Source: a virus
Lineage: Duplodnaviria; Heunggongvirae; Uroviricota; Caudoviricetes
IMG/VR virus record: IMGVR_UViG_3300037418_003161
Location: 172,420-236,419 of that record
Length of the DNA: 64,000 bases
Reading direction: 5' to 3' (one strand)
Shown here: positions 1 through 64,000 of the stretch, one piece after another
Layout of the letters: each line of letters opens with the position of its first letter
How positions within the stretch are numbered: position 1 is the first letter of the stretch
The notes under the pieces: generated by a model
The model's database searches: none
Seen by the model: only the letters and a program-made list of their open reading frames with translations
What the model was told of the DNA's origin: nothing
Made by a program: the position numbers and the translations under genes

Positions 1-1058
1 TGTAGTAGTTTTGAAAATACAAGGTCTTTCTTGAAAACCATTTCGTCTTCAAATATTTGAATGAGATGAATTCCTTGCTCAGCACATTTTTTAGTTTTAT
101 CAAGGTGATACCCCCGCTCTTTTTTTCCGAAATTATGAGTATGATGTTTTAACCCATGGTGTTCAATACCCAATTTTAATATAGGCAAATAAAAATCAAT
201 CTCCTGACCATTGAGAATTTTTCTGTTATTTCGCTCATAAGGTATATTATTTATTTCCAAGAATTCTTTTATTTGGTCTTCGTAAATGGATGTGAAATTT
301 GACGTGATGACATTTGTATTTAAATCAATCATTTTTGCCTGAAGTATTTTTCTTTGTTCTTCAGAAATAATTTTAGTTCCATACAACAACTTATATTCTT
401 CTTGTGTGAGATTATGTTTTTTAAGGTGGGTGTTAGTTATTATCTTACATTTTACACCACATACCTTACATAACACAAAATTATCTTTGTTGTGGAATAA
501 TAATTCTTTTTCAATTTTCTTTTGAGTGTTTGGATGTAGAGAACTTTCTTCGGGGAATTCTTTTATATATTCAACAATATCCTTCTTATGTGCTTCCTTT
601 AAATGTACTTCATAACATCCGGTTTTATTGTTTACATCTGTGGTCTGCCATGAACAATATTTACAGTTTCTTTTGGGAAGCGTTTCTTCTTTTGTGGTGA
701 CGGTAAAAAAATCTAAGTACCAAATTTTCCCAACTTTAAATAACATTCTTCTTTTGTGTTCAGAAGGTAAAACTATGTCCGGGTAATTCGTTTTTATGTG
801 TGTTGTTAAACATCCTGATTTATTAAATACATCTTCAAACTTTTTATCAGTTGTCTTGCAGACCAATATTTTATCAGTTAAAAAAGAATAATCTGCTTTC
901 GTGGTAACATATTTAACTTGTCCTCCACGATTGCGAATTGGTATGTCATTTTCTTTAAGGATAGTCGAGATTTTTTTATGCCCCACCGACATTAGTTTAG
1001 CTATCTTGTGAACCGACAATTTCTTTTTTGTATATAAACTAATTACTTCATCAATCAT
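1..1058 (-). CDS. Homing-endonuclease-like protein, partial; N-terminal HTH, central Cys clusters, C-terminal DUF559/PD-(D/E)XK-like motif; runs off window edge
   Basis: Minus-strand ORF starting at ATG 1058 (MIDEVISLYTKKKLSVHKIAKLM...), no stop inside window so absent from ORF track. CxxC pairs (CKYCSW, CKVCGVKC). C-terminal EIDFYLPILKLGIEHHGLKHH resembles the D...IE.DG..H motif of Vsr/DUF559 endonucleases. Sits next to the capsid gene, as freestanding homing endonucleases do in T4-likes. Confidence 0.4.
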   Translation of the reverse strand, partial: MIDEVISLYTKKKLSVHKIAKLMSVGHKKISTILKENDIPIRNRGGQVKYVTTKADYSFLTDKILVCKTTDKKFEDVFNKSGCLTTHIKTNYPDIVLPSEHKRRMLFKVGKIWYLDFFTVTTKEETLPKRNCKYCSWQTTDVNNKTGCYEVHLKEAHKKDIVEYIKEFPEESSLHPNTQKKIEKELLFHNKDNFVLCKVCGVKCKIITNTHLKKHNLTQEEYKLLYGTKIISEEQRKILQAKMIDLNTNVITSNFTSIYEDQIKEFLEINNIPYERNNRKILNGQEIDFYLPILKLGIEHHGLKHHTHNFGKKERGYHLDKTKKCAEQGIHLIQIFEDEMVFKKDLVFSKLL

Positions 1059-1194
1059 AATTCAATATAAAAAATAAAAATCAAAAAGTCAAATCATAAT
1101 CCGTTCAACCTGACTCCTATAAATAAATATTATGGTATCAATAAAATAAAAAAAGGTGGACAAATGTCCACCTTTTATTTAATTAAAGAACTGA

Positions 1195-2922
1195 TTATCT
1201 CAATTCATTAAGGTCAAATGTTTGAATTCCGAATACATCGATTACCCCGTAAAATCTGTTGTTTACAAGCTTTTTAGCGTAACGTGTCATGATACCTTTA
1301 ATCGGAGTCATGTTAAATGGATTGTACATTGTCGGTGTCAACTGTAAAGGCACATAGGGACTATAGATATAACCCGCATCCAACAGTGAGGTTCCTTTGT
1401 GGCCCATCAAAATCTTACCCGCAGGGAAGTATGGGTCACGGTAAACCTGATAACGTCCGGCCAAAGTACCAATCTTCTCAATACCCATGTTGTATTGGTC
1501 TTGTTCGGGATGGGCATTCGATACGTGGAAATATTCCAAATCGTCAAACACGGCTGAAACTTCAGAAGAAACCACAATCCAGTTTGCACCACCACGAAGG
1601 GTACTCTTATGTATCTGAGCCGAAATCTGATTTATTTTTGTCAAGAGGGTCTGATTCCAGTCCTTTTGTGTATATGGAATCGCAGCACCAGTACCACCCA
1701 AACGTCTCCATTCGTTGTAGTCCCACTTCAATTTCCAAGCAGCACCTTTACGAAGGTCACGTAGAATCTCACGGTCAATCTCAGCCGCAATTTGCTCTGA
1801 CAATAAAGCTGTCAATTCAGCTTCAGCATCGATGTTGTGAAATGCGCTCACGTCTTGAGCCAATTCAGGAGACCAAGAAGCACGAAGCTTTCTGTCGGTT
1901 ACAGAAACCGTTACAGACTGAAGGTCGAAGCTAACTTCACCGATTTCTTCTTCGAACTCTAGGTCTTTGTAGATACGGTGAGTTACAGTGAACCCTGAAC
2001 CATTTTCAGCAGTTAATGTGGTAGCTGTGAAACCACTTGTAGAAGAATAATCCTCCACATCTACTTCGATGTAAACCTTACCATCTGCATCGCAGATTTG
2101 TTCGAATTTACCACCGGGATAGTCAGCGTAGTTTTTAGTACCATACTGAACCAATCCTTTACCATATTTCATGGTAACTGTACGGAAACTTCTTTCAGTA
2201 CCACCCTTAACAACTTTTAAAGAAGCTAAGAATTCTTCGGTATCCATTACGTTACCTGAAGGGCCGATTAATTTGCCCTGACCAACCATATCACCGGGGG
2301 TGTTGGTAAAGCCTGTCAACATCAGGATAACAGAAGATGTAGAACCAGTGTAGGTAGCTGCTACCATTGCACCGTTAACCCATTTAACAGCAGTTGCAGT
2401 CAGAGTAACGGCAGAGTAAGCACCTTTAGAGTAGTCGAAAATACCGCTCTCGGTAGTGCTGTCCTCATAGAAGCTGTCATACAGGTTCTTTGCACCAACA
2501 CCAGTATCATAACCATCTCCGGCAGCAGCAGGAGCGTTGTCGCTATGAGAACCATAAGGTGCGTAGTGACCTGTTGTATTTCTACGGTCTTGGATTTTAG
2601 GTACAAAGAAGAACATTTTTCCGATTGGAAGGTTCATGGCTTGTACAGAAACGATGTCGTTTGCCAACAATTTTGAGAACACTCTACGGATGATTGGAAA
2701 CACAACGGTTTCGAATGAACCTGAAGAGTCAGTTGTTGCGGCTTCGTTAATTAAATAAGAAGCTTGGTTCTCATACAACTGAGCGATGTTTTCTTTAAGA
2801 TGACCTTGAAGTTCATCCAAGAAACCTAATTTTTCCCATTTTTCAATGGTGTCTTCCTTGATAACTTTTAAGTGCTTAAGACCTATGTTACCAACAAGAC
2901 CGCTTTCTAGTAATGCGCCCAT
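1195..2922 (-). CDS. Major capsid protein, T4 gp23-like
   Basis: 575 aa. Recalled T4 gp23 blocks align: SVQAMNLPIGKMFFF vs GVQPMNSPTGQVFAL; ELAQDVSAFHNIDAEAELTALLSEQIAAEIDREIL vs ELAQDLRAVHGMDADAELSGILATEIMLEINREVV; RYQVYRDPYF vs KYRVYIDQYA; YIYSPYVPLQLTP vs IYYAPYVALTPL. Confidence 0.92.
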   Translation of the reverse strand: MGALLESGLVGNIGLKHLKVIKEDTIEKWEKLGFLDELQGHLKENIAQLYENQASYLINEAATTDSSGSFETVVFPIIRRVFSKLLANDIVSVQAMNLPIGKMFFFVPKIQDRRNTTGHYAPYGSHSDNAPAAAGDGYDTGVGAKNLYDSFYEDSTTESGIFDYSKGAYSAVTLTATAVKWVNGAMVAATYTGSTSSVILMLTGFTNTPGDMVGQGKLIGPSGNVMDTEEFLASLKVVKGGTERSFRTVTMKYGKGLVQYGTKNYADYPGGKFEQICDADGKVYIEVDVEDYSSTSGFTATTLTAENGSGFTVTHRIYKDLEFEEEIGEVSFDLQSVTVSVTDRKLRASWSPELAQDVSAFHNIDAEAELTALLSEQIAAEIDREILRDLRKGAAWKLKWDYNEWRRLGGTGAAIPYTQKDWNQTLLTKINQISAQIHKSTLRGGANWIVVSSEVSAVFDDLEYFHVSNAHPEQDQYNMGIEKIGTLAGRYQVYRDPYFPAGKILMGHKGTSLLDAGYIYSPYVPLQLTPTMYNPFNMTPIKGIMTRYAKKLVNNRFYGVIDVFGIQTFDLNELR

Positions 2923-2954
2923 TTTTTTAGATATTGGTTTTTATTGTTTAATTA

Positions 2955-4385
2955 TTATTTCAGCTTAGTGAACAAGTCTTTCATTCTTGCGAATTGAGGA
3001 GATGTATAAGCTTTGGATTCAGCCAAAATTTCTTTTGAGTTGGCTGAAGAACCGTTAGTCGGAGTTTTGACGATTTTGTTGGCTACATTCTCCGAAATGG
3101 AAGCCTTAGAGTTCATTTCACTCTTAATCGTTTTATAAAGGGATTGTGACTCTTTCAGGGTTGATGTGGCATCGAAGCGTTTGAGGATTTCCATTTTCTC
3201 TTGCTTCGTAGTGGAGTGTTCTGTAAACAAGCGGGTTGCATAGGCAAGGTTCGCATTGAATACAGCTACTTCATTCAGCTTGTCACGGAAAAGACTTAAG
3301 GCTTTTTTATATTCCTCAACTTTTTCTTTCAAAATTTTGTTTTGTCTTTTCAGTTCTTTTTGTTCAGCAAGAGCTTCTCTTGAAACCTTGGTTGCTGCTT
3401 TAGCACCCTTTGGCAAAGAATTAGGTCTTGCACCCAAGCCTTTAGTACGAGCGATTTCCATGAATTCTGCTTCAGAATCAAGGCCATCGTCATCAATTAC
3501 AGAGTCGTCTTCGATTGAAAAATCATCGTGTGAAGGAATGTCACTTGGTTCGTCAAGATTAAAACCGTGAGAAGGAACATCGTCGATTGGTTCTTCACCA
3601 CCAGTTAGGTCAATGACATCATCATCGTTGTCAAACTCAGAACCACCATCGAAGTCAGCATGTGAACCCAAACCGAAATCTTCTTCGTCGTCGAATACGA
3701 TTTCATATAATGGCTCATCATCTTCTTCGCACATTTCATCTTCATCACCCTCTTCAACTTCTTCCTGTTCTTCCATTTCAGTCTCGCCGTCAAACTCGTC
3801 CTCTTCATCAAGTTCATCTTCCAGTTCCTCATCTTCGTTGAGCTTTACAAGGAATTCTTCATCGTTAACAGTCAGTTCAACGTCACCGTTGTCTTCTTTT
3901 TTAACAATGATGCCATCGTCTTCGCCCATTTTTTTGAAAATGCGGAGAACTTCATCATCACTTGCACCTGTCATGTCGATGGTGTCATCATCTTCATCAG
4001 AATCATCGTCATCGAAATCTGTGTCGGAGTCGTCATCTGCGGTAGGCAGTTCTGAGAAATCGTCGTCGGGTAAATCAGAATCGTCAGATTCTTCGTCATC
4101 AGACATTTCATCTTCATCGGAGTCTTCATCATCTGAATCAGCATTATCTTCTTCTGCTGAATCAACATCTTGTTCATCGTCAGAATCATCTTCACCCGCA
4201 AACGGGTTTTGTTCTGCGATATCAGTTTCCTCATCTGAGGACATCTCATCTTCCAAAGACTCTTTAACCAAACTGTTGATTTCCTGCTTCATTGTATCGG
4301 CAAGTATTCCTTTAGCGTTGGTCTTAATTGCTTCTTCAAGAACTTTAGCTTGAAGCAAAGCTTTTTCTAAAATTGAATCTTTCAT
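2955..4385 (-). CDS. Prohead scaffold/core protein (gp22-like position); extremely acidic, coiled-coil
   Basis: 476 aa, long Asp/Glu-rich low-complexity core with coiled-coil N and C ends. Lies between the protease-side genes and the capsid gene as T4 gp22 does. Assigned by position and composition only. Confidence 0.5.
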   Translation of the reverse strand: MKDSILEKALLQAKVLEEAIKTNAKGILADTMKQEINSLVKESLEDEMSSDEETDIAEQNPFAGEDDSDDEQDVDSAEEDNADSDDEDSDEDEMSDDEESDDSDLPDDDFSELPTADDDSDTDFDDDDSDEDDDTIDMTGASDDEVLRIFKKMGEDDGIIVKKEDNGDVELTVNDEEFLVKLNEDEELEDELDEEDEFDGETEMEEQEEVEEGDEDEMCEEDDEPLYEIVFDDEEDFGLGSHADFDGGSEFDNDDDVIDLTGGEEPIDDVPSHGFNLDEPSDIPSHDDFSIEDDSVIDDDGLDSEAEFMEIARTKGLGARPNSLPKGAKAATKVSREALAEQKELKRQNKILKEKVEEYKKALSLFRDKLNEVAVFNANLAYATRLFTEHSTTKQEKMEILKRFDATSTLKESQSLYKTIKSEMNSKASISENVANKIVKTPTNGSSANSKEILAESKAYTSPQFARMKDLFTKLK

Positions 4386-4463
4386 TAAGGATTATAGATT
4401 TTGTTCTCTATAAATATGTTTGAGAAAATGAAAAGTTTTGAGAGGAAAAAAATTTTGTAATAT

Positions 4464-5105
4464 TTAGCCACCTATGCCGTGGGCATGTGCTAGTTTATTA
4501 AACTCTCTGCGGGTTTTTTTATATCCATCAATATAGATGAAGTAATCATCGGGTGTAATACCGTAATTGTAGATTTCACTACGTATTTCTTTTTCCAACC
4601 CAATTGCACCCATAACCGGGGCTTCATCATCAACAAGCATTGTGAAATAGCAATCAACAAATATTTCATCTGCATTATGTGATATTTTATAAATAAACGC
4701 TTCAATAATGTCGTTTTTATAAATCTTATACAGTAGCCGTTTATTCATGTGGTTGAAGATTTTTTCTTCAATATTCTCATGAAGCTTACCTTTTTGGTGA
4801 TGCTTATGTTTTTCATACATCCTTTCAACATGTTCATTATCTATGCTAATAACCACATCAGAATGGTTAATTCCAAAAAGTTCGAATTCATCATAAATCT
4901 TTGATTTTATACTAATGAAGGGCGCATTGAATGTATCATTAACATGACCATACATATTAACACAGTACATGTTATAGGTATAAATGATATCGTAAATAAA
5001 TGCCTTTGATTTTTTAGGGGCATCTATATATTCCTTCCCTAATAATCGTTTCTTGATTTTTTCAAGAATGGTATTTTGAAGTTGTTCCCGGATTAAGTGG
5101 CGCAT
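4464..5105 (-). CDS. Hypothetical protein in head module
   Basis: 213 aa ORF; its start ATGA-overlaps the upstream gene (translational coupling at 5105). Confidence 0.5.
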   Translation of the reverse strand: MRHLIREQLQNTILEKIKKRLLGKEYIDAPKKSKAFIYDIIYTYNMYCVNMYGHVNDTFNAPFISIKSKIYDEFELFGINHSDVVISIDNEHVERMYEKHKHHQKGKLHENIEEKIFNHMNKRLLYKIYKNDIIEAFIYKISHNADEIFVDCYFTMLVDDEAPVMGAIGLEKEIRSEIYNYGITPDDYFIYIDGYKKTRREFNKLAHAHGIGG

Positions 5106-6235
5106 TATTTTTTTCTAAGATTTTCTATATAGTCCTCCACTTCTTTAAATAAAGGATTATTATGAATGCTCTTCAAATCCGTTGGTCGCCTAATTGATAT
5201 ATAATAATCTTTGTTGCAGAGATACATTTCATTACCATCCATAACCAATACAAATGGTTTGTGAAATTCATATGCTTGAGCAGTCAAATCCAAAAGCGCA
5301 CCTTCTTTTCTGCCCATGTTTTGTTTAAGGTTCTCAATTTCACTATAACTCTCAATGGGACGAACAGTTAAACGGTATGTTGGAGTTCGGTAAGTATTAA
5401 TGAACTTGTCGACCTTCTTTTTTCTTGACTTTAAATTCTTCTCGTATTTTTTCTGAAACTTTTGTAAGTTATTTTCAATGTGAGATTGAATGATTTGCAT
5501 CACATTTGGATATTTTCTGTTGAAGTCTGATATGTTTACTGAAACATCCATTGCATCCTTGAACTGGCCTTTTTGTAGGTAATTTTCTGCACCCAATTGA
5601 AATTTTTGGGAAGCACTTCCCTTGGTTGCTATGTGGTATTGATACTTTTCGTTTGTCTGTTTATCAATAATCACATATAAGTCCCCCAATACGGCATGGT
5701 TTAGATATTGGTTATATTTGTCATCATATGACGTACACCAACCTGTACCCCGGCCTAATTTAATGGCCGCATCTCTCGTTTTGGGGATTAATATGGATAC
5801 CTTATCATCACTATAAACCTTCTCTATATCTTCTGCTCTTTCTCTCTCACCCCTTAAGTCAGCATTCATCACCAATTTGCGTGTCATTGCAATCAAACTG
5901 TCAGCATCATATTTGTTTATGTCGTTGCTGAAGTTTTTTATAGCCCGGAGGTCAATACTGCGACTTGTAGCCCTATCAAACACAGTTAACGCTTTTTTGA
6001 TTTGGGATGTTTTACTTAAGAAGTAGGAAGTCTTTTCCGTACCCTCCTTGCTTGCTCCCAACGTTCTATTATATTGATTTATCAACCATTGCAGATATTT
6101 CTTGTTTGGTGTCGGGTCAACTGAAAGGAGAATATTAAATCTTCTTTCTGAAATATGTTGATTTTTATTTTTTAAAAATTCTTCACGTCCCTCACTTATA
6201 ATTTCAATAATTGCTTCTTTAATCAGTTGTCTCAT
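5105..6235 (-). CDS. Hypothetical head-module protein
   Basis: 376 aa ORF, ATGA overlaps at both ends (5105, 6235); no recognisable motif. Confidence 0.5.
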   Translation of the reverse strand: MRQLIKEAIIEIISEGREEFLKNKNQHISERRFNILLSVDPTPNKKYLQWLINQYNRTLGASKEGTEKTSYFLSKTSQIKKALTVFDRATSRSIDLRAIKNFSNDINKYDADSLIAMTRKLVMNADLRGERERAEDIEKVYSDDKVSILIPKTRDAAIKLGRGTGWCTSYDDKYNQYLNHAVLGDLYVIIDKQTNEKYQYHIATKGSASQKFQLGAENYLQKGQFKDAMDVSVNISDFNRKYPNVMQIIQSHIENNLQKFQKKYEKNLKSRKKKVDKFINTYRTPTYRLTVRPIESYSEIENLKQNMGRKEGALLDLTAQAYEFHKPFVLVMDGNEMYLCNKDYYISIRRPTDLKSIHNNPLFKEVEDYIENLRKK

Positions 6236-6942
6236 TATTTCTTTAGGAATTTATCCAGTTTGTTAATCAGGTTATTTGCTTTAGACAATTCATGAACAAC
6301 TCTTTTATCATCTCTTGCCATATCGATGTTCTCATCAAATTTGTCCCTATCATCAAGGCTATGAATCAAATAAGCACCGGGGGTAGAAGGAGAAGATACT
6401 AGGTCAAAACACACCAATTCAAAGTCTTCCTGAACAACGTTTTGTCCACCTTCCCTTTTTAGCGAACCCACGCCCCGGCTTGAGATGCCAAGGGTGACAC
6501 CGTTTTGCAAAAGATTGGCAGCTTGGTCTCCCTTGCAGGAAATAATGCCGGATTTTTTCCAACCGGGAGAGGTGATGATTTTCATCTTACCCATCAGCAT
6601 CTTTCCATCCCACCATATTTCGGTAATCATGTGTGATACTCTGTCAAGGTCAATAAGTGAGCTTTCGGGGTGGTTGAGTTCACTAATTGATGAACCCTTG
6701 TCGATTAGCTTTTGATATTTCTCCGCTTCACGCTTTAAAATTTGTTCAGGATAAATCCTTCCATTGCGATTGGGGGTATTATACTTTTGAAGAATGGCAT
6801 ATAAGACCAAATCATCTGCGGTGTCAGATTTGATGGCTTCTCTTATAATTCTTTGGTTGCGTGAATCGGAAGGATTAATCCATCCGGCATCGTACTCTAT
6901 TAATATCCCTCGTTGATTGGTCTCATTAAGTAATATCTTCAT
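6235..6942 (-). CDS. Prohead core protease, T4 gp21-like (U9 family)
   Basis: 235 aa. NRNGRIYPEQIL and SELNHPE motifs and RGVGS (candidate catalytic Ser), typical of T4 gp21-like prohead proteases. Position between portal-side genes and scaffold/capsid matches T4. Confidence 0.78.
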   Translation of the reverse strand: MKILLNETNQRGILIEYDAGWINPSDSRNQRIIREAIKSDTADDLVLYAILQKYNTPNRNGRIYPEQILKREAEKYQKLIDKGSSISELNHPESSLIDLDRVSHMITEIWWDGKMLMGKMKIITSPGWKKSGIISCKGDQAANLLQNGVTLGISSRGVGSLKREGGQNVVQEDFELVCFDLVSSPSTPGAYLIHSLDDRDKFDENIDMARDDKRVVHELSKANNLINKLDKFLKK

Positions 6943-6962
6943 ACCCTATAAATATTTACCGG

Positions 6963-7448
6963 ATGATTAAAATATTTATGGGGATGACCAACCATTTGAT
7001 TGAAAATTTTATAAAGAAATATTTTCAAAAACAGAAAGAAAAAAAACAATCTGTAGAGAAGCTTAATAAGCTTGTTAATATTTTAAATAATAGATTTGGT
7101 AAAACATACGTCTTTTCAACAAAAGACCACTCAAGTCATATTGTTGATGCGGCATTGGAATATTTAGATGATGATAATCCCGGATTTGAAAATTTACTCA
7201 GAGGTATTAACTTTCATGCAGAATATACCCTAGATTTTGTGGCTTTTGAAAATGAATTATACGTTAAATTGGATTACGCTGACGAACTAATTTACAATTG
7301 GAAAGAAGATATAATGAAAAATATTCATAATGATATTATGAGTTTGGTTTCTATTGACAACTTCAAAGTATTGATTGTTCCTTCCAATGAATTATATATC
7401 TACGAAAACAACGGGGGGTTGTGTAATGTTTCTATTTTATATTGGTAG
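6963..7448 (+). CDS. Hypothetical protein
   Basis: 161 aa ORF in the divergent intergenic region. Confidence 0.45.
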   Translation: MIKIFMGMTNHLIENFIKKYFQKQKEKKQSVEKLNKLVNILNNRFGKTYVFSTKDHSSHIVDAALEYLDDDNPGFENLLRGINFHAEYTLDFVAFENELYVKLDYADELIYNWKEDIMKNIHNDIMSLVSIDNFKVLIVPSNELYIYENNGGLCNVSILYW

Positions 7449-7540
7449 CACAACGCTTATTTCCACACCAAATTTCAGTTCCATGAAAGTTGAACTAAAA
7501 AAATAATTTTGATAATTAAAAAAGTTGTTTTATCTTTGTT

Positions 7541-7855
7541 TTGATGACGCAACAAATTACCATACAGAAAGAGTTCAACGGTCAAACTTTGGTAGTCCAT
7601 TGTTTGGCTGATATGCGTACTTTGTCTGTTAGTGGTTTTGGTACAGGCCCACATACAAAAAAGGTTTGTCTTCATATGCTTTGGATAAAGTCTAATGGGG
7701 AGAAACCTTTCTTTTTTAATCACCTTACCCAACAGCAAAAAGGAACTTTTAAGTCAGAACTGATGAATCGGGAGTTCCACTATCAACATGGAAAAACAGG
7801 CCCGTTTGCGGGAAGCAGGGCTGTTATTGTAAAAGAAACCAAATCATTAAGGTAA
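7541..7855 (+). CDS. Hypothetical protein
   Basis: ATG at 7541 immediately follows the conserved promoter motif TTGTTTTATCTTTGTTTTG. Confidence 0.45.
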   Translation: MMTQQITIQKEFNGQTLVVHCLADMRTLSVSGFGTGPHTKKVCLHMLWIKSNGEKPFFFNHLTQQQKGTFKSELMNREFHYQHGKTGPFAGSRAVIVKETKSLR

Positions 7856-7856
7856 T

Positions 7857-8081
7857 ATGGCAAAGAAATACGGAATAGGAGCAACCAATGGTAAGAAAGC
7901 TACCACCTATGTTGCTACAGCCCCGGATGGTACAATTCTAAAAAAGAAAAGCTTTTTCATCCATACGGAAACAGCATTAATTGGTGCATTTCAACATGAA
8001 GGTAAATGGAGGGCATCGGGTGTGACCGAAGAGGTTAGAGATTGGGGCAGTCAAATATTTTTGGAGGCCCAAAAAACTTAA
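7857..8081 (+). CDS. Hypothetical protein
   Basis: 74 aa ORF directly downstream of the previous gene. Confidence 0.4.
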   Translation: MAKKYGIGATNGKKATTYVATAPDGTILKKKSFFIHTETALIGAFQHEGKWRASGVTEEVRDWGSQIFLEAQKT

Positions 8082-8112
8082 TTTATCTTTGTTTTATAAT
8101 ACTTTTAAATCT

Positions 8113-8226
8113 ATGCCAAATTTTAAAATAGAGAATGACGAAATCGGCTGTGGCATCATGATGATATGCTTGGCCATTGCTTTTGCAATCATCATAATTG
8201 CTTGCAAATATGTTGGTTGGATATAA
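8113..8226 (+). CDS. Small hydrophobic peptide, 37 aa (MPNFKIENDEIGCGIMMICLAIAFAIIIIACKYVGWI)
   Basis: Below the ORF-track size cutoff. Preceded by the conserved promoter motif (8085-8105) and followed by a terminator hairpin (8225-8250). Confidence 0.35.
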   Translation: MPNFKIENDEIGCGIMMICLAIAFAIIIIACKYVGWI

Positions 8227-8250
8227 CCCCGGAATTTCCGGGGTTTTTTA
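8225..8250. terminator. Rho-independent terminator, conserved CCCCGGAA/TTCCGGGG hairpin family
   Basis: AACCCCGGAATTTCCGGGGTTTTTT; lies between convergent genes. Confidence 0.6.
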
Positions 8251-8679
8251 TTATCGTTTCCGTTCAAATATGTCAAATTCCCGAAATAAGGTTGGTGTTG
8301 ATTTTATAATCTTATCAGCCAATTCTTTCATTGTATGGGAGAATTCTTCTGCTTTGATATCCATTTGTTGCCGGGTGAACAATGTAACTTCGCAGCTTAA
8401 AAAGGAACGTTTATGAGTAAGGATGCCACTTGACCTCAAGTCCAAATCCACAATGTAATTGTCGTTGAAGTATTGTTTGTTGATGTTGTGGAACGCACAC
8501 ATGCGAACCTCTCTGCGGATTAATGAAATAATGGCGTCCCAATTTTTTTCATCAGTTTTGGGTTCGACCCAACACTGCATTCTCAGATAAACAGATTTTA
8601 GTTGTTTGGTATTGACACTTCCATAACTTAACGCAATATTATCTTGTTTGGGAAGTTTTACATATTTTCCTGATTTCAT
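8251..8679 (-). CDS. Hypothetical protein
   Basis: 142 aa ORF. Confidence 0.45.
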   Translation of the reverse strand: MKSGKYVKLPKQDNIALSYGSVNTKQLKSVYLRMQCWVEPKTDEKNWDAIISLIRREVRMCAFHNINKQYFNDNYIVDLDLRSSGILTHKRSFLSCEVTLFTRQQMDIKAEEFSHTMKELADKIIKSTPTLFREFDIFERKR

Positions 8680-8766
8680 TCGGGTTTTTCATTTTACTTT
8701 TGTTTATTTTTTATAACGGATTAATTATCATAAGAATTATACGAAAAAAAAACCACAATTTCAAGT

Positions 8767-8952
8767 ATGTTGATTATCAATGTTCAAGAGGAAAAAGGTA
8801 TCGATGCTGCACTCAGAACCTATAAAAAGAAAGTGCAAAAGACACGACAAATCCAAGCCCTCCAAGAGCGCAAGGAATTCACAAAACCTTCGGTTAAAAG
8901 ACGAAATGTAATTTTAAAAGCGAAGTACAGTATTTTAAAGGGGCATAATTAA
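8767..8952 (+). CDS. rpsU: Ribosomal protein bS21-like
   Basis: 61 aa, basic. INVQEEKGIDAALRTYKKKVQKTRQIQALQERKEFTKPSVKRR matches the bS21 pattern (ALRRFK...R.R.FY.KPS..RKR). Phage-encoded bS21 is known in Bacteroidetes and pelagic phages. Confidence 0.72.
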   Translation: MLIINVQEEKGIDAALRTYKKKVQKTRQIQALQERKEFTKPSVKRRNVILKAKYSILKGHN

Positions 8953-9212
8953 GCCCCTTCATTATCTAAAAAATCCTGCATTCTTTGGAATAGGTCAGCC
9001 ACACCGTTCATTTGCATTTGCATCAGGTTTACAATTTCTTTGGCTTTTTCTGTATCACCCTCCCGGAACGCTTGTTCCAGTGGCCCAAGGAATTCTTTAA
9101 TGGGGTTGATGTGTGACATGACCTCGTTGCCGATATTGGTAACAATCTCTTCCTCGGTGCTACCCCATGGCGTTGTGGGTTCATCCTGTTCTATGAGCGG
9201 TAAGAGTTTCAT
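8949..9212 (-). CDS. Hypothetical protein
   Basis: 87 aa, overlaps neighbour by 4 nt. Confidence 0.45.
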   Translation of the reverse strand: MKLLPLIEQDEPTTPWGSTEEEIVTNIGNEVMSHINPIKEFLGPLEQAFREGDTEKAKEIVNLMQMQMNGVADLFQRMQDFLDNEGA

Positions 9213-9928
9213 CCCAAATCAGAGAGTAAGTTATCCAATTTATACAAATTCAGACGATTTGTTTCCATTGTTTCCACCTCGTTCAAGGTTTCAATAATTT
9301 TGTCTTTCACATCTTTTTCTGCTTCTTCAGAAAGTGAAGTCAGTTTTTCTCTTGCAGAGAGACGTTTTTCATACATGGCTTTCCTTAGTTCTTCCCCCGA
9401 TAAATTCAGATACCCGGCCAGTTTTGCTCTCTCTGATTCATTGATATCTCCAAAGGTTTCATTGAATTGATTGGTCAATAGGGTAATTAAAACCGCTTCA
9501 TTAACTGGTTCAAATTTGGGAGTTTCAGAAGGTTCACGTCTGAGGTGGTCAACCAAAGTCTTTTTGGCTTGTACACGACCCATTAAATCCTTACCATAAA
9601 TCATAGTATCAATGGCTTCGTATATGGGATTGGGAACGGACAGTGGTAATCTATTGGAAAAAACATTTTGATTGAAAACAACACCTTTGGTGTATATGTT
9701 TCTTTTGATGTCTTCCAAGGCTTCGTTTAAAAACAATTCTGCCATAGCCGTATCGTTGGGGAAAGAAGCTTCTTCAATTTGGGTATACGCATTGAATACC
9801 TCTTTAAATTCCTTGGCTTCGTTTATTTGTTTAAAAACCTTTTTAAAGGAGTCTGCAAAATTTTCTTTCTGATAATTCTCTGTTAGGTAATTTACTATAT
9901 CTTGTTTTACTTGTCCGAATCTTCTCAT
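9209..9928 (-). CDS. Hypothetical head-module protein
   Basis: 239 aa, between portal and protease genes (T4 gp67/68 region by position). Confidence 0.5.
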   Translation of the reverse strand: MRRFGQVKQDIVNYLTENYQKENFADSFKKVFKQINEAKEFKEVFNAYTQIEEASFPNDTAMAELFLNEALEDIKRNIYTKGVVFNQNVFSNRLPLSVPNPIYEAIDTMIYGKDLMGRVQAKKTLVDHLRREPSETPKFEPVNEAVLITLLTNQFNETFGDINESERAKLAGYLNLSGEELRKAMYEKRLSAREKLTSLSEEAEKDVKDKIIETLNEVETMETNRLNLYKLDNLLSDLG

Positions 9929-9951
9929 TATTTGTTTTCTAATAAATATTT

Positions 9952-12900
9952 TTATTCGTTTAATAAATCATCAAGTTCGTCAGCAATCTCATTTAGTTTT
10001 TGTCTGCCCTTGTCCAAATCGAATATGAACCCTTCTTTTTCGTTCTTCATATCCAGTAGTTTTCCCAAACGTTGTTCGCTCAAGGGTGCTGCGGGTTGGG
10101 TTTCTTCTTCTTCCGGTGGAGCTTGCTCACCTCCGGTTGCGGGAGGGGCTGCTGCTCCTGTAGGTGGCGCAGCTTCACCACCACCTGTTTCTTCCGGTGG
10201 AGCTTCTTCTGCACCTCCACCCATATCACCACCCAAGTCAGGTAGGCTCATTGAGCCGCCCCCGCCTCCACCACCACTTGCGCCTCCGGCATCGGCTGAA
10301 TCACCACCCGCTGGATTTTCACCACTGGAATAAAGTTGGTTGATTTTATTAAAGATTCCGGTTTTAATGTCTTTGGAGTTGTTGAGTTCTTCTGCAATTC
10401 CACGCTCCACTTTTTGTTGTTGAAGGTCAAGCTTGACTTCTTCATCACTCATACCCAAGAAGTATTTTTTGGCGAATGTGTGGGACACAGGTGCAATGGA
10501 TTGACCATCGCCCACCGCATCTTTATACAGCAGGATTTTCTCTTTCCATTGTTCAATCTTAAGAAGGTCAGATTGTGTGGAAGGATTGGTAAGACCCAAT
10601 GTGAAATTATCCAACTCATCTTCTAATCCAAGAAGATAAAGGTGGATGATAGCAATTTTATTGAGTTCCTGAATCAGAGATTTTTGAATACGATTGATGG
10701 TACGTGCGAAACGTATATCCATAAGCGATAGACCCTTACCTTCACCAACCACTTCTTCGAAACCCAAGAATGCTTTGGGAATACGAAGTGCAGCCAACAT
10801 CTTCTTTTGGATATACTCAATATCTGCGATTTCTCCCAAATTAGAATTAAAAATATATATACCGCATTGAATACCAAAGGTGTGTGCGTTAGAATAGAGT
10901 TCATTACCATCTACGGTAATAGTTCCGGTATCTTGTTTTTCTTCCAGCCATTCTATCGCAATAATCTTGTGATTAAAGAACTTTCTTCGTTGTGAGATTC
11001 CTTGTTCCTTATCGATATAATATCTCCATGCACGAACATTTTTGTAACCCCTACTTTCAGATTCTTTTACTAACCATTCACGATAGTTTCTAAAGCCACG
11101 TTGTTTCAACATCTTAACAACATGGTTATGCGTAAATTCAGAAAGATTGGAAAGTGGACTACTAATTTCACCATTGATTGTTTTAAACAATTTCAAAAAT
11201 TCCGGGGTATTGTTTAGAACATTTAATGTTAAATCTGCACGTCCGGTCTTCTCAAATTCACGAACGTACCATCGATAAATTTCATCGGAGAAAATGAGCG
11301 TTTGGTTTTTCAGAACCTTTTTTCTGAACTCACTATTTTTCCAATTGTTTTTTGTGCGTTCACTGTGTTGTTGTTTTCTATCGTTAGTAAAAGCTTTTGA
11401 AATCTTTTTGCCTTTTGCCTTCAGATTTTCTTCATTTTTACACCATTCCAACATTGGTTGAATGTTTTCAACGGTTGCATATTGTTTCAATCTTTCAAAG
11501 CTTTCATTGAGTTGTTCTTCATTAAGAGAATTAATGTAATTTTTTAAACCTTCGCTTTGTTTTTTACTGATTTCTTGGTGGAAATTGATATCGGATTTAC
11601 GTTTGTTGTGAAATGTTTCTTGTCCCCTTTTTAGTCTTTCATTTACAGCATTTCTAAAATTTTCGTCATTTGCATATTTTTCTGAATAGGCTTGAGAAGC
11701 AATATGTAAATTATCAGCATGATATTTTAAGTGGTCTGAATAACCCATAAAACATAAATTAGTTGGGTTATTATTAAATCGATTTACATCTTTATGGTGT
11801 ATTACACTAAACGTATTCTCCTCATTCTTTTTGTGAATATATTTCTGTACTAATTTGTGTCTGTAAAATTTAGCAACTTCTTTGTGAACCCATAACCATT
11901 TACCTTTCTCGTTATCCCAAACTTGTTTGTAATCCTTGGAATAATTATTTCTCCTATATAAAACTTCGTTTCTAAGATTTAGTGGCATAAGACTTTCACC
12001 AACAACCAAATCTTTTGCTTCTTTCTTTTCACCTAAACGTGTGAGAAACTTATGGTCGGGTGTTGCGGTCACACTTTCACCATTATCCAAAGTAATTTTA
12101 AGAACTTGCGTATTCTTTCTTGTAACCCCGGCCCAAGTAATCGGCAGAGGAATAAACTTACCCGTTTTTGGGTCACATGAGTAAACCCACAGGTTTCTAT
12201 TTCCTTCGTCCCATTCTTTGATAATATCTTTTAATTCCAATGTCCTTCCATCCAATAGGGGAATTTTGGTATCCAAAGCGATACAAGCTCCCGGCAGTGT
12301 TTCAATCGGAGAAGCCTGAGATGGGTCACGAACCGGGATAAAGAAATCTTGGTCAACCGCCATTTGGTTGTAACGAGTATCCACGTTACCGTTGCGTTGG
12401 TCAGCGATTTGGTCACGCTTAAATCTGTTGGCAACACGCTGAACATATTGTTCCACATCCGAATCATCCATATTTCCAACAAAGACCTTAAACACCCTGC
12501 GCTCCGGCGCACGACTTGTCCGGTAAATCAACATCGCATCTTCGGCCAACAAAAGCTGCTTCCATATCCTGCGGCATTTATCCAACATGGACGTGCCATA
12601 GGGAAGTTTGCGGTCATCCCCCAACAGTCGGAAGTGAGCAATCTCCCAAGGTTGGAAGTCCATGTTTTTATCTTTCCAACGGAATTTGACCTGACGTGCC
12701 GCCAAATCATCCTTGTCTTTGATTTCCACTTTCTGCACCATGTTGGCTGTGGAGTTTTTGTAGGCTTCCCCTTCCAGCCGCTCGATTTCCACGTTGGGGA
12801 GTTGGTAGCAACCAACCACCCCCTTTTCGGGGTCTATTTTTAAATATAAGAAATTATCTCCATATTTGCACATGTTCCGACCCCACATCTGTAAATTGGT

Positions 12901-13335
12901 ATTTACATCCAAGACATTGTTAAACAGGTTAGCAAGTGTATTTTTTATACGTTTTGATTCTGAAAAAATTGAAAGAATGTGTCCCTTCTCACTTGGCGTG
13001 GTGGCTTCCTCTGCATAAATGTCCAAAGCAGCAGAAATTTCCGGGGTATACTCCATTGATTCATAATCGAAATATGCCGATAAACGGGTGGTTTCATAAA
13101 CGGTTGATTTGTTATACAACTCATTATCAATCTTCACCCATTTATCCAGAAGGTATTTGGATTGTTGGAGTTCCAACTTTTTCGTGTCGTACTCCTGTTT
13201 GTTATATGTTCTTAATAATTCCTGTGCATTCAGATTGTACGTGTGTTCAGGCTCTTGGGGTTGCTGTATGGAAGCACCACCCCTCCTCAACATCTTGGTT
13301 AGCTTCTGAAGTACGGTTAAATTGTTTTCAGCCAT
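9952..13335 (-). CDS. Portal protein, T4 gp20-like, interrupted by an intein; Gly/Pro/Ala-rich C-terminal low-complexity segment
   Basis: 1127 aa. N-terminal ~350 aa and the post-insertion segment are portal-like by size and synteny. A ~473 aa insertion begins with Cys in ...SPIETLPGA/CIALDTKIPLLDG (Hint block A). Confidence 0.78.
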   Translation of the reverse strand: MAENNLTVLQKLTKMLRRGGASIQQPQEPEHTYNLNAQELLRTYNKQEYDTKKLELQQSKYLLDKWVKIDNELYNKSTVYETTRLSAYFDYESMEYTPEISAALDIYAEEATTPSEKGHILSIFSESKRIKNTLANLFNNVLDVNTNLQMWGRNMCKYGDNFLYLKIDPEKGVVGCYQLPNVEIERLEGEAYKNSTANMVQKVEIKDKDDLAARQVKFRWKDKNMDFQPWEIAHFRLLGDDRKLPYGTSMLDKCRRIWKQLLLAEDAMLIYRTSRAPERRVFKVFVGNMDDSDVEQYVQRVANRFKRDQIADQRNGNVDTRYNQMAVDQDFFIPVRDPSQASPIETLPGACIALDTKIPLLDGRTLELKDIIKEWDEGNRNLWVYSCDPKTGKFIPLPITWAGVTRKNTQVLKITLDNGESVTATPDHKFLTRLGEKKEAKDLVVGESLMPLNLRNEVLYRRNNYSKDYKQVWDNEKGKWLWVHKEVAKFYRHKLVQKYIHKKNEENTFSVIHHKDVNRFNNNPTNLCFMGYSDHLKYHADNLHIASQAYSEKYANDENFRNAVNERLKRGQETFHNKRKSDINFHQEISKKQSEGLKNYINSLNEEQLNESFERLKQYATVENIQPMLEWCKNEENLKAKGKKISKAFTNDRKQQHSERTKNNWKNSEFRKKVLKNQTLIFSDEIYRWYVREFEKTGRADLTLNVLNNTPEFLKLFKTINGEISSPLSNLSEFTHNHVVKMLKQRGFRNYREWLVKESESRGYKNVRAWRYYIDKEQGISQRRKFFNHKIIAIEWLEEKQDTGTITVDGNELYSNAHTFGIQCGIYIFNSNLGEIADIEYIQKKMLAALRIPKAFLGFEEVVGEGKGLSLMDIRFARTINRIQKSLIQELNKIAIIHLYLLGLEDELDNFTLGLTNPSTQSDLLKIEQWKEKILLYKDAVGDGQSIAPVSHTFAKKYFLGMSDEEVKLDLQQQKVERGIAEELNNSKDIKTGIFNKINQLYSSGENPAGGDSADAGGASGGGGGGGSMSLPDLGGDMGGGAEEAPPEETGGGEAAPPTGAAAPPATGGEQAPPEEEETQPAAPLSEQRLGKLLDMKNEKEGFIFDLDKGRQKLNEIADELDDLLNE
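10867..12285 (-). mobile_element. Intein (Hint domain with embedded HNH endonuclease) within the portal gene
   Basis: N-terminal splice junction Cys codon at 12283-12285 (CIALDTKIPLLDGRT). HNH motif VIHHKDVNRFNNNPTNLCFMGYSDHLKYHADN. C-terminal block ITVDGNELYSNAHTFGIQ/CG resembles Hint block G but ends in Gln (10867-10869) followed by Cys, non-canonical. Boundaries approximate. Confidence 0.6.
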
Positions 13336-13382
13336 AATTTTTTAATATCTAATCATAAATACTTCCATGGAAGAAGTAAACC

Positions 13383-13685
13383 CTATGGTGTGGACGAGTC
13401 TTTAATTATGTGTGGTGAGATGGTATTTATCCTTATTTTGAATTTTCGGGCCAAGTATGTTTCTGTTTTTTCATTAACATAACGTTTAATTGTTTTTTCA
13501 ATCCAAACAGCGTTAACTTCTGCCACATGAAAATGGTAAATACAATCAATGTTGATGACCTCTTTTTGGGAAAGTGTAACTTTTGTAAATTCTATACTGC
13601 CACCATTTTCAAAATGTATTTTGTCGCCAGTGAGAAGTTTCGGAATAACCCCTCTTAAAATTGATTCCTTAATTAAATTTTTCAT
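13383..13685 (-). CDS. Hypothetical protein
   Basis: 100 aa ORF between terminase and portal genes. Confidence 0.4.
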   Translation of the reverse strand: MKNLIKESILRGVIPKLLTGDKIHFENGGSIEFTKVTLSQKEVINIDCIYHFHVAEVNAVWIEKTIKRYVNEKTETYLARKFKIRINTISPHIIKDSSTP

Positions 13686-15457
13686 TATCTTTTTGGTTTA
13701 CCGAACAACCAAGCATATTCAGAATACTGCTGTTTGGTGGGTTGTTGGGACTGTTCCATCAGGCTACTTGGTGATAGTTGAAAAGGATTGAAGGAGTTCG
13801 GATTGTGGGGGTGTCCACTTGGTATCCCGGTGGATGGTTTATTTTCATTGACCGTCCATGAATTAATCATGGCTCTAGCGGTGTCATCAACTTTTTGGAG
13901 TTGAGTAAATGCTATATCACCAACATATATTGGCATGGCGAGTGACATGATGCAGTCATCGTGTTGTCCCTTCATGTGGTCGGCCTTACCGTTGATGTAA
14001 ACAAACGTGTTAAATTCGTTTACCGTTCTAATGGAACGAACAACAAAATCATGACGCAATTGTTCTTCCAAGGCTGCAATGATTTGGGTTCGTTTGCTGT
14101 TGAAGTTAATGCCCGGTATCTTTTCATATATCTTGGGGTCGTACTTCCAATTGTTTTGTACCATTCCATCGATATATAGGTTCTTATAACCCAATTCCTG
14201 AAGCTTTCGGGAGGTGGCAATACCCATACCCCCGGTGATATCCACCACAATAAAAGCGTTGTATCGAGAACCCCATTCAAAGGCGATGTAGGCCAGTTCA
14301 TCGGGTGGCATCTTGCCAAGGTATTCCATCACCTGTTTGCGCTCATCGAAATCAATGATGTTGATGGCAGAATAATCTTCAGAGTCACCCCGGCTAACGT
14401 CCACACCCATGATGTATTTGTGTCCGGGGATGGGTTCTTCCCATTGCCAAAGCTGGCCTGAGAGGTGTTTTTTCTTGGGGTCACAAACATGTTTTTCTTT
14501 TACCTTTTCTACCAGTTCGGGGTCAAACACGTTATCACCCGAACCCAAGAAGGCACAGTTAATCTCCTGATTGATTTTTCGTGCATCGTATTTTAATTTT
14601 TTACACATGGCTTCAAACCATGTGGAGTAGGGTTTGTACCCTTGTTGCAGCAAATCAATAAATTTCGCCCGGTCAAATTCTTCAATGGTAATATCCTCAT
14701 CCTTATATTGCTCCCGGTTGAGCATGTAATGAACAATGTCCTCACACTTAATCCACTTGAGGTCTTTGGTAAATCGAGGGTCGGTGTACCAAAACAAGTA
14801 GGATACCTTGAAGTCGTTGATTCCATCAATGGCTTGTTTGTAGACACCATAATAGATGGGGTCAAAACCATTTGGGGTGGAAACCACAATTACCTTACCG
14901 CCAGTTGAAAGTGAGGCCATACACGCCGCCCAAAAGTCATCCCCGGCCTCAATGTAGGCGGCTTCATCAAAAATGAGAATGGTGGGCGTATAGCCCCGCA
15001 GCGCATCCTTGGATGTACCCACGGCTTTTACCTCACAACCATTGGTTAACTTATAGTGAGAAGTAGCATCTTTTTCTTTGGAAAAGTCAACGTCCAACCA
15101 ATCCGGCCATTGGGTTAGGAAGGAACGAATTTTAATTGCAAACTCTGTGGCTGTATCTAACTTGTTGGCGACAATTAGTATTTTCTCAGGTTTTTTCTTG
15201 GTGGCAAAGGCGAGTTTTTTTGCGGCCCAAGCTGCTGTTACTGTAGAGACACCCGCTTGACGGTATTTGATAACAATGTTTTCGTTTGCGGTGTCATAGT
15301 CTTTAATTAGAGTTTCTTGGTCGGGAAATAAAACAAGGGGTACGTATTTGGATTGAGTGTTGTCGTAGGTCTCCAAATAGGTTCTTAGAGCATAAGATGT
15401 ATCTTTAAAGGCTCTTGTATATTCCTTCAAGAACTCTTGTCTTGATTCGAATGCCAT
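13685..15457 (-). CDS. Terminase large subunit, T4 gp17-like
   Basis: 590 aa. [18 protein letters not shown] vs T4 SRQLGKTTVVAIFLAHF (Walker A); [10 protein letters not shown] vs [34 protein letters not shown] vs IIITTTPNGLNHFYDIWTAAVEG; nuclease block [21 protein letters not shown] vs [32 protein letters not shown] vs GYHDDLVMSLV. Confidence 0.93.
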   Translation of the reverse strand: [590 protein letters not shown]

Positions 15458-15465
15458 AACCTATA

Positions 15466-15507
15466 AATATATTTGGAGGATTAAAAAACCTGTTTTATCT
15501 TTGTTTT
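15466..15507 (+). promoter_or_regulatory. Bacteroidetes-type promoter (TTTG -33, TATCTTTG -7) abutting the start codon; example of the conserved motif TTGTTTTATCTTTGTTTTATG
   Basis: TTTGgaggattaaaaaacctgtttTATCTTTGttttATG. The same architecture occurs at 7504-7540, 8063-8105, 23323-23344, 31548-31580, 35030-35067, 35873-35921, 55262-55291 and on the minus strand at 61110-61137. Confidence 0.6.
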
Positions 15508-16344
15508 ATGAAGCTAAACGAATCATATTTAGGGGTCTATTTTGAGACCAACCGACATTTGAAGGATTTCTTTTTGGGTGAACATTTGCATTCCAAACAC
15601 AAATTTGAGGTGGGTATGATGCCGCTATTGGCTAAACTCAACAATGGGTATTACGATAGGCGCATTGATGACCCATGGGAAGCAAGGGTTAGCATTGCCA
15701 ACAGGCTTTGTGAGTCTCCCCGGAATTTAAAACGGTACTTTATTACCAAGACTGTACAGGAAGGGGCAGACCTTATCAAGTTTGACTTGGACAAGGTTGA
15801 CCTTCGTATGTTCAAGGTGCTACCCAACATGCAATGCCTCTACATTCCCAATAAGGATGAGATGTTTCGTTTTGAAAAGAACGACCACCGCATCAATGTG
15901 TTGTATTATCACCGGGAACATTTGGGTTTGATGGACGACATCAAATACGACAGTTATTCCGTGATATTGGAAGACGAAGAAATCATGCTTGGAATGTTAC
16001 CCGGTCAGGATAAGGACGCAGCCGTTAGGTTGTTGAAATTGATTTTGTTTATTGAGGTAGGTGAGATTTCCTTTACCCATTGCCGGGCGCATGGCGGTAA
16101 GGTGGTATTTGGAAAAGGAGGGGATGATAAATTGAAGAACGAATCCGGCGTTGATGTCACAGTAGTCAACAGCAATTGGAATCGCATGGTTATTGTGCAG
16201 GGTGGTTACGGCGTTCGGGGTCACTTCAAAATGATTTGGTGTGGTGAGGGTCGTAAAAAACTGGAACGCAGATGGTGGTCAGCCCATTCAAGAGGCACAC
16301 ACGTCCGGGTTGCAGGAAGGATTAATGAAGAAAAAAAGCATTAA
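15508..16344 (+). CDS. Hypothetical protein
   Basis: 278 aa; ATG directly after the conserved promoter motif (15488-15507). Confidence 0.5.
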   Translation: MKLNESYLGVYFETNRHLKDFFLGEHLHSKHKFEVGMMPLLAKLNNGYYDRRIDDPWEARVSIANRLCESPRNLKRYFITKTVQEGADLIKFDLDKVDLRMFKVLPNMQCLYIPNKDEMFRFEKNDHRINVLYYHREHLGLMDDIKYDSYSVILEDEEIMLGMLPGQDKDAAVRLLKLILFIEVGEISFTHCRAHGGKVVFGKGGDDKLKNESGVDVTVVNSNWNRMVIVQGGYGVRGHFKMIWCGEGRKKLERRWWSAHSRGTHVRVAGRINEEKKH

Positions 16345-16401
16345 TACCTAACCAACACTGGTTGACCCCATCCCATTCTACATACAATTTTTAAAAAGAT
16401 A

Positions 16402-16779
16402 ATGGAATTATCCCTATTATTACCCACGCTGAAGAAAATCTATACCGGAAAGACTATTAAGTTTGACCGTTGGGGTGAGATGCGTGTGACCAAGGTATTT
16501 GCTATGGGAGACGAAGACAATGCTTTTTATTGTTTTGTTTATGACAACCCAATACAGTATGTCGAAGTGGACGAGGATGGATTATATGTTAACTTCAGGG
16601 GTGTAAGTGAGGAATATGATTTTGATGAAATGATGGAGAAACAACTAGAAAATCATCTCCGAAAATATTATGATGATAAAATTGTGATATCCCTCCAAAA
16701 CCATTACCAATATGAATATTGGCGATACCTATACCCTGTGAACATAAAAAAACAATTTCAATTAACAATCCATGAATAA
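16402..16779 (+). CDS. Hypothetical protein
   Basis: 125 aa ORF. Confidence 0.45.
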   Translation: MELSLLLPTLKKIYTGKTIKFDRWGEMRVTKVFAMGDEDNAFYCFVYDNPIQYVEVDEDGLYVNFRGVSEEYDFDEMMEKQLENHLRKYYDDKIVISLQNHYQYEYWRYLYPVNIKKQFQLTIHE

Positions 16780-16849
16780 AATTGCTCCACACACTATGCT
16801 TCGATTTTAAACACATAATGATTAATCACAAAAACATAAATAACAAGAT

Positions 16850-17980
16850 ATGTTTAATATAGCTCAAGTGCTTATGCTTCCCACTGAAAAAGCATTAACG
16901 GAAGATAGTTTAATAGAGTTTGGCGGTGGGTGGATTCTAGGATGTAGAATATCCATACCAGAAAATACAGTTACGTTCTTAAATCCATTAGACAAAAAGT
17001 TCATTACAATTGCTGGCATAGAGAGAGTGAAAGCATACTGTATGTATTTCACTACAGATGAAGAGATGAGAGAGGATGATTGGTGTTTGTATCAAGATGA
17101 AGAGGACATATTTATTGGACGAATGGGTATTGCTCCAAAGGAAGCACCGTTGCTTATTAATGATGAAGGAACCTTTCTTGTATGTGACGAAGACCGTAAG
17201 AATCTCAAAAAGATAGTAGCTACTACCAATCCTGATTTGTGGACAGTAATGATTCTTCCTTCAGAACAACAGTATGCTAATCAATACATTGCTAAAATCC
17301 CCACAGACTTCATACAATACTATGTACGTGAACAAGGGATGATAACAAAAGTAGAGTTGGAATATGAAGAAGGTGAAGAGTATTTAGCAGGTAGTTCAGG
17401 TGATAATGAGATTTGGGCTAAACACCCTGATAAACTCAAACTCCGTAAAAATGGTGAAGTTATCTGGCTTCCTGTAAAAGAGAAAATGTATAGTAGGTGT
17501 GAAATAAAACAAACATTTGAACAGTTTGAAATGAAATACTTTACTAAATATCTCCCCGTAGAAGGTGAAATAAAAAAGGGTGACTCGTACCAGTGCTTTG
17601 AGGACGGTGAAAGAATCATTATACAAGCAGACTACCCTGTTTCATCGGTTGAGTGTACTAAAGTCAAACTCTTCCTTTGTTCCAAAGACATACAGGTGGG
17701 TGATAAAGTGCAGAGGTTTTTTGAAAATAGATTATGTAATCCTGTCGAGGTATTACAAGATTTTGGAGACAAAATACAATTGGATGGTGGAAGTTTTACA
17801 CCCATCACAGACTCAAAAGAACACTTCTTCAAAGTCATTGGAGAAATATCCCCTGATGCTCTTGGATATGTAACTGAAGGTGATGAGTTTGAGGAAGAAC
17901 AGGTGTTTAAAATAGAAACTATGTGTACAACAAGACCTGATTTTTATCAAATCAAAGGCCCATGTGGTCATTTTCATTAA
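16850..17980 (+). CDS. Hypothetical protein
   Basis: 376 aa ORF; followed by terminator 17988-18011. Confidence 0.5.
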   Translation: MFNIAQVLMLPTEKALTEDSLIEFGGGWILGCRISIPENTVTFLNPLDKKFITIAGIERVKAYCMYFTTDEEMREDDWCLYQDEEDIFIGRMGIAPKEAPLLINDEGTFLVCDEDRKNLKKIVATTNPDLWTVMILPSEQQYANQYIAKIPTDFIQYYVREQGMITKVELEYEEGEEYLAGSSGDNEIWAKHPDKLKLRKNGEVIWLPVKEKMYSRCEIKQTFEQFEMKYFTKYLPVEGEIKKGDSYQCFEDGERIIIQADYPVSSVECTKVKLFLCSKDIQVGDKVQRFFENRLCNPVEVLQDFGDKIQLDGGSFTPITDSKEHFFKVIGEISPDALGYVTEGDEFEEEQVFKIETMCTTRPDFYQIKGPCGHFH

Positions 17981-17987
17981 AAACCAA

Positions 17988-18011
17988 ACCCCGGATTTTG
18001 CCGGGGTTTTC
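17988..18011. terminator. Terminator of the same family
   Basis: ACCCCGGATTTTGCCGGGGTTTTC between convergent genes. Confidence 0.55.
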
Positions 18012-18042
18012 TGTGTGGTTTATCGATAATACTGCACCAAAA

Positions 18043-19593
18043 TTATTCGTCGTCATCACTCCGTGTGATGCCAAGGCTTCCCAACAAATCATCCAGACCA
18101 TCATCATCCATGTCTTTGCTCAAATCATCAAGGTCTCTGCGGAAATTGCTTTGTCCGTAATCATAATCTGCATCATCAGGAGTATTTAATCTTTCCACCA
18201 ACTCATCACACAATTCCTGCATCAGTCGTGCGCCTTTGCGAGAGCCGGAGATAACCTCCCTTGCAAAGACCAAAAATTCTTTGGCCGGAAGAGCGAAGAA
18301 TTCAGCAAACAGGAAGTTTTGTAATTCTTTTTTATTTTCATCGGTCAACAAATCTTCTGGAAGTTGATTGCGGAGACGATTCCAGATGGCCGGGCCTAAA
18401 CGAAAGTCCCAAAATTCCTTTTGGAGAACGTCTTCCAGTTCAATTACCTCATGAGACATTTCCGAATCTTTGGGGATTCCATGGGCTGCAAGAACCTCCA
18501 TTACACCCTTCACCAATTCATGGATAAGTACAGGGAAGCAAAAGCCCCTTGCTTTAACAACTGGTACATCGGACATGGCGTTAACTTCGGATGACCCTGC
18601 GGGAGTATCCATCATACCTCGTCCAAACATGTCACCGACATGTGGCTCAGGACGATAATTATTTCCACCACGCAAATTTTCACGGTCAGGGCCACCAATT
18701 ACATCAACCTGTCCAGCCCCGCCGTCAACACCGTTTCTACCCAATCCCATGTTGTCAACATAGTTGTCGGGAATCATCCAGTATAGAAGGTCGTTCACCG
18801 ACATCATGATTCCATAGCTGTTTAAAAGCCTGTCCGAGCCTGTAATTTGGCGTAATCTTTCACTTACCAAGTGGTACATATAGTGACCACGTTTGGAAGC
18901 ACCTTGAACAATTGCGTTGATGAAACGTCTTTTGGCACGTTCCAAATTAAGGTCTTTCAAACGATTATAAAGCTGACCCTCCACCTTGGCATCTTCATCG
19001 TCAAGGTTGGGTTCATCAGGACTATCTTCCCGGTCATCGTCACCATATTCTTCTTCGTTCTCATCGTCGTTGTCAATATCGGGTTGAACATCGTCGCTAT
19101 CCCGTTGATTTCTGTTAAAATTGGTATCAATTTGATGAACACCTACAATTTTTGCATCGAAGTTGATATCACCTTCATTTACACCCATTTCTTTTTTAAC
19201 CAATTCCAAAGCCAATCTTTCCAATTCGGTCTTGTGTTGGGCCTCAAGCTGCATTACTGTTTGGAAGGCTTGCATCATTTGTTGCATCAACAGAGGTACT
19301 TCCCCTTCCCCTACATTTTGGTAGCCAGTATATGTTTTAACTTTCTCCAAAACTTCCTTGTACCGCTCCGAAGCCAATAGCTCTTGGAAGTTCGAGGGAA
19401 CACCATGAGGGTCAACCTTGGGAAACGGAATTTTTTTCAAGGGGGTATTGTTAGTAGCGAGGTTACGCTGAATACTCGGATGGGGTTTTACATCCCGATT
19501 CGAGTCAAATTGCATTGGCATTTCTTCAAGTTGTTTTTTATTACTTAATAAAATTTTTTTCTCATTCTTTCCCATTTCTAATCTTGGTTTCAC
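18043..19593 (-). CDS. Hypothetical protein with acidic central region
   Basis: 516 aa ORF. Confidence 0.5.
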   Translation of the reverse strand: MKPRLEMGKNEKKILLSNKKQLEEMPMQFDSNRDVKPHPSIQRNLATNNTPLKKIPFPKVDPHGVPSNFQELLASERYKEVLEKVKTYTGYQNVGEGEVPLLMQQMMQAFQTVMQLEAQHKTELERLALELVKKEMGVNEGDINFDAKIVGVHQIDTNFNRNQRDSDDVQPDIDNDDENEEEYGDDDREDSPDEPNLDDEDAKVEGQLYNRLKDLNLERAKRRFINAIVQGASKRGHYMYHLVSERLRQITGSDRLLNSYGIMMSVNDLLYWMIPDNYVDNMGLGRNGVDGGAGQVDVIGGPDRENLRGGNNYRPEPHVGDMFGRGMMDTPAGSSEVNAMSDVPVVKARGFCFPVLIHELVKGVMEVLAAHGIPKDSEMSHEVIELEDVLQKEFWDFRLGPAIWNRLRNQLPEDLLTDENKKELQNFLFAEFFALPAKEFLVFAREVISGSRKGARLMQELCDELVERLNTPDDADYDYGQSNFRRDLDDLSKDMDDDGLDDLLGSLGITRSDDDE

Positions 19594-19601
19594 AATCGGG
19601 C

Positions 19602-20690
19602 TTATTTCTTTTCATTTCGAATCCCGGCTTTTGGTTTAGGATTGCTTCCGGGCTGAGGACGAAATGGAGTTTTGGGCTTAGACGGCTTTATGTCAGGCCG
19701 GGTGGTTGGTTTGGTTGTGGGTTTGGTAGGGGCAATGGCCGGGTCAGCACTATCCTGAAACTCTTTGTGTTTTCCAAAGATTTTGTCAAAAGTCATAAAG
19801 TCCGGCAGACCCTCAACACCCGCTTTTGGTTTAGGATTGCTTCCGGGCTGAGGACGAAATGGAGTTTTGGGCTTAATTGGAGCAGTATGTGGTTTGGTTT
19901 CAGGCCGTGTTTGAGGTTTGGTTGGCGCAGTGGTTGGGGCTGCGACTTGTTCTCCAAGCTTGATGCGAATCATTTCCATGATATCTTTCTTTTTTGCTAA
20001 TGATAAGAAATTATTTTCAGAAAGTCCAGTGCCCTTCTTTTTTGTCTTATCTTTGTTTTTGCAAATATCGCACTTTCCACACGTACAACCAAGTTTTTCT
20101 GCCAATTCTTTTTCATTTTTAAAAACGGGCTTGTGGAACTTACCAATGTTGCTTTCATAGACCTTATCATTGGCTTTTTTCTTGGCTTCCCGCTCTTTTT
20201 TACGGTCTTCATCAGACATCCAGTGGTCGGTATATTTGGCCGTTTGAGCGGCTTTGAATTTATTGAAGGAAGATTTTACCATCTTGTGCTTTTGAGTCAC
20301 GTTCTTGGTATCCCACCCTTCTTTGGTCTCTTCCTTTTTCTTTTTTTCTACTTCTAAACCACGTTTTTGAGCATCGGGTGTATTCCTCGGAGGCTGTCCC
20401 CCGCCAATGATTTTGGCATCGGGATTGGATTTCTTTTTTTTCTTTTTAAAAATCTCACTCATCTCCTGCTCTTTCTCCTGTTGGTCTTCCCCCTTGATTT
20501 CAATGGAATCCTTATCCGGGTCAATGTCTTTTTTTACGTCCTTCAGTTGGTCGGGGTCGTTGATAACCACATTGGTTTCAGTAACCATTTTTTGATAGAG
20601 GGAAGATAGCTGCCTGTCATTCAAAACCGATAGGGTTTTCACCGAAAACCCCTCTTTCATTAGTCCCTCAATTAGACTTTTTCTATTCAT
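19602..20690 (-). CDS. Lys/Pro-rich basic protein with an internal duplicated segment and a CxxC...CxxC motif
   Basis: 362 aa. Peptide KPKTPFRPQPGSNPKPKAG occurs twice, encoded by a ~56 bp direct repeat (19624-19680 and 19820-19875). CTCGKCDICK cluster present. Confidence 0.5.
   Translation of the reverse strand: MNRKSLIEGLMKEGFSVKTLSVLNDRQLSSLYQKMVTETNVVINDPDQLKDVKKDIDPDKDSIEIKGEDQQEKEQEMSEIFKKKKKKSNPDAKIIGGGQPPRNTPDAQKRGLEVEKKKKEETKEGWDTKNVTQKHKMVKSSFNKFKAAQTAKYTDHWMSDEDRKKEREAKKKANDKVYESNIGKFHKPVFKNEKELAEKLGCTCGKCDICKNKDKTKKKGTGLSENNFLSLAKKKDIMEMIRIKLGEQVAAPTTAPTKPQTRPETKPHTAPIKPKTPFRPQPGSNPKPKAGVEGLPDFMTFDKIFGKHKEFQDSADPAIAPTKPTTKPTTRPDIKPSKPKTPFRPQPGSNPKPKAGIRNEKK
19624..19875. repeat. 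Two near-identical ~56 bp direct repeats inside the Lys/Pro-rich protein gene
   Basis: ccg(g)cttttggtttaggattgcttccgggctgaggacgaaatggagttttgggctta at 19624-19680 and 19820-19875. Confidence 0.8.
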
Positions 20691-21079
20691 TTTATGTTAG
20701 TCATTTTTATTTTTAAATCTCGTTCGCCAAGTTTGGTTTTGACCTCTTCTAAGGTTTCTCCATACTTAAACACTAAGCGTTTATTGGTGTCACTATCACC
20801 GCTTTCGTAACTTTCCCAACCAAGGGCAATCACACCATCAACAGCATCTAAAACAGAAAAGTAGTCGGAGTTTTGTACCAGTTCCAATTTTAGTTCTGTG
20901 TCACAAAGTGTTCCAACTACTTTTATAAATCTCATTTCCGGGGGAGTGGGTCTGCCGCTTGCAGGGGTCAAGTCCCAATCCTCACCAACCACATCGGTTA
21001 CTGTATCATTAAAAATGAATTCATATATTCTTTCATTCTTATAATCCGGGCCGAGTTCATTAACGTAAATCAGTTTCAT
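20687..21079 (-). CDS. Hypothetical protein
   Basis: 130 aa; 4-nt overlap with the downstream gene. Confidence 0.45.
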   Translation of the reverse strand: MKLIYVNELGPDYKNERIYEFIFNDTVTDVVGEDWDLTPASGRPTPPEMRFIKVVGTLCDTELKLELVQNSDYFSVLDAVDGVIALGWESYESGDSDTNKRLVFKYGETLEEVKTKLGERDLKIKMTNIK

Positions 21080-22149
21080 TATCCTTTAAGAATTCTTTGA
21101 AGACGTTGAAAATTTTCATAAATGTCATCATAGTCTTCAGTTTCTTTCTTCTTCTCATTGCCTTCTTCTTTCTTTTTCTTCCTATTAGGAACATCCCAAT
21201 CGGTATCAATTTCTTCATCACCACTTGGCTCTATATCATCATCAAAATCGAAGTAGAAACCTTCACCCATTTCTTGGTCGTCATCAGAAGGTGGTGGCAC
21301 ATCTTCATCATCACTACCATAATCCTCATCACCACCTTCGGTGTCGGCAGGAACGTCTTCGTCGTCACCACCTACATCACCAAAATCTCCGGTATCGTCC
21401 ACGGAATCCAACGGCTCTGAATTGTCGTATTCAGAATCTTCGAAACGGGAAGCAATTTCTTCCTTATCTGAATCATCCAGTTTGGACAAATCAATGGCAG
21501 AAAGAATTGAGTTAATAACATATTTGTAATCATCACTCTTCAGTTCATCTTCATGTTGACGCAACCGTTGACCCAACTTGCCAGTTAATTTTTGAATGGC
21601 TTTCATATGTTCAGGAGCATCAGGATTAACACCCTGTACGTCTTCACCACCCTCATCGCCTACAGGGGGTGCATCGTCCGTTGGAGCAGCATCATCATCT
21701 GCGGGAACATCGCTATCCACATCGTCATCCGAAGGGGCAGCATCAGCAGCCGGGGGCGCATCATTCATGGAAGGAGCGGCATCCGGGTCTTCATCAACAG
21801 AAGGTTTATCTAAAACAAATTTCTTCTCCTGCTCATTCAAGGGTTTGGCAATAAGTTCCATGCGCTTGTAGGCTTCAGCATAAGAGTTGAAACGGTTTTT
21901 ATTTTTCATTTTCAGGCCCCCGATATAATCAAGGGTATTTTCTGTTAGTCCGAACTTAACATAGTAACCATCTTTTTCCTTAACCACACCATAGAACCCA
22001 TCTACGGATTCTTTCACCAAGTGGGTTGTATTGGTTGTATTGGTTGTTTGTTTTTTTGGTGCTTCGTTGTAACGAGCAATTTCCATTATTCTTCTAATTT
22101 TGTCGTCTAATGGTAATTTTTCGCTACCAAGTGGTCTTAAGTCTGCCAT
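21079..22149 (-). CDS. Highly acidic low-complexity protein
   Basis: 356 aa, long D/E/P/A-rich stretches; ATGA overlap with the next gene. Confidence 0.5.
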   Translation of the reverse strand: MADLRPLGSEKLPLDDKIRRIMEIARYNEAPKKQTTNTTNTTHLVKESVDGFYGVVKEKDGYYVKFGLTENTLDYIGGLKMKNKNRFNSYAEAYKRMELIAKPLNEQEKKFVLDKPSVDEDPDAAPSMNDAPPAADAAPSDDDVDSDVPADDDAAPTDDAPPVGDEGGEDVQGVNPDAPEHMKAIQKLTGKLGQRLRQHEDELKSDDYKYVINSILSAIDLSKLDDSDKEEIASRFEDSEYDNSEPLDSVDDTGDFGDVGGDDEDVPADTEGGDEDYGSDDEDVPPPSDDDQEMGEGFYFDFDDDIEPSGDEEIDTDWDVPNRKKKKEEGNEKKKETEDYDDIYENFQRLQRILKG

Positions 22150-22179
22150 AATTATAAGTTATTTTCCTATAAATATTTG

Positions 22180-22920
22180 CTATTGTTCCAAAGACAATTG
22201 CTTATCAAGAATTTCGTTCTTTAAATCCAATAGCTTTTTTATGTATTCGTTTCTGCGTAAATACTTAAAGACCAAGTTTTCGTAGGAAAATTCCCCACCT
22301 TCGTCCAATCCGCATTGCCGAAACTTCTTGAGGCGTTCCCGCACTCTTTCCACTCTTGCCAAAATCCCCTCATCGTTTTTGTGTTTAATGAGTTCATCAA
22401 TTACATCCATCCACGAATCCACCTTGTCTTTGATTTGCTTTTTATCGATTTTTACCCGGTGTTTTTCCGGCTCAATAATCCACTTGTTGTTGAGAACTGA
22501 ATAGACCCCGGAAGAATCGTGTTTCTCATGTATGTCCTGTACATAGATTTCACAATCATACCCTTTGATTTTAATGGCATGTTGGGAATTCCATATCACC
22601 TTTTTGGCATCAAAGAATTCTTTTAAAAGAGTTAGGTCGTGTTTGGATTCAGCAAAATCGATTACCACATGCAAGTCCACATCCGAGTACTTTGACCAGT
22701 TGTAATTGGCAAGACTGCCAGTTAGGATAATGTCGTGGATAAAAAATTTCACTCCCATGAATTCAATGAACTTATCGGCCACATGCAGCAGGGCGTTGCG
22801 AACATCTTTTTTGAGAACGTGGGTATCTCCCTCGGTATCAAAGATTTCGGGGTTCATTTCACTTTTTACCTTGAAGGAATCCAAAATGGTATCTTCATTA
22901 ATCTGTTGGAGTGTTATCAT
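22180..22920 (-). CDS. Nucleotidyltransferase-fold protein (pol-beta superfamily, KNTase-like size)
   Basis: 246 aa. LTGSLANYNWSKYSDVDLHVVIDF matches the minimal NTase signature hG[GS]-x(9-13)-DhD; a later acidic residue sits in KGYDCEIYVQD. Confidence 0.55.
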   Translation of the reverse strand: MITLQQINEDTILDSFKVKSEMNPEIFDTEGDTHVLKKDVRNALLHVADKFIEFMGVKFFIHDIILTGSLANYNWSKYSDVDLHVVIDFAESKHDLTLLKEFFDAKKVIWNSQHAIKIKGYDCEIYVQDIHEKHDSSGVYSVLNNKWIIEPEKHRVKIDKKQIKDKVDSWMDVIDELIKHKNDEGILARVERVRERLKKFRQCGLDEGGEFSYENLVFKYLRRNEYIKKLLDLKNEILDKQLSLEQ

Positions 22921-23167
22921 CTTGCTCTTTGATTTCTTTAAAAGAATATTTTTTTATTATCTCAGACGAGAAATACTTTCCTTGGGATTCTGCCATTCTG
23001 AATTTGGTAAAAATCTCCCACGGAACATCCACGTATTCGTATTTGCGGTTGTTCTTAAATGTCACCGTTAACGCCTTGGACATGGTATCGTAAGACGCTT
23101 CTTTCAGATTGGAGGATTCCACAATTACAGAAATAACTGTTCCAACAATTTTTTCAGAAATTATCAT
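22898..23167 (-). CDS. Hypothetical protein
   Basis: 89 aa ORF. Confidence 0.35.
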   Translation of the reverse strand: MIISEKIVGTVISVIVESSNLKEASYDTMSKALTVTFKNNRKYEYVDVPWEIFTKFRMAESQGKYFSSEIIKKYSFKEIKEQDDNTPTD

Positions 23168-23344
23168 ATCAATAAATATTGATAGGACTTGACTTTGTAA
23201 AAAATTTTTTATATAGTTATATATAACCCTATGAATTATATAATACTAATACTATTAATAATCATCTGTATAAGATTAAATTATATTAAAGGGAAGAATA
23301 AATATTAATTGGTTAAACCTAATACTTTATTTATCTTTGTTTTT

Positions 23345-23611
23345 ATGAAAAAGAATAAGATTAAAATTAGCAATACACAAAAAGAAATTATTACTCTTAT
23401 GCGGGAAGGATGGGAGATGGCTAAGTCAAATACTATGAATGCCCGTTCATGGATACAAAAAAATGGTATTGGAAAAGGAGGAGAAACTAAAAATTTAACT
23501 GTAAGTACTTTTATCTCCTTGTGTGAAAAAGGAATTATTGAACAAAAAGAATATGGATTTCCATCTTCGACATTTAAATTAACTGAATTGGGTATGACAA
23601 TTGAGTTGTAA
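23345..23611 (+). CDS. Hypothetical protein
   Basis: ATG at 23345 directly follows the conserved promoter motif (TTATTTATCTTTGTTTTT); ORF-track start at 23309 is upstream inside the motif. Followed by terminator 23639-23664. Confidence 0.4.
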   Translation: MKKNKIKISNTQKEIITLMREGWEMAKSNTMNARSWIQKNGIGKGGETKNLTVSTFISLCEKGIIEQKEYGFPSSTFKLTELGMTIEL

Positions 23612-23638
23612 ATAATTGTTGGACGCTTATATATTGAA

Positions 23639-23664
23639 AAACCCCGGAACGTTCCGGGGTTTTG
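23639..23664. terminator. Terminator of the same family
   Basis: AAACCCCGGAACGTTCCGGGGTTTTG between convergent genes. Confidence 0.6.
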
Positions 23665-23665
23665 C

Positions 23666-24058
23666 TTATTTAATGATGATTTTGTTTCTTTTCTCTTTGA
23701 GTGGGACATCAATGAAAAGAATTCCATTTCTCAATTCTGCTTCAATGTTTTCTGTATCAATATCTCCCCCCACCAAAATACTTTTACTAAGACTTTTATG
23801 GATAAGACCATCAAAGGTGTTGCCGTCTGTTTTTTCACCCCGTATGGTGATGTATGAACCTTCTGATAGGATGGTCAATTCATTTTTTTCAAAGCCAACG
23901 GCAAGTACCTGTAACTGGTAGCCATTATCTCTTTTTTCAAGGTTGTAATCTTTTGCTTGTGTCAGGGGCTTCAGGAGTTCAGTTCCCCAATGGTTCCAAT
24001 CGTTGTTGATGCATTTGTTGATGTACCCAAACGTGTTGTCAAAATTGCTAATTTTCAT
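23666..24058 (-). CDS. Small heat-shock protein (Hsp20/alpha-crystallin family)
   Basis: 130 aa. LAVGFEKNELTI...ITIRGEK...NGILFIDVPLKEK resembles the alpha-crystallin domain and the conserved GILTI.LPK-type C-terminal strand. Confidence 0.72.
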   Translation of the reverse strand: MKISNFDNTFGYINKCINNDWNHWGTELLKPLTQAKDYNLEKRDNGYQLQVLAVGFEKNELTILSEGSYITIRGEKTDGNTFDGLIHKSLSKSILVGGDIDTENIEAELRNGILFIDVPLKEKRNKIIIK

Positions 24059-24199
24059 AGGATATAAATTGTTTTAACTTTGTTTTACAAATTAAATACC
24101 ACAGCAAGATATTCCGACAAATTGTCATTGTAAATAAAATTTTGTCATGGGTGTTGACTTCAAGAATTTTTTTTCTTATTGTTTTGAAAACTTCACCTT

Positions 24200-26227
24200 A
24201 TGCCCGAATTTGATTTTGAAGACAAAGGGGATTCAAAAGGCCCTCAGAAAACTAAAGTAAAAAATTCTCCCACTCCCGTATTGGACAATTTCTCAAGGGA
24301 TTTAATCCGTTTGGCTGAACAAGGGAAATTAGACCCGGTAATTGGTCGGGATAAAGAAATTAACCGTATTGCCCAAATTCTTTCTCGAAGAAAAAAAAAC
24401 AATCCTATTATTTTGGGAGACCCCGGCATTGGAAAAACCGCAATTGTAGAAGGTTTGGCGATGAAAATCTTCCAAGGGGATTGTCCCAAAAATCTGCTGG
24501 AAAAACGCATTGTGGCTCTTGACCTGACAGCGGTGGTGGCCGGGACAAAATACCGGGGCCAGTTCGAAGAACGCATGAAAGCCATTTTGCAGGAACTCAA
24601 TGAAGTGGACAATGTGATTGTCTTCATTGATGAAATCCACACCATTTTGGGTACGGGTAACGCCTCCGGTTCATTGGACGCTTCCAATATCATGAAACCC
24701 GCATTGGCAAGGGGAGAAATCCAATGCATCGGTGCAACCACCTTGGATGAATATAGAGAAAATATTGAAAAGGATGGGGCTTTGGAAAGACGTTTTTTAA
24801 AGGTCATGGTAGATGCCCCAAGCAAGGAAGAAACGCTTCAGATTCTTCACATGCTGAAGGATAAGTATGAAAACTTCCACAAGGTTAGCTATACCGATGA
24901 AGCCCTGCAAGCCACGGTGGTATTGGCCGACCGCTACATCACCGATAAGGAGTTCCCGGACAAGGCATTTGACATCATTGATGAAGTGGGGGCGAAAAAA
25001 CAAATCAACACCAAATTTCCCAAAGAAATTGAAGACCTGAAAATGGAACTTCAGGAAATCAAGGATAGGAAGTTGGAGGTGGTGAAAAGCCAGAAATATG
25101 AAGAAGCGGCCCAACTGCGTGACCAAGAAAAGAAGGTTAAAGAGCGGCTGCAAGCTGAAAAAGACCGTTGGGAAAATGAACAAAAAGCCAACCGTTTACC
25201 TGTAACAGAAGATGACATTTACACCATTATTTCAGAAATTACCAAAATCCCGGTAGCCCGGATGAACAAGGATGAACAAAAATCCCTGCTACACTTGGAA
25301 GGTGATATGAAGGCTGAAGTAATTGGACAGGACGAGGCGGTGAATAAAATTGCCAAAGCCATCCGCAGAAACCGGGTGGGTATCAAAGACCATAACCGAC
25401 CCATTGGCTCGTTCATCTTTTTGGGGTCAACGGGGGTTGGTAAAACCCATATTGCCCGGACTCTCGCCAAGCTGAATTTTGGGTCGCCCGATGCCATGAT
25501 TCGGGTGGACATGAGTGAATACATGGAGAAACATGCGGTCTCCAAAATGATTGGTTCACCACCCGGTTATGTGGGTCACGATGAAGGTGGTCAGTTAACC
25601 GAACAAGTTAAAAACAAGCCCTATTCGGTTATCCTATTTGATGAGATTGAAAAAGCCCACCGGGACACTTTCAACATTCTGTTGCAAGTTCTGGACGAAG
25701 GTCATCTGACGGATTCCAGAGGGCGCAAGGTGAATTTTAAAAACACCATCATCATCATGACTTCCAATGTGGGAGCAAGAAAGGTGGAAGACTTTGGTAA
25801 CGGCATCGGATTTCAAAGCCAAGCCAAATTGGGACAGAGCAAGGAAATTGCCAAAACCATCATCAACAAGGAACTGAAAAATAAATTCGCCCCTGAATTT
25901 TTGAACCGGGTGGACGACATTGTGATGTTCAATTCTCTTTCTGAAGATAACATTAAGCAGATTGTAACCATTGAACTCAATAAGCTGAACAAACGCCTTA
26001 AAGAGAAGAATTACAACATCCATATGGATGATTCCGTGACAACCTATATTGCCAAAAATGGGTATGATGCCAAGTTTGGCGCACGTCCCATCAAACGTGC
26101 CATTCAGGATACCATTGAAGATTATTTGTCAGAAGAAATTCTAAAGGACAATATTAAAGAAGGTGTTGGGTACAACCTATCCATATCCGTAGAAGGTGAA
26201 GTAAAAATCAAAAAAGCCGGGAAATAA
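24200..26227 (+). CDS. ClpB/ClpC-like AAA+ chaperone ATPase lacking the N-terminal domain
   Basis: 675 aa. NBD1 Walker A GDPGIGKTAIVEGLA, Walker B VIVFIDEIH. Coiled-coil middle region (KEIEDLKMELQEIKDRK...QLRDQEKKVKERLQ). NBD2 Walker A LGSTGVGKTHIARTLA, Walker B ILFDEIEKAH, sensor TIIIMTSN, and the Clp C-terminal ARPIKRAIQ motif. The protein starts directly at QGKLDPVIGRDKEI (start of NBD1). Confidence 0.9.
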   Translation: MPEFDFEDKGDSKGPQKTKVKNSPTPVLDNFSRDLIRLAEQGKLDPVIGRDKEINRIAQILSRRKKNNPIILGDPGIGKTAIVEGLAMKIFQGDCPKNLLEKRIVALDLTAVVAGTKYRGQFEERMKAILQELNEVDNVIVFIDEIHTILGTGNASGSLDASNIMKPALARGEIQCIGATTLDEYRENIEKDGALERRFLKVMVDAPSKEETLQILHMLKDKYENFHKVSYTDEALQATVVLADRYITDKEFPDKAFDIIDEVGAKKQINTKFPKEIEDLKMELQEIKDRKLEVVKSQKYEEAAQLRDQEKKVKERLQAEKDRWENEQKANRLPVTEDDIYTIISEITKIPVARMNKDEQKSLLHLEGDMKAEVIGQDEAVNKIAKAIRRNRVGIKDHNRPIGSFIFLGSTGVGKTHIARTLAKLNFGSPDAMIRVDMSEYMEKHAVSKMIGSPPGYVGHDEGGQLTEQVKNKPYSVILFDEIEKAHRDTFNILLQVLDEGHLTDSRGRKVNFKNTIIIMTSNVGARKVEDFGNGIGFQSQAKLGQSKEIAKTIINKELKNKFAPEFLNRVDDIVMFNSLSEDNIKQIVTIELNKLNKRLKEKNYNIHMDDSVTTYIAKNGYDAKFGARPIKRAIQDTIEDYLSEEILKDNIKEGVGYNLSISVEGEVKIKKAGK

Positions 26228-26241
26228 CCCGGCTTTTTTTA
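26216..26241. terminator. Terminator hairpin after the ClpB-like gene
   Basis: AGCCGGG-AAATAA-CCCGGCT then T7. Confidence 0.6.
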
Positions 26242-26505
26242 ATTGATTAACCAATTCTCCATTTCAGTTGGATTGAAATAGTCCGGTTTTTGTAGTTTGT
26301 GTTTGTCACGGTTGGTAAAATAAGGGAGATTTTCACTATTCAGAAACGCCTTGATGGTATCCACACTTCGATTCAACTCTCTTTGCATTTGTTCAAGGGT
26401 GGCTGATTTGTGCATGTCCCTCATTTTTTGTTTTTCGGATTGGGAAAGTTTAGAAAGGTCAGCAGCATTGCCTTTCTTGGGTTGCGGTTTACACTGTGTT
26501 TCCAT
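26239..26505 (-). CDS. Hypothetical protein
   Basis: 88 aa ORF. Confidence 0.4.
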   Translation of the reverse strand: METQCKPQPKKGNAADLSKLSQSEKQKMRDMHKSATLEQMQRELNRSVDTIKAFLNSENLPYFTNRDKHKLQKPDYFNPTEMENWLIN

Positions 26506-26517
26506 GTATAATTGAAT

Positions 26518-27579
26518 TTAATTAAGGAACAGACTAGGGTCTCCATCCTCCGCATCAATTTCCTCATCAATCATCCGTTGGAGTTCGGGTGGGAGTTTAC
26601 CGTATTTTTCCCGGATGTACTCTCGCATTTCTTTTTTCCATTTCTGACTATTCTTTTGCCATTCTTTTCTTCGCTTTTCTTCTTCGGCCACATAATCGAA
26701 GAAGTAGTCATACTTCTGATATCCCAAATTATTAATAAGGGCCGTACCAACAGTAACGGTGTTTTCCACATCTTCTACATCCACGTATTCGGTATCTGAA
26801 TGCATGTTGTAGTACCCACAGGAAAGATTCAAACAGGCATGGTCAAACTTTTTCTTAATTTGACTGATATCAGTATATGGGTGTGATTGGTAGTCGTATT
26901 CACCGAACTGCCCAAGTGTGGCGTCCACGATTTCAAAAAAACGGCTGTTTCTATCGAATAGGCGCACAAAAGAACAGACTTCAGTTACCAAGGCATTGCC
27001 GGGGGCATCAAATTGAATGGTGTAACCCACATTGTTAAAAAAATTGGGGTCGGCTTCTCGGCTACCATGGCAACCAGTTTCCTCGCTGACAAAAAAGGCG
27101 GCTTTCAAATTATCGAAGACTTCCAACAGTCGCAAACAGGTATAGACACCACATTTATCGTCACCCCCGATTCCTGAAGGTCGGCCCCGTTCATCAACAC
27201 CAGTTAAAAACAAGCGGTCTTCCGTATCATTAAAGGGAAGGTGGCCGTAGGTTGGGCCTCTTCTGCCCATTCTTTCCACCACAAACATTGGTTTGATGTT
27301 GTGTACAGTATCGGTATGAGCAATGACGCATGGAAATACCTCAGCTTCTCCCTTGGTCACATATACGTTATTTTTATGGTCGAGGTAGAATGGATAACCC
27401 TTTTCGGTAAAGTAGTTGGTTAAATACTCAACCATCAAACCTTCCCGGTAGGTTTTGGTTTTAACAGATAAAACCTCTTTTAATAAATCTAAATCAGATT
27501 GTAACATACAACAAACATAAAACAAATTTTTGAGATAATCAACTATTAACGTTTTTTGATATAAACCCGCATCCACCAA
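26518..27579 (-). CDS. M42/M20-family metallopeptidase-like protein
   Basis: 353 aa. Metal-ligand-like motifs in the order typical of M20/M42 peptidases: VIAHTDTV, GIGGDDKCGV, VSEETGCHG, YYNMHSDTEY. Confidence 0.55.
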   Translation of the reverse strand: MVDAGLYQKTLIVDYLKNLFYVCCMLQSDLDLLKEVLSVKTKTYREGLMVEYLTNYFTEKGYPFYLDHKNNVYVTKGEAEVFPCVIAHTDTVHNIKPMFVVERMGRRGPTYGHLPFNDTEDRLFLTGVDERGRPSGIGGDDKCGVYTCLRLLEVFDNLKAAFFVSEETGCHGSREADPNFFNNVGYTIQFDAPGNALVTEVCSFVRLFDRNSRFFEIVDATLGQFGEYDYQSHPYTDISQIKKKFDHACLNLSCGYYNMHSDTEYVDVEDVENTVTVGTALINNLGYQKYDYFFDYVAEEEKRRKEWQKNSQKWKKEMREYIREKYGKLPPELQRMIDEEIDAEDGDPSLFLN

Positions 27580-29081
27580 TCATAATCCAAGTCGTTGTTT
27601 TCAACGGGTTCAACCGAATAGTCCAATATCTCACAGAAAAGCATATTCAGGCTTTTCCCCAAACGTTCGTGAATGAATTGCTCAAAGAGTTCTTTGGTGG
27701 GAAGGGCGGCAAATTCCGCTTGGGAGCGCAGAGCGGAAATATCCTTGGGTGTCCATAGCTCGTTGTATTCCACCACCTTTGGACTCCTGCGGTAAGCAAC
27801 CGGGGTTTCCTGAAGCTGCTGCACCTGAACTGCTACCTTACAAGATTTTTCCAGAAACGCTCCTTCCAAAAGGGTTAGGCGCATTCTATCGGGTAAGGGT
27901 AAGGTGTCGCCATAAAGGGCTTCGTTGAGCATTTCTTCTGCATCAAACAGGGTGGGAACGGAGGCAAGGGCCTTCACCCCATCGAGGGACATGTACCCGG
28001 CAACAGATTTGTGTCGATTGATATCCCACAGCCGGACATGAAATTTACCGTTTTCCTTGTCAATATCTGTAATACAGAATTTAAATTTTTTATCCGGGGT
28101 CACGTTGTTATCCACCCATTCCCCAAATTCAACCCCCATCTTCTCCAATTCCTTCACCGCATTGTCCATTGCTGCGGCTCGTTCAGGTTCCTCTTCTTCA
28201 TCCCGAAAAGCACTGAACCGCTCATCGATTATACTAAAGGCAGTTGTTTGAAAGCCTGAATTGTTAAATTCCTCTCGGTCAAAGTGTTCAAATACTCCTT
28301 CTCTGATTTCTCCACCCCAACGTGTGTCTTTAAGCTCGTAGAGGTATTTAAGAAATCCACCAAAGGTGATGTCTTTGGGGAGGTTGTTTGTCCAGATTAA
28401 ATAGACCATATTTCCAAAATCGGTTACTCGAAAACGCTCCATACAGACCCGCACCTCAATCCCGTAATCGCTAAGGTCACAATACTCTTCGGTTATGGCA
28501 TTTCTAAAGCCAGTGTGATAGGCATTATCCATAGCCAAACAGTATTCATTAATAAGGTCTTCAATCATCTTTTTATCATACTTGTTCTTTTTTCTGTCAA
28601 AAAACCCCAACAAGGCTCGAACTTGGGCTTCCTTGGGCTGTCGCTTCACCTTTTGATAACCAAAGAAATTCCGGGCGGCATAATACGCCAAAAGTGCTGC
28701 AAACGCCGTCTCATCCAGAGAGTTGATTATATGACCACTATCCCAATCCTCATCACCATTCTCTCCACTGTAGGCAAAATAATCCCCACCCCAATATGAA
28801 CCTAAACTATGTTCCAAGTCTGAAACGAAATGTTTATCATAGAATTCCTCAATCGCACTAAAGAAGTTTTTGGGTTGGTGGTAGTCAAACTCCATCCAAC
28901 CAATTTCATCTCCCCACGAAGCAACCCCGTAAAAGTATTCGTCCTTGACGGTAAATTCAGACGAGTTCCATTCTCTACGAAGGATTAGGATACAGGCTTC
29001 AAAAAAGGTGAATTCGGTTCTACCCTCTGTATCAATTTTATAGGCTTCAGTAATTGTGCTTTTTTTAATTACAGTACTCAT
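27546..29081 (-). CDS. Hypothetical protein
   Basis: 511 aa ORF, no recognisable motif. Confidence 0.5.
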   Translation of the reverse strand: MSTVIKKSTITEAYKIDTEGRTEFTFFEACILILRREWNSSEFTVKDEYFYGVASWGDEIGWMEFDYHQPKNFFSAIEEFYDKHFVSDLEHSLGSYWGGDYFAYSGENGDEDWDSGHIINSLDETAFAALLAYYAARNFFGYQKVKRQPKEAQVRALLGFFDRKKNKYDKKMIEDLINEYCLAMDNAYHTGFRNAITEEYCDLSDYGIEVRVCMERFRVTDFGNMVYLIWTNNLPKDITFGGFLKYLYELKDTRWGGEIREGVFEHFDREEFNNSGFQTTAFSIIDERFSAFRDEEEEPERAAAMDNAVKELEKMGVEFGEWVDNNVTPDKKFKFCITDIDKENGKFHVRLWDINRHKSVAGYMSLDGVKALASVPTLFDAEEMLNEALYGDTLPLPDRMRLTLLEGAFLEKSCKVAVQVQQLQETPVAYRRSPKVVEYNELWTPKDISALRSQAEFAALPTKELFEQFIHERLGKSLNMLFCEILDYSVEPVENNDLDYDWWMRVYIKKR

Positions 29082-29388
29082 TACAGATAAATACCGTTAT
29101 GGAAGATGGAGATATTTATAAAAGCGGATATTTTTTTCGCACCAGTGAAGATTTTCTACCTTTTTGCTATATTTATTTTACACGTAACACATTCTTTGTC
29201 GAATTGTTACCCCTTTTCTCACTCAAATAAAAAACAGGGTTGAACCTGTTTTGAAACTTTTAACCCCATCACAGCACGTTGTGGGGTTTTTTGTTTTCGG
29301 TCAATATATATATTTTTCACAATTTGTCAACATTTTTTGGAATTATTTTTTATTAATTTATCTTTGTATCAAACTTGACATAAATTTT

Positions 29389-29856
29389 ATGGTTACTGAT
29401 AAAGAAAAAGAAACTTCCTTCAAGGAAAAATTGAGGGAAAAACTCTTAAGTAAGATAAACGAAATCCTTGAGAGTAAAGAGAGTGAATATCTCCATGTTG
29501 AGTATTTTGACCATAAGACAGCCAAAAAAGCCTACATCAAAAAAGCCTTTCAGGTACTTGGTCAGCTATTCAGTATTGAAATGGTCTTCACCCAAAAATT
29601 AAGAATTGAAGGTGGTCAGTTCTTTATTCCCAAAGAACACTACCTGATTCGGTACAACAGTCGGTCATTTGAAGGTGGGTATCAGTATAACAAATATGAA
29701 GATATTGCAAACGCCTTGGGATTGACGATTGAAGACGTTGTGGAGATTTATAAAAAACTGGAAGAGCTTTCCAAGTTGACAAAAAAAGATATTGCCGCAG
29801 GACGAGCCTTTTATATGCGACAGATTGAAAAATCCTCCAAAAAAATTCTTATTTAA
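29389..29856 (+). CDS. Hypothetical protein
   Basis: ATG 29389 (MVTDKEKE...) lies just downstream of a TTGACA element (29374-29379) and a partial conserved motif; ORF-track start 29251 is probably too far upstream. Confidence 0.45.
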   Translation: MVTDKEKETSFKEKLREKLLSKINEILESKESEYLHVEYFDHKTAKKAYIKKAFQVLGQLFSIEMVFTQKLRIEGGQFFIPKEHYLIRYNSRSFEGGYQYNKYEDIANALGLTIEDVVEIYKKLEELSKLTKKDIAAGRAFYMRQIEKSSKKILI

Positions 29857-29869
29857 AAAAAATTTACAA

Positions 29870-29925
29870 AAATACTTGACATCTTGGGTTACTTTTCTTA
29901 TATTTTGGTATAATTATTATGAAAC
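29870..29925 (+). promoter_or_regulatory. Sigma70-like promoter (TTGACA-N17-TATATT, then TATAAT) upstream of tRNA island 1
   Basis: acTTGACAtcttgggttacttttctTATATTttggTATAATtatt; the same architecture occurs at 50815-50850 upstream of tRNA-Leu(CAA). Confidence 0.4.
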
Positions 29926-30123
29926 TTATTTGGGAGAAGTCCCAAAGCAAAAATTAAAAAATGAGAGTTCAATTAACACATAACCATATTAATCGCAACT
30001 GGCAACGCAATTGTCAGATTAGTAATGGTATGTCTAATTGGATTCCACGGAAATAACTTTTTGGTGTAAAGTAGGAGTAAAGCCCTTGGAATTCGAAAGT
30101 TTTTCAGGGGTTTTTTATTTTTA

Positions 30124-30195
30124 TGCCCTGTGGTGTAACGGCAAGCATGTAACACTCTGAATGTTACGGAACAAGTTCGAATCTTGTCAGGGCGA
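30124..30195 (+). tRNA. tRNA-Gln (anticodon CTG)
   Basis: Hand-folded cloverleaf: acceptor TGCCCTG/CAGGGCG, anticodon stem TAACA/TGTTA, loop CTCTGAA, T-arm ACAAG-TTCGAAT-CTTGT. Confidence 0.7.
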
Positions 30196-30200
30196 CACAA

Positions 30201-30272
30201 TCCCATGTGGTGTAACGCTAACATCCCACCCTTTGAAGGTGCGAGTTTCAAGTTCGAGTCTTGACATGGGAA
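30201..30272 (+). tRNA. tRNA-Gln (anticodon TTG)
   Basis: Acceptor TCCCATG/CATGGGA (7 bp), anticodon loop CTTTGAA on a 4-bp stem plus one C-C mismatch, T-arm TCAAG-TTCGAGT-CTTGA. Confidence 0.6.
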
Positions 30273-30282
30273 CAAAAAAAAT

Positions 30283-30368
30283 GGTGGATTACTCAAGCGG
30301 TTAAGAGAGCGGTTTGCTAAACCGTACAGGGTTAAAATCCTGCGTGAGTTCGATTCTCACATCCACCG
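30283..30368 (+). tRNA. tRNA-Ser (anticodon GCT), class II
   Basis: Acceptor GGTGGAT/ATCCACC, D-arm CTC...GAG with long loop, anticodon stem GCGGT/ACCGT, loop TTGCTAA, long variable arm CAGGG...CCTG, T-arm GTGAG-TTCGATT-CTCAC. Confidence 0.7.
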
Positions 30369-30373
30369 CATAC

Positions 30374-30444
30374 GTAGGTTTGGTGTAACGGTAGCATGAC
30401 GCTCTCCAAAAGCGTTGGCGGGAGTTCGAATCTCTCAATCTGCG
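30374..30444 (+). tRNA. tRNA-Trp (anticodon CCA)
   Basis: Anticodon stem ACGCT/AGCGT, loop CTCCAAA, T-arm GGGAG-TTCGAAT-CTCTC; acceptor GTAGGTT/AATCTGC with two G-U pairs. Confidence 0.65.
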
Positions 30445-30448
30445 CAAT

Positions 30449-30706
30449 ATGAAAGGACAATTTGAAGAAATTATCAAGAAGCTCAAACTCAGAAGTGAGT
30501 TGATGAGCAAACGATATTCAAACATTGTTACTCCAAGCGGAATTAAGATTATACGGATTGTTCAGAGTCTTATTGACGAAGATGTTGTTCTAATTCATAT
30601 TAAATGGAGTTACAAAGACGGTATTCCCAATTTTGAGGAATTGCAGAAATACCAAAACGAATGTTTGAAATATTGGAATGTGAAGACTGAAATAAGACGA
30701 GTATAA
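30449..30706 (+). CDS. Hypothetical protein
   Basis: 85 aa ORF directly after the tRNA cluster. Confidence 0.35.
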   Translation: MKGQFEEIIKKLKLRSELMSKRYSNIVTPSGIKIIRIVQSLIDEDVVLIHIKWSYKDGIPNFEELQKYQNECLKYWNVKTEIRRV

Positions 30707-30743
30707 TACATTGGGGATGTAGCTCAAAGGAAGAGCGGCACTT

Positions 30744-30815
30744 TGTTAAAGTGAAGGTTGAGATATCGTAATTCTCCATCCCCGCAAACCCGAAACTTTT
30801 TCCCTATAGGGCAGT
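30744..30815 (+). tRNA. tRNA-Asn-like (anticodon GTT) with atypical T-arm; possible pseudogene
   Basis: Perfect acceptor GGGGATG/CATCCCC, D-arm GCTC/GAGC, anticodon loop TTGTTAA on a 4-bp stem. T-loop reads ATCGTAA and the T-stem has a T-T mismatch. Confidence 0.45.
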
Positions 30816-30869
30816 ATAGGGATAGATGCTGCCACATCGAAAAGAGGGAGTAGGGAAAGTTATTAACAT

Positions 30870-30941
30870 GGTGTATGAAGCTTTAAGGTGAAGCACTTGG
30901 TTGTGGGCCAAGGGAAGTCGGTTCGATACCGTCCTTACACC
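30870..30941 (+). tRNA. tRNA-His (anticodon GTG) with G-1
   Basis: Extra 5' G at 30870 opposite discriminator C (His hallmark). Acceptor GTGTATG/CTTACAC, anticodon stem CTTGG/CCAAG, loop TTGTGGG, T-loop TTCGATA. Confidence 0.7.
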
Positions 30942-30953
30942 CAAATTATTTTT

Positions 30954-31241
30954 ATGAATAAGGAACAGAAAATTAGATTGGCTGACATGCTTTTGGAATT
31001 TGTAAGCAACAATCAGGAAGACAGGGTGAATCTGCCCCGGATGGTTGGAACACTTACAAAGGCCCAAGGTCTGAACGGCTTTAAACGTGCTGAAATTGGA
31101 ACACCCGTTTTTGATATTGGTGACAAATATATGATAATGATTGAAAGCCTTGATGGTAATAGAAATGTTGAGGTAACTTATTATAAAGATACATTGAAAC
31201 CTGTCATTGAGTTTGATGGTGAAGCAAAAGTTATTTCATAA
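30954..31241 (+). CDS. Hypothetical protein
   Basis: ATG 30954 (MNKEQKIRLADML...) just after tRNA-His; ORF-track start 30888 lies inside the tRNA. Confidence 0.35.
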   Translation: MNKEQKIRLADMLLEFVSNNQEDRVNLPRMVGTLTKAQGLNGFKRAEIGTPVFDIGDKYMIMIESLDGNRNVEVTYYKDTLKPVIEFDGEAKVIS

Positions 31242-31278
31242 AAGGTAGACTTTCAACTTTGGAAGAACTTAATAATAA

Positions 31279-31357
31279 TGGCGTGTATAGAGCCATCCTG
31301 ATGAGATGGATATTCTTAGCGGTATTGAAAACGTGGGTTCGAATCCCACCACGCCAA
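31279..31357 (+). tRNA. Non-canonical tRNA-like gene (hairpin loop CTGATGA would give anticodon GAT, Ile)
   Basis: Perfect acceptor TGGCGTG/CACGCCA and T-arm GTGGG-TTCGAAT-CCCAC. The body has only one clean hairpin (CCATC-CTGATGA-GATGG) plus 5 nt before and 23 nt after it; no standard D-arm. Confidence 0.35.
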
Positions 31358-31371
31358 CCAAGGGAACAGGT

Positions 31372-31396
31372 AGTGGTTCGACTCCACTCAGGCATA
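31372..31396 (+). ncRNA. Isolated tRNA 3'-half-like element (T-arm AGTGG-TTCGACT-CCACT plus 7 nt)
   Basis: Canonical T-arm with no matching 5' acceptor half within 90 nt upstream. Confidence 0.3.
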
Positions 31397-31444
31397 GATT
31401 CTACGTTTGTAGCATTTGATGGTAGTGCAGTTCCCGCCTTTTAT

Positions 31445-31526
31445 GGCCCCGTAACAGCACCGTCTTCGAAACGGTACGCATTGTAATGGAAGGAAGATGT
31501 GAGTTCGACCCTCACCGGGGCTTCCA
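31445..31526 (+). tRNA. Non-canonical tRNA-like gene with encoded CCA (hairpin loop CTTCGAA would give anticodon TCG, Arg)
   Basis: Acceptor GGCCCCG/CGGGGCT, discriminator T, then CCA. T-arm GTGAG-TTCGACC-CTCAC. Body architecture mirrors 31279-31357: 5 nt, then hairpin ACCGT-CTTCGAA-ACGGT, then 23 nt. Confidence 0.35.
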
Positions 31527-31531
31527 AAGTT

Positions 31532-31556
31532 GTAGGTTCGAGTCCTACTCAGTCTG
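31532..31556 (+). ncRNA. Isolated tRNA 3'-half-like element (T-arm GTAGG-TTCGAGT-CCTAC plus 7 nt)
   Basis: Second T-arm-only element, immediately after the preceding tRNA-like gene and before a T-run. Confidence 0.3.
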
Positions 31557-31580
31557 CGATTTTTTATTTATCTTTGTTCC

Positions 31581-31940
31581 ATGAAAACCATTGTTGAACA
31601 AATGATTGAGGCCGGGTATAGGAAATTTACACCATCCTCATATTATCACGCCAAAGAAGCGTATCAGGCTCGCATCAGGGATGAAGTTGGAACTCGGTAT
31701 TTTATAACTTGTTACATTTACAATTTCAGTGATTTAGCACAGGAGCCACAAGAGGATAGTTACAGCTTTGAGGTTCAGTATGATAGTCACGGAAATCAAA
31801 CATTTGATGTGAGAAGGGGTGGGTGGTTTGGGCCGAATAAGTGGAACCATCCATATTTAACACTCCGGGAAATTGAAGATTTTTTCGGTCTCATTTGGGA
31901 AACAACTGGACGATTGTATTATGAAAAAGATGAATATTAA
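31581..31940 (+). CDS. Hypothetical protein
   Basis: 119 aa; ATG follows the promoter motif TTATTTATCTTTGTTCC. Confidence 0.45.
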   Translation: MKTIVEQMIEAGYRKFTPSSYYHAKEAYQARIRDEVGTRYFITCYIYNFSDLAQEPQEDSYSFEVQYDSHGNQTFDVRRGGWFGPNKWNHPYLTLREIEDFFGLIWETTGRLYYEKDEY

Positions 31941-31950
31941 ATTTATAAAG

Positions 31951-32035
31951 GGGTAGTTGGTCGAGTGGTCGATGGCGGCAGTCTGCAAAACTGTTGGGAG
32001 CAATCCCCGCACAGGTTCGAATCCTGTACTACCCT
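31951..32035 (+). tRNA. tRNA with Cys anticodon GCA and U73 but a class II (long variable arm) body
   Basis: Perfect acceptor GGGTAGT/ACTACCC, Ser-like D-arm GTC-GAGTGGTCGAT-GGC, anticodon stem GCAGT/ACTGT, loop CTGCAAA. 16-nt variable arm GGGA-GCAA-TCCC (GNRA loop). T-arm ACAGG-TTCGAAT-CCTGT, discriminator T. Confidence 0.6.
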
Positions 32036-32036
32036 C

Positions 32037-32456
32037 ATGGATTATTTCACATTAGAATATGCAAACCGACATATTCCCCGGAATCGGCAACGGGGAATAC
32101 GGCATTATTTTAAAGGGAAAAGTTATTTTGATTTTGTTGGAAATGAATATAAAATCAAAGATGTGATATTTTTTGAAAGAACATCAATCGTGTGTCCACA
32201 TACTGATATCATTTTTGATTATGAATATATTCAACATAGTTTTAAGATTTCTACCTATACGCCCATCGTTGAGCGGATAAAATACATCATAAAGACATAT
32301 TCATTTTGGGAAGTTCCCAACTGCACCATTTACTTCGGAATTGACACCCTTTCCTTACACCATCAAAAACGTGCCGTTGAAAATTATTATATTGATGAAC
32401 AATTAAAAAAAGAAAAATTTATTTCAGGACTCCCAAATCTTTTTTATCGTGGATAA
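32037..32456 (+). CDS. Hypothetical protein
   Basis: First ATG after the tRNA (MDYFTLEYANRH...); ORF-track start 31965 lies inside the tRNA. Confidence 0.4.
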   Translation: MDYFTLEYANRHIPRNRQRGIRHYFKGKSYFDFVGNEYKIKDVIFFERTSIVCPHTDIIFDYEYIQHSFKISTYTPIVERIKYIIKTYSFWEVPNCTIYFGIDTLSLHHQKRAVENYYIDEQLKKEKFISGLPNLFYRG

Positions 32457-32748
32457 AATGGTAGAAATATTAAGAACTTTGTATCAGGGCAAGTGGGTTA
32501 AGGGACATTATATTGAGGCGATTGCAAGAGAGAAAGTTATTAACAGAAATTATATTTATATTCTTTCCCAAAGAATTTCAACACTGACTATAAGCGGGGA
32601 TGAGGAAACTGTGAGATATTTTGAACACGTCATTGTAAAATATTTTGATGAAAGAAATTTGGTTTGGTTGGTTTTTGATGCTGATTATTTCAATCAAATT
32701 GCAAACCACCCCCCGGTTAAACGAAATGATGGAATTTATAGTTGTTAA
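32449..32748 (+). CDS. Hypothetical protein
   Basis: 99 aa ORF. Confidence 0.35.
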   Translation: MDKMVEILRTLYQGKWVKGHYIEAIAREKVINRNYIYILSQRISTLTISGDEETVRYFEHVIVKYFDERNLVWLVFDADYFNQIANHPPVKRNDGIYSC

Positions 32749-33593
32749 ATAATTCCCATCTTATCTAATAGTTCTCCCAAATTCTTTGAATCCGTTCTCC
32801 CTGATTTTGAGGCAATGAAATAAGATTTATAATCTTTTGCGCTATCAAACAGTAAATCTTCATATTTTTCAAATTTCTCATGCTTCATACTGTAATTAAC
32901 CTGATATTCGCATTCCACCCCAAAATATGAATTAAGACTGTCCACGCTAGTGATAAAACCTTCATCCCTGTTTTTAAATAATACTACCCTGATATTACTA
33001 TTTATCTCAATAATCAAAATAATCGCCGGAGAAAAATGTTTAAATGCTGTTTCAATGAATTTAAGAAATATGGATTTATTCAATTTAAAATTTTCTTCCT
33101 GTTCCTGCAACTGGTCGGTCTTATCGTTGTGATGGAGGTATTTGATTGAAACAAGAACATCATATGAGGGAATTCCAAGTTTCTGACAGATGTCCTCTGC
33201 TTTCTCTTGTGTGGTTTCTCTGATTATTCTTACCCAAGGAGTATTGGGTTCTATATACGAATAGAATTCCCCAAATTCTTTGAGGTCGATATTGGGTTCG
33301 TATTCAATCTCACCATAAACATTTAAAAATTTAGCAGTAACAACTCCCTTTACTTCTACCTCGAAAATAACCACATGGCCATCTGTGTGAACGTCTACGT
33401 ACTCAAAAACAATTTTATATTTTTCATCATCAAAAGCATCACTCTCCCACATATACACTTCATCAGCTATAAACTTCTTCAGGTAATTAATTTTTTTATC
33501 ATTAACACCTTTATCCATTTCAATCAGGAGACGGTCATAATAATTTAATTCCATTCCCATAAATATCTCAATTTTTGACGTACCACCAAGCAA
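32745..33593 (-). CDS. Hypothetical protein
   Basis: 282 aa ORF. Confidence 0.45.
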   Translation of the reverse strand: MLGGTSKIEIFMGMELNYYDRLLIEMDKGVNDKKINYLKKFIADEVYMWESDAFDDEKYKIVFEYVDVHTDGHVVIFEVEVKGVVTAKFLNVYGEIEYEPNIDLKEFGEFYSYIEPNTPWVRIIRETTQEKAEDICQKLGIPSYDVLVSIKYLHHNDKTDQLQEQEENFKLNKSIFLKFIETAFKHFSPAIILIIEINSNIRVVLFKNRDEGFITSVDSLNSYFGVECEYQVNYSMKHEKFEKYEDLLFDSAKDYKSYFIASKSGRTDSKNLGELLDKMGII

Positions 33594-34284
33594 TCAATTC
33601 TTCCATCCGTTGAGTGGAGTAATCTTTTGGGAGAGCCAAGGGTTGACCCACTAAATATGCTGGAATTCCCATACTCTGTGATGCCAGTTGTTTTGTCCAC
33701 GCTATCAATGCTTGCAGAGCCGCATATTTGCTTTCCAGATGGGGTTTATACCTGTTTTTTGTAAAACTAATGGTATAATCGCTATAAAAGACCATATCTG
33801 TTGGCAACCCCATAGGTTGAACACCCACCAAATTAGCGTCTATCACTTGGGCCTTAACTCTTCGAATAGATGGATACACCACATCCTCAAACACAAAAGG
33901 ATTAACGTAAGCGATTTTCCAGTTGTCAAAGTAAAATATGGATGAGCCATTTCGCAGATAAAACGTATGATAACCGAAGTATTGAATAAGCCGGGCTACA
34001 AACTTTGCTTCCTCAACATGGTCAAAACTTGAATTACCACAAAACACCACCAATTTTCCTTCGTTATCAATGGAAAATTCTTTTATCGTTGTATAAAAAA
34101 CAAGACCATGATAGGTTTTTTCAATGGAATAGGTTCTACCTTCAAACCGCTTTTTGATTTCCAAAAATCTTTTTTCACTACGGAATCTTGTAGTACTTTC
34201 AGGTAGGAGTAACATAGCTGAATTGTAAAAAAAATATTTTATAAAGTCAAACTGCTTTAGCTTTGTTTCATATACTAAAACCAA
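33568..34284 (-). CDS. Hypothetical protein
   Basis: 238 aa ORF. Confidence 0.45.
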   Translation of the reverse strand: MVLVYETKLKQFDFIKYFFYNSAMLLLPESTTRFRSEKRFLEIKKRFEGRTYSIEKTYHGLVFYTTIKEFSIDNEGKLVVFCGNSSFDHVEEAKFVARLIQYFGYHTFYLRNGSSIFYFDNWKIAYVNPFVFEDVVYPSIRRVKAQVIDANLVGVQPMGLPTDMVFYSDYTISFTKNRYKPHLESKYAALQALIAWTKQLASQSMGIPAYLVGQPLALPKDYSTQRMEELIAWWYVKN

Positions 34285-34289
34285 TACAT

Positions 34290-35006
34290 ATGGCTACAAC
34301 TTCTTTTTTTAAAAACTTAGAGAAAAACGCCCTTACCAAAGCCAAAACCAAAGAAAGTCCCCACAAAGTCATTGAGGTGGTGGACGATGGTGTTTTCGAG
34401 TTGGTGCGCCAACTGGTAAAGAAACAAAACGAGGCCAAAAACCTCAAGGCTGAAATTGACTCCTTGGATGATGATGTTCGCACTACCGCCTTTAATAAGT
34501 TTACAGCGTTGTATGAGTCTGAACGGGAAAATCCCGGAACGGTCACGGTAGATTTTAAAAACCAAAAAGGGGAAGAAGCCTCTCTTCAGTTCATTCCTAC
34601 CGATAATTATTGCAAAATTGATGAAGGCAAAGCGCAAAGACTGATTGTAGAATTTGGAAGGAGTGTGGTCAAAGAAGAAGACCTAATTGTGGTGGACAAC
34701 AAAATGTTTAAGAAATATGAGAAGGTGTTGGATGAATTCATTCGGAACACCGATAAAATCCCGGAGGAAGACAAAATGAAACTCTTCGAATGGGAAAAGG
34801 TTTATTGTGTTGCCCCCGGAACGCACAACCGTCTTTCCGAACTGGCAACCAAGGTGAAAGCCACGGTAAAGGAGATATTTGTCAAAATCGGGGTGATATA
34901 TCAAATTAAAAATGTCAAAATGGTCAACGAGATTAGCACCCCAATTGCTCCTGCTACCATAACGCCAAGTAGCAGACCAAAGAAACGAATTGCCGCCGCA
35001 CAATGA
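34290..35006 (+). CDS. Hypothetical protein
   Basis: ATG 34290 (MATTSFFKNL...). Confidence 0.45.
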   Translation: MATTSFFKNLEKNALTKAKTKESPHKVIEVVDDGVFELVRQLVKKQNEAKNLKAEIDSLDDDVRTTAFNKFTALYESERENPGTVTVDFKNQKGEEASLQFIPTDNYCKIDEGKAQRLIVEFGRSVVKEEDLIVVDNKMFKKYEKVLDEFIRNTDKIPEEDKMKLFEWEKVYCVAPGTHNRLSELATKVKATVKEIFVKIGVIYQIKNVKMVNEISTPIAPATITPSSRPKKRIAAAQ

Positions 35007-35067
35007 AAATCGGGGAGTTCCCCGATTTTTTTTTTGATGGCAATTTAAAGTGTTTTATCTTTGTTTT

Positions 35068-35517
35068 ATGAGTTTAATCCTACAACAACAACAAATTCTT
35101 GAGGGTAATAACCTTATTGCAAAATTATTGGGGTGGTATCAGCAAGAAGGAGAGGAAGGGACATGGTTTGTCAGGTCGGAATTTACCATAGATGTCGCCT
35201 ACTCCATCCACAACAATTATCCGTGGCGTGACCTTCCCTTCTTTCGTTCATGGGAATGGTTACACAAGGCCATTGACAAAGTGGAAGAAATTGGTTATAA
35301 TGTGGTTATCAGCCGGGATGCAATCCAAGTGCGGAAAAAGCGCATTACCGATTTTACAATTGATTTGATTATAGATGAAGATTTTTCTCCTGATTATGTA
35401 GGGGAAATAAAAAGGGAGGGAACGTGGAGTGCAATTGTGAGTTTTTGCGAATGGTATTTTAAAAATTATCCGAATGGAGAAGGAACAAATAACAGCAGGA
35501 AACAAACTGATAGCTAA
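35068..35517 (+). CDS. Hypothetical protein, paralog of the next gene
   Basis: ATG 35068 directly after the promoter motif. N-terminus ILEGNNLIAKLLGWYQ resembles ITAGNKLIAKFMGYAY of the downstream ORF. Confidence 0.4.
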   Translation: MSLILQQQQILEGNNLIAKLLGWYQQEGEEGTWFVRSEFTIDVAYSIHNNYPWRDLPFFRSWEWLHKAIDKVEEIGYNVVISRDAIQVRKKRITDFTIDLIIDEDFSPDYVGEIKREGTWSAIVSFCEWYFKNYPNGEGTNNSRKQTDS

Positions 35518-35902
35518 ATTCATGGGGTATGCCTACTACCCTTCAAACCATATTCCCTCTTCACCCCGGAGAGGGATTTTTGTGCCGGGCTGGAAAACAC
35601 ATGAATGGGCATCAGATGTCTCGAAATTTAATTTGGGTAAAATGCATTATCTGTGCAGAAGTCATAACGGGCTACAGTATTACGAGAACTGGAACTGGCT
35701 CATGAAAGTTGTGGAAAAAATTGAAAAACTAACAGGTAATTTCAGATTGGTGAACAATATTGCCATTATTGATGAGAATGATGAAAAAGGAACAGTCAGG
35801 GACTTTGTTCATGACCGGGTTGTTGGTAACAATAAAAAGGAAGCCGCTTGGCTCATGTGTGTGGCGTTTATATCATGGTATTTGGAAAAACAAAAAACTT
35901 GA
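35474..35902 (+). CDS. Hypothetical protein, paralog of the previous gene
   Basis: 142 aa; shares N-terminal and C-terminal sequence similarity with 35068-35517. Confidence 0.4.
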   Translation: MEKEQITAGNKLIAKFMGYAYYPSNHIPSSPRRGIFVPGWKTHEWASDVSKFNLGKMHYLCRSHNGLQYYENWNWLMKVVEKIEKLTGNFRLVNNIAIIDENDEKGTVRDFVHDRVVGNNKKEAAWLMCVAFISWYLEKQKT

Positions 35903-35930
35903 TTTATCTTTGTTTTATAAAACAAACGCC

Positions 35931-36221
35931 ATGGAAAGGAAACCTAGAAAAAAATACGAAAAGCGTGTCCCAACGGATGAAAAACTGTACCGCTTTTCCA
36001 AGCGGCACGTTCCCCTTAAAGGCTCAGATGGTCAAATGCATTACGTCTATTCGCTGAACGTGCCGCAGGACATTGTGGAAAGGTTTCAGGAAGGGATAGC
36101 CTTTCAAGTTAAGCTGACAGAGGATGGGATTTTGTTTGTACCAGTAGTGGTGCAGGAAGTGTCCAAAACCATCACGGTCAAAGAGTATGCGCCAGTAAAA
36201 ATAAACGAGGTCTTAAAATGA
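35931..36221 (+). CDS. Hypothetical protein
   Basis: ATG 35931 (MERKPRKKYEKR...) follows the promoter motif at 35903-35921; ORF-track start 35760 is upstream of the motif. Confidence 0.4.
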   Translation: MERKPRKKYEKRVPTDEKLYRFSKRHVPLKGSDGQMHYVYSLNVPQDIVERFQEGIAFQVKLTEDGILFVPVVVQEVSKTITVKEYAPVKINEVLK

Positions 36222-36856
36222 GGTATACGAAATACCATTTCATTTATCCACCATACATTGAAAAAGAAATCAAAACAACCGAATTGGGTCGCTTCGATAC
36301 AGGATGGATGTACCAACCCAAACTCAATGGGTCGTGTTGTGTGGTTTTTATCAACGGTGAGGACATTCGTATTCTAAACCGACACGATAAGCCCCTACAG
36401 GATTTTACAATCCCAATAAGTGAAATCAAGGCTCTTTACAACATGCCGAGCAAGCGCAAGGGTTGGTTGGTACTGGTGGGGGAGTACATGAATAAATCTC
36501 AAAAAGATGAAAACAATTTACTTTTCAACCATAAATTGGTATTGTTTGACATCTTGGTGTTTGATTGTCAGTACTTGGTAGCTACTACCTTTCAAGAACG
36601 CTATTTGATGATGACGGCCTTGTATGGGAAAGAGCGGCACGATAAACCATACCTGACTCAAATCACCGACAATATTTACAAAGTGGTGAGTTTTGAGGGA
36701 AGCGTGAAGGGAACCTACGACTTCCTGACCATGTTTCAAATCTATGACGGCGTGGTAGGAAAGAAGAAGAACGGAGTATTAGAATTTGGAGATAAGGAAA
36801 AGAATACCATTAAAACACAAATAAAAGTTTGTAAATCTATGAAAAACTATGAATAG
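36218..36856 (+). CDS. ATP-dependent nucleic-acid ligase, minimal nucleotidyltransferase domain
   Basis: 212 aa. Ligase motifs in order: motif I KLNGSC (KxDG-type), motif III LVLVGEY, motif IV LVLFDILVFD, motif V DGVVGKKKNG. Confidence 0.68.
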   Translation: MRYTKYHFIYPPYIEKEIKTTELGRFDTGWMYQPKLNGSCCVVFINGEDIRILNRHDKPLQDFTIPISEIKALYNMPSKRKGWLVLVGEYMNKSQKDENNLLFNHKLVLFDILVFDCQYLVATTFQERYLMMTALYGKERHDKPYLTQITDNIYKVVSFEGSVKGTYDFLTMFQIYDGVVGKKKNGVLEFGDKEKNTIKTQIKVCKSMKNYE

Positions 36857-37070
36857 TGAAATAAACAAATCCATTCTTTGGTTGGCGGTAATGACCATTA
36901 TTATATTGGGGGGGATTGCCTATTTTGCTTACAGCCCCAAACTAAAGAAAAGGGACTACACCTACTCAATAAACGGAGGCAATGTTGATACCTTTTTACT
37001 GGATAAAAATGAATGTGCCACTCTGATTATTAATAAAGACACAATACGAATTTGTAATGGAAAACACTAA
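36849..37070 (+). CDS. Small membrane protein
   Basis: 73 aa with one hydrophobic helix. Confidence 0.3.
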   Translation: MNSEINKSILWLAVMTIIILGGIAYFAYSPKLKKRDYTYSINGGNVDTFLLDKNECATLIINKDTIRICNGKH

Positions 37071-37251
37071 TACATTGGGAATCAGCCAAGGCTTATACAA
37101 CTACGGTATAATGGTTTTTGGGGAAGAAGAAAAATTCATCAAATGGTGGAATTCACCCATTCGGGCTTTGGGGAATAAAAAACCTTCAGAAGTTAGCGAA
37201 CTGGAAGCAAGAACAATCCTTACCCGGATTGAATACGGCATCTACTCTTGA
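37057..37251 (+). CDS. DUF2384 (Xre/MbcA/ParS antitoxin C-terminal domain)-like small protein
   Basis: 64 aa. KFIKWWNSPIRALGNKKPSEVSELEARTILTRIEYGIYS matches the W..P...LGG..P.ELL.T..G...V...L.RIEYG.Y consensus of that domain. Terminator follows at 37278-37304. Confidence 0.6.
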   Translation: MENTNTLGISQGLYNYGIMVFGEEEKFIKWWNSPIRALGNKKPSEVSELEARTILTRIEYGIYS

Positions 37252-37277
37252 TTTTGTCATTATATGTTGTATGTTTC

Positions 37278-37304
37278 ACCCCGGATGTTGTTCCGGGGTT
37301 TTTG
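37278..37304 (+). terminator. Terminator of the CCCCGGA family
   Basis: CACCCCGGA-TGTTGT-TCCGGGGTTTTTG after the DUF2384-like gene. Confidence 0.55.
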
Positions 37305-37339
37305 TTTGACTTTGTAAAATAAATTTTATATTATTTAAC

Positions 37340-37864
37340 ATGTCAATATCTGTTATCAAAGGGGATTTAATTGCGCTTGCCCAAGCCGGAGAGTTTGAGG
37401 TTATTGGGCATGGGTGTAACTGTTTTTGTACTATGAAACGTGGCATTGCTCCGCTGATGGACAAAGCTTTTGGATGCAACAACCCACAAATCTTCTTTAA
37501 TGAAAATAAGTATTATTCGGGGGATATTCGAAAATTGGGTCAAATCGAAGCCAAAGGCAGACCCCGGATTATAGGCAACCCCGACAACCTTGTGACCGTA
37601 GTGAACATGTACACCCAATACCACTGGAATGACCCCTCACCTAAATATGGTGTTCCCTTGGATGAAGATGCCATGCGCCTTTGTTTGCGCAAGATGGGTC
37701 GCCTCTATAAAGATAAAACCATTGCCCTGCCCGGACTTATTGGTTGCGGTCTTGCCGGAGGCAATCCCAAGCACATTGTGGAGATGATTGAAGAAGAACT
37801 CGAAAATTGCGATGTAAAAATTGTTTTTATCGATGAATCCAAAATTCCAGATTTTTTAAAATAA
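37340..37864 (+). CDS. Macro domain protein (ADP-ribose binding or hydrolase)
   Basis: 174 aa. GDLIAL...VIGHGCNCFCTMKRGIAPLM and ALPGLIGCGLAGGNPKHI resemble the macro-domain Gly-rich loops. Confidence 0.7.
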   Translation: MSISVIKGDLIALAQAGEFEVIGHGCNCFCTMKRGIAPLMDKAFGCNNPQIFFNENKYYSGDIRKLGQIEAKGRPRIIGNPDNLVTVVNMYTQYHWNDPSPKYGVPLDEDAMRLCLRKMGRLYKDKTIALPGLIGCGLAGGNPKHIVEMIEEELENCDVKIVFIDESKIPDFLK

Positions 37865-38010
37865 CCTATGGAACCTCAATCGCTAATAACTGGTGTACAA
37901 CAGCTTATTAGGAGACCTCTGTCAATAGCGGCATGTCGTTAATGCATAGGTAAAATCCCCATCAAAAGGTGGGGATTTGACTTTGTAAATTATTTTTTCT
38001 ATGTTTTTCT

Positions 38011-38205
38011 ATGGAAAGAAATTTATACAACCACATATTTTGGTACAACGAGTACACGGAATTGTGGTACGCCATTCCAAGAGACCATCAAATGGATTTT
38101 TTTGGTCTAAACAATCAGGCCGTTGCTATTTCAGGGAAAGACATCACAGTTCTTGTCGAACTAATTCGTAAACCACACCTTTTAGAAAAACTACAAAATC
38201 AATAA
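38011..38205 (+). CDS. Hypothetical protein
   Basis: 64 aa ORF, preceded by a TTGACTTTGTAAA promoter-like element. Confidence 0.3.
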   Translation: MERNLYNHIFWYNEYTELWYAIPRDHQMDFFGLNNQAVAISGKDITVLVELIRKPHLLEKLQNQ

Positions 38206-38207
38206 TT

Positions 38208-39164
38208 ATGTCAATTACATCCATCGTTGTTCTGGCAATAAGCGGAATAGTGGGCCTTGCGCTTATCGTTAGCTTATTTCAATCATTCTTCACTGTAAAA
38301 CAGGGAACTGTAGCTGTTGTTACACGGCTTGGCAAGTTTCATAAAATTTGTACTACCGGGCTGAATTTCAAAGTCCCTTATATTGATAGCCTCCTTGGGG
38401 TTATTTCCTTACAAAACAGGTCGGCCTCGGTTGCGTTTCAGTCCATAACTTCTGACCAAGCCAACGTGTATTTCAACGCTATGTTGTTGTATTCAGCCAC
38501 AAATAGTGACGAGGATACCATTAAAAACATCGCCTTCAAATTCCGCACTGAACAGGAGTTCGCCTCTACTCTGCAAAGAACCATTGAAGGAGCGGTACGG
38601 GCATACGTGGCAACCAAAAAACAAGCGGAGGTGCTTACCCTCAGACGAGAAATTGTTGACCATGTAAAGGCCGAATTGGATGGTACACTACACAGTTGGG
38701 GCTATCATCTGTCGGATTTACAAATCAATGATATCACATTTGACAAGGCTATCATGGATTCGATGAGCAAAGTAGTAGCCTCCAATAATCTAAAAGCCGC
38801 CGCAGAAAATGAAGGTCAGGCGTTGTATATTCAAAAGACCAAGGCTGCGGAAGCGGAAGGGCAAGCCATTAAAATTCAAGCCGAAGCCGAGGCTACTGCC
38901 GCCCAACTACGGGGACAAGGGGTTGCCAAGTTCCGGGAAGAAGTGGCGAAGGGCCTAACCCAATCGGCTGAAATGTTGCATTCCGCTAATATGGATACCA
39001 ACGTTATCATGTTCAGCATGTGGACGGAAGCCATCAAAAACTTTGCGGAATACGGTAAGGGGAATGTTATCTTTTTGGATGGTTCAGCCCAAGGGATGGA
39101 CAATACCCTAAAGCAAATCCAAGCCATGATACAATCAAAACAGGCCGACTATGTTAATAACTGA
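38208..39164 (+). CDS. SPFH/band-7 (stomatin/prohibitin/HflKC-like) membrane protein
   Basis: 318 aa. N-terminal TM helix, FTVKQGTVAVVTRLGKF core, and an Ala/Glu-rich coiled-coil tail (AEAEGQAIKIQAEAEATAAQLRGQG) typical of the family. Confidence 0.82.
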   Translation: MSITSIVVLAISGIVGLALIVSLFQSFFTVKQGTVAVVTRLGKFHKICTTGLNFKVPYIDSLLGVISLQNRSASVAFQSITSDQANVYFNAMLLYSATNSDEDTIKNIAFKFRTEQEFASTLQRTIEGAVRAYVATKKQAEVLTLRREIVDHVKAELDGTLHSWGYHLSDLQINDITFDKAIMDSMSKVVASNNLKAAAENEGQALYIQKTKAAEAEGQAIKIQAEAEATAAQLRGQGVAKFREEVAKGLTQSAEMLHSANMDTNVIMFSMWTEAIKNFAEYGKGNVIFLDGSAQGMDNTLKQIQAMIQSKQADYVNN

Positions 39165-39636
39165 TGATTTTGTTTTCTTCTATAAATCATTCTATTCGCA
39201 ATGGAAAATTGCGCCAGTAAGAATTGATGGAAGAACCTACAACTGCTCTGAACAATACATGATGCATAGGAAAGCCACTTTGTTTGAGGATTGGGAAACC
39301 GCAGATAAAATCATGAAAGCAGAACACCCAAGAGACCATCAGTCTCTTGGGCGTACTGTTAAAAATTTTAATCAGGAAGTATGGAACGCCAATGCAAGGG
39401 AAATTGTGTATCAGGCAAACCTAGCCAAGTATATGCAGCACGAAGATATGCGAAAAGAAATGCTGGCAACCGGGAATAGAAAATTTGTTGAAGCTTCCCC
39501 CACTGATATCATATGGGGTGTTGGTCTTGGTGAAAAAGACCCTTTAATCGTTGACCCCAAAAATTGGAGAGGAACAAACTGGTTGGGACAAGCATTGGAT
39601 AGAGTGAAAGCAACTTTGTTACAGACCAAGAATTAA
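39151..39636 (+). CDS. NADAR (YbiA/DUF1768) domain protein
   Basis: 161 aa. FFYKSFYSQW...IDGRTYNCSEQYMMHRKA...KFVEASPTDIIWGVGLG matches the YbiA/NADAR hallmarks (F.Y.S..SNF, SEQ(Y/F), E.SP.D..WG.G). Confidence 0.78.
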   Translation: MLITDDFVFFYKSFYSQWKIAPVRIDGRTYNCSEQYMMHRKATLFEDWETADKIMKAEHPRDHQSLGRTVKNFNQEVWNANAREIVYQANLAKYMQHEDMRKEMLATGNRKFVEASPTDIIWGVGLGEKDPLIVDPKNWRGTNWLGQALDRVKATLLQTKN

Positions 39637-39711
39637 AACAAAGAAAAAACAAAAAAAATTTGGAGTTGTAAATTTTAATAGTAATTTTACACCACTAAAC
39701 ACAAAAAACAC

Positions 39712-40398
39712 ATGTCCGAAAACTTTTTCTCTAAGTACATTTGGAAAAGTACTGATGATGAATCTGAAAGTAAAGAAACTAAACTCCAACCGCCAAGTTT
39801 CTCCAAATCTCCGACAACCCAAGCTACCCCCGCAACCGTTGATTTTGTTCAACCCAAAACAGAGGTAGAACAACAGGCGTCAGCCGATATTCAAAAATAT
39901 AGACAACACATTAAAGACGTGTTGCGGCAAGCCAATCAAGACGGCCCGGATTATTTTGAATTTTCAGAAGCCCTTGAACGCAATCAGGCAATGAAGTTGG
40001 AGCGGCCTTTGACCTTCCAAATGACCTTCAATTCTCTTTTGGCCCTTGGTTTGACCAAGACAAAACTGGTGGATACAGCTAAGTATTACATCACCAAGCT
40101 GAGTGACGAACTGGCCAACTTCAAGGCTGACCGAGAAAGCCGCAAACAAAAAGAAGTAAGCGGAAGGGAAGCGGAAATTCAACAACTTCAACAAGCCAAT
40201 CAGCAAAAAGCAGAAGCCATCAAAAAGCTTACGGAAGAAATGAATGCCAACAACCAACGCATTGCCCAACTGACCAGTGAAAAGGCCACGGCTGAGCAAA
40301 AGATTGCCAATTCCACGGTTGTAATGGAAAGTGAAATCAACAACGAAATTAGTCGTATCAACGACGACATTCAGACTATTCAAACCTACATTCAATAA
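39712..40398 (+). CDS. Coiled-coil protein
   Basis: 228 aa, Gln/Glu/Lys-rich heptad repeats. Confidence 0.45.
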   Translation: MSENFFSKYIWKSTDDESESKETKLQPPSFSKSPTTQATPATVDFVQPKTEVEQQASADIQKYRQHIKDVLRQANQDGPDYFEFSEALERNQAMKLERPLTFQMTFNSLLALGLTKTKLVDTAKYYITKLSDELANFKADRESRKQKEVSGREAEIQQLQQANQQKAEAIKKLTEEMNANNQRIAQLTSEKATAEQKIANSTVVMESEINNEISRINDDIQTIQTYIQ

Positions 40399-40422
40399 TT
40401 TTTCTAACACAAAACAAAGAAA

Positions 40423-41466
40423 ATGTCACAAGTAGATTTAACCTCCTTAGAGGGGAAAGCCCTTGGTCTATGGAATAGGCCGGGGGGTAAATTAAAAGGT
40501 ATCGTCCTATGCCTTTTGGTGCTATTCGCCTTATATAAGGTAGGCCCAATGGCTTTGGATGCCATTGACAACGGAACTGATATCGTTTGGGGACTCACCA
40601 AATTTACATGGGCCTGTGTTGGTTTGGGAGCAACCCTGTTGGTTTTTTACCTATTGTTTTTCAGCCAAACCGTTCGTTCGATTGGGCTTGCACTGTGGGA
40701 TTTATTTATTGATTCCACTCTTGGCCAAATTGTCAAATATAAGCCGGAAGTACTCGCCAGAAGTGAAGTAAAGGCCAATTTTAAAGAAGTTGAAAAACTG
40801 GAAGCCTGTGTTGATGATGTTGCGGCCCAAGAGGAAAATATAAAAACCAAAAAAGCCGAACTGGAAAGCGAGATAAAGAATATTCAGGAAGAAAATGCAG
40901 CCTTTAGGAGACTAACTCCACAAGCTTTGGCCAATCGGCAACAAACCAAGGAAACCGTGGCAAGCAAGCTTGCCATTAATGAAAACAAGTTGGCGAACCT
41001 GAACCGATTTTTGGCTAAGTTGGTAAACATGGATAACATTATTACCGATGCCCGGATGAAATTAAATAAGCTTGCCACCTACGCCCGGACACAGGCAGAA
41101 ATTCACCGGGACAATGTGGAAATGGAAATCACGGAGTATAAATATACCGCAGCCGCCTCAAGTGCCATGCAGCGGTTTGCCAACGTTCTTGCCGGAAAAA
41201 ACGACAAATCCATGGTAGGTCAACTGGCTTTGATGCATATGCGTGATACCGCAGCAAAGAATTCTGCCGAGGTAAAACAAATTGTAAGACGAAGCAAAGA
41301 CCTTATTTCTTCTATTGACTTACAACAGGCCGTATATGATGCCAAAGCCTTTGAATATTTGGCTGAATACGACCAAAAATATCTTGGCACGTCAACGACA
41401 AAAGCCACCCCTGTAACCTTTACAAGTGTTGAGGAACGTCAGGCCAGCAACTACGATAATCTATAA
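40423..41466 (+). CDS. Membrane-anchored coiled-coil protein
   Basis: 347 aa, two N-terminal TM helices then an extended coiled coil. Confidence 0.5.
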   Translation: MSQVDLTSLEGKALGLWNRPGGKLKGIVLCLLVLFALYKVGPMALDAIDNGTDIVWGLTKFTWACVGLGATLLVFYLLFFSQTVRSIGLALWDLFIDSTLGQIVKYKPEVLARSEVKANFKEVEKLEACVDDVAAQEENIKTKKAELESEIKNIQEENAAFRRLTPQALANRQQTKETVASKLAINENKLANLNRFLAKLVNMDNIITDARMKLNKLATYARTQAEIHRDNVEMEITEYKYTAAASSAMQRFANVLAGKNDKSMVGQLALMHMRDTAAKNSAEVKQIVRRSKDLISSIDLQQAVYDAKAFEYLAEYDQKYLGTSTTKATPVTFTSVEERQASNYDNL

Positions 41467-41496
41467 TTTTTCTAACCAAAAAACAAATAAACAATT

Positions 41497-43293
41497 ATGC
41501 CTCTACAAACCCCCGCTAAAAATGCCTTAAAATTCATAGGCTTTATAGCACTGTTAGCAATCGTTGGCTTCGGAGTAGTAAAATACCGCAGCCGCCCAAG
41601 AGATGTAAAAGCCGCCATGGAAATTGGCTCGGTTCAACTCCCTGATGCCCCGGAAGCCTCCTTAAGCGGTGCATCTGCTGTCAAATTAAACTTCCCTTCT
41701 ACGGATGTATCTGTAAATGGGGGAACACGACTTACATGGTTTCAAATGGCGTGGAACAGCCAGTTGGCGACCCACTATGCCAACGGTGGTGTGAAAACTA
41801 CCAAAGGGTCGCTCTATGATAAGTATAAACTTCAGGTGGAAATCAAACGTCAGGATGATTGTAATAAATCCATTGCTGATTTGATTAAATTCGCTCAGGA
41901 TGTCAAAGAACGTGGAACGGATATTCCCGGTGTACTTTGCTCTTATATGGGAGATGGGATGCCAGCGTTCTTTGCTACCCTTCAAAAAGAACTCAGCAAA
42001 CTTGGCCCCGAATACCAAGCCATTGCTTTTGGGTTTACGCCCGGAAAATCTGATGGGGAAGACCAAGTGTTGGCCCCGGTGGAATGGAAGCGTGACCCCA
42101 AGGCTGCATTGGGTAAAACTGTTGCTTGTTACTTAAGGGATGGGGATATGAACATCCTTTTAAAATGGGCCGGAGACAATAACCTCAAGGTCAACCCCAA
42201 TGAAACCACGTATGATAGTTCAGCTATCAACCTTGTTGCCGCCAATGATTTCTTGGATGCTGCCAACAAATATATTACTGGCTACCGGGAAACAAGAAAG
42301 GTTGCAAGAAATGGAAAAACCACTGGTGAAACCATTGAAGTAGGGGTGGACGCTGTGGCAACATGGACTCCCGGCGATGTGAATGTTGCCAAAAAGAAAG
42401 GTGGGTTGATAACCCTTGTTTCTACCAAACAGTATTCCCAACAAATGCCCAACATTACCATCACCATAAAAAAATGGGCCGAGGCACACCGCAAAGACCT
42501 TCAAAATTTGATTTTGGCAACTGCACAGGCAGGAGACCAAGTGCGCTCTTATAATGACGCCAAGGAATTTGCAACCAACGTCTCTGCTAAAATATGGCAA
42601 GAACAGGATGGTGCGTATTGGTTAAAATATTACAACGGGGCGACTGAAAAAGATGCGCAAGGGTTAAATGTAAATTTGGGTGGTTCAAAAGTATTCAACC
42701 TAACCGATATGGCGAATGTCTTTGGCTTGGGTGCAGATGGAATTGACCGCTATAAGGCTGTATATACCACGTTTGGTGACATTCTTTCCAAAATGTATCC
42801 AGATATCATGCCCAAATATCCAAACTATGAATCAGTGGTGGATAAAAGCTACTTAGCGGCTGTCTTGGAAAGCGATGAAGGTAAAGCCTTGTTACAGGGT
42901 AAAGCACTCAATGATACCAAGACCTATTCTACCGATATCGTTGAAGAAACATCCAATAAATCCTACGCTATTCAGTTTGAAACGGGCAGTGCCAAGATTA
43001 AACCTGAATCCTATGCTCTGTTAAATGAAATCTTCAATTCGGCTGTGGTGGCTGAAAGTCTGAGTCTTGGAGTGTATGGTCATACCGACAACACTGGTAC
43101 GGATGAACAAAACCAAGCATTATCAGAAGCAAGGGCCGAGGCCGTTAAAACCTATCTCACCAAAAAGGGTATTGCCGAAAAGCGCATTATTACCAAGGGG
43201 TATGGTAGTTCACAACCTGTAGTGGGGGTTGATGTCAACAGCACATCGGGCCGGGCGCAGAACCGCAGGGTACAAATTGTATTGGGTGAATAA
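41497..43293 (+). CDS. Periplasmic substrate-binding-like protein fused to a C-terminal OmpA/MotB peptidoglycan-binding domain
   Basis: 598 aa. N-terminal signal/TM. C-terminus YGHTDNTGTDEQNQALSEARAEAVKTYLTKKGI...NRRVQIV is a clear OmpA_C motif. The central ~400 aa are assigned as binding-protein-like only from operon context with the permease and ATPase genes. Confidence 0.6.
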   Translation: MPLQTPAKNALKFIGFIALLAIVGFGVVKYRSRPRDVKAAMEIGSVQLPDAPEASLSGASAVKLNFPSTDVSVNGGTRLTWFQMAWNSQLATHYANGGVKTTKGSLYDKYKLQVEIKRQDDCNKSIADLIKFAQDVKERGTDIPGVLCSYMGDGMPAFFATLQKELSKLGPEYQAIAFGFTPGKSDGEDQVLAPVEWKRDPKAALGKTVACYLRDGDMNILLKWAGDNNLKVNPNETTYDSSAINLVAANDFLDAANKYITGYRETRKVARNGKTTGETIEVGVDAVATWTPGDVNVAKKKGGLITLVSTKQYSQQMPNITITIKKWAEAHRKDLQNLILATAQAGDQVRSYNDAKEFATNVSAKIWQEQDGAYWLKYYNGATEKDAQGLNVNLGGSKVFNLTDMANVFGLGADGIDRYKAVYTTFGDILSKMYPDIMPKYPNYESVVDKSYLAAVLESDEGKALLQGKALNDTKTYSTDIVEETSNKSYAIQFETGSAKIKPESYALLNEIFNSAVVAESLSLGVYGHTDNTGTDEQNQALSEARAEAVKTYLTKKGIAEKRIITKGYGSSQPVVGVDVNSTSGRAQNRRVQIVLGE

Positions 43294-43368
43294 GTCGTTT
43301 TTTGTGCTTAGAAAAGAGGGTCATCGGGGGGATAGTAAATATTCCCCCCACTCTCTAACTTAAAAAAC

Positions 43369-43599
43369 ATGAATCATTATTTTACATTCGGACAAGCCCA
43401 CATTAGCACCAAGGGTGTCAGCATGAAAGATTATTGGGTTCGGGTCATCGCCAGTAATGCGGAGGAAGCCAGAGAAAAATTTATAAAAAATTTTACTTCA
43501 ATTTACATGCGTAACGAAAACCAATGGTCTTTTCAATATGCGGAGAAGGCGTTCAACCCCTCTTTTTTCCCCAAAGGCGAATACCGTTTAATTGAGTAA
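43369..43599 (+). CDS. Hypothetical protein
   Basis: 76 aa ORF. Confidence 0.3.
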   Translation: MNHYFTFGQAHISTKGVSMKDYWVRVIASNAEEAREKFIKNFTSIYMRNENQWSFQYAEKAFNPSFFPKGEYRLIE

Positions 43600-44401
43600 A
43601 ATGAAACAACAAGCAATCGCAATCAGCCGGGGTCTCGTTACCCCTTTTGATAAAATCAACAAACAGGTCTTCTTGATGACTTTGTTGATTGAATGGTTTT
43701 TAATCCTAACGGTGTGGCAAATCAACGGGGGTGCTTTGATTCCAAAGCCACTGGCAATCTTGGAGAAACTCTTCAACGTATTTCAGACCGAAGATTTCAT
43801 CCAGAATTTGCTTACCAGTTTAATTTTGACGTTAAAGGCCATTTTCTTTGGTACAATCATATCCTTGGTTTTTGCCTATGGGTATAAAATCGGCGTATTA
43901 AAGCCTTTTGTGCAGTTCATAATTGTTTTAAGATATCTTCCCCTCACTGGAATCATTTTCATATTTACCCTGTTGACCAGTAATGGGGGAAACTTAAAAC
44001 TCATTCTTTTGTTATTTGGAATTGTTCCCTTTTTTGTTACTTCCATGGTATCGTTAATTGATGACATCAACCCGCAATTATACGACCTGTGTAAGACCCT
44101 GCGCATGAATCGGTGGCAAACCCTTAGAAGGGTGGTAATTGTCGGCCAATTCAATTATGTGTTTGAAGTGATGCGGCAGAACTTTGCCATTTGTTGGTTG
44201 ATGATAACCATGGTGGAAGGACTCTCCATGTCGGAAGGGGGAATTGGAACAATGCTGATTAAGCAAAATAAAACCTTGGAACTGGAATATGTTTTTGCCA
44301 TTCAAGTGACCCTGTTTTTGTTGGGTTTGGCCTTTGATGCCGGACTAAAGGCTCTGAGAAATTACCTGTTCAAATTTGTTCCACTTCAAAAAGCCAAATA
44401 A
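43592..44401 (+). CDS. ABC transporter permease (NitT/TauT-type, six TM)
   Basis: 269 aa, six hydrophobic helices; EAA-like cytoplasmic loop LRMNRWQTLRRVVIVGQ; ATGA overlap with the ATPase gene. Confidence 0.78.
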   Translation: MSKMKQQAIAISRGLVTPFDKINKQVFLMTLLIEWFLILTVWQINGGALIPKPLAILEKLFNVFQTEDFIQNLLTSLILTLKAIFFGTIISLVFAYGYKIGVLKPFVQFIIVLRYLPLTGIIFIFTLLTSNGGNLKLILLLFGIVPFFVTSMVSLIDDINPQLYDLCKTLRMNRWQTLRRVVIVGQFNYVFEVMRQNFAICWLMITMVEGLSMSEGGIGTMLIKQNKTLELEYVFAIQVTLFLLGLAFDAGLKALRNYLFKFVPLQKAK

Positions 44402-45210
44402 TGCCTTACGAAATAGCAGAAACACTTTTGAAAGCCGAGAACCTTTCAAAAACCTATGGCAACAAGCTTGTCATCCGGGATGTGTCTTTTGAAATCAAAA
44501 ACGTTACAAGACCGGGCCTGACCCAAGGTCAAATCCTGTCCCTTATCGGGGCATCGGGTGTGGGGAAATCCACTATCTTTCGGATGCTGGCCGGGCTGGA
44601 AACACCCACAAGCGGTCAAATAAAAGTGTGTATGGGACAAGGACAGGAGCTAAAACCTGTTCGTGAGGGAGATATGGGCGTGGTGTTTCAAAACTACATC
44701 ATGTTTGATGACCTGACCATCCGGGAGAACTTCAAGGTGGCATTGAAATATCGGCCCAACGCCAAAAACATTGATGCCAAAGCCTTTATTGATGCGTACT
44801 CAACGGAATTCAATCTGAGCCAACATTTGGATAAATACCCTTGTCAGCTTTCGGGGGGTCAACGCCAACGAGCGGCCATCATTGTTCAACTCTTAAATGG
44901 GTCTCCGTTTCTGCTGTTGGATGAACCCCTCTCCGGCTTGGATGTTCTGATGATTGATAAAATCACATCGCTTCTTGTCAAAATATCATTGGCCGACGAA
45001 TACCAAACCATCATCATTGTTTCCCACGATTTGGAGAACTGCCTTGCCATTTCTGATACGGCTTTCATCATTGGATTGGAAGCAGGGAAAGAAGGTGCAA
45101 TTCTGAAGGGAACAATTGACCTGATGCAAAGAGACTTGGCATGGCATCCTGATATTAAAGACCTTCCTCGTTTTAGGGATACACTAAAGGAAGTGAAGGC
45201 GATGCTATAA
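44401..45210 (+). CDS. ABC transporter ATP-binding protein
   Basis: 269 aa. Walker A GASGVGKST, signature LSGGQRQRAAI, Walker B LLLDEPLSGLD, H-loop IIVSHD. Confidence 0.9.
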   Translation: MPYEIAETLLKAENLSKTYGNKLVIRDVSFEIKNVTRPGLTQGQILSLIGASGVGKSTIFRMLAGLETPTSGQIKVCMGQGQELKPVREGDMGVVFQNYIMFDDLTIRENFKVALKYRPNAKNIDAKAFIDAYSTEFNLSQHLDKYPCQLSGGQRQRAAIIVQLLNGSPFLLLDEPLSGLDVLMIDKITSLLVKISLADEYQTIIIVSHDLENCLAISDTAFIIGLEAGKEGAILKGTIDLMQRDLAWHPDIKDLPRFRDTLKEVKAML

Positions 45211-45237
45211 ATAAATTTTTTAAAATAAAAAAATCAA

Positions 45238-45630
45238 ATGGAAAACGAAAAATTAGAAAATCAATCCACCGTTAGCCCTTACGATGTTGAAAGTCAACTC
45301 AATGAAATGAACGGAAGATTTGTTGAATCTCTTCGTAGAAACAACAAACAAATCCGCAGTGACCGGGCTTTGTCTATTGCTGAAGATGCTCAAATGATTT
45401 ACAAAAGGGAAATTGAAGACATTGCCGCCAATCTGAAAAAAATGAGAAGAGATAGGGAAAACATGTTGGATTTGGCCCCGGAAAATACAATCAGTTTAAA
45501 ATTAGCGTCTGATTTCGATGCCAAAGCCTTTGTCACCAAAGACATTGAATTGGGCCTAAGAATTCGCAACGAAGAGATTAAGCTTGGGGTTGCTACCGAG
45601 CGTTACGAAATCCTATTTGGAAAACTTTAA
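45238..45630 (+). CDS. Hypothetical protein
   Basis: 130 aa ORF. Confidence 0.4.
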   Translation: MENEKLENQSTVSPYDVESQLNEMNGRFVESLRRNNKQIRSDRALSIAEDAQMIYKREIEDIAANLKKMRRDRENMLDLAPENTISLKLASDFDAKAFVTKDIELGLRIRNEEIKLGVATERYEILFGKL

Positions 45631-45641
45631 ATTAATATTCT

Positions 45642-46532
45642 ATGGGTGGAACTTTTTACAACCACGAAAGCAGAACAGTTCGAGCCTCTTCGTTGGGCTA
45701 TGCTACAAAGTCTGCAAGTGAAATATTCACACAGCAAAAAGAGCGCAAGATTCATGAAAGCATGAATCCAAAAGGTGTAAGAATCAGGGAATGTCGGGAT
45801 TCTGAAGCACATCCAAATGCTACACCAATCATGTTTTGGTTGGATGTTACAGGCTCAATGGGACATATTCCCCATCAACTGATAAAAGAAGGGCTTCCAA
45901 AATTAATGGGCAACCTCATTCAAAAAGGTATTCCTGATGCAGCCCTTTGTTTTGGTGCTGTTGGAGACCATGAGGTTGATAACTACCCTCTTCAAATCGG
46001 CCAGTTTGAAAGCGGGGATGAAGAGTTGGATATGTGGTTGACCCGTACCTATCTGGAAGGTGGTGGTGGAGGTAATGAAGGGGAAAGCTATTTGTTGGCG
46101 TACTACTTCGCAGCCTACCACACCGAAATGGATTCCTTAATTAAAAGAGGTAAGAAAGGGTTTCTCTTCACTGTTGGTGATGAGCCTTGTTTGAAAAGCC
46201 TCTCAATGAGTGCCGTTCGGGAAATCATGGGTGATACGGCGGTGGGTCAAACAACCTATTCTGTTGAAGAATTGCTTGCTGCTGCACAACAAAAATTCCA
46301 TGTTTATCATATCAATTTGATTCACGGCCACCGGGATGCCTCCGCAGATTGGATGCAGCGGTTGGGTCAAAACTGTATCAATGTCACCGAATACACCACC
46401 ATTCCTGATATGATAGCCAAAACTATCTTAAAGGAATTGGGTCGGGAAGAGCATGTGAGCCAACCATACACAGAGCAACCTTCTACCGGGACTGATACAA
46501 CTGGTGATTCACCATTAGAAATTTATCTGTAA
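45642..46532 (+). CDS. von Willebrand factor A (vWA) domain protein
   Basis: 296 aa. MIDAS-like FWLDVTGSMG (DxTGS); the GGGGGNEG loop follows. Confidence 0.65.
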   Translation: MGGTFYNHESRTVRASSLGYATKSASEIFTQQKERKIHESMNPKGVRIRECRDSEAHPNATPIMFWLDVTGSMGHIPHQLIKEGLPKLMGNLIQKGIPDAALCFGAVGDHEVDNYPLQIGQFESGDEELDMWLTRTYLEGGGGGNEGESYLLAYYFAAYHTEMDSLIKRGKKGFLFTVGDEPCLKSLSMSAVREIMGDTAVGQTTYSVEELLAAAQQKFHVYHINLIHGHRDASADWMQRLGQNCINVTEYTTIPDMIAKTILKELGREEHVSQPYTEQPSTGTDTTGDSPLEIYL

Positions 46533-46534
46533 GC

Positions 46535-47656
46535 ATGAAAGCAAGCATCGTTTTGGGACTTGGATTTGGAGACGAGGGAAAGGGTATAACAACCGACTTC
46601 CTCTGCTCCAATTCCGATAATCCCATTGTTGTAAGATTTTCAGGTGGACAACAAGCCGGACACACCGTTGTAAAAAATGGTGTCCGGCATATTCATTCCA
46701 GTTATGGAAGCGGCACTCTCCGGGGTGTTCCTTCTTATTTTAGTGAACACACCACTATGTATTTGAACAGCCTTGTTAATGAACGAGAAGTTCTTTTACA
46801 AAAAGGGATTACCCCGGAACTGTACCTACATCCGCTTACCATGGTAACAACACCTTATGATGTTGCGTATAACAGGCTGATGGAAGAGAAAATAAAGCAT
46901 GGGTCATGCGGGTTAGGTATTGCGGCCACCATGAAGCGCAACTTGGAAACCGGGTATAAATTGTATGCGGTGGATTTGAAATATCCGTCTGTTTATAAGC
47001 AAAAAATTGAAGCTATAAAAAAATACTATAGCGGTAAGGTAATGCTTCACGACCAACTGGACTATATTCGCTTGTATGATTATGCGGAAGATTATTTCTT
47101 TGAAAACCTTGAGCGAAAAGACCTTTTCCAAGTTGAGGACTATTCATGTTTGTATGGATATGACCACATCATTTTTGAAGGGTCGCAGGGAATATTATTG
47201 GATATGAATCATGGTTTTTTCCCCAATGTAACCTACGCCAACACCACAAGTAAAAATGTTTTGGAAATTTACAATAAGCTTTCAGGTCACAAAATACCAC
47301 CTCAAATCTATTATGTCACCCGGTGTTACCAAACACGGCATGGCCGGGGGTGGATGAGTAATGAACAGAACTTGGGCCTCGTCAACAATAAAAAGGAAAC
47401 CAATGTCACCAACAACTGGCAGGAGAATTTCCGGGTAGGAGAAATCGACTACGACCTGATTAATTATGCCTTGGACGTGGACAGTATTTATTCCAAGAAT
47501 CTTGTTAAAAAACTGGTGGTAACATGTCTTGACCAACGCCCCGGATTTCAGTTTGACTACACGAAACTCAAATACAGTTTCAAAAGGTATTTGGAATCCC
47601 GCTCAGATGAAACAAAATTAGTCCCTAATAAAAACCAGTATGCTGCAAGCCATTAA
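46535..47656 (+). CDS. purA: Adenylosuccinate synthetase-like protein (PurA family; short, archaeal/PurZ-sized)
   Basis: 373 aa. P-loop GLGFGDEGKGITTD and GGQQAGHTV match the PurA GDEGKGK and GNNAGHT motifs. Shorter than the ~430 aa bacterial PurA. Confidence 0.82.
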   Translation: MKASIVLGLGFGDEGKGITTDFLCSNSDNPIVVRFSGGQQAGHTVVKNGVRHIHSSYGSGTLRGVPSYFSEHTTMYLNSLVNEREVLLQKGITPELYLHPLTMVTTPYDVAYNRLMEEKIKHGSCGLGIAATMKRNLETGYKLYAVDLKYPSVYKQKIEAIKKYYSGKVMLHDQLDYIRLYDYAEDYFFENLERKDLFQVEDYSCLYGYDHIIFEGSQGILLDMNHGFFPNVTYANTTSKNVLEIYNKLSGHKIPPQIYYVTRCYQTRHGRGWMSNEQNLGLVNNKKETNVTNNWQENFRVGEIDYDLINYALDVDSIYSKNLVKKLVVTCLDQRPGFQFDYTKLKYSFKRYLESRSDETKLVPNKNQYAASH

Positions 47657-48857
47657 GAATTTGTTTGGTGGAAACAAATATAAAAACCACCCCGAAGCAA
47701 TCATTATTAGCTGCTTTTACAACCCCACCAATTCTCCCTACCGCCTCAAAGCTTTTCAGGAGTACCATAAAACCATCAAACACCTCAACCACTACATCAT
47801 TGAGTGTGTGATTGGTGAGGGTGACAATCAATTGTCGGGGATTGCCCATGAAACGGTGAAAACCGATTCCCTTCTTTGGCACAAGGAGGGGTTAATCAAT
47901 TTGGTGGTTTCAAGACTACCCAAGAAGTTTAAATACGTGTATTGGGTTGATGCCGATGTTCTATTTCAAAATAAAAACTGGATGGTTGATGGGGTTGAAG
48001 AGTTGAAAAAGGGGGCTAAAATCATCCAACCATTTGATGTGTGCATTCATTTGAATAAAGACCAAATGAAGCCGGATTTTGATGTTGAAGCAAAGAAAAA
48101 ACATTTGGATTCCCTGCCTGTCCGACACAAGCAGATGTGGAGAAGCTTTGCTTACAATAATGCTTTAAAAAGACTTGAGGGTGTTTCCACCAATTATGAC
48201 CTTCACGGGCATGTGGGGTTTGCATGGGGGGCGCAGCGTGAGGTACTGGAAGCCGTTCCCTTATACGACAAGGCTCTGATAGGTGGGGCTGACCACATCA
48301 TTGCTCATGCTGCCATGGGACAAATTCCACATAGCTGTATAACGAAATCTTTTGCCGATAATTTGGATGAGGTTGTAAAATGGTCTCAGAGGTTCTACCA
48401 AGTGGTGGAGGGCCGTATTGGGTACGTATCGGGCGATTTGTGGCACATTTGGCATGGGGAGATTCAAAAACGCCAATACTTAAAGCGTATTCAGGATTTT
48501 ACCAAGAAAACCACCGTTATCCAAAAAAGAGACGACAATGGTTTGTACGTTAACGAGGATGGTGAAACCGACGATTACATCCGAAGGTATTTCAACCATA
48601 GGGAAACCGTAACCGACCCGTATAATGTATTATACAATGAATCCAACCCCATTCACGTAGCGATTGATGCTGCCGACCCTTCTGTTTTCCATCCACAGTT
48701 GGATGATTTTGGGGGTGGCAGCGGGGGTGGTGCGGGAGCCGGGGGTTCATGGGACACACCACAAGCGGATGTAGGTAATACACCGGATAGCGGCCCAACA
48801 GATTTCATACAAGGGGGTGATATCGAAGCAGCAATAGAAAGTCAAAATTTTTCATAA
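47640..48857 (+). CDS. Glycosyltransferase-like protein
   Basis: 405 aa. YWVDADVLF (DxD-type motif); Gly-rich C-terminal tail. Overlaps the purA-like gene by 17 nt. Confidence 0.45.
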   Translation: MLQAIKNLFGGNKYKNHPEAIIISCFYNPTNSPYRLKAFQEYHKTIKHLNHYIIECVIGEGDNQLSGIAHETVKTDSLLWHKEGLINLVVSRLPKKFKYVYWVDADVLFQNKNWMVDGVEELKKGAKIIQPFDVCIHLNKDQMKPDFDVEAKKKHLDSLPVRHKQMWRSFAYNNALKRLEGVSTNYDLHGHVGFAWGAQREVLEAVPLYDKALIGGADHIIAHAAMGQIPHSCITKSFADNLDEVVKWSQRFYQVVEGRIGYVSGDLWHIWHGEIQKRQYLKRIQDFTKKTTVIQKRDDNGLYVNEDGETDDYIRRYFNHRETVTDPYNVLYNESNPIHVAIDAADPSVFHPQLDDFGGGSGGGAGAGGSWDTPQADVGNTPDSGPTDFIQGGDIEAAIESQNFS

Positions 48858-49006
48858 TGAAAACAATCATACTAATACTAACAATTGGCTTGTTTGCGGG
48901 ATGCAAGGCGAGTCATTCACCCAAAAGCGAGGTGACAACCGTTAAAGAAAAGAAAAAACACGGCAAGGTGGTTCGCAGAACGACTACCACCACCGTAAAT
49001 TACTAA
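48857..49006 (+). CDS. Small lipoprotein (49 aa)
   Basis: MKTIILILTIGLFAGCKASH... has a lipobox LFAGC; start overlaps the previous stop (TAATG). Below the ORF-track cutoff. Confidence 0.4.
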   Translation: MKTIILILTIGLFAGCKASHSPKSEVTTVKEKKKHGKVVRRTTTTTVNY

Positions 49007-49210
49007 TGTTATATCCGAGGTGGAGTGCCGTAAGACCATCGAAAACATTGCGTAATCGGAGGTGGACTAAAAAAGCCATAGGACTAAGTGACGGAGGATG
49101 TCTGCTTAACTGATTGTAAATACATTTAATCGTGTGTAAAAATGCATGACAGATAGACTTGTTTGGTCTACCTATAGGAAATTAAATACCACTATAACAT
49201 TTTAGTAGTC

Positions 49211-49233
49211 AACCCCGGAACTTCCGGGGTTTA
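49211..49233. terminator. Terminator of the CCCCGGAA family
   Basis: AACCCCGGAACTTCCGGGGTTTAATTT. Confidence 0.5.
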
Positions 49234-50133
49234 ATTTCTTAAGCCCAAAGGAAAATCATTTTCATTAATGGGTTCTGAACTACCGCAAATTCCTACTGAG
49301 TTTTCATGACCATAAACATTTGTAGACATCAGGATTTTACAACCCTGTTTGTTCCACACTTCCATTGGAGAAAACACACCGTTGATATGAACCAAATATG
49401 GTTTTTTAAGAAGAGAAACGAGGCGATTAAAGATACCCTTACCCCGCATTTTTTCATCCACTGCAATCATTAGTACCACGTCCTTGTCCCGATTGTTATC
49501 TTCACTATCGGGTAGGTCAACTGTTTTTTTAGATATACGACTCATAAGATATCTTTCCCGACTAATGGAAGTTGTCCCTTTGATGAGAAATCCCACTACT
49601 TCATCCTCACTATAAGCATAATACGCCTGAATATTATAGGTATTAATAATATAATTGAGCATGTACATGAATACCATATCATTCATGACCGATTGATTGT
49701 ATAACTTATTTAACTTGTAGGCATCCTTGAATAATTGCTCATTGCTCACCTCCTCAACCCTGACCTCACTATTGACGACTTCACTGATAAAGTCTTTTTT
49801 TTGTTTTATAGCCGCTCCAATCCTAATTCCCTGCCATGACCGGGTATCGATTCCAAAATATTCTTCCACCATCTCATTCATGGTGGGCAGAAGTTGCCGA
49901 TTTCCTTTATATATAATTTCACCATCGGGAGGCAGTTGATTTACATCTTCAAAAACAAAGAAGAGACTATAAATGTCACTCATATCAAATTCCACGGAAC
50001 TGATTTTATAGACGTATTCATTATTTAAGAAACTAATGTAAATATAATATTTTCCCAAAAAGAATTTTTTCAATTTGGGTCTAATTTTTTCAGGTATTGG
50101 GTCATAAATCATACTTATAAATATAGTTGACAA
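49231..50133 (-). CDS. Hypothetical protein, possible GNAT acetyltransferase C-terminal domain
   Basis: 300 aa. IAVDEKMRGKGIFNRLV resembles GNAT motif A (R/Q..G.G). Confidence 0.4.
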   Translation of the reverse strand: MSTIFISMIYDPIPEKIRPKLKKFFLGKYYIYISFLNNEYVYKISSVEFDMSDIYSLFFVFEDVNQLPPDGEIIYKGNRQLLPTMNEMVEEYFGIDTRSWQGIRIGAAIKQKKDFISEVVNSEVRVEEVSNEQLFKDAYKLNKLYNQSVMNDMVFMYMLNYIINTYNIQAYYAYSEDEVVGFLIKGTTSISRERYLMSRISKKTVDLPDSEDNNRDKDVVLMIAVDEKMRGKGIFNRLVSLLKKPYLVHINGVFSPMEVWNKQGCKILMSTNVYGHENSVGICGSSEPINENDFPLGLRN

Positions 50134-50160
50134 GATTGAGATGTTTGGTTATCATTCTAC

Positions 50161-50514
50161 ATGAGACATAAAATAAAATCACCCATACCCTCTGTAAGTG
50201 AATTCAAAAGAAGATTGAAATTCATTGAACGGTATTGTGAAAATCGAACCCTATCATTTAACGGCGTCGAAGTAACAATCAAAAAGGTTTATTATGATTA
50301 CCCTACCGTATGGCTGAAATATGAAGACAAAACTTACCATTCTTATCATCAGCGAAAAATAGGAGAACACCTTGGAGTATATTTTGGGGTGGATATTAAA
50401 CTGGCTGAAGAAACCTCAAGAGTTTTTGCAGTTCTTCGGGTAAAAAAACAAATTGAAGAGCATCGGAAAGAACGAAGTGGAGTTACAAAGATTTTTAAAA
50501 ATCGAAATTTTTAA
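50161..50514 (+). CDS. Hypothetical protein
   Basis: 117 aa ORF. Confidence 0.35.
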   Translation: MRHKIKSPIPSVSEFKRRLKFIERYCENRTLSFNGVEVTIKKVYYDYPTVWLKYEDKTYHSYHQRKIGEHLGVYFGVDIKLAEETSRVFAVLRVKKQIEEHRKERSGVTKIFKNRNF

Positions 50515-50988
50515 AAACAAAGAAAAGAGTATTTTTGGGACAAATCGAAATACTATGATACCTGATTTCACTCCAATTGAATTAGTTAATGGAATGGTCT
50601 ACATTCAACAAAGGGGGGTTCCTCCGGCAAGAGAAGACCGGGGCTACCGGGGAAAAATTCTCAACATGACCGCACCTGTAAAATACCTGATAAGTGTGGT
50701 CACAGGACTTGAACCGCATGAATTTAATTCGGTTGAGGCCCGGAATAAATTATCACAAATGGGTGTAGAAATCATCTCACCCAAAACAAAGAAAAAAAAT
50801 ATTTCTGAAAAAAGTTGACATTTTCAAAATCCTTTTCTATATTTGCGTATAATTATAAAACAATGAACGCAATTTGCAACATATTACCACTCTTTAAAAG
50901 CCCGAAGGTAAAACCCTTGTTTTATCTAGTGCCAAAGGTATGTGTTGTGAGTTCGTAACGATATTGACTTCTTTTTGAAGTTTAATGA

Positions 50989-51021
50989 AACCTCGGAACT
51001 CACAAGTTTCCGGGGTTTTTT
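50989..51021 (+). terminator. Imperfect member of the terminator family upstream of tRNA-Leu
   Basis: CCTCGGAA-CTCACAAGT-TTCCGGGG then T7. Confidence 0.45.
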
Positions 51022-51028
51022 GTTTTAT

Positions 51029-51110
51029 GTCGGTGTGGTGAAATTGGTAGACACACTACGCTCAAAACGTAACGGCATTGGCCATGTCAGTTCGAGTCTG
51101 ACCACCGACA
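51029..51110 (+). tRNA. tRNA-Leu (anticodon CAA), class II
   Basis: Acceptor GTCGGTG/CACCGAC, D-arm GTG/CAC, anticodon loop CTCAAAA, variable arm GGC-ATTG-GCC, T-arm GTCAG-TTCGAGT-CTGAC. Preceded by a terminator and a TTGACA-N17-TATATT element. Confidence 0.7.
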
Positions 51111-51111
51111 C

Positions 51112-51513
51112 ATGGATGACAATTTTGAAAAACTTCTGGAAGAGAAATTAAAAAAGAAAGGGCCTTTTTTAAGAATTGCTGTGGAGAGGCAATTAGCTTG
51201 GGAACTCTATTGTTCTTTATGCAATCAGGTGTGGATTGCCAAAGAATATGATGAAGCGGAGTTTAAGCAATGGCATGATGAATATTATGCTTTCAACAGC
51301 TTACTTGAACTTAAATTTCCCAAATATCTTTCCTATAGTTGGAGGGGTGCGGGAGCATTACTATCACGTTGTGTAGAAGGAACGAATGATTATATGAGTT
51401 TTTATTGTTGTAGGGACGAAGGAGGCATCGCTGAAGGAAAGATAACTGATAGAGCCAAACAATTGTGGGAAAGCATGGGATATAAATTGTTTGTAGATTT
51501 TTATAAAGATTAG
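51112..51513 (+). CDS. Hypothetical protein
   Basis: 133 aa ORF starting 1 nt after the tRNA. Confidence 0.4.
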   Translation: MDDNFEKLLEEKLKKKGPFLRIAVERQLAWELYCSLCNQVWIAKEYDEAEFKQWHDEYYAFNSLLELKFPKYLSYSWRGAGALLSRCVEGTNDYMSFYCCRDEGGIAEGKITDRAKQLWESMGYKLFVDFYKD

Positions 51514-51602
51514 AGAAGGGGTATTGTAATAATCAGGATGTCTCGTAAAAAGCGGGTCGTACAGGGCCATTGAAGTCCGAGTCAACCGCCATCCTGATAT
51601 AT

Positions 51603-51689
51603 GCGCTTGTGGTGTAACTGGAAGCCACGACAGGTTTAAGCCCTGTTCCGACATTGCATCGGGTGAAGGTTCGAGTCCTTTCAGGCGCA
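51603..51689 (+). tRNA. tRNA-Leu (anticodon TAA), class II
   Basis: Acceptor GCGCTTG/CAGGCGC, anticodon stem ACAGG/CCTGT, loop TTTAAGC, variable arm CCGA...TCGG, T-arm GAAGG-TTCGAGT-CCTTT. Confidence 0.7.
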
Positions 51690-51770
51690 CAAAAAGAGAG
51701 ATTTGGCGAGATATAAGAAGATTATATCCGGCCAAAAGTGGTAAAAAAAAAGTGAGTTTTGGCGAAATAT

Positions 51771-51852
51771 GGACACGTAGCAAAGCGGCAAAGTCGGAAG
51801 ACTGTAAATCTTCTCCCTCCGGGGTTCGTAGGTTCGAGTCCTACCGTGTCCA
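51771..51852 (+). tRNA. tRNA-Tyr (anticodon GTA), class II
   Basis: Acceptor GGACACG/CGTGTCC, anticodon stem GAAGA/TCTTC, loop CTGTAAA, variable arm CCC...GGG, T-arm GTAGG-TTCGAGT-CCTAC. Confidence 0.72.
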
Positions 51853-51863
51853 CTTATTATTAT

Positions 51864-51945
51864 GCCCTGATGGTGTAACTGGAAGCCACGTATGTCTTAG
51901 GAACATATGCCGTAAGGCGTGTCGGTTCGACCCCGACTCAGGGTA
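51864..51945 (+). tRNA. tRNA-Leu (anticodon TAG), class II
   Basis: Acceptor GCCCTGA/TCAGGGT, anticodon stem TATGT/ACATA, loop CTTAGGA, variable arm GCC-GTAA-GGC, T-arm GTCGG-TTCGACC-CCGAC. Confidence 0.72.
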
Positions 51946-51950
51946 CAAAT

Positions 51951-52038
51951 GGGGCTATGGTGTAACTGGCTAAACATCCCATCCTTACAAGATGGAGACG
52001 AGAAGTATTTAATCCCGGTTCGAGTCCGGGTGGCCCTA
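51951..52038 (+). tRNA. tRNA with Val anticodon TAC and an unusually long (18 nt) variable region
   Basis: Acceptor GGGGCTA/TGGCCCT, anticodon stem CCATC/GATGG (perfect), loop CTTACAA, T-arm CCCGG-TTCGAGT-CCGGG. 18 nt (AGACGAGAAGTATTTAAT) lie between the anticodon stem and T-stem with no clear helix. Confidence 0.5.
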
Positions 52039-52085
52039 CGATTGGTTTTTGCACGTTTTAAACTTAATGGAAAAATGTGTTTTAT

Positions 52086-52169
52086 AGGGTAGTAATCGGT
52101 AAATGGAAGCCGTCCACATTTGGGATGTGGGGTCATAGTACGCTGCAAGTTCGAGTCTTGTCTACCCTA
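52086..52169 (+). tRNA. tRNA-Pro (anticodon TGG) with extended 14-nt variable region
   Basis: Acceptor AGGGTAG/CTACCCT, anticodon stem CCACA/TGTGG, loop TTTGGGA, T-arm GCAAG-TTCGAGT-CTTGT, variable GGTCATAGTACGCT. Confidence 0.55.
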
Positions 52170-52248
52170 CGAAAGTGAACTTAAACAGTCAATCGAAGTT
52201 CTCATGGCCTACAGGGTGCGCTATAGATTGACGAACGAGGTGATGTAG

Positions 52249-52312
52249 CTCCAAAAGCGTAGAGCAGTCGGTTGAAGCCCGATGGTTGTTGGTTCGAGTC
52301 CAATCATCACCA
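52249..52312 (+). tRNA. tRNA-Phe (anticodon GAA)
   Basis: Acceptor GGTGATG/CATCACC, D-arm GCTC/GAGC, anticodon stem GTCGG/CCGAT, loop TTGAAGC, T-arm GTTGG-TTCGAGT-CCAAT. Confidence 0.72.
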
Positions 52313-52350
52313 CTAGTTGACAATATGATTTTTTTTGTGTATCATTTTAT

Positions 52351-52500
52351 ATGAAAAATTCATTATTGATTTTATTAAGTGTGATTATCGCTATCGTTTT
52401 GGTTGTGGTAGTTGTTATATTAAAAATCATGTTCCATTTTTTAGTACCGCTTATTTTAATTGGTGCTATGAGTGTGCTGATTTACTACTTAATAAAATAA
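52351..52500 (+). CDS. Small hydrophobic membrane peptide (49 aa)
   Basis: MKNSLLILLSVIIAIVLVVVVVILKIMFHFLVPLILIGAMSVLIYYLIK; below the ORF-track cutoff. Confidence 0.3.
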   Translation: MKNSLLILLSVIIAIVLVVVVVILKIMFHFLVPLILIGAMSVLIYYLIK

Positions 52501-52620
52501 ACTACTTATGAGGAAGATTAAAGAATTTCTAAATGAGCCGTTCATGGAGGTAACAATTGGCGATGGGTATGATGAAGACAATGACCATAAAATTATCTTA
52601 TTAAGAAACATTGATTTTAT

Positions 52621-52998
52621 GTGTATCGCATTAATCATTTGTTTGATAATAGAAACCTTCCAATGACGGATATTATTAAATGGGATGAGTCGTTTGAAAG
52701 ACTGAAAAGATTACATGAGTTCTTTTACCCAAACATAAAAGAAGGGTATTGTAATTTTCGTAGTAGTGGTGGGGAAAATTTAGAGGTTTATAATAGTGTC
52801 ACATTGTTTGTGCCGAATAATGTTTCGGTAAGGAAATATATACAACATGTGGCAAAAACATATTTTAATCTTCTTCCGGCTGTTTGCACTCCAAGTCAAG
52901 GAAATATTTGGTGGTTATTTAAAAACATTCGTAACCCAAACCATGAATTAGTAATTGGGAGGGTGACTCATGAAGATTTTGGTCGCAATAAATTTTAA
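52621..52998 (+). CDS. Hypothetical protein
   Basis: 125 aa ORF (start may be the internal ATG at 52665). Confidence 0.35.
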   Translation: MYRINHLFDNRNLPMTDIIKWDESFERLKRLHEFFYPNIKEGYCNFRSSGGENLEVYNSVTLFVPNNVSVRKYIQHVAKTYFNLLPAVCTPSQGNIWWLFKNIRNPNHELVIGRVTHEDFGRNKF

Positions 52999-53002
52999 AA
53001 TT

Positions 53003-53689
53003 ATGAGAAAGAAATTAGTTGTATTAACCGGGGCAGGAATAAGTGCTGAAAGCGGTCTGAAAACCTTCCGGGACTCCGATGGCCTGTGGGAACAATATAA
53101 TGTGGAAGATGTGGCAACTGCAACAGCATGGAGGAAAAACCCCGGATTGGTTTTGGAGTTTTACAATATGCGCAGGAAGGATGCGGCACAAGCCAACCCA
53201 AATGCCGCCCATATTGGTCTTGCAGAATTGGAAAAGGATTTTGATGTAACCATTCTTACAACCAATGTGGATGACCTTCATGAAAGGGCCGGGTCAACGA
53301 ACGTGGTTCATATTCATGGGGAGTTGACCAAAATGAGAAGTGAAAGGGATGATGATAGAACATATTCTTATGTAAAAGATATTCATTTGGGAGACCTTGC
53401 ACCCGATGGGGGGCAACTCAGACCCCACATTGTATGGTTTGAAGAAGCTGTTCCCATGATACCCATGGCAGAATCCATTGCACGACAGGCAGATATTTTT
53501 GTTATCATTGGAACATCCCTTCAGGTATACCCGGCAGCTAATTTGGTTAACCATGTTGGATACGATGTTCCCAAATACATCATAGATAAGAACATTCCAA
53601 TGTTGTCATGGATTGACAACTTAACAAGAATTCAGAAACCCGCAACAGAAGGTGTTGTGGAATTAAAAGAATTATTAAAGGAGGTTTAA
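53003..53689 (+). CDS. Sir2-family NAD-dependent deacylase (sirtuin), lacking the Zn-ribbon cysteines
   Basis: Start MRKKLVVLTGAGISAESGLKTFR (GAGIS motif). QANPNAAHIGLAELEK, TTNVDDLHERAGS (TQNID-type), HGEL (catalytic His). No CxxC pairs in the small-domain region. Confidence 0.85.
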   Translation: MRKKLVVLTGAGISAESGLKTFRDSDGLWEQYNVEDVATATAWRKNPGLVLEFYNMRRKDAAQANPNAAHIGLAELEKDFDVTILTTNVDDLHERAGSTNVVHIHGELTKMRSERDDDRTYSYVKDIHLGDLAPDGGQLRPHIVWFEEAVPMIPMAESIARQADIFVIIGTSLQVYPAANLVNHVGYDVPKYIIDKNIPMLSWIDNLTRIQKPATEGVVELKELLKEV

Positions 53690-53691
53690 TA

Positions 53692-53832
53692 TGACACCCG
53701 AACAAAAAGAACATATAATGGAAGACATACTTAATGAGTTTGAAAGTAAAAAACCAAAATTTGATTGGTTTTTACTTGGGCTTACTATTGCATGTATACT
53801 CGGTTTTTTATATGGTGTCTTTATTGCTTAAT
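53692..53832 (+). CDS. Small membrane peptide (46 aa)
   Basis: MTPEQKEHIMEDILNEFESKKPKFDWFLLGLTIACILGFLYGVFIA; preceded by AAAGGAGG 8 nt upstream, an SD-like sequence otherwise rare in this window. Confidence 0.3.
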
Positions 53833-53956
53833 TGTAGGGCTGAGGGTGGCACTCTCAGGGTAGATGCACAACTACCTGAACAAGTGAGTAGTTTAATCGA
53901 TTGCAAGCGATAAATGAGGGGCTTGTTCTGTGGCGGTTCGAATCCGTCCCCTACAA
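53833..53956 (+). ncRNA. 124-nt tRNA-like RNA gene with four hairpins and an 8-nt anticodon-position loop
   Basis: tRNA-like acceptor TGTAGGG/CCCTACA plus discriminator A. T-arm GGCGG-TTCGAAT-CCGTC. Hairpins CTGAG-GGTGGCACT-CTCAG (D position), GGTAG-ATGCACAA-CTACC (anticodon position, would read GCA or a 4-base GCAC), and a ~50-nt extra arm closed by GAACAAG/CTTGTTC at the variable-arm position. Confidence 0.45.
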
Positions 53957-53973
53957 CTTTTAAATCCATTCCT

Positions 53974-54321
53974 ATGAATACAAATGAAGTAAAAAAGGAT
54001 TTGTATAAATCCAAGGCTATCGCCAAGCTGAGTCATTATGATGGTGATAGTGGTGAATTGGTATATATTGTGGACATTTTTGGAATTCCACATCAATTCC
54101 CGTTAAAGGTTTTTGATGTTGAACCAGTAGTCAAACAGACCGTTATTATACAGCTTGACGAATGGACAACAAAAGAGCAAACCATTGCCATATCATCAGG
54201 TGTGAAAATGGCAGCAGACCTCAAAGGGGCAAAGTTTTCTTCTGAAATAAAAGGAAGCGACCTAAATCGGTGGATTGTTAAGGCAATCAACAACAACGAA
54301 CTTGTGAAATTGGGAATATGA
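53974..54321 (+). CDS. Hypothetical protein
   Basis: ATG 53974 (MNTNEVKKDLYK...) after the tRNA-like gene. Confidence 0.4.
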   Translation: MNTNEVKKDLYKSKAIAKLSHYDGDSGELVYIVDIFGIPHQFPLKVFDVEPVVKQTVIIQLDEWTTKEQTIAISSGVKMAADLKGAKFSSEIKGSDLNRWIVKAINNNELVKLGI

Positions 54322-54554
54322 CAGCAGCCGAATTGATTATCCTTTTGGAACAACTGCCTCCCGACACAAGAATATTCACCAGTGGATATGAAGGGGGATT
54401 CGATGATGCACTCAAACCAGTTAAAATAGAGGAGTTTGCCTTAAACTATTATACCGCATGGTATTATGGTGAACATGAATTGTTAAACGGGGAAGAGGAC
54501 AAAGCGGAGGCGATTAATAGACGATGTGAAATTGTAAAAGGAGTGGTGATATGA
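54318..54554 (+). CDS. Hypothetical protein
   Basis: 78 aa, ATGA-coupled to neighbours. Confidence 0.35.
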   Translation: MTAAELIILLEQLPPDTRIFTSGYEGGFDDALKPVKIEEFALNYYTAWYYGEHELLNGEEDKAEAINRRCEIVKGVVI

Positions 54555-55273
54555 CCTATAAGGCGTATATACAGGCACAAAATAATTTCCCAATCGCAGA
54601 TTGGGCTGTATCAGCTTATTTGGGGTTTCGGGAAAAACAGACAGATATTGTATTCTTTGAAGATATCAAAGACGTACCAACGTCAAGCTGGAATATTGTG
54701 GTGGCTGAAATCATTCCCACCAATCACTACTTGCAGCGATTGGGGATTGAACCCAAACGTGCATTGAATATCCCGGATGAATTGATGAAATACACCGGGC
54801 GAAAAATTGACTATATGACAATGGGGGAGTTTAAGATGGATACCCGGCTTCCCGTTTTTGTAAAACCCAATCGATATTCCAAGGAATTTGTAGCCGGGGT
54901 GATAAGTGAACCACAAAGCCGCAGCTTTTTCTTCAATAATGTTGAAGACGACTGCCCGGTACTGGTATCAGAAGTGGTGGATTTTGTGAGTGAATACCGT
55001 TGTTATGTGATTAACGGTGTATTGAAGGGGATTAAGCATTATTTAGGAGATATCCGCATTTTCCCCGATGTAAAGGTAATTGATGCGGCCATTGCAGATT
55101 ACAAAATCGCTCCGGTAGGATACGCCATCGACTTTGGTGTGACAAGTGATGGCCGGACGCTTCTTGTGGAGTGTAACGATGGATGGTCATTGGGTAATTA
55201 CGGATTGGATAATTTGGTATATACAAACTTATTATGTAGACGGTGGGTAGAACTATTAAAAAATAGAAAATAA
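54551..55273 (+). CDS. ATP-grasp fold protein
   Basis: 240 aa. LPVFVKPNRYSKEF, EYRCYVINGVL, GYAIDFGVTSDGRTLLVECNDGWSLG resemble ATP-grasp ATP-binding and Mg-binding segments. Confidence 0.55.
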   Translation: MTYKAYIQAQNNFPIADWAVSAYLGFREKQTDIVFFEDIKDVPTSSWNIVVAEIIPTNHYLQRLGIEPKRALNIPDELMKYTGRKIDYMTMGEFKMDTRLPVFVKPNRYSKEFVAGVISEPQSRSFFFNNVEDDCPVLVSEVVDFVSEYRCYVINGVLKGIKHYLGDIRIFPDVKVIDAAIADYKIAPVGYAIDFGVTSDGRTLLVECNDGWSLGNYGLDNLVYTNLLCRRWVELLKNRK

Positions 55274-55291
55274 TTGTTTTATCTTTGTTGT

Positions 55292-55495
55292 ATGAATATT
55301 GTTGGAAATATAGTAAAATGCATTTCAAATCCAGATTATGGAGAAGGTCTTTGTACTCTTTATTCTGTGGAACATGGAGCATTTATCTGTTACAACAATA
55401 AAAATATTAGATATCATAAATGCGACCTTACAGACGTTGAGTTTGTAAGAGAAGCAACCGAAAACGATATAAAAATATATGGTACACCTAGATAA
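55292..55495 (+). CDS. Hypothetical small protein
   Basis: ATG 55292 directly after the promoter motif TTGTTTTATCTTTGTTGT. Confidence 0.35.
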   Translation: MNIVGNIVKCISNPDYGEGLCTLYSVEHGAFICYNNKNIRYHKCDLTDVEFVREATENDIKIYGTPR

Positions 55496-55671
55496 TGTCT
55501 GTAAAATTTGGATTCAGCAAGGCATCAAAATGGGTAAGACTTGCTACCTTGTAACCGTTTGGTATTATGAGGGCCGAGAACGCCTCTATACTATGATAAC
55601 ATTTGGAGGTGATAAGAAGCTTGTTCCCGGAAGTTATTCTGAAAACGTGAAAGACCTTTATCAAAATATAT

Positions 55672-55980
55672 TTGAAGGTGAAAAAGAGGGATAAGATATC
55701 GTTTTTATATGAGATTTTAAAACCCATGGGCGTTATAGAGTTGTTTCAAAGTCCTAACAGACCGGAAGTAGTTTGTGTTAGGTTATCAAACGATGCTTAT
55801 GGTTATAAGATAATCCAACTTGTAAAAAATTATTTTGGAATGAAGGTTTGGGTCTCAATTCGAAATGACCATTGGGAAAATATAAAAGATTTATCTATGG
55901 TTGACCCCCGGACAATTTATGGCCGGACAGTTAAGGTCAAACAAAACGGAAAAGAAAAAAAATTGAAAAAACTTAGATGA
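55672..55980 (+). CDS. Hypothetical small basic protein
   Basis: 102 aa ORF. Confidence 0.3.
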   Translation: MKVKKRDKISFLYEILKPMGVIELFQSPNRPEVVCVRLSNDAYGYKIIQLVKNYFGMKVWVSIRNDHWENIKDLSMVDPRTIYGRTVKVKQNGKEKKLKKLR

Positions 55981-56051
55981 AAAAGATTAACAACATAAAA
56001 CGAAAGCGTAAACAGTAAGCATCCCTTATGCTGAGGGATGCAGGATATGTA

Positions 56052-56124
56052 TTCCCCTCATGGCGTAATGGTAGCGTTGCAGATTCTTACTCTGAAGGTC
56101 ATAGTTCGATTCTATGTGGGGGAA
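56052..56124 (+). tRNA. tRNA-Lys-like (anticodon CTT), weak D-arm, possible pseudogene; followed by a terminator hairpin
   Basis: Perfect T-arm CATAG-TTCGATT-CTATG. Acceptor TTCCCCT/TGGGGGA has 6 of 7 pairs. Anticodon stem CAGA/TCTG with loop TTCTTAC. The D-stem pairs poorly. Hairpin GGAACATA-aaa-TATGTTCC plus T7 at 56120-56147. Confidence 0.4.
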
Positions 56125-56159
56125 CATAAAATATGTTCCTTTTTTTATTGGAACAATAT

Positions 56160-56247
56160 GGGCGTATGGCGCAAAAGGTAGCGCATCTCACTTTTAATGA
56201 GAGGGGTAGACGTAAGTCCGTTCAGGGTTCGAATCCCTGTGCGCCCA
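56160..56247 (+). tRNA. tRNA-Lys (anticodon TTT) with a 20-nt variable arm
   Basis: Acceptor GGGCGTA/TGCGCCC, D-arm GCGC/GCGC, anticodon stem TCTCA/TGAGA (perfect), loop CTTTTAA, variable GGGGTAGACGTAAGTCCGTT (GAC-GTAA-GTC mini-helix), T-arm CAGGG-TTCGAAT-CCCTG. Confidence 0.6.
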
Positions 56248-56252
56248 CAACA

Positions 56253-56327
56253 GCCGTCTTAGCAAAATTTGGTATTGCTTCTGACTCTTAATCAGGAAAA
56301 AAATGAGTTCGATTCCCATAGGCGGCA
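56253..56327 (+). tRNA. tRNA-Lys (anticodon CTT)
   Basis: Acceptor GCCGTCT/AGGCGGC, D-arm GCAA/TTGC, anticodon stem TCTGA/TCAGG, loop CTCTTAA, T-arm ATGAG-TTCGATT-CCCAT (one mismatch). Confidence 0.65.
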
Positions 56328-56362
56328 CTTGACTTTATCGATTTACTTTCTTATAATTCTGC

Positions 56363-56737
56363 ATGATTGAATACATCTTCCAAGGCTTTTTTGCAGGATT
56401 TGGCTTCTGCATGTTTTTTATCTTCTTTTTGATTTTTGTGCTTGTACTTCTAAAAAAGGCCAATAAAAAGGCCGAGCGCACCTATGATGAACACAAACTC
56501 TCTAAGGCGTTTGAAAATTATTCAGGTAAGCTTTATAATGAAGAGCGGTATTCAGAAATCCCGGAGGTAAAATACATCATCCAAGAACTCAAGGAGGGGC
56601 ATATACCCGAAGAAGTATATGGCTACAACATTAAGCGTAAAAACGATATTGCCCTCAAGGAAGGGGAAAATGAAACTCAACTCATTCGCCTCGTTGAACG
56701 TTACATAGTCTTAAACAAAAAAACAGAAAAGAAATGA
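56363..56737 (+). CDS. Membrane protein
   Basis: 124 aa with an N-terminal hydrophobic helix. Confidence 0.4.
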   Translation: MIEYIFQGFFAGFGFCMFFIFFLIFVLVLLKKANKKAERTYDEHKLSKAFENYSGKLYNEERYSEIPEVKYIIQELKEGHIPEEVYGYNIKRKNDIALKEGENETQLIRLVERYIVLNKKTEKK

Positions 56738-57144
56738 AATTCGAGAACGTCAATTTTACTGTTGTCGTATTGGGAGTTATCACCATTTTTGATATTATGT
56801 TTTCAAAAGAAATAGGAGGGTCATTTGGCCTTTGGTTTTTATATGGCCTGTATAAACTTTTAACAACTGATTAAGTATGACGATTTTGGAAGCCAAAGAC
56901 AAGTTGTATTCAGAACTCCGAAGTGTGGACACTAACGTGGTGGGAGCAGGAATTCAGGAAGAGAATGGGGAAGAAGTAATTGCCTTGTATTACGCCACCG
57001 AACCCGATATGGTATTGGCCGACTACGAGGGTTACAGGATAATTTGGGAAGTTACCGGAGAATTCTACGCTTTCTAACAAAAATATCTATATTTATTTTT
57101 TTAAATAGATATTTTTGTTCTAACTTTGTTGTAGAATAGCCGCC

Positions 57145-57582
57145 ATGAAGTCAACGCTTAAAATTGGTATTGTCGGGTCAAGAGATTTCGACAATTATGA
57201 GATGCTTTTAAAAACTATGGATTGGGTAATCGAAACCTTTGGTGAACCTTCCTTGGTAATTTCAGGAGGGTCGGGAAGACATTATCCAGAAAATAGGGTG
57301 GAAAAAACTAAATCAGCAGATATGCTTGCAGAAAGATTTGCTGATGAATGTGGAATTGAAAAGTTGGTTCATGAAGCCGATTGGGGCAAATACAATGCGT
57401 CTGCCGGGCCGATTCGAAACACCAAAATTGTTGCGGATTCAGACATAATTGTGGTGTTTTGGGATACGGATTTTAACAAGAAGCGTTCCGGGTCAAAAGA
57501 TACGGTTCAAAAAGCCCTTGCCAAAAAAATGAAGGTGGTTTCGGTAAATATGTTTAACGGACACATTCAAGTATTTAATTAA
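57145..57582 (+). CDS. SLOG/DUF2493-like (LOG-family Rossmann) protein
   Basis: 145 aa. KIGIVGSRDF...VISGGSGRHYPENRVEKTKSADMLAERFA resembles the I.GSR...SGGA.GAD..A..WA pattern of YpsA/DUF2493 SLOG proteins. Confidence 0.45.
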   Translation: MKSTLKIGIVGSRDFDNYEMLLKTMDWVIETFGEPSLVISGGSGRHYPENRVEKTKSADMLAERFADECGIEKLVHEADWGKYNASAGPIRNTKIVADSDIIVVFWDTDFNKKRSGSKDTVQKALAKKMKVVSVNMFNGHIQVFN

Positions 57583-57832
57583 CCATCATGGATAAAATCA
57601 ACTACGAAATAGTATTCGGGGCAGACAATGGTGCTGCCGCCCGGTTTGAATTCCATGGGGACAATCTTGGACAGGCAAGAAACCACGCCTCCTCACTGCT
57701 GCGAGATGCCAAGAATGACGTTAAATCCAACCCCCCCAATTTTAATTGGAATAAAATCCCGCAAGGGGTGGTTAATGCCCATTTCCGTAAAATCGGCACA
57801 ACTATTTGGAGACAAGTTCCTAACCCCCGGTA

Positions 57833-58159
57833 ATGAACTACAATAAAGAAATACGAAAATACAGATGTGCAATCCTCGCTTATATCCTCATCATTATTTC
57901 AAACGTTGTATTTGATGTCTTACGTAGTTTATATGTAGGATTGGGGTGGGTTAATGTTATTTATGGTCTACTATATATTTGGTGGATATATTCGATAATA
58001 AAACTCTATAATGTAATTCTAGCATTAAAAGAGAAACGCTTTCTTGAAAAACACTTCTTATATACAGAAAACTTACCATTACCAAATACCAATAAAGATG
58101 AATCTGATAATCAACGAACAGGGACTCCTGAAAGACCCCAATCAGGACAAATTCGCTGA
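57833..58159 (+). CDS. Small membrane protein
   Basis: 108 aa, two hydrophobic helices. Confidence 0.35.
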   Translation: MNYNKEIRKYRCAILAYILIIISNVVFDVLRSLYVGLGWVNVIYGLLYIWWIYSIIKLYNVILALKEKRFLEKHFLYTENLPLPNTNKDESDNQRTGTPERPQSGQIR

Positions 58160-59275
58160 CGACAATATTGTTCATTCTTTTAAAGGGAGAACAATAAACA
58201 AATTGTTACCTATAATTGTTTATCGTAACCTTACCAAAAAAGGTCGGTGGTACTCCATTAAACAAAAAGGTCAGGTGGTGGCACACGCTCAGGCTCTTTG
58301 CATCCGGGATTGTGAATTCATTGTCAACGAAAAAGGTCGGTTGCGGATTATCAAAAGAAAACAAAAAGAAGTTCATGCCTACATAAAAGGCTTATATGCC
58401 ACAAGTGGTATGGGTTCTACAGCAAAGAAAAATGACCTACCAGTACCCATCTTTTATGACCCATATTCTGTGGATTCCTTCATCACGCACAATTTTACAC
58501 CCACACATAAAGTAAAAGCAGCAAGGTTCTGTATTTGCAATCAGGATGGTGTTCGGGCTGCTTACACCGAAAGAAAATGAATATAATTGACCATATCCGT
58601 AAACGGTATTTGGGTAAAAAATTGGGGTATAATAAGTCTTATGTGTTTGTTAGTAAGATTTATACAACCGACCTCAACACACATATCATTTTGGAAATTG
58701 AGCGGGTAAAGGGTCGTATAAAAAAAATATCACAGACCATATGGTTATCTATGGTTCTTACATTGGAAGAAGAAATAACCAATGAAATTCTTACATATTA
58801 TAAAGGACTGAATATTCGATTCGGTTTTGTAATTCAATTCAGCATCAATGACCCGAAGTGAACGCAAAAAACTAAAAATACTTCTCTGGAAAGAATTCTC
58901 TTTTGAAGTTATGAGTGGGCCATATAGTGGATATCGGGGTAAGGCCAAGATTACCAAAATCACCTTCTTTAAAGAATTGAAATTTGATGTCATGGTATGT
59001 GCTATATATGAGGATGTTACCAAACTTAATCTTAGCAAACATATTGCGGAGGAAAAATTTGGATATCGAGGAATGCGCTATAGGTTCAATATGCAGTTTA
59101 GAAACAATTACAAAGTGAATTATAAAATATATTCACTTTTAAGATATATCGATATGCATTATTATTACATCGTTATTGGAAGAATCAAACACGTTGCCGA
59201 ATGGTAGAGATTGGTTTTGTTTTATCTTTTTTTTAAGTTCAACCACATTGGTTTAATATTTGTAATATGTAAAAA

Positions 59276-59485
59276 ATGAAACCAATTGTCTATACTGACA
59301 TCATCAACAAAAACGAAAAACACGCCATAGTAAAAGGCTGCAAGTATAAAGTAAGGGGTTTAAATGAAGCAGTGGACAGTTGGTTTACCCTCTATTATAA
59401 AAGCGAGGAAATGGCACAAAAGGAGCGTTCGAGGATGATGAAAATTGGTGGTTGGAAACACGTCTCCGAGGTGATTCCTCTGTAG
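59276..59485 (+). CDS. Hypothetical small protein
   Basis: ATG after a partial promoter motif (TTGTTTTATCTTTTTTTT). Confidence 0.35.
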   Translation: MKPIVYTDIINKNEKHAIVKGCKYKVRGLNEAVDSWFTLYYKSEEMAQKERSRMMKIGGWKHVSEVIPL

Positions 59486-59743
59486 GTTATGAGAAACCAA
59501 TAAAAGGGTAAGGTACTTGACTTTACCCTTTTTTTTATTTATATTTTTTCATGAAGTTTCTCATCAACCATGATATCCAATGGCAAGTTGGAGCAAGTGA
59601 CTACCAAGAACGAAATGTCAATAGAAGTGTTGAAGCCAATAGTGAAGAAGAGGCTGTTGAAAAATTAAAATTCAATTATCAATCAATCACTTCCAAAGAG
59701 TTTATTGATATTACCATCCATTCCATAATAAAACAAAACAAAT

Positions 59744-60304
59744 ATGGTACTCAGACCGAAATCTAAGAGCTTTCATGCAAAGGTTTACAAATCCACCTAT
59801 GGATGTGACCGACTGCCCAATAATTTGTGTGGGTATTTTTGGGCCAACGTGCTTGCCTTTCTCTTGTTGATTCCTTCTTTCCCCGGCCACATCATCAATA
59901 TGATACGCAGGAATAATGACGTGCAGTCCATTTGGACAGCCATTCATTTCCCTCTCGCACTTCTAATTGGGTCGCTTTTGGTGGATGAAAAAAAGATGAA
60001 GGCCGGAACAACCTCACTATGGACTCTTTATGGGTGGGGAATGCTTTTAATACTGTCTATGGTGGTTGGTATCTTTTTGACTGCCTTGGTTGTTTTTTGG
60101 GTAAATGAAATGCAAGAAAAACGAATGTGGAAAAAATACTACAAACTTCAGAAAGAATACCCGGAAATGCACTCAGGACAAATATGGGAAATGATTGAAG
60201 CCGATAAATACAGAAAATTAGAACGCCGGAAAAAACGCTTCCTGATTATCGAATGGTTCAAAGCCTTTAAGGGAAAATATTGTCCCAAACTGGAATGGGA
60301 TTAA
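59744..60304 (+). CDS. Membrane protein
   Basis: 186 aa, multiple hydrophobic helices; true start may be internal. Confidence 0.35.
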   Translation: MVLRPKSKSFHAKVYKSTYGCDRLPNNLCGYFWANVLAFLLLIPSFPGHIINMIRRNNDVQSIWTAIHFPLALLIGSLLVDEKKMKAGTTSLWTLYGWGMLLILSMVVGIFLTALVVFWVNEMQEKRMWKKYYKLQKEYPEMHSGQIWEMIEADKYRKLERRKKRFLIIEWFKAFKGKYCPKLEWD

Positions 60305-60915
60305 CTGTGTCTGTTTAAAGCCCGAATGATGTTTTCTTCTAAATTCGGGTTTTCTCTCGCTCCCTGTAAACTAACAACCGCAATTGCGCTTTTAGAGGGG
60401 TCTGTTGCAATTTTGTACCGATTGACACTAAACATACTTCGAGCGATAAGTTCATAAAGTTTGAACCGCTTGGTGTTATTCACATCTACTTTTTGAAAGG
60501 TAGGGTCGTTGGGGTCTTTTTTTATTGTACCAGTTTGGGGGTCGATATCCGGCGCACCAAAGAATATGAATGAAAAATTGGGGTTCTCATTTGCTATGGT
60601 GAGCATCTGATGAAAAACGGTATTTAATACTTTTAATCTTTCTTTATCATTGGTGAGATAGGCATATTTATTCCCCCCGAATTTTTGATTACTTTTAAAA
60701 TTATGGGGAAGTCGGGCATAAAAAGAAACCGCTATGATATCGTCAAAAATCGCTTCAAACTCAGAGAAGTAACGGTAGCTGGCGGTTTGAAAAGCGTACT
60801 GTTTAAAGAGGTTGAAATTGTTGGTCTGACGAGACGGTAAGCGGAAGTGGGGATTATTGTAATTATCAGGGTCTAAACTATCAAACACTTCCTGAAGTAA
60901 TGGGCTTATTTCCAA
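60301..60915 (-). CDS. Hypothetical protein
   Basis: 204 aa ORF. Confidence 0.45.
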   Translation of the reverse strand: MEISPLLQEVFDSLDPDNYNNPHFRLPSRQTNNFNLFKQYAFQTASYRYFSEFEAIFDDIIAVSFYARLPHNFKSNQKFGGNKYAYLTNDKERLKVLNTVFHQMLTIANENPNFSFIFFGAPDIDPQTGTIKKDPNDPTFQKVDVNNTKRFKLYELIARSMFSVNRYKIATDPSKSAIAVVSLQGARENPNLEENIIRALNRHS

Positions 60916-61109
60916 AATTTTTCAACGAATTTCTTGCGGTTATCATCACTTTTAAAGAATTTAAGTGAATCTTCGGTCAAATAATCTTGGGGTTTTCTAA
61001 AACGAACGTAATCAGGAAGGTCGGCTTCAATTTCATCCCTTGTTAAAGTCACCAAATTCAACCCCAACTTGTTTTCTTCTACTTTGATATTAAAATTGAT
61101 TGTGTTCAT
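60906..61109 (-). CDS. Hypothetical small protein
   Basis: ATG 61109 (MNTINFNIKVEE...) preceded by GGGAGG 7 nt upstream and by the promoter motif (minus strand, 61117-61137). Confidence 0.4.
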   Translation of the reverse strand: MNTINFNIKVEENKLGLNLVTLTRDEIEADLPDYVRFRKPQDYLTEDSLKFFKSDDNRKKFVEKFWK

Positions 61110-61232
61110 GATTACCTCCCTTTGTTTGTAAAACAAAGATAAAACAAAAAAATAAACCTACAAAATATTTTTTTATAAATATCGTTTTAAAATAGAAAAA
61201 AATTGTTTTAATTTTGTTTTAAAATAATTGTT

Positions 61233-61568
61233 ATGAACATTTTGTTCCTATTTTTAATACAGTTCTTTACCCTTACCCCTCACAGCGACCCCTTCATGTA
61301 CGAATACAAAGGTACAAAAATCACGGTCATCCCAAAGAGTGGGTATTGGGAAGCCACGGCTTCAGTCCCCAAGAGCCAAAAGCTTCAGAAATACACAATT
61401 TTTATTGATTTTAACAAATACCCCGACATCCACCGACTCCAATGGAATGTGGATTTTAAACCAAATCAAACGAAAGCCAAAATCTTATTACATGTCCGGG
61501 TGAAGGATTACCCAATTATAAGCGGTTCAAATTACGTAATATGGGAAGATTACCCACCAAAAGAATAA
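61233..61568 (+). CDS. Secreted small protein (signal peptide)
   Basis: 111 aa with an N-terminal hydrophobic signal; terminator follows at 61568-61592. Confidence 0.4.
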   Translation: MNILFLFLIQFFTLTPHSDPFMYEYKGTKITVIPKSGYWEATASVPKSQKLQKYTIFIDFNKYPDIHRLQWNVDFKPNQTKAKILLHVRVKDYPIISGSNYVIWEDYPPKE

Positions 61569-61592
61569 AGCCCCGATTTCGGGGCTTTCTTG
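61568..61592. terminator. Terminator hairpin between convergent genes
   Basis: AAGCCCCGATTTCGGGGCTTTCTT. Confidence 0.55.
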
Positions 61593-62255
61593 TTATTTAC
61601 CAGTTAGAGGTTTGATTAATTCATTTGCTGCGGTATCCGCACCTTCAATGGACTTGGTTTGTGGATTGGAATGAACTGCCTGAAGAAAACCTTGGGAAGA
61701 ACCAAAGTTTTTAATCACTGTTTTTAAGTACGTTACTGTTTTGTTCTTCTGACAATCTGTATCATTTAAGACAGAAAGTAGGGTTTGAAAATCCACGCCG
61801 GGAGTGATAAGAAAACTTAATGTAGTTGGGTCGGCCTTACCGTTGGCCGCATTAAACGAAACGCTTTGTTGCCCTTCTGCTCTGTTAGCACCATTAAACT
61901 GTGAATAAGAGGGGTTGTTTGCGTCCAGTTGCAAATATGAACCATTACCAAGAGAGATTCCTATTTCACCATTTCCACCGACAATTACTAAGCCCGGTTC
62001 TGCTTTAGCGTATCTTTTGGTACAATTTTTAATAAAATTTCCCTTTCTCACGCACTCGCCTGTGGCTTGTTGGGGTGCGGGTTGTTGTGCCTGTGGCTGC
62101 GCTTCTTGCTCTTTGATGACCCTTGAAACAATTTTTATAAGGTCGGATTCAGTCAGGCGAATTGGCTTTCTTTTCATGTTCAACAAGATATTTTTCAATA
62201 AATATTCATTTTTAAAGCTAAAGACCTTGATTATGACAAATATTTTTCTTATCAT
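61593..62255 (-). CDS. Hypothetical protein with Gln/Pro-rich linker
   Basis: 220 aa ORF. Confidence 0.45.
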   Translation of the reverse strand: MIRKIFVIIKVFSFKNEYLLKNILLNMKRKPIRLTESDLIKIVSRVIKEQEAQPQAQQPAPQQATGECVRKGNFIKNCTKRYAKAEPGLVIVGGNGEIGISLGNGSYLQLDANNPSYSQFNGANRAEGQQSVSFNAANGKADPTTLSFLITPGVDFQTLLSVLNDTDCQKNKTVTYLKTVIKNFGSSQGFLQAVHSNPQTKSIEGADTAANELIKPLTGK

Positions 62256-62264
62256 TTTACAGTT

Positions 62265-63398
62265 ATGATAAAGGAATCCGTACTCTATGATTTCGATGAC
62301 CTACTGATTGAACCGGATGTGGTATCAAACATCAAATCACGCAGTGAAATCAAAATCTATGACTCCATTGGTTATCTGCCACTTTTTACCGCACCCATGG
62401 ATACGGTAGTAAGTTCGGAGAATGGTAATATTGAAGAATTCACAAACCGAAAGATTAGGGTAACGCTACCACGTACTTCCACCACTAAAAAAATAAGCCT
62501 TGACCCTACGGTATGGAGTTCTTATAGTTTACAGGAATTTGAAGAGGTCTATTTGAACGATGAAGAGGGGAGAGAAGAGTATAAAGAACTTCCAGTATTT
62601 TTTGTTTTGATTGACATTGCCAACGGACATATGGTGCGTTTATTAGAAGCCGTTGAAAAAGCTAAAGACCTCTACGGGAAAACTATAAAACTTATGGTTG
62701 GTAATGTTGCGAACCCCGAAACTTTTGCTATTCTCGCAAAAGCGGGTGCAGATTGTGTCCGGGTGGGTATCGGCAATGGTGGAGGATGCCTCACAACGGT
62801 TCAAACGGGTGTTGGCTATCCCATGGCGTCATTAATCGATAAATGTGTAACAATAAAAAGAAATGAAGGCTTGACAACAAAAATTGTGGCTGACGGTGGG
62901 ATGAAAAATTATGACGACATTATAAAGGCGTTGGCACTTGGAGCAGATTATGTGATGTTGGGAAGCCTCTTCAACAAGGCATTGGAGTCTGCCGCCCCCA
63001 ACTTAGTAGATGTTGGGAGTCGGCATTATATTTCCTATGAAAGATATGTTGAACAAAACTCCACAGCAATCAGCAAAGAGACACTTGCAAAATTTAAAAT
63101 GAAAGAAATGCGGCCACTTTCCTTGGAAGAATTAATGAAGCAAAATTCACTTTACAAACAATTCCGGGGAATGTCCACCAAAGAAGCCCAACAAGCCCTT
63201 GGAGTAAAAAAATTAAAGACAAGTGAGGGTATTGTAAAATACCAAAAGGTTGAATACACGCTTGATTCGTGGATTGAAAATTTTTCTCATTATCTGCGGT
63301 CAGCCATGAGTTATACAAACTCATTAAACTTAGATGAATTTAAAAACACAACATTAAATGTTGTATCACAAAATGCAAAAAACAGATTTAAAAAATGA
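62265..63398 (+). CDS. IMP dehydrogenase/GMP reductase-family (TIM-barrel) enzyme, GuaC-like
   Basis: 377 aa, no CBS insert. FTAPMDTV, LIDIANGH, MVGNVANPETFAILAKAGADCVRVGIGNGGGCLTTVQTGVGYPMAS (catalytic Cys loop), ADGG. Confidence 0.78.
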   Translation: MIKESVLYDFDDLLIEPDVVSNIKSRSEIKIYDSIGYLPLFTAPMDTVVSSENGNIEEFTNRKIRVTLPRTSTTKKISLDPTVWSSYSLQEFEEVYLNDEEGREEYKELPVFFVLIDIANGHMVRLLEAVEKAKDLYGKTIKLMVGNVANPETFAILAKAGADCVRVGIGNGGGCLTTVQTGVGYPMASLIDKCVTIKRNEGLTTKIVADGGMKNYDDIIKALALGADYVMLGSLFNKALESAAPNLVDVGSRHYISYERYVEQNSTAISKETLAKFKMKEMRPLSLEELMKQNSLYKQFRGMSTKEAQQALGVKKLKTSEGIVKYQKVEYTLDSWIENFSHYLRSAMSYTNSLNLDEFKNTTLNVVSQNAKNRFKK

Positions 63399-64000
63399 TT
63401 TCAGTTGTAATATCCACCCGAAAAACCGATGACGCTTATTTAAAAAGAATAAAAGAAACTGCCGGAACTGAGGTAGAAATACTGTGTTATGAAAACAACA
63501 ACCAGTACTCCCTTACCGAAATCTACAACCGGGGACTCAAGGAAAGCCAAAACGAGGTGGTGGTCTTCATGCACGATGACCTTCTGTTTGAAAAGGAGGC
63601 CAAATGGGGTATAAAACTCTATGAGGCTCTGATGACCACCGATTATGGCATTTTGGGAAAAGCCGGAACAACCCATATGATGGAAACTGCCAAATGGTGG
63701 GAAGACCACATGACCATGGTAGGCCGGGTATGGCATCAACAACTTCACCCTAAGACCGGAAAGCTTGTCAAGTGGCCGTCTGAATATTCAGGGTATTTCA
63801 CCAACCGGATAACCCCGGTGGTGGCTGTGGACGGATTAATATTTGCGGTACATAAGGGTCGTATCAAAGCGTCTTTTGACGAATCCATCAAGGGGTTTCA
63901 CCTCTATGAGATTGATTTTTGTCTTGCAAACTTTCTGGAAGGCGTTAAAATTGGGGTAGTTTTCAATTTTGATGTGACCCATAAATCCATTGGACAAACC
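63395..64000 (+). CDS. Glycosyltransferase family 2-like protein, partial at window end
   Basis: MISVVISTRKTDD (GT2-type start) and VVFMHDDL (DxD); ATGA-coupled to the previous gene. Confidence 0.5.
   Translation, partial: MISVVISTRKTDDAYLKRIKETAGTEVEILCYENNNQYSLTEIYNRGLKESQNEVVVFMHDDLLFEKEAKWGIKLYEALMTTDYGILGKAGTTHMMETAKWWEDHMTMVGRVWHQQLHPKTGKLVKWPSEYSGYFTNRITPVVAVDGLIFAVHKGRIKASFDESIKGFHLYEIDFCLANFLEGVKIGVVFNFDVTHKSIGQT

What the first reader, a model, noticed from the sequence alone, without database searches (positions are those of the whole stretch)
31279..31556. Two tandem units of [D-arm-poor tRNA-like gene + isolated T-arm 3'-half]
Both tRNA-like genes (31279-31357 and 31445-31526) have a perfect acceptor and T-arm but a body of 5 nt + one 5-bp/7-nt hairpin + 23 nt. 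The second has an encoded CCA. Each is followed within ~15 nt by an orphan canonical T-arm plus 7 nt. The duplication of this odd architecture argues against random decay. These could be armless tRNAs, tRNA-derived decoys for host anticodon nucleases or tRNA-modifying enzymes, or recombination scars.
Basis: seen in the sequence. Interest (0 to 1): 0.55.

Follow-up and report, generated by a model that had tools for sequence, protein, structure and literature searches.

The report
Phage tRNAs with a rewired core
The two odd "tRNA-like genes" are an isoleucine and an arginine tRNA from a conserved family, found here only in phage DNA, that keeps every part of a tRNA but strings the D-arm pieces in a different order; I found no report of this layout for bacterial or phage translation.

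Summary

**The two genes.** 31279-31360 and 31445-31526 are tRNA-Ile(GAU) and tRNA-Arg(UCG). Both have a canonical acceptor stem, anticodon arm, T arm and encoded CCA, but no D hairpin. They are not decayed genes. I found about 80 distinct relatives in phage and metagenome contigs, none convincing in 185,579 reference bacterial and archaeal genomes, and one among 50,697 GenBank phage records. Their anticodons are Ile, Arg, Tyr or CAU.

**The structure, from covariation.**
- A 3-bp helix forms between nucleotides just after U8-A9 and three nucleotides downstream of the anticodon arm.
- A D-loop look-alike (U-A-R..GG-N) follows, then an A-rich linker and the T arm.
- An R15:Y48-like pair covaries: G:C in 45 sequences, A:U in 14, never mixed.
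- The base after GG is A in 18 of 18 Arg members (the ArgRS A20 element) and U in 40 of 41 Ile members.

My reading is a tRNA with segments 10-21 and 22-47 swapped, which probably still folds into an L shape and is charged.

**The rest of the finding.** The "tandem unit" idea is not supported. The first orphan T arm belongs to a 78-nt element that holds a whole canonical tRNA in circularly permuted order. The second overlaps a terminator-like hairpin. Function in translation is inferred, not shown.

The parts
31279..31360 (+). Unit 1: non-canonical tRNA-Ile(GAU), 79 nt plus encoded CCA (31358-31360)
   Evidence: Rfam tRNA 37.8 bits with the D arm deleted. Family model R3, trained without window sequences, gives 85.8 bits, E 6e-23. 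A homologue in the 642-kb phage genome record LR756502.1 has compensatory changes and an Ile anticodon.
31289..31291 (+). Unit 1, strand X (AGA) of the 3-bp D-stem-like helix
   Evidence: Pairs with UCU at 31314-31316. The X:Y helix is 94.6-95.8% paired across the family, and all 3 pairs show changes on both sides.
31293..31309 (+). Unit 1 anticodon arm CCAUC-CUGAUGA-GAUGG; anticodon GAU at 31300-31302
   Evidence: The 5-bp stem covaries. U33 is present in 63 of 63 family members. This copy has G37 where 40 of 41 Ile members have A37.
31314..31316 (+). Unit 1, strand Y (UCU) of the D-stem-like helix
   Evidence: A rule-based extraction gives 96% pairing in register and at most 69% in all 34 shifted registers.
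31317..31332 (+). Unit 1 D-loop-like segment UAGCGGU (U13-A14-G15-C16-G18-G19-U20 equivalents), then the linker AUUGAAAA and C31332 (Y48 equivalent)
   Evidence: The UA and GG are invariant. R15:Y48-like covariation is G:C 45, A:U 14, other 4. The base after GG is U in 40 of 41 Ile members.
31333..31349 (+). Unit 1 T arm GUGGG-UUCGAAU-CCCAC
31361..31438 (+). Element A: a complete canonical tRNA body in circularly permuted order. Closing stem 31362-31367 / 31430-31435 (anticodon-stem equivalent), variable AGGU, T arm 31372-31388, acceptor-like hairpin 31389-31395 / 31403-31409, UA 31410-31411, D arm 31412-31428
   Evidence: The minimum-free-energy fold and the centroid fold are the same four-way junction. 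After computational re-permutation, ARAGORN at default settings calls a 73-nt cloverleaf, and of 200 shuffled controls. The weak Rfam YrlA alignment has the same arm order (16 bits). No second example was found in 0.9 Mb of phage tRNA islands.
31445..31526 (+). Unit 2: non-canonical tRNA-Arg(UCG), 79 nt plus encoded CCA (31524-31526). X = 31455-31457 (CAG), anticodon arm 31459-31475 (anticodon 31466-31468), Y = 31481-31483 (UUG), D-loop-like UAAUGGA 31484-31490, U31498 as the Y48 equivalent, T arm 31499-31515
   Evidence: Rfam tRNA 28.5 bits. R3 gives 63.4 bits, E 3e-16. It carries the A15:U48-type pair and A after GG, like 18 of 18 Arg members.
31532..31555 (+). Element B: lone T arm GUAGG-UUCGAGU-CCUAC plus 7 nt UCAGUCU, with no matching 5' acceptor strand nearby
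   Evidence: The T arm is identical to that of the window's tRNA-Tyr at 51828-51844.
31526..31565 (+). Alternative fold over element B: a 17-bp G-U-rich hairpin ending in a U tract (31560-31565), a possible terminator of the tRNA cluster, 16 nt before the ATG of ORF 31581-31940
   Evidence: dG -12.1 kcal/mol, z-score -3.1, 2 of 200 shuffles fold as well. The simple terminator scan did not list it.

Best explanation
**What the two genes are.** 31279-31360 encodes a tRNA-Ile(GAU) and 31445-31526 a tRNA-Arg(UCG). Both belong to a conserved family, found here only in phage and metagenome DNA, in which the tRNA core is wired differently.

**Shown by sequence and covariation.**
- The acceptor stem (7 bp), U8-A9, the anticodon arm (5 bp, 7-nt loop, U33, R37) and the T arm are canonical.
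- There is no D hairpin.
- Three nucleotides one or two positions after A9 (X) pair with three nucleotides that lie 4-5 nt downstream of the anticodon arm (Y). The anticodon arm is therefore extended by a short helix.
- One more pair, resembling 26:44, sits between that helix and the anticodon stem.
- Directly after Y comes U-A-R-(N)-G-G-N. This reads like positions 13-20 of a normal D loop.
- An A-rich linker then leads to a pyrimidine that covaries with the R (like R15:Y48), and then to the T arm.

**Inferred.** The order of segments is 1-9 | 22-47 | 10-21 | 48-76 instead of 1-9 | 10-21 | 22-47 | 48-76. The RNA can still build the usual L shape. X:Y would stack on the anticodon stem in place of the D stem. 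U8:A14 and R15:Y48 would close the core, and GG would dock on the T loop. The tRNAs would be cut out of the cluster transcript like their neighbours, charged by the host IleRS and ArgRS, and used on the ribosome.

**Why the core was rewired is not known.** My best guess is escape from host or rival enzymes that recognise tRNA shape.

**The orphan T arms are separate things.** The first is part of a 78-nt element (31361-31438) that contains all four stems of one ordinary tRNA in circularly permuted order. It is most simply the junction of two tandem copies of a lost tRNA, or else a Y-RNA-like tRNA mimic. The second is a tRNA remnant that overlaps a terminator-like hairpin.
For: **A family exists.**
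- One DNA pattern found 14 viral contigs, 61 metagenome contigs and only one chance match in 185,579 reference genomes.
- An unrelated T-arm pattern followed by the covariance model added 18 more members.
- Family members score 36-97 bits with model R1. Canonical tRNAs in the same contigs score 30 bits or less.
- Model R3, trained without any window sequence, finds both units at E 6e-23 and E 3e-16.

**The structure is supported by covariation.**
- On 63 distinct sequences, 96.1% of cells pair, against 64% after shuffling and 37-50% in slid registers.
- The X:Y helix is 95.8% paired. Its pair types include AU 30 / GC 21 / CG 9 at one position and GC 19 / GU 17 / AU 11 / CG 10 at another.
- The result holds without window sequences.
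- It also holds with a rule-based extraction that uses no fitted alignment: 96% in register against at most 69% out of register.
- The 26:44-like pair is CG 20, AU 16, GU 14.
- The R15:Y48-like pair is GC 45, AU 14, and never G:U or A:C.

**Decoding and charging signals are kept.**
- All anticodons are Ile GAU/UAU, Arg UCU/UCG/CCU/GCG/ACG, Tyr GUA or CAU.
- The homologue of unit 1 in LR756502.1 keeps an Ile anticodon while its stems change by compensation.
- U33 is present in 63 of 63 members, and the discriminator is A in 41 of 41 Ile members.
- The base after GG is A in 18 of 18 Arg members and U in 40 of 41 Ile members. A20 is the classic ArgRS identity element; this last point is established knowledge, not tested here.

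**Context fits.**
- Both units lie on the same strand as 17 ordinary tRNAs of a T4-like phage.
- The matching codons are used in the window's ORFs: AUU plus AUC at 53 per 1000 codons, CGA plus CGG at 11.6 per 1000.
Against: - There is no expression, processing, aminoacylation or structure-probing data. Function in translation is inferred.
- Thermodynamic folding does not predict the X:Y helix, either for single sequences or with RNAalifold on a MAFFT alignment. Support for it comes from covariation only.
- The helix is just 3 bp. 5 of 39 members in the rule-based set have one mismatch.
- Several contigs carry a canonical tRNA with the same anticodon next to the rewired one: L001, L004, L014, L040, L061 and L072. 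The rewired copy is therefore not needed simply to supply that anticodon.
- Unit 1 has G37 where 40 of 41 Ile relatives have A37. This would prevent the t6A37 modification expected for an Ile tRNA.
- Unit 2 has a G1-U72 pair and scores just under Rfam's tRNA threshold.
- Most alignments used for counting were fitted to the model.
- Related sequences are not independent events.
- The window's own phage has no sequenced relatives that differ from it. The two other contigs found are identical.
Confidence: 0.72

Rival explanations
1. The rewired RNAs are conserved and structured, but they are decoys or regulators rather than translation adaptors. For example, they could act as sponges or bait for host anticodon nucleases, for tRNA-modifying enzymes, or for toxins that act on Ile-, Arg- or Tyr-tRNA. 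Real decoding would be done by the canonical phage or host tRNAs.
For: - Canonical tRNAs with the same anticodon coexist with rewired ones in six contigs.
- Unit 1 has G37 instead of A37.
- 11 family loci carry a kinase plus tRNA-ligase-type phosphodiesterase protein, which points to conflicts over tRNA damage.
- Phage tRNAs are known to counter tRNA-targeting defences (PMC10264068, PMC11555353, PMC11464382).
Against: - A decoy for an anticodon nuclease would not need a perfect 7/5 acceptor/T branch or an encoded CCA.
- It would also not need A73 in all Ile members, or an A20 equivalent kept in all Arg members but not in Ile members. These are synthetase and EF-Tu features.
- Acceptor stems differ between Ile and Arg members, as real identity sets do.
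Confidence: 0.15
2. The two units are decaying pseudo-tRNAs or recombination scars. On this reading, ordinary tRNA genes lost the D arm and gained junk before the T arm.
For: - Phage tRNA islands do hold fragments. L023 has truncated 5' parts of family members and a duplicated T arm plus 3' strand after a canonical tRNA-Arg.
- Homing endonuclease genes (HNH, Endonuclease VII, NUMOD3) are the most recurrent proteins in the family loci.
Against: - About 80 distinct sequences from many contigs keep the same architecture, with compensatory changes in all four helices and in a tertiary-type pair.
- Unit 1 has a unique but fully paired X:Y combination, AGA/UCU.
- The "junk" contains invariant UA and GG and an identity-linked base.
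Confidence: 0.03
3. The units are ordinary cloverleaf tRNAs that were read with the wrong boundaries. This is the alternative that ARAGORN gives for unit 1 at relaxed settings: a 3-bp D stem UAG/CUG, the anticodon stem UGAGA/UCUUA, and the loop UGGAUAU.
For: ARAGORN with -ps80 and in -mt mode draws this cloverleaf, also with anticodon GAU.
Against: - Across 63 distinct relatives the alternative D stem pairs in 32% of cells and the alternative anticodon stem in 49-69% of cells. The model proposed here pairs in 95-97%.
- The alternative puts G at position 33.
- It fails outright in the LR756502.1 homologue.
Confidence: 0.02
4. For the orphan T arms only: element A is a functional, circularly permuted tRNA mimic. 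It would be set free when RNase P cuts at the 5' end of unit 2 and the 3' end of unit 1 is trimmed. It has the same arm order as bacterial Y RNAs of the YrlA type. The alternative is that it is a neutral scar left by two tandem tRNA copies.
For: - All four stems of a single tRNA are present and complementary: acceptor 6 of 7 pairs, anticodon stem 5-6 pairs, an intact D arm with GG, and an intact T arm.
- The element fills the space between two tRNA genes.
- The arm order T arm, acceptor-like stem, D arm is that described for YrlA (PMC4201824). The Rfam YrlA model aligns to it in that order.
Against: - The YrlA score is 16 bits against a gathering score of 69.
- No Ro60/TROVE protein was found among the window's ORFs that were scanned, which include all of 300 aa or more.
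- No second example was found in 0.9 Mb of phage tRNA islands.
- The fold energy is not unusual (z-score -0.8 to -1.1).
- The junction of any two tandem copies of one tRNA has this form by construction.
- The outer halves could not be found: the upstream similarity is not significant.
Confidence: 0.3

Closest known systems
Canonical bacterial and phage elongator tRNA (Rfam RF00005)
   Same: - 7-bp acceptor stem, U8, anticodon arm with U33 and R37, and a 5-bp T stem with a UUCRANY loop.
- Discriminator base and CCA.
- Equivalents of A14, R15:Y48, G18-G19 and position 20.
- Located inside a phage tRNA cluster.
   Different: - There is no D hairpin.
- The 5' strand of the D stem and the D loop lie after the anticodon arm, inside what would be the variable region.
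- The D-stem equivalent has 3 bp and encloses the anticodon arm.
- ARAGORN at default settings misses both units. Rfam aligns them only by deleting the D arm.
D-arm-lacking mitochondrial tRNAs (for example metazoan mt-tRNA-Ser(AGY) and nematode mt-tRNAs; reviewed in PMC7609411)
   Same: The D hairpin is absent, yet the RNA is presumed to work as an adaptor.
   Different: - The mitochondrial forms replace the D arm with a short, flexible connector. They usually lose the D-loop/T-loop contact and need adapted partner proteins.
- Here the D-loop sequence, the GG, the 15:48-type pair and a fully canonical T arm are all kept, and the total length is 79-83 nt.
- The setting is bacterial translation. 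ARAGORN's mitochondrial mode reports no D-replacement-loop tRNA here.
Irregular tRNAs of bacteria and phages: (8/4) and (9/3) allo-tRNAs, and (8/4) tRNA-His and tRNA-Ser in phage tRNA clusters (PMC5389517)
   Same: They are non-standard tRNA architectures found by mining metagenomes, encoded in phage tRNA clusters next to ordinary tRNAs.
   Different: Those tRNAs change the lengths of the acceptor and T stems but keep the cloverleaf order. Here the stem lengths are standard and the order of segments is changed.
Circularly permuted tRNA genes of the red alga Cyanidioschyzon merolae
   Same: The 3' half lies upstream of the 5' half, as in element A. Both cases involve the idea of permutation.
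   Different: - In the alga the gene is permuted, but the mature tRNA is made canonical by circularisation and re-cutting with the eukaryotic/archaeal splicing machinery.
- In units 1 and 2 an internal segment is swapped, and no simple cut-and-join step would restore the normal order.
- Bacteria lack that splicing endonuclease.
YrlA-type bacterial Y RNAs (Rfam RF02553; PMC4201824)
   Same: This comparison concerns element A only. The module is tRNA-like, with arm order (variable) - T arm - acceptor-like stem-loop - D arm, closed by a stem that stands for the anticodon stem.
   Different: - The score is 16 bits against a gathering score of 69.
- There is no Ro-binding helix and no Ro60 gene nearby.
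- Element A is a near-perfect ordinary tRNA body rather than a diverged mimic.
Phage tRNAs that escape tRNA-targeting defences (PMC10264068, PMC11555353, PMC11464382)
   Same: These are phage-encoded copies of tRNAs the host already has, altered so that host nucleases do not recognise them. This is the selective logic I propose for the rewiring.
   Different: The known cases differ by point changes in the anticodon stem-loop. Nothing here shows that the rewired core confers resistance.

Membership tests
tRNA (functional class; Rfam RF00005) | Score at or above the Rfam gathering threshold (29 bits) | tested here: inconclusive
   Unit 1 scores 37.8 bits and passes. Unit 2 scores 28.5 bits, just below the threshold. 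Other family members score 33-40 bits.
tRNA (functional class; Rfam RF00005) | 7-bp acceptor stem, 5-bp T stem with a T loop, and a 5-bp anticodon stem with a 7-nt loop, U33 and a purine at 37 | tested here: met
   Covariation is seen in all three helices.
tRNA (functional class; Rfam RF00005) | D arm as a hairpin between positions 10 and 25 (cloverleaf order) | tested here: not met
   Rfam deletes the D arm, leaving 4 nt instead of 15. The only cloverleaf alternative fails across the relatives.
tRNA (functional class; Rfam RF00005) | Core tertiary signature: U8, A14, R15:Y48, G18-G19 | tested here: met
   These are met at the sequence level and in a displaced position. UA and GG are invariant, and 15:48-like covariation is GC 45 / AU 14. 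Whether they form the same contacts in three dimensions cannot be tested here.
tRNA (functional class; Rfam RF00005) | Aminoacylation and use on the ribosome | not testable with these tools
   Only indirect signs are available: an A20 equivalent in 18 of 18 Arg members, A73 in 41 of 41 Ile members, and an encoded CCA.
Rewired-core phage tRNA family defined here (models R1 and R3) | Match to a covariance model built from members outside the window, well above canonical tRNAs | tested here: met
   85.8 and 63.4 bits, against 27.1 bits or less for the 17 ordinary tRNAs of the window.
Rewired-core phage tRNA family defined here (models R1 and R3) | X:Y helix around the anticodon arm, followed by U-A-R..GG-N and a Y48-like base | tested here: met
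   Unit 1 has AGA/UCU, UAGCGGU and C. Unit 2 has CAG/UUG, UAAUGGA and U.
Mitochondrial-type D-armless tRNA | D arm replaced by a short connector loop, with loss of the D-loop/T-loop interaction elements | tested here: not met
   ARAGORN in -mt mode reports 0 D-replacement-loop tRNAs. The GG and the canonical T loop are retained.
YrlA / bacterial Y RNA (element A only) | Rfam RF02553 gathering score (69 bits) | tested here: not met
   16.0 bits for 31350-31453 and 18.7 bits for 31502-31603.
YrlA / bacterial Y RNA (element A only) | Encoded next to a Ro60 (TROVE) gene (PMC4201824) | tested here: not met
   No TROVE hit in any of the 29 window ORFs scanned with Pfam, which include every ORF of 300 aa or more. 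The rest of the genome is not in the window.
YrlA / bacterial Y RNA (element A only) | tRNA-like module with arm order T arm, acceptor-like stem-loop, D arm | tested here: met
Permuted tRNA gene (C. merolae type; element A only) | 3' half upstream of the 5' half of one and the same tRNA | tested here: met
   The re-permuted sequence is called a 73-nt cloverleaf.
Permuted tRNA gene (C. merolae type; element A only) | Maturation by circularisation at a bulge-helix-bulge motif to give a normal tRNA with an anticodon loop | not testable with these tools
   No anticodon loop can be formed from the flanks, which are CCA-A upstream and GCCUUUUAU downstream. Bacteria are not known to have the enzyme; this last point is established knowledge.

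The most novel reading that the evidence does not exclude
Phages of environmental bacteria use a family of tRNAs (Ile, Arg, Tyr and a CAU species) whose mature form has two internal segments swapped. On this reading they are charged by host synthetases and work on bacterial ribosomes. The swap is kept by selection because it makes them invisible to host or rival-phage enzymes that recognise the normal D-arm geometry. The permuted tRNA body between the two genes (element A) would be released as a tRNA mimic with an open anticodon loop that takes part in the same conflict.
Probability: 0.25. Interest if true: 0.9.

Novelty: new variant of a known kind. Interest (0 to 1): 0.8.

Why it matters
**Against the textbook.** The cloverleaf order of tRNA is usually treated as universal outside animal mitochondria. 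[quoted passage not shown] A natural family that keeps the parts but changes their order would be a new answer to a basic question: how much of the tRNA fold is chain topology, and how much is three-dimensional shape?

**What it could be used for if the RNAs are active.**
- They are ready-made test objects for the recognition rules of RNase P, the CCA-adding enzyme, the modification enzymes, synthetases, EF-Tu and the ribosome.
- They are candidate scaffolds for orthogonal tRNAs.

**Annotation.** Standard tRNA finders miss or under-score these genes. ARAGORN finds neither unit, and Rfam scores them at 28-40 bits. The tRNA sets of uncultured phages are therefore under-counted for Ile, Arg and Tyr.

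**Defence.** If the rewiring is an escape from tRNA-targeting defence, it extends a fast-moving field from point mutations to whole-fold changes.

Tried and rejected
1. **Close relatives of this phage.** The neighbouring 119-aa protein has no relative in viral contigs. The only contigs that encode it are identical to the window. The window's own locus therefore offers no comparative data.
2. **A 19-nt pattern from the D arm of element A.** It hit only coding sequence by chance.
3. **Tandem duplication of [unit + T arm].** The 3' flanks of the two orphan T arms are no more alike than shuffles: 1075 of 2000 shuffles score as high.
4. **A decayed 5' half of the element A tRNA upstream of unit 1**, which would mean the units sit inside a split tRNA. 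The similarity is not significant: score 19, reached by 506 of 3000 shuffles, with higher scores elsewhere in the window.
5. **Element B as the missing 3' half for the 5' half in element A.** It has no anticodon-stem strand, and the acceptor strands pair poorly (read directly from the sequence).
6. **A recurrent class of permuted tRNA elements.** A single-sequence model of element A found nothing above ordinary tRNA-tRNA junctions in 0.9 Mb. A brute-force ARAGORN re-permutation test proved unspecific, calling 18 of 195 T arms.
7. **YrlA or Ro60.** Rejected; see the membership test.
8. **The ARAGORN relaxed cloverleaf for unit 1** and its "tRNA-Ser(cga)" and "mtRNA-Arg" calls around unit 2. These were rejected as not conserved or poorly paired.
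9. **RNAalifold's invariant GCG/CGU pairing.** It would break the covarying T stem, and it fails in the UAAAGG and UAAGGG variants.
10. **A weak hairpin AUAUU/GGUAU in unit 1.** It is not conserved.
11. **Annotated examples in GenBank phages or in the literature.** The only record is the unannotated LR756502.1. Eight literature searches found no description.
12. **Pfam and PHROGs on the flanking small ORFs.** No hits.
Full report
**1.

The sequence contains two tRNA-sized genes on the + strand.

- Unit 2, 31445-31523: GGCCCCG UA ACAGC ACCGU-CUUCGAA-ACGGU (23 nt) GUGAG-UUCGACC-CUCAC CGGGGCU U. CCA follows at 31524-31526.

ARAGORN at default settings reports 17 tRNAs in the window, all on the + strand, but neither unit. 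Rfam's tRNA model scores unit 1 at 37.8 bits and unit 2 at 28.5 bits, against a gathering score of 29. In both alignments the D arm is deleted and 20 nt are inserted before the T arm. Two T arms outside any tRNA lie at 31372-31388 and 31532-31548.

**2. The units are members of a conserved family**

A distant BLAST of the region against 50,697 GenBank phage records gave one real hit, the unannotated 642-kb uncultured phage genome record LR756502.1.
- That homologue has compensatory changes in the acceptor stem (GGCGUG/CACGCC to GGCGAG/CUCGCC) and in the hairpin (CCAUC/GAUGG to GCAUC/GAUGC).
- Its loop reads CUUAUAA, so its anticodon is also Ile: UAU instead of GAU.

A pattern taken from the shared 3' part (TAGCGG N3-4 TGAAAACGTGGGTTC) gave these results:
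- 14 viral contigs and 61 metagenome contigs.
- One match in one genome for each of 185,579 bacterial and archaeal species. That match has no T arm and is a chance hit.

A covariance model (R1) built from 11 sequences separates the family from ordinary tRNAs. Members score 36-97 bits, and canonical tRNAs in the same contigs score 30 bits or less. A second entry point, a T-arm pattern unrelated to the first, added 18 more members from other contigs.

To remove circularity I rebuilt the model from 58 non-window members (R3). It finds unit 1 at 85.8 bits (E 6e-23) and unit 2 at 63.4 bits (E 3e-16). The best ordinary tRNA of the window scores 27.1 bits.

**3. What the family looks like**

Every member has, in this order:
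1. A 7-bp acceptor stem.
2. U8-A9.
3. One or two nucleotides.
4. Three nucleotides, here called X.
5. One nucleotide.
6. A 5-bp stem with a 7-nt loop of the form Y-U-NNN-R-A.
7. Four or five nucleotides.
8. Three nucleotides, here called Y.
9. U-A-R-(0-3 nt)-G-G-N.
10. An A-rich linker ending in a pyrimidine.
11. A canonical T arm, the acceptor 3' strand and the discriminator.

*X pairs with Y.*
- I located X only from the hairpin and Y only from the UAR..GG motif. With that rule, 96% of cells pair in register, and at most 69% pair in any of 34 shifted registers.
- The observed combinations include AGA/UCU (the window), CAG/CUG, CAG/UUG, CGA/UCG, CCC/GGG, CCG/CGG, CAC/GUG, CGG/CCG, CGC/GCG, CUC/GAG and ACC/GGU.

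*Pair counts on the model-fitted alignment of 63 distinct sequences.*
- 96.1% of cells are paired, against 64% after shuffling and 37-50% in slid registers.
- All three X:Y pairs show changes on both sides.
- The same holds for the alignment without window sequences.

*Three further signals came out of the alignment.*
- The nucleotide between X and the anticodon stem pairs with the second nucleotide after that stem: CG 20, AU 16, GU 14. This resembles 26:44.
- The R of U-A-R covaries perfectly with the pyrimidine before the T stem. It is G:C in 45 sequences and A:U in 14. The only other combination is G:A, in the four Tyr-type sequences. Unit 1 is G:C and unit 2 is A:U. This is the behaviour of the R15:Y48 pair of normal tRNAs.
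- The base after GG is A in 18 of 18 Arg members, U in 40 of 41 Ile members, and A in 4 of 4 Tyr members.

*Competing structures fail.*
- The cloverleaf that ARAGORN proposes for unit 1 at relaxed settings fails across the family. Its D stem pairs in 32% of cells and its anticodon stem in 49-69%.
- RNAalifold on a plain MAFFT alignment recovers the acceptor stem and the anticodon stem. It does not recover X:Y, and instead proposes an invariant GCG/CGU pairing that would break the covarying T stem.
- X:Y therefore rests on covariation, not on predicted energy. I count this as evidence against.

**4. How I read the structure (inference)**

Y-U-A-R-N-G-G-N is what positions 10-20 of a normal tRNA look like: the 5' strand of the D stem, then A14, R15, G18, G19 and N20. 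X leads directly into the 5' strand of the anticodon stem, as positions 23-25 do in a normal tRNA.

The family therefore has all the pieces of the D domain, but the chain visits them in the order 1-9 | 22-47 | 10-21 | 48-76. In a normal L shape the D stem stacks on the anticodon stem, and the D loop reaches the T loop. Here the stack would be a continuous hairpin made of:
- X:Y, 3 bp;
- a bulge;
- the 26:44-like pair;
- the anticodon stem, 5 bp.

That gives about the normal length. The displaced D loop can still give U8:A14, R15:Y48 and the contact between GG and the T loop. The A-rich linker would bring the chain back to the T stem.

Such an arrangement could arise by duplication of the internal region followed by loss of the outer copies. 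The Tyr-type members (91-95 nt) carry an extra long-range stem (CUGG...CCAG) around Y and the D-loop-like segment. This fits the displaced segment lying inside the variable arm of a class II tRNA. I did not analyse that further.

**5. Signs that they are real adaptors**

- The anticodons are restricted to Ile GAU/UAU, Arg UCU/UCG/CCU/GCG/ACG, Tyr GUA and one CAU.
- U33 is invariant. Position 37 is a purine.
- All 41 distinct Ile members have discriminator A.
- A20 is the best known identity element for bacterial ArgRS (established knowledge). It is kept exactly in the Arg members and not in the Ile members.
- Both window genes have an encoded CCA and lie in a cluster of same-strand tRNAs.
- The phage is T4-like, with a Gp23 capsid protein, a Gp20 portal protein containing an intein, and a T4-type terminase.
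- The phage's ORFs use the codons these tRNAs would read.

Points against a simple supply role:
- Six contigs carry a canonical tRNA with the same anticodon beside the rewired one.
- Unit 1 has G37 where its relatives have A37.

**6. Distribution and context**

The family was found only in phage and metagenome contigs, which range from a few kb to 315 kb and 642 kb. No cultured phage in GenBank has it.

The most recurrent proteins in the family loci are:
- HNH, Endonuclease VII and NUMOD3-type homing endonucleases;
- in 11 loci, a protein combining a P-loop kinase with a tRNA-ligase-type cyclic phosphodiesterase domain, which is an RNA-end-healing enzyme. That protein is not in the window.

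Fragments of family members and duplicated 3' ends of tRNAs occur in at least one such island, L023.

**7. The orphan T arms**

*Element A, 31361-31438.* It fills the space between the two units. Its minimum-free-energy fold and its centroid fold are the same four-way junction:
- closing stem GGGAAC/GUUCCC;
- the T arm;
- a hairpin CAGGC.U...A.GUUUG;
- UA;
- a D arm GCAU-UUGAUGGUA-GUGC.

These are the four stems of one ordinary tRNA in circularly permuted order, opened in the anticodon loop and closed at the acceptor end by a 7-nt loop. I joined the 5' half (31403-31434), an artificial 7-nt loop and the 3' half (31363-31396). ARAGORN at default settings then calls a 73-nt cloverleaf, and it calls none of 200 shuffled controls.

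That ARAGORN test alone is weak, because re-permuting unrelated neighbours also gives some calls. The stronger argument is that both inter-half stems are complementary: acceptor 6 of 7 pairs, anticodon stem 5-6 pairs.

This is the arm order of YrlA-type Y RNAs (PMC4201824). However:
- the Rfam score is 16 bits against 69;
- no Ro60 gene is among the scanned window ORFs;
- no second such element exists in 0.9 Mb of phage tRNA islands.

The junction of two tandem copies of one tRNA has this form by construction, so a scar is the more economical reading. I could not find the missing outer halves.

*Element B.* It is a lone T arm, identical to the T arm of the window's tRNA-Tyr, followed by 7 nt with no partner strand. 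The same stretch can fold into a 17-bp G-U-rich hairpin that runs into a U tract, with a z-score of -3.1. It sits 16 nt before the next ORF and may end the cluster transcript.

The flanks of the two orphan T arms are not significantly alike. Relatives of unit 1 elsewhere are not followed by such arms.

**8. Comparison with what is known, and novelty**

The closest known things are:
- ordinary tRNAs, which have the same parts in a different order;
- D-armless mitochondrial tRNAs, which have really lost the parts;
- the (8/4) and (9/3) irregular tRNAs of bacteria and phages, which have changed stem lengths but the normal order (PMC5389517);
- permuted tRNA genes of a red alga, where the gene is permuted but the mature tRNA is normal (from memory).

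Eight full-text searches found no description of a phage or bacterial tRNA without a D hairpin or with displaced D segments.
- A review of non-canonical tRNAs does not mention phages (PMC7609411).
- A 2024 paper states that all known bacterial tRNAs are cloverleaves (PMC11551756).
- A catalogue of 10,006 candidate viral RNA structures mentions some tRNA-like motifs without this architecture (PMC10690425).

The library does not cover subscription journals, so prior description cannot be excluded.

**9. Limits**

- Nothing here shows expression, processing, charging or three-dimensional structure.
- Most pair counts use alignments fitted to the proposed structure, and the sequences are related to each other. 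The register test and the model trained without window sequences reduce these concerns but do not remove them.
- The reason for the rewiring is a guess.

Noticed in passing
window 53833-53957 (+): A 124-nt tRNA-like element that neither ARAGORN nor Rfam reports. It has an 8-bp acceptor-like stem UUGUAGGG/CCCUACAA and a canonical T arm (53932-53948) that abuts the 3' strand. Its 85-nt body folds into three hairpins: one in the D-arm position, one with an 8-nt loop in the anticodon position, and a long arm in the variable position. The fold energy is -47.6 kcal/mol (z-score -3.4, 0 of 200 shuffles as good). It recalls the stable tRNA-like RNAs of the T4 tRNA region; that comparison is from memory. 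An exact 28-nt pattern found no relative in viral contigs.
   Followed up: partly
window 31951-32036, 51951-52039, 52086-52170, 56160-56248 (+): Four otherwise good tRNAs that normally have a short variable loop carry a 12-18-nt variable region, partly as a stem. They are Cys-GCA (86 nt), Val-UAC (89 nt), Pro-UGG (85 nt) and Lys-UUU (89 nt). Their Rfam scores are 45-63 bits. This phage seems to tolerate or favour enlarged variable regions in general.
   Followed up: no
L023 4518-4965 (contig Ga0210014_1000006, 315 kb): An array of family tRNAs with truncated 5' parts. One has its acceptor 5' strand 45 nt upstream of a second, non-matching one. A canonical tRNA-Arg(ACG) follows, and after it comes a duplicated T arm plus 3' strand. 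This is direct evidence that tRNA fragments are generated in these islands.
   Followed up: partly
L060 1820-1914, L036 2760-2854, L039 502-596, L018 418-512, L016 1420-1514, L051 8876-8966: tRNA-Tyr(GUA) versions of the rewired family, 91-95 nt long. An extra long-range stem (CUGG...CCAG, or CUGAAG...CUUCCAG in L051) encloses strand Y and the D-loop-like segment. This would make a pseudoknot with X:Y.
   Followed up: partly
L008 7166-7215; decayed versions in L002 and L006 just after the Ile gene: A 48-nt mini tRNA-like element: a 6-7-bp acceptor stem, a D-loop-like GUAGUUGGUCACAU and a T arm, with no anticodon arm at all. It lies directly after a rewired tRNA-Ile.
   Followed up: no
L072 and 10 other family loci (representative ORF L072, minus strand, 317 aa): A recurrent protein that combines a P-loop kinase (AAA_33) with a tRNA-ligase-type cyclic phosphodiesterase domain. 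This is an RNA-end-healing enzyme, encoded in the tRNA islands that carry rewired tRNAs. It is absent from this window.
   Followed up: partly
window 9952-13335 (-): The T4-type portal protein (Gp20) is 1127 aa long and contains an intein splicing domain.
   Followed up: no
L162 1441-1517: A rewired family member with anticodon CAU and discriminator A. It is either a Met tRNA or an Ile tRNA that would need lysidine modification.
   Followed up: no
L001 3066-3160 (LR756502.1): Directly after the rewired tRNA-Ile lies a Cys(GCA)-like tRNA with an aberrant D region and two G-U pairs in the acceptor stem. Neither ARAGORN nor Rfam (E below 1) reports it.
   Followed up: no

Follow-up and report, generated by a model that had tools for sequence, protein, structure and literature searches.

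A tRNA-Cys(GCA) gene is located on the plus strand at 31951..32035 of the window, i.e., of the whole stretch of 64,000 nucleotides of phage DNA that was analyzed, when counted from position 1 of the tRNA to the discriminator U73. The gene was identified by ARAGORN, by the Rfam model RF00005 and by manual dissection. ARAGORN called a tRNA-Cys(gca) of 86 nucleotides at 31951-32036, with one trailing C counted, and the RF00005 match covers 31951-32035; its score is 54.2 bits where the gathering score is 29, and its E-value is 7e-9 when the window is searched as a whole and 2e-11 locally. No other anticodon was proposed by ARAGORN or Rfam. The CUGCAAA loop was placed with high posterior probability in the Rfam alignment, and in the Rfam clan competition the general tRNA model outscored one overlapping clan member, which was dropped. 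A thermodynamic fold of the single sequence recovered the acceptor, the T-arm and the hairpin of the variable arm.

All elements of the tRNA are on the plus strand. The 5' strand of the acceptor, GGGUAGU (31951..31957), pairs perfectly with ACUACCC (32028-32034) in seven Watson-Crick pairs and is followed by U8 and G9. The D-arm GUCGAGUGGUCGAUGGC (31960..31976, 17 nucleotides) has a stem of 3-4 bp and a loop of 9-11 nucleotides, and is of the consensus type found in both class I phage tRNA-Cys and tRNA-Ser. The anticodon stem GCAGU/ACUGU carries the loop CUGCAAA (31983-31989) with the anticodon GCA at 31985..31987. The variable region (31995..32010) was found to be 16 nucleotides long and reads U-GGGA-GCAA-UCCC-CGC: a single U, a stem formed by GGGA (31996-31999) and UCCC (32004-32007), a GNRA loop GCAA (32000-32003) and an unpaired CGC, which corresponds to a 1/3 register. 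The T-arm ACAGG-UUCGAAU-CCUGU (32011..32027) was obtained from ARAGORN, the Rfam alignment and the dissection, and the discriminator U73 is at 32035..32035. The branch formed by the acceptor and the T-arm is a perfect 7/5 branch, with both an 8/4 alternative and a bulge absent. Position 32036 is a C and 32037 is the A of the downstream ATG, so that the CCA end is only partly encoded. The initial annotation had described a clean fold (7-bp acceptor, 16-nt variable region and T-arm) together with the CysRS elements GCA and U73, and each of these was found in place. The gene is a real tRNA gene, well above chance.

The window belongs to a phage with a structural module of the T4 type, comprising a Gp23-like capsid protein, a Gp20-like portal protein that contains an intein, and a large terminase of the T4 type. 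In its capsid protein the phage shares 37-42% identity with Microcystis phage Mel-JY01, two uncultured huge phages and Flavobacterium phage immuto. Judged by this capsid, which has at most 42% identity to any other, the phage is without a close cultured relative. A megablast search of positions 30000-34000 against GenBank phages gave no match. Bacteroidota may be guessed as the host. The window contains 17-18 tRNA genes in several clusters (ARAGORN, Rfam), and in all 17 genes called by ARAGORN the discriminator is followed by a C and then by a sequence other than CCA. No recognizable domains were found in the open reading frames flanking the tRNA-Cys gene. Among the approximately 50 open reading frames of the 64-kb window that were scanned with Pfam, we found no aminoacyl-tRNA synthetase, no SelA/SepCysS-type protein or other Ser-to-Cys conversion enzyme, and no CCA-adding enzyme.

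In textbooks the long variable arm of bacterial tRNAs is limited to those for Leu, Ser, Tyr, and Sec, and the arm is a key discriminator for SerRS and LeuRS. To find other long tRNA-Cys genes we scanned the IMG/VR viral contigs for CTGCAAA followed by 19-31 nucleotides and then GGTTCGAATCC, a spacing that requires a long variable region for a match. At least 91 long tRNA-Cys(GCA) genes of 81-93 nucleotides (ARAGORN) were found in 120 viral loci among the matches listed, and many of these loci are on contigs of 100-500 kb. A comparison scan with the same pattern of one genome per bacterial or archaeal species gave long tRNA-Cys genes in 8 of 120 loci among the matches listed. Six of these eight genes were located inside arrays of 4-29 tRNAs within at most 8 kb, and because of these dense arrays the six copies resemble phage or mobile-element DNA. 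When the spacing was widened to 11-31 nucleotides, so that both classes were able to match, long forms made up 13/110 (approximately 12%) of the phage tRNA-Cys among the matches listed. The other 97 were ordinary class I, in agreement with the initial annotation, according to which tRNA-Cys are normally class I.

The family statistics given below are based on pattern-selected and partly redundant metagenomic contigs, and comprise 92 genes, about 65 of them unique, among the matches listed. The anticodon is GCA in all of them and the discriminator is U73 in 89/92. The window tRNA has the features by which we define the family, i.e., a 7/5 branch, GCA, U73, a helical arm (mostly in the 1/3 register in the family) and location in a phage tRNA array. 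A tRNA-Cys(GCA) of 85-89 nucleotides with U73 and an encoded CCA was also found in 31 GenBank records of the phiCbK group, whose carriers include phiCbK, Magneto, Karma, Swift, Rogue, Colossus, CcrPW, and Brevundimonas phages. The gene of phiCbK is located at 101969-102057 of JX100813. Twenty-seven of these genes are labeled as plain tRNA-Cys and four have no feature. Those parts of the phiCbK genome paper that list the tRNA genes do so as called by tRNAscan-SE and make no remark on their structure (PMC3556154). In the full-text literature, of which the coverage was incomplete, we found neither phage tRNA-Cys with a 7/5 branch and a long arm nor a wider phage pattern described. The long-arm phage tRNA-Cys family is widespread and apparently unremarked, although the genes themselves are already in GenBank.

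Some candidates were rejected as members. The 86-nt "tRNA-Cys" of Flavobacterium phage immuto is a weak tRNA (32.3 bits) with no clear CUGCAAA loop. BLAST matches labeled tRNA-Ser from cyanophages, Erwinia phages, ACP17, and Vid5 were considered as mislabeled long tRNA-Cys and were found to be true tRNA-Ser with the anticodon UGA or GCU, G73 and 1/1 arm flanks.

Covariation was analyzed in a gap-free alignment of 14 distinct members, all with a D-arm of 17 and a variable region of 16 nucleotides. Ser, Tyr, and other tRNAs are matched by the family covariance model as well; the resulting alignment of 150 rows is a mixture that was not used for pair counts, and an alignment-free test of the arm register was used in its place. 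In the 14-member alignment standard pairs occupied 95.8% of the cells, compared to 34-44% when the partners were slid. All five helices covaried, including all seven acceptor pairs, and in the stem of the variable arm all four pairs had changes on both sides (GGGA/UCCC, GGUA/UACC, UCUC/GAGA, GAAU/AUUC, and UCGU/ACGA). The orthologues of the phiCbK group likewise swap GGC/GCC, CGC/GCG, and GGUG/CACC. These compensatory substitutions keep the arm helical, and the arm is therefore under selection. That the window gene is decaying into a pseudogene, or resembles a tRNA in its fold by chance, is almost certainly wrong. It could explain the unusual length and nothing more, and is contradicted by the high model score and the perfect cloverleaf, by the covariation throughout the family in all five helices, and by the conservation of the phiCbK-group tRNA-Cys at 80-100% identity.

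How many bases are unpaired where the arm leaves the core is one of the features that separate the class II identities (PMC9976931, leucine identity section). We determined the register as the start of three consecutive pairs at the arm base. One nucleotide on the 5' side, following position 44, and three on the 3' side, preceding the T-stem, as in the window tRNA, was found in 0.48 of the long tRNA-Cys and in 0.57 of the phage tRNA-Tyr. The Ser register (1,1) was present in 0.63 of the phage tRNA-Ser compared to 0.05 of the long tRNA-Cys, and the Leu register (0,1) in 0.73 of the phage tRNA-Leu compared to 0.06. Stems were 3-5 bp in long tRNA-Cys, 4-7 bp in tRNA-Ser, and 3-4 bp in tRNA-Tyr. 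The window arm, with one nucleotide, 4 bp and three nucleotides, does not have the orientation of the Ser type (1/1, 4-7 bp). In the acceptor, the G2:C71 pair was found in 73/78 phage tRNA-Ser and 14/92 long tRNA-Cys, and A3:U70 in 65/78 and 18/92, respectively. In the window copy these pairs are G1:C72, G2:C71 and, in place of A3:U70, G3:C70. Of the "Ser-like class II body" in the initial annotation, the long helical variable arm is retained, whereas the Ser-like or chimeric part is not supported, given the 1/3 register and a family that lacks the Ser acceptor signature. The D-arm had also been taken as a Ser-type sign. Its 17-nt consensus is gc.GAGtGGttgAA.Gc in long tRNA-Cys, gc.GAGtgGtc.AA.Gc in class I phage tRNA-Cys, and gc.GAGtGG.ttAa.gc in tRNA-Ser. 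Since class I phage tRNA-Cys share the GAGUGG..AA consensus, this arm is not diagnostic for Ser.

The bodies of the tRNAs were scored with profiles that lacked the discriminator, the variable region, the anticodon loop and the T-loop constrained by the search pattern. The loop and T-loop positions were masked because one and the same pattern of these positions had served to retrieve both tRNA-Cys sets, and an unmasked comparison would be biased. Without their arms, 50 of the 65 unique long tRNA-Cys had their best score with the class I Cys profile, and the mean score was 15.9 bits on that profile compared to 12.1 on the Ser and 5.0 on the Tyr profile. For the family this speaks against the chimeric architecture proposed earlier; the window copy alone is ambiguous (Ser 18.3 bits, class I Cys 15.2, and Tyr 10.5).

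The family shares with canonical class I tRNA-Cys(GCA) the CUGCAAA loop, U73, the G15:C48 Levitt pair, the GAGUGG..AA D-arm and the 7/5 branch, as well as similar preferences for the 2:71 and 3:70 pairs. It differs from them in the variable region, which is 11-22 nucleotides with a 3-5-bp helix compared to a loop of 4-6 nucleotides, and in total length, which is 81-93 nucleotides compared to about 71-78. The window tRNA, with its 16 nucleotides and 4-bp helix, does not have the short variable loop of the class I architecture. The flanks of the hairpin (its place given as ^) are mostly N^YRC in long tRNA-Cys, with U^CAC being commonest, and the variable loop of class I tRNA-Cys is mostly NUAC. 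The simplest and most likely reading of these comparisons is that a class I tRNA-Cys acquired the hairpin by insertion behind nucleotide 1 of its variable loop.

The common register could also point to descent from a bacterial class II tRNA-Tyr, whose anticodon is one base apart from that of tRNA-Cys. A single transition from GUA to GCA together with a change from A73 to U73 would then have given the present tRNA; this concerns the origin only, and Cys decoding would be kept. Besides the 1/3 register, the similarly short stems agree with such an origin, as do the first nucleotides of the window copy (G1-G2-G3, as in most phage tRNA-Tyr) and the equal scores that long tRNA-Asn and tRNA-Trp obtain on the Tyr profile and on their own class I profile. 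However, the body profile of tRNA-Tyr fits the long tRNA-Cys poorly, the pairs at 2:71 and 3:70 agree with class I Cys and not with Tyr, and the 3' flank is UUC in tRNA-Tyr (N^UUC) compared to YRC. GNRA loops cap 19/58 of the long Cys arms and 0/45 of the Tyr arms. Descent from tRNA-Tyr would be a weaker alternative than insertion of a hairpin into a class I tRNA-Cys, and we consider it unlikely.

U73 and GCA are the major determinants for CysRS, and U73 alone gives minihelices Cys identity (PMC9976931). A CysRS also charges the long-armed selC* tRNA-Cys (PMC5389517). From these determinants we infer that the window tRNA is charged by CysRS. TyrRS needs A73 and U35, and LeuRS needs A73; the window tRNA has neither base (U73 and C35).

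Alternatively, SerRS could charge the tRNA, alone or beside CysRS, and Ser would then be inserted at some UGY codons by mistranslation or recoding. The variable arm, and not the anticodon, is the main basis of Ser identity (PMC9976931), and in E. coli Ser is inserted by allo-tRNAs that have non-Ser anticodons and either G73 or U73 (PMC5389517). Bacterial class II tRNA-Ser share with the family a helical arm, often capped by a GNRA loop, and the type of D-arm consensus, and the window copy has in addition the G1:C72 and G2:C71 pairs and a GNRA loop of its own. The window tRNA has U73 and not the Ser discriminator G73, which is present in 85% of tRNA-Ser. As U73 was found in 11/78 phage tRNA-Ser, it is no strict antideterminant for SerRS. 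The arm-based Ser identity, the two acceptor pairs and these U73-bearing tRNA-Ser are caveats, in view of which we regard mis-serylation of the window tRNA as no more than unlikely. Several observations disagree with Ser identity: only 0.05 of the long tRNA-Cys have the Ser register, their stems are 3-5 bp compared to 4-7 bp in tRNA-Ser, and the conserved G2:C71 and A3:U70 pairs of tRNA-Ser are infrequent among them. Moreover, U73 is kept in 97% of the members, which would be unexplained if SerRS was the target.

Long and short tRNA-Cys(GCA) were found together in three phage contigs (L351, L006, and L011) among the loci listed. In L351, which is the closest D-arm match to the window gene among these loci, the long and the short gene are in tandem, 5 nucleotides apart, with well diverged stems and with U73 in both. 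If two tRNAs with one anticodon carried different amino acids, all Cys codons would become ambiguous, and the coexistence therefore argues that both forms carry the same amino acid. The window also encodes an IMPDH/GMP-reductase-like protein with the active-site loop GIGNGGGC175LTT, in which the Cys codon is UGC. By established enzymology, this Cys is the catalytic nucleophile. Cys codons make up 0.93% of all codons in the window (107 UGU and 45 UGC), and none of these observations identifies the tRNA by which they are read. The intein Cys1 is encoded by UGU; it is uninformative with respect to decoding, since Ser works at that position too. Altogether, serine charging appears unlikely. The near-universal U73, the coexisting long and short forms and the catalytic UGC codon also argue against the idea in the initial annotation that the tRNA recodes Cys codons, as far as sequence can tell. 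The same annotation had suggested resistance to host anticodon nucleases. The anticodon loop is the standard CUGCAAA, and gives no pointer to resistance by way of changes in the loop.

A long arm together with U73 and GCA is also found in the selC* tRNA-Cys (Mukai et al., 2017, NAR, PMC5389517). These tRNAs have a Sec-like 8/4 branch and a longer anticodon stem, some have the anticodon UCA, they occur in Sec-using bacteria, and their genes adjoin selB*/cysS* (PMC5389517). In contrast, the present family has a 7/5 branch, always has GCA, and is located in phage tRNA arrays rather than in Sec-using anaerobes. That the window tRNA is a selenocysteine-tRNA-like tRNA-Cys of this type, working with a SelB-like factor or a dedicated CysRS, is extremely improbable: its 7/5 branch is perfect and thereby differs from the 8/4, 8/5 or 9/4 branch of Sec-like tRNAs, and no selA, selB, selD, or cysS-like open reading frames were found among the approximately 50 scanned within the 64-kb window. 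The allo-tRNAs likewise combine a long arm with the anticodon of a class I amino acid, but have an 8/4 or 9/3 branch and Ser identity (PMC5389517). The window tRNA does not have the 8/4 or 9/3 branch with the Sec-like D-arm, long stem and tetraloop of the allo-tRNAs, and the 7/5 branch rules out that it belongs to either the selC*/Sec-like tRNAs or the allo-tRNAs. In eukaryotes, the nematode nev-tRNAs reportedly have a V-arm combined with a non-Leu/Ser anticodon and are said to be charged with Leu. In allo- and nev-tRNAs the arm thus overrides the anticodon, whereas in the long phage tRNAs the discriminator tracks the synthetase of the anticodon.

We find it likely that the window gene encodes a functional tRNA that is charged by CysRS and carries a selected hairpin inserted into its variable loop. 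The tRNA would be cut from a phage transcript that also carries the flanking open reading frames, and as the gene ends with U73-C-A, its CCA end would be completed by a CCA-adding enzyme. The host CysRS would then add cysteine by recognition of the anticodon GCA together with discriminator U73, and the tRNA would read both UGC and UGU as Cys, serving as a working elongator tRNA of a large T4-like phage. The hairpin, which is the sole unusual feature of this tRNA, would have been inserted after nucleotide 1 of an ordinary tRNA-Cys variable loop of 4-5 nucleotides, with the arm leaving the body in a Tyr-type register. Tentatively, the arm might set the phage tRNA structurally apart from the class I tRNA-Cys of the host. 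Such a distinction could be of consequence where host factors act according to the shape of tRNAs, or the arm could matter for the stability of the fold alone.

A selected family of 7/5 tRNA-Cys with a variable arm implies that the boundary between class I and class II is routinely crossed in phages. The long-arm form accounts for about one in eight phage tRNA-Cys in our sample, and the model Caulobacter phage phiCbK is included among the carriers. The family offers natural material for testing how an arm in a non-Ser register is dealt with by CysRS, SerRS, EF-Tu, and modification enzymes, and its members may serve as scaffolds for the engineering of orthogonal tRNAs. Annotation errors are possible, as heuristics based on length or on the arm may call long Cys genes Ser.

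Expanded variable regions are not restricted to tRNA-Cys. Among the phage loci fetched, other long tRNAs were found for Asn, Thr, Val, Met, Lys, Ile, Pro, Gln, Asp, Trp, and others. Their discriminators match those of the class I isoacceptor (U73 in 10/11 tRNA-Thr, G73 in 8/11 tRNA-Asn, and A73 in all tRNA-Val and tRNA-Met). Long tRNAs for Val, Lys, Pro, Gln, Asp, Glu, and Met are similar to the class I isoacceptors of the respective amino acid, whereas for Asn, Thr, and Trp, with small numbers, no clear likeness was seen. Cronobacter phage GAP31 has an annotated tRNA-Asn(GUU) of 89 nucleotides with G73, and its arm c-GGGA-GCAA-UCCC-cgac is almost the same as the Cys arm of the window.

Class I tRNAs other than tRNA-Cys were long in 9.7% (56/580) of cases in loci with a long tRNA-Cys, compared to 2.0% (11/557) in loci with short tRNA-Cys only. 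The corresponding odds ratio is 5.3, with a p-value of 2e-8 that is optimistic since related phages are not independent. Counted by locus, long tRNAs co-occurred in 37/75 loci with a long tRNA-Cys and in 10/64 loci with short tRNA-Cys only. The co-occurrence suggests a cause at the level of the phage lineage. One such cause could be an adaptation, as opposed to an insertion that is merely tolerated, by which arm expansions in certain large phages set a phage's own class I tRNAs apart from the tRNAs of the host, a proposal that we consider rather unlikely. The arms would be added most often to tRNA-Cys, but also to tRNAs for Asn, Thr, Val, Lys, Met, Trp, and others, and would let these escape host nucleases that target tRNAs, or spare them when the phage itself attacks the tRNAs of the host. 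The correct amino acid would still be attached, as the synthetases concerned read mainly the anticodon and the discriminator. If the arm does help to evade host defenses that target tRNAs, it would represent a new move in the arms race between phage and host. Caulobacter with phiCbK and Enterobacteria with GAP31 are systems in which direct tests could be made.

The window itself contains further long tRNA genes on the plus strand. A tRNA-Val(UAC) of 89 nucleotides with an 18-nt variable region is located at 51951..52039 (ARAGORN; Rfam 47.6 bits). It is followed at 52086..52170 by a tRNA-Pro(UGG)-like gene of 85 nucleotides that has an odd D-arm and 14 nucleotides in its variable region, and which was called by ARAGORN only and was absent from the Rfam matches above the gathering score. 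A tRNA-Lys(UUU) of 89 nucleotides is located at 56160..56248 (ARAGORN; Rfam 63 bits) and has a 20-nt variable region with GAC-GUAA-GUC. The variable region of the tRNA-Val and the tRNA-Pro-like gene recur nearly identical in two of the other loci (L032 for Val and L057 for Pro), and the variable region of the tRNA-Lys recurs nearly unchanged in a third (L071).

Expanded variable regions were not confined to tRNA-Cys in the window. Three further tRNA genes on the plus strand, tRNA-Val(UAC) at 51951-52039, tRNA-Lys(UUU) at 56160-56248 and a tRNA-Pro(UGG)-like gene at 52086-52170, were found to have variable regions within the range of 14-20 nt, the Pro-like gene scoring under the Rfam gathering score. 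Nearly the same variable regions as those of the Val, Lys and Pro-like genes were found again in three fetched viral contigs that look unrelated (L032, L071 and L057, respectively).

Long-arm tRNAs of other specificities were also found in cultured phages. Cronobacter phage GAP31 (JN882284) has an annotated tRNA-Asn(GUU) of 89 nt with G73, the variable arm of which is nearly identical to that of the long tRNA-Cys(GCA) in the window, and an annotated tRNA-Lys of 87 nt; the ranges given for this locus are 2990-3078 and 2734-2820. The tRNA-Cys of GAP31 is normal (74 nt). Phage phiCbK (JX100813) encodes an 85-nt tRNA with anticodon CAU and U73 (3746-3830, minus strand), with the variable arm GGG-UUCG-UCC(C) and a D-arm resembling that of the long tRNA-Cys of the same phage. 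This tRNA may be specific for Met, or for Ile via lysidine.

Similar genes were present in uncultured phage loci. The gut phage MT835539 was found to carry a tRNA-Trp(CCA) of 91 nt with G73, having a long variable arm and the same type of D-arm. Adjoining it is a long-arm tRNA of 85 nt that may be an ochre suppressor, its anticodon being UUA (the two tRNAs have the ranges 297-387 and 29-113). In the locus from IMGVR_UViG_3300033067_002106 a long (85 nt) and a short (73 nt) tRNA-Cys(GCA) are arranged in tandem at 463-625, separated by 5 nt. A long Val(UAC) next to a short Val(GAC), and a tRNA-Asp of 90 nt, were found in the same locus.

Two tRNA-like sequences were less regular. The annotated 'tRNA-Cys' (86 nt) of Flavobacterium phage immuto (MW353175, 2323-2408) gave a weak tRNA match of 32.3 bits and has about 32 nt where the normal anticodon arm would be; it may be intron-bearing or mis-annotated. 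In the window, an element at 31279-31357 (plus strand) was detected by Rfam only (37.8 bits, above the gathering score), with no call by ARAGORN. It has a D-arm cut down to 4 nt and the anticodon loop CUGAUGA (GAU, Ile-like), and the sequence AGCGGUA, which resembles a D-loop, lies within its variable region of 20 nt. The element may represent a tRNA that has been rearranged or has degenerated.

All 17 tRNAs of the window need CCA completion, since each gene continues after the discriminator with a C and then non-CCA sequence. No CCA-adding enzyme was recognised within the window, where only a small NTP_transf_2 protein (22180-22920, minus strand) was seen.

Among the protein-coding genes, the one for the T4 Gp20-like portal protein of 1127 aa (9952-13335, minus strand) contains an intein. 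This insert of about 480 aa extends from Cys351 to Asn830, with Ser at position +1, and carries an HNH homing-endonuclease domain. An adenylosuccinate-synthetase homologue (46535-47656, plus strand) matched phrog_1211 (PurZ-type; E=3.6e-62), which suggests that 2-aminoadenine may stand in for adenine in the phage DNA (Z-genome). An IMPDH/GMP-reductase-like gene is located at 62265-63398. The plus strand also encodes auxiliary proteins of a kind unusual for a phage: an SPFH/Band-7 protein (38208-39164), a NADAR domain protein (39151-39636), an ABC permease and ATPase pair (43601-45210), a full-length ClpB-like AAA+ ATPase (24200-26227), an R2K ATP-grasp protein (54551-55273) and a Sir2-family protein (52970-53689), which adjoins a tRNA cluster and contains no Cys residues.

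What the first reader, a model, noticed from the sequence alone, without database searches (positions are those of the whole stretch)
37057..39636. Cluster of ADP-ribose and NAD-related genes: DUF2384/ParS-like antitoxin domain, macro domain, SPFH and NADAR; possible counter-defence against ADP-ribosylating toxins
Three nearly contiguous plus-strand genes carry domains that each neutralise or reverse a different ADP-ribosyltransferase or NAD-targeting toxin. The DUF2384 domain is the C-terminal module of MbcA/ParS/Xre antitoxins that partner RES and ParT toxins. Macro domains (as in DarG) remove ADP-ribose from DNA or protein. NADAR/YbiA domains have been reported to reverse guanine ADP-ribosylation. 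A phage is unlikely to need antitoxins for itself. Together with the distant Sir2 gene, this looks like an anti-ADP-ribosylation / anti-NADase counter-defence set, which has not been described as a unit. The SPFH gene between macro and NADAR may be functionally linked or a passenger.
Basis: partly seen in the sequence, partly recalled or inferred. Interest (0 to 1): 0.85.

Follow-up and report, generated by a model that had tools for sequence, protein, structure and literature searches.

The report
Phage anti-RES and NAD-rescue gene island
A giant phage carries, side by side, a stripped-down copy of a bacterial antitoxin domain, an ADP-ribose-phosphate phosphatase and an ADP-ribose glycosidase; most of this belongs to a recently described way for phages to survive bacterial NAD+ destruction, and only the stolen antitoxin fragment looks new.

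Summary
Window 37057-39636 encodes five plus-strand ORFs:
- a 64-aa bare DUF2384/Xre-MbcA-ParS toxin-binding domain
- a 174-aa macro domain
- a 64-aa unknown ORF
- a 318-aa SPFH protein
- a 161-aa NADAR

The window is a jumbo phage.

The macro is not DarG-like. It belongs to the Adpp family, the ADPR-1''-phosphate phosphatase that phages insert into NARP1 NAD+-rebuilding operons to beat RES-domain (aRES) defence (bioRxiv 2026.01.28.702374). It is 37% identical to Vibrio phage Gary Adpp and keeps His24. Its 69%-identical orthologue in the closest relative lies between Adps and Namat. Among 80 viral loci with this macro, 41 have Adps-like, 38 Namat-like and 18 NADAR genes nearby. None has DUF2384 or SPFH.

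The NADAR is YbiA-type (catalytic Glu), not the T4 AdfN or DarG1 type.

The 64-aa protein keeps the fold, motifs and C-terminal plug of RES antitoxins. It lacks the HTH domain and any RES partner, and it is unrelated to the known aRES inhibitor aRad1. I read it as an orphan-antitoxin inhibitor of host RES NADases, which I did not find described.

A terminator separates it from the macro, so this is an island and not one unit. SPFH is a passenger.

The parts
36849..37070 (+). 73-aa predicted membrane protein. It overlaps the start of the DUF2384 gene by 14 nt. It is context only, the last-but-one gene of the upstream transcription unit.
   Evidence: ORF list. No Pfam or PHROG hit. A homologue in L003 at 5684-5905 is 36% identical.
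37057..37251 (+). Orphan RES-antitoxin toxin-binding domain (DUF2384 / Xre_MbcA_ParS_C). It is 64 aa, has no HTH domain and no partner toxin. Predicted inhibitor of host RES-domain NADases.
   Evidence: PF09722, 28.7 bits, above the cut-off. Profile against PDB: 8GUG_B at 2.5e-9. AF2 pLDDT 91, Foldseek hits only RES antitoxins. Nearest full-length relatives are 148-159-aa HTH+DUF2384 antitoxins of Bacteroidota, 44-47% identical. The conserved motif and C-terminus ...RIEYGIYS are kept. No RES was found in the window with an HMM built from the RES-like ORFs of 75 genome loci. The gene is identical in two other metagenome contigs.
37278..37299 (+). Intrinsic-terminator-like hairpin: an 8-bp stem with 6 G-C pairs, followed by TTTTTGTTT. 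It lies between the DUF2384 and macro genes.
   Evidence: Terminator scan. RNA fold of 37252-37339 gives -18.4 kcal/mol, z = -2.9 against shuffles. Sequence read.
37340..37864 (+). Macro-domain protein of the Adpp family. Predicted ADP-ribose-1''-phosphate phosphatase, Poa1p-like.
   Evidence: 37% identity, E 4e-26, to the characterised Adpp of Vibrio phage Gary (sequence from Table S4 of 10.64898/2026.01.28.702374). His24, the residue mutated in Adpp H24A, is invariant in the family alignment. AF2 pLDDT 94 with a macro fold. The orthologue in L003 (69% identity) lies between Adps and Namat. Among 80 viral loci, 41 have Adps-like and 38 have Namat-like genes.
38011..38205 (+). 64-aa ORF of unknown function. 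Its stop is 2 nt before the SPFH start.
   Evidence: ORF list. No Pfam, PHROG or PADLOC hit. It is 61% identical to L004 8497-8754, where no SPFH follows.
38208..39164 (+). SPFH/Band-7 membrane protein with an N-terminal hydrophobic anchor. It is a lineage-specific accessory gene with no demonstrable link to the ADP-ribose genes.
   Evidence: PF01145, 102 bits. 82% identical to L003 10637-11641. Absent from L004 and from all 80 macro loci. Only 3 weak matches in 50,697 cultured phage records.
39151..39636 (+). NADAR domain protein of the YbiA subfamily. Predicted ADP-ribosyl N-glycosidase. It overlaps the SPFH stop by 14 nt.
   Evidence: PF08719, 164 bits. Best PDB hits are P. nicotianae NADAR 8BAU at 2.7e-18 and E. 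coli YbiA at 1.4e-10. Glu34 and Glu114 align with the ADPr-contacting E43 and E125 of 8BAU (PMC11543638). 61% identical to L003 12965-13450. A NADAR gene lies within 4 kb of the macro in 18 of 80 viral loci, typically between Adpp and Namat.

Best explanation
This is part of a variable accessory island of a jumbo phage. It holds several independent, separately transcribed genes that protect the infection against host attacks on NAD+. It is not a single machine.

(a) The 64-aa protein is the toxin-binding domain of a RES-Xre type II antitoxin. It was probably captured from a Bacteroidota-type host and stripped of its DNA-binding half. I infer that it binds host RES-domain NAD+ phosphorylases or ADP-ribosyltransferases, whether TA toxins or aRES-like defence proteins. 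It would plug their NAD+ pocket with its conserved C-terminus, as ParS and MbcA do.

(b) The macro protein is an Adpp-family enzyme that converts ADPR-1''-phosphate, the product of RES enzymes, into ADP-ribose.

(c) The YbiA-type NADAR cleaves an N-glycosidic ADP-ribose conjugate and releases ADP-ribose. The substrate is unknown. Guanine-ADPr on DNA is the only activity shown for this family. In relatives both enzymes sit inside Adps/Namat (NARP1) operons, which rebuild NAD+ from ADP-ribose and nicotinamide. They are therefore best seen as feeder enzymes of NAD+ reconstitution.

(d) SPFH and the small ORF are passengers.

Shown here: domain identities, folds, conserved catalytic residues, gene contexts, and absence of a RES partner. 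Inferred: every biochemical activity and the target of the 64-aa protein.
For: DUF2384:
- Pfam hit above its cut-off.
- Profile hit to 8GUG_B at 2.5e-9, running to the last residue of both proteins.
- Foldseek finds only RES antitoxins.
- In the 80 bacterial genome loci with its nearest relatives, 76 ORFs are at least 127 aa, 66 are directly followed by a RES ORF, and 75 have a RES ORF in the locus. One example is Echinicola, with HTH+DUF2384 followed by PF08808 RES.
- In the seven distinct phage or phage-like contexts (window, L004, L006, L007, L008/L009, L010, L011/L012) the RES HMM finds nothing. No Pfam RES or ART hit appears among the roughly 90 window ORFs scanned.
- Orphan and RES-linked copies share the same conserved positions, VFG..W..ALGG..P..ILGRIEYGVYS-COOH.
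- ParS and MbcA block the toxin active site with their C-terminus (PMC7758455).

Macro:
- 37% identity, E 4e-26, to the experimentally characterised Adpp. His24 is conserved.
- L003 carries Adps, Adpp and Namat. Its Namat is 54% identical to SPbetaL1 Namat (423 bits) against 154 bits to KVP40 Nampt.
- 41 of 80 loci have Adps-like and 38 of 80 have Namat-like genes.
- aRES produces ADPR-1P, and Adpp restores NARP1 function (10.64898/2026.01.28.702374).

NADAR:
- 164 bits, with both catalytic Glu residues kept.
- Found in 18 of 80 macro loci, usually between Adpp and Namat.

Island character:
- Three syntenic relatives carry different subsets between conserved flanks.
- A terminator follows the DUF2384 gene.
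Against: - No Adps or Namat lies within the 64-kb window. I could not see the rest of the phage genome. An Adpp without NARP1 would not rebuild NAD+.
- The same macro family also occurs outside NARP1 operons. In Vequintavirinae it sits next to an RNA ligase. Family membership therefore does not fix the physiological source of ADPR-1''P.
- Binding of the 64-aa protein to any RES protein is untested. No co-folding was possible.
- aRES proteins are standalone and differ from TA-type RES toxins. An antitoxin domain may not fit them.
- DUF2384 is adjacent to the macro only in this lineage (window and L004). The side-by-side placement may be coincidental.
- E. coli YbiA, which is of the same NADAR subfamily, did not rescue DarT1 toxicity (PMC11125620). 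The NADAR substrate in vivo is open.
Confidence: 0.55

Rival explanations
1. One reading: an anti-DNA-ADP-ribosylation set. The macro acts like DarG and removes ADP-ribose from thymidine (DarT2 product). The NADAR acts like AdfN/DarG1 and removes it from guanine (DarT1 product). DUF2384 blocks ParT/RES ADP-ribosyltransferases.
For: - The macro fold is closest to the TARG1/DarG/BT1257 (ALC1-like) group.
- There is a weak PADLOC DarG hit, 21.9 bits.
- The NADAR keeps both catalytic Glu residues. All tested NADAR subfamilies hydrolyse guanine-ADPr in vitro (PMC11125620, PMC11543638).
- Phage NADAR (AdfN) and phage DarG mimics are proven counter-defences (PMC11257639, PMC11481870, PMC13309987).
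Against: - The macro is far closer to Adpp (E 4e-26) than to DarG (profile E 1e-5).
- It has Ala where TARG1 has catalytic Asp125.
- It has no DarT-binding domain. It is a 174-aa single domain.
- Its family is embedded in Adps/Namat operons.
- The NADAR is Glu-type, not the His-type AdfN or Asp-type DarG1. E. coli YbiA did not protect against DarT1 in cells (PMC11125620).
Confidence: 0.2
2. RNA-repair module. The macro is a Poa1p-like phosphatase that clears ADPR-1''-phosphate made during ligation of cleaved tRNAs. It would work with the ligase-like gene upstream (36218-36856), and NADAR would be an auxiliary enzyme.
For: - In Vequintavirinae (KB57, Av-05) the same macro family lies about 0.5 kb upstream of an RNA ligase gene.
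- The window has a ligase-like ORF two genes upstream (DNA_ligase_A_M 27 bits, RNA_ligase 18 bits).
- The window has 17 tRNA genes.
- Macro and NADAR involvement in RNA repair has been proposed (PMC9503650).
Against: - No Tpt1/KptA 2'-phosphotransferase or 2H phosphoesterase was detected among the window ORFs scanned.
- The ligase-like hit is marginal, and the gene has no counterpart in L003 or L004.
- The closest orthologue of this macro (69% identity) is inside a NARP1 operon.
Confidence: 0.1
3. Self-directed control. The 64-aa protein is the antitoxin for a RES or ParT-like toxin encoded elsewhere in the phage genome. Alternatively, macro and NADAR process products of the phage's own Sir2 and SLOG enzymes, for example O-acetyl-ADPR.
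For: - The phage encodes Sir2 and a YAcAr SLOG protein 13-18 kb downstream.
- One source annotates the macro as 'O-acetyl-ADP-ribose deacetylase'.
- RES domains have been reported in some Caudovirales (PMC3482391).
- Only 64 kb of the phage genome is visible.
Against: - No RES or ART was found in the window or in the other six distinct phage or phage-like contexts that carry an orphan DUF2384.
- Sir2 lies within 10 kb of this macro family in 0 of 80 loci.
- Cellular DUF2384 genes almost always directly precede their toxin gene (66 of 80). Here a terminator and a macro gene follow instead.
Confidence: 0.1
4. No functional relationship at all. Unrelated accessory genes lie together only because phage accessory genes pile up in the same hypervariable region.
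For: - Relatives carry different subsets.
- A terminator lies between DUF2384 and the macro.
- DUF2384 and SPFH never accompany the macro elsewhere.
- The other orphan DUF2384 loci (L006, L008-L012) have no macro, and only L007 has a weak NADAR-like ORF.
Against: - Macro-NADAR linkage recurs in 18 of 80 loci, and both are tied to Adps/Namat.
- DUF2384 and Adpp both point biochemically at RES enzymes, one at the enzyme and the other at its product.
- DUF2384 also lies about 1.2 kb upstream of the macro in L004.
Confidence: 0.05

Closest known systems
NARP1-AP: Adps-Adpp-Namat operons of phages (Osterman et al., bioRxiv 10.64898/2026.01.28.702374)
   Same: The window macro is a homologue of Adpp (37% identity, His24 kept). 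Its orthologue in the closest relative, L003, lies between Adps and Namat. About half of the 80 viral loci with this macro family have the same arrangement.
   Different: The window itself has no Adps or Namat within 64 kb. A NADAR gene, often present between Adpp and Namat (18 of 80 loci), is not mentioned in that paper.
aRad1, small phage inhibitors that plug the aRES active site (same preprint)
   Same: Both are small phage proteins. The proposed mode of action for the 64-aa protein is the same: bind the RES domain and block the NAD+ pocket.
   Different: There is no sequence relationship (hhalign probability 0.2%). aRad1 has no annotated domain and uses a flexible loop. The window protein is a recognisable antitoxin domain that would use its C-terminus.
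RES-Xre / MbcTA / ParST type II toxin-antitoxin systems
   Same: The domain family, the fold (8GUG_B, 6GW6_B, 6FKG_C), the conserved motifs and the C-terminal end are the same.
   Different: There is no N-terminal HTH domain, no adjacent or detectable RES/ParT gene, and the gene is phage-encoded. It is therefore not a TA system.
Orphan antitoxin counter-defences: AdfN (T4 gp30.3 NADAR) and phage DarG mimics such as ICP1 AdfB and the chimallivirus DarG2-like protein
   Same: The concept is the same: a phage carries the antitoxin half of a host TA defence without the toxin.
   Different: Those are enzymes that reverse the toxin's product on DNA. The 64-aa protein would be a stoichiometric binder of a different toxin class. 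The window NADAR is Glu-type (YbiA), not His-type AdfN.
Jumbo-phage NAD+/ADPr gene repertoires described by Iyer, Aravind and colleagues (PMC7824862, PMC9503650)
   Same: Macro, NADAR, Sir2 and SLOG occur together in one large phage. Macro and NADAR were predicted there to degrade soluble ADPr derivatives, including ADPr-1''P. NADAR is reported next to NAD-salvage genes.
   Different: Those surveys do not mention DUF2384 antitoxin domains or SPFH in phages (0 occurrences of either term).

Membership tests
Xre/MbcA/ParS antitoxin (RES-Xre type II TA) | C-terminal toxin-binding domain PF09722 (sequence) | tested here: met
   28.7 bits against a cut-off of 24.5. Profile hit to 8GUG_B at E 2.5e-9.
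Xre/MbcA/ParS antitoxin (RES-Xre type II TA) | Fold of the toxin-binding domain | tested here: met
   AF2 pLDDT 91. Foldseek hits 8GUG_B, 6GW6_B, 6FKG_C and 9R35, TMq 0.59-0.70, rmsd 1.6-2.6 A (4.3 A for 6FKG_C). E-values are modest (0.009-0.5) because the domain is short.
Xre/MbcA/ParS antitoxin (RES-Xre type II TA) | N-terminal Xre-type HTH DNA-binding domain | tested here: not met
   The protein is 64 aa and the domain fills it. Bacterial relatives are 127-277 aa and carry PF20432.
Xre/MbcA/ParS antitoxin (RES-Xre type II TA) | Adjacent RES/ParT/MbcT toxin gene | tested here: not met
   A terminator and a macro gene follow instead. The RES HMM built from the RES-like ORFs of 75 genome loci finds nothing in the window. 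No Pfam RES or ART hit.
Xre/MbcA/ParS antitoxin (RES-Xre type II TA) | Binds and neutralises a RES-domain toxin | not testable with these tools
This needs co-folding and co-expression.
Adpp (macro-domain ADPR-1''P phosphatase of NARP1-AP) | Homology to the characterised Adpp (Vibrio phage Gary gp137) | tested here: met
   37% identity over 158 aa, E 4e-26.
Adpp (macro-domain ADPR-1''P phosphatase of NARP1-AP) | His24, the one Adpp residue listed as mutated (H24A primers, Table S4); the preprint reports that Adpp mutations abolish anti-aRES activity | tested here: met
   His24 is invariant in the 47-sequence alignment that includes the window protein and aligns with Gary Adpp His24.
Adpp (macro-domain ADPR-1''P phosphatase of NARP1-AP) | Located in an Adps-Namat operon | tested here: not met
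   There is no Adps or Namat in the 64-kb window. The feature is met in the orthologous locus L003 and in 38-41 of 80 family loci. The rest of the genome was not seen.
Adpp (macro-domain ADPR-1''P phosphatase of NARP1-AP) | ADPR-1''P to ADPR activity | not testable with these tools
   Enzyme assay needed.
DarG (macro antitoxin of DarT2) | Macro domain of the DarG/TARG1 type with its catalytic residues | tested here: inconclusive
   Profile E 1e-5 to DarG 5M3I. PADLOC DarG 21.9 bits. TARG1 Asp125 aligns with invariant Ala139. Alignment of Lys84 is unreliable.
DarG (macro antitoxin of DarT2) | C-terminal DarT-binding domain | tested here: not met
   It is a single 174-aa macro domain.
NADAR superfamily | PF08719 domain with the two ADPr-contacting glutamates | tested here: met
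   164 bits. Glu34 and Glu114 align with E43 and E125 of 8BAU.
AdfN (T4 gp30.3-type phage NADAR) / DarG1 NADAR | His (phage gp30.3) or Asp (DarT1-linked) in the last strand in place of Glu | tested here: not met
   The residue is Glu (...KFVEASPTD...), which is the YbiA subfamily signature (PMC11125620).
aRad1 (aRES inhibitor) | Sequence similarity to aRad1a-g | tested here: not met
   hhalign probability 0.2% between the DUF2384 profile and the aRad1 profile. No aRad1 hit in the window or in the loci held at that point, L001-L093.
SPFH/Band-7 | PF01145 domain with an N-terminal membrane anchor | tested here: met
   102 bits, residues 29-205. A hydrophobic N-terminus is visible in the translation. 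No NfeD-like partner was identified. The upstream 64-aa ORF has no family hit.

The most novel reading that the evidence does not exclude
The 64-aa protein is a hijacked antitoxin fragment that directly neutralises host RES-domain NADases, both TA toxins and aRES-type defence proteins. It would be a third anti-RES strategy, evolutionarily independent of aRad1. In this phage lineage it sits beside Adpp, so the phage attacks both the RES enzyme and its product. In addition, the YbiA-type NADAR that recurs between Adpp and Namat would be a further NARP1 feeder enzyme, releasing ADP-ribose from an N-linked ADPR conjugate made by host immunity.
Probability: 0.35. Interest if true: 0.65.

Novelty: new variant of a known kind. 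Interest (0 to 1): 0.5.

Why it matters
RES-domain NAD+ phosphorylases were shown to be an anti-phage defence only in 2026. Two phage answers are known: the Adpp phosphatase and aRad1 inhibitors. If a bare antitoxin domain also works as an inhibitor, it would show that phages can disarm a defence simply by stealing the binding half of the matching antitoxin. It would also give a sequence-searchable marker (an orphan PF09722 with no HTH and no RES gene) for finding such inhibitors. It would further suggest that classical RES-Xre TA modules, which are common in Bacteroidota, act in phage defence. The recurrent NADAR inside NARP1-AP operons points to a further, uncharacterised input into phage NAD+ reconstitution. 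The rest of the finding (macro, NADAR, Sir2 in a jumbo phage) is a new example of known biology.

Tried and rejected
- DNA-level search of the region against cultured phages found no match.
- tblastn of the 64-aa protein, and of the family consensus, against 50,697 cultured phage records found no match. The orphan domain is so far seen only in uncultured phages.
- The word-indexed homology search with the single 64-aa protein found only itself. The exhaustive HMMER search was needed. Two of its multi-stretch hits, P0126 and P0134, are repeat proteins and are spurious.
A 5-sequence alignment gave only 2 loci.
- The metagenome scan with the L003 Namat was meant to find the rest of the window's genome. 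It returned 7 unrelated contigs and not the 236-kb contig. Whether this phage has NARP1 elsewhere remains unknown.
- I considered whether aRad1 is a DUF2384 protein in disguise and rejected it.
- I considered Sir2-macro coupling through O-acetyl-ADPR. Sir2 is near the macro in 0 of 80 loci.
- I considered SPFH plus the small ORF as an SPFH-NfeD pair. The small ORF occurs without SPFH in L004, and SPFH occurs without it in L003.
- I considered the 186-aa L004 protein as evidence for a full antitoxin. Its N-terminal 130 aa have no recorded Pfam domain and no HTH match.
- The sigma-70 promoter scan is uninformative: 26 sites found against 25 expected.
- A literature search for PF09722/MbcA in phages returned only noise. 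The EVADES anti-defence catalogue does not mention DUF2384, Xre, RES or antitoxin.

Full report
**What is there**

The window is part of a large tailed phage.
- It encodes a T4-type major head protein, a portal and a large terminase, and 17 tRNA genes.
- The protein database lists a 236-kb contig as the longest carrying the 64-aa protein.

Between 37057 and 39636 there are five plus-strand ORFs.
- **37057-37251, 64 aa.** It matches Pfam PF09722 (Xre/MbcA/ParS antitoxin C-terminal toxin-binding domain, formerly DUF2384) above the curated cut-off.
- **37340-37864, 174 aa.** It is still clearly a macro domain:
  - phrog_335 at E 1e-39
  - family profile against BT1257 at E 8e-19, SCO6735 at 1e-13, TARG1 at 7e-11 and DarG at 1e-5
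  - AF2 pLDDT 94 with a macro fold
- **38011-38205, 64 aa.** It has no family hit.
- **38208-39164.** SPFH/Band-7, 102 bits.
- **39151-39636.** NADAR, 164 bits.

A YAcAr SLOG gene lies at 57145-57582. No RES or ADP-ribosyltransferase domain was found in any of the roughly 90 window ORFs scanned.

**Transcription and synteny**

The DUF2384 gene overlaps the preceding small membrane-protein gene. It is followed by a canonical terminator-like hairpin at 37278-37299: an 8-bp G+C-rich stem and a T-run, z = -2.9. The macro gene therefore probably starts a new unit. The small ORF, SPFH and NADAR are packed without gaps.

Two related phages are syntenic on both flanks but differ inside.
- **L003** (macro 69% identical): Adps-like, small ORF, macro, DUF3307, Namat-like, SPFH (82% identical), UPF0114, two ORFs, NADAR (61% identical). 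It has no DUF2384.
- **L004:** a 186-aa protein with a C-terminal DUF2384 domain about 1.2 kb upstream of the macro (which is full length from 7908), then the small ORF. It has no SPFH and no NADAR.

This is a variable accessory island, not a fixed operon.

**The macro protein**

The decisive context came from 80 IMG/VR loci that carry this macro family, out of at least 351. I scanned the six-frame ORFs within 10 kb of each.

| Gene near the macro | Loci out of 80 |
|---|---|
| Prs-like | 41 |
| NAMPT-like | 38 |
| NADAR | 18 |
| SLOG | 7 |
| DUF2384, SPFH, RES, Sir2 | 0 each |

The usual order is Prs-like, macro, (NADAR), NAMPT-like on one strand within a few kb.

A January 2026 preprint (10.64898/2026.01.28.702374) explains this arrangement.
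- Standalone RES-domain proteins (aRES) defend bacteria by converting NAD+ to nicotinamide and ADPR-1''-phosphate.
- The phage NAD+ reconstitution pathway NARP1 (Adps plus Namat) cannot use that product.
- Some phages add a macro-domain phosphatase, Adpp, between Adps and Namat. Adpp makes ADPR and restores the pathway.

The Adpp sequence of Vibrio phage Gary (Table S4) is 37% identical to the window macro over the whole domain, E 4e-26. His24, the residue changed in the authors' H24A mutant, is invariant in the family.

In L003 the NAMPT-like protein is a Namat. It is 54% identical to SPbetaL1 Namat (423 bits), against 154 bits to the NARP2 Nampt of KVP40. The Prs-like protein matches Adps.

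The window macro is therefore a member of the Adpp family. Its orthologue sits in a NARP1-AP operon. The DarG analogy is weaker: a distant match, Ala where TARG1 has Asp125, and no DarT-binding domain.

Two cautions apply.
- The window has no Adps or Namat in 64 kb, and I could not reach the rest of the genome.
- The same macro family lies next to an RNA ligase in Vequintavirinae. ADPR-1''P from RNA repair is therefore a possible alternative substrate source.

**The NADAR**

Its best solved relatives are the P. nicotianae NADAR (8BAU) and E. coli YbiA. Glu34 and Glu114 align with the two glutamates that hold the distal ribose in 8BAU (PMC11543638). The Glu in the last strand marks the YbiA subfamily. 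The DarT1-linked antitoxins have Asp and T4 AdfN has His (PMC11125620). All subfamilies hydrolyse guanine-ADPr in vitro, but E. coli YbiA did not protect cells from DarT1.

The NADAR recurs between Adpp and Namat in 18 of 80 loci. None of the NARP1 papers I read mentions this. By analogy with Adpp and RyDEP (10.64898/2026.05.28.727677), it may be another enzyme that turns an ADPR conjugate into ADPR for NARP1. This is inference.

**The 64-aa DUF2384 protein**

This is the part that looks new.
- **Fold.** A three-helix domain (pLDDT 91). Its only credible structural neighbours are the toxin-binding domains of VPA0769, P. putida Xre and MbcA. The profile match to VPA0769 runs to the last residue of both proteins.
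- **Search results.** An exhaustive search of 1.84 billion representatives gave 57 hits. About 30 are at most 100 aa. A profile search gave about 4,500. The nearest full-length ones (44-47% identical) are 148-159-aa HTH+DUF2384 RES/Xre antitoxins of Bacteroidota.
- **Bacterial context.** In the 80 bacterial genome loci with the nearest relatives, 76 ORFs are at least 127 aa, 66 are directly followed by a RES gene, and 75 have one in the locus. One example is in Echinicola.
- **Phage context.** The short copies lie in phage or phage-like settings without RES:
  - L006 and L007 are IMG/VR contigs
  - L008/L009 lie in a run of small same-strand genes
  - L010 is next to an integrase, DUF551 and an M15 peptidase
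- **Conserved positions.** Orphan and RES-linked copies conserve the same positions, VFG..W..ALGG..P..ILGRIEYGVYS-COOH. The C-terminal part of the bacterial set is biased by the search pattern. The other positions are not.
- **Mechanism in known systems.** ParS and MbcA neutralise their toxins by inserting the C-terminus into the active site (PMC7758455).
- **Relation to aRad1.** The protein is unrelated to aRad1, the published aRES inhibitor.
- **Rarity and literature.** It is absent from 50,697 cultured phage genomes at tblastn sensitivity. The jumbo-phage and viral NAD+ surveys, the aRES preprint and the EVADES catalogue do not mention it.

I conclude that it is an orphan antitoxin domain. 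Its most likely role is to bind host RES-domain enzymes. Binding itself is untested.

**SPFH and the small ORF**

SPFH is highly conserved between the window and L003. It is absent from L004 and from all 80 macro loci, and it is very rare in cultured phages. The small ORF occurs without SPFH in L004. I found nothing that ties either to ADP-ribose chemistry.

**Verdict**

- The theme, NAD+/ADP-ribose counter-defence, is right.
- The macro and NADAR are best read as NARP1-associated feeder enzymes and not as DarG/AdfN analogues.
- The genes are an island, not a unit.
- Most of it was described between 2021 and 2026.
- The new element is the orphan RES-antitoxin domain, here placed directly upstream of Adpp. 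One phage may thus carry both an inhibitor of RES enzymes and the enzyme that removes their product.

This hypothesis is specific and cheap to test. It is of moderate rather than high surprise, because orphan-antitoxin counter-defence and anti-RES inhibitors are both already known in other forms.

Noticed in passing
window 30124-32036, 51029-52313, 56054-56328: There are 17 tRNA genes by ARAGORN (Rfam adds one at 31279-31357) in three clusters that bracket the accessory region. Several class-I tRNAs are unusually long, 83-89 nt: Val-tac, Pro-tgg, Lys-ttt, Cys-gca and Tyr-gta. This suggests inserts or long variable arms.
   Followed up: no
window 52970-53689, 54551-55273, 57145-57582: Further NAD+/ADPr-linked or conflict-type genes lie downstream: Sir2 (128 bits), an R2K ATP-grasp protein (141 bits) and a YAcAr SLOG protein (37 bits). 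Sir2 was never near the macro family in 80 other phage loci.
   Followed up: partly
window 46535-47656 and 62265-63398: A short (373 aa), divergent adenylosuccinate-synthetase-like protein is present. Its best PDB match is PurA at E 6e-21. An IMPDH/GMP-reductase-like protein is also present. Whether the first is a PurZ-type enzyme (2-aminoadenine genomes) was not tested.
   Followed up: partly
window 41497-45210: A 598-aa protein with a C-terminal OmpA domain is followed by an ABC-transporter permease and ATPase. The three are conserved at 65-72% identity in relative L004. This looks like a phage-encoded transporter.
   Followed up: no
window 9952-13335 (- strand): The portal gene encodes 1127 aa. 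It has an HNH-endonuclease-like segment at residues 463-544. This may be an intein or an inserted homing endonuclease.
   Followed up: no
window 36218-36856: A 212-aa ligase-like ORF (DNA_ligase_A_M 27 bits, RNA_ligase 18 bits) lies two genes upstream of the DUF2384 gene. It has no counterpart in L003 or L004. It is relevant to the RNA-repair rival.
   Followed up: partly
L078, L085, L091, L061, L073 and others (near locus position 10000): A YbiA-type NADAR gene is inserted between Adpp and Namat in many NARP1-AP-like operons (18 of 80 loci). None of the NARP1 papers I read mentions this association.
   Followed up: partly
L181 (Klebsiella phage KB57) 4001-6062; L182 (Escherichia phage Av-05) 3983-6068: In cultured Vequintavirinae the same macro family lies about 0.5 kb upstream of an RNA ligase gene, not in a NARP1 operon. 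tblastn finds the family in 2,291 cultured phage records.
   Followed up: partly
L004 7252-7335 and 7908-8429: The L004 macro gene is full length from 7908; the public gene call starts too late. A fragment of a second macro N-terminus lies 0.6 kb upstream. It may be the remnant of a duplication.
   Followed up: partly
L007 1133-1711 and 4866-5153: An unrelated 52-kb viral contig carries a weak NADAR-like ORF (E 2e-6) about 3 kb upstream of another orphan DUF2384 gene (95 aa, with a hydrophobic N-terminus).
   Followed up: no
window 38208-39164: SPFH genes are very rare in cultured phages: 3 weak matches in 50,697 records, all Acinetobacter phages. Yet this one is 82% identical between two otherwise diverged jumbo phages.
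   Followed up: partly
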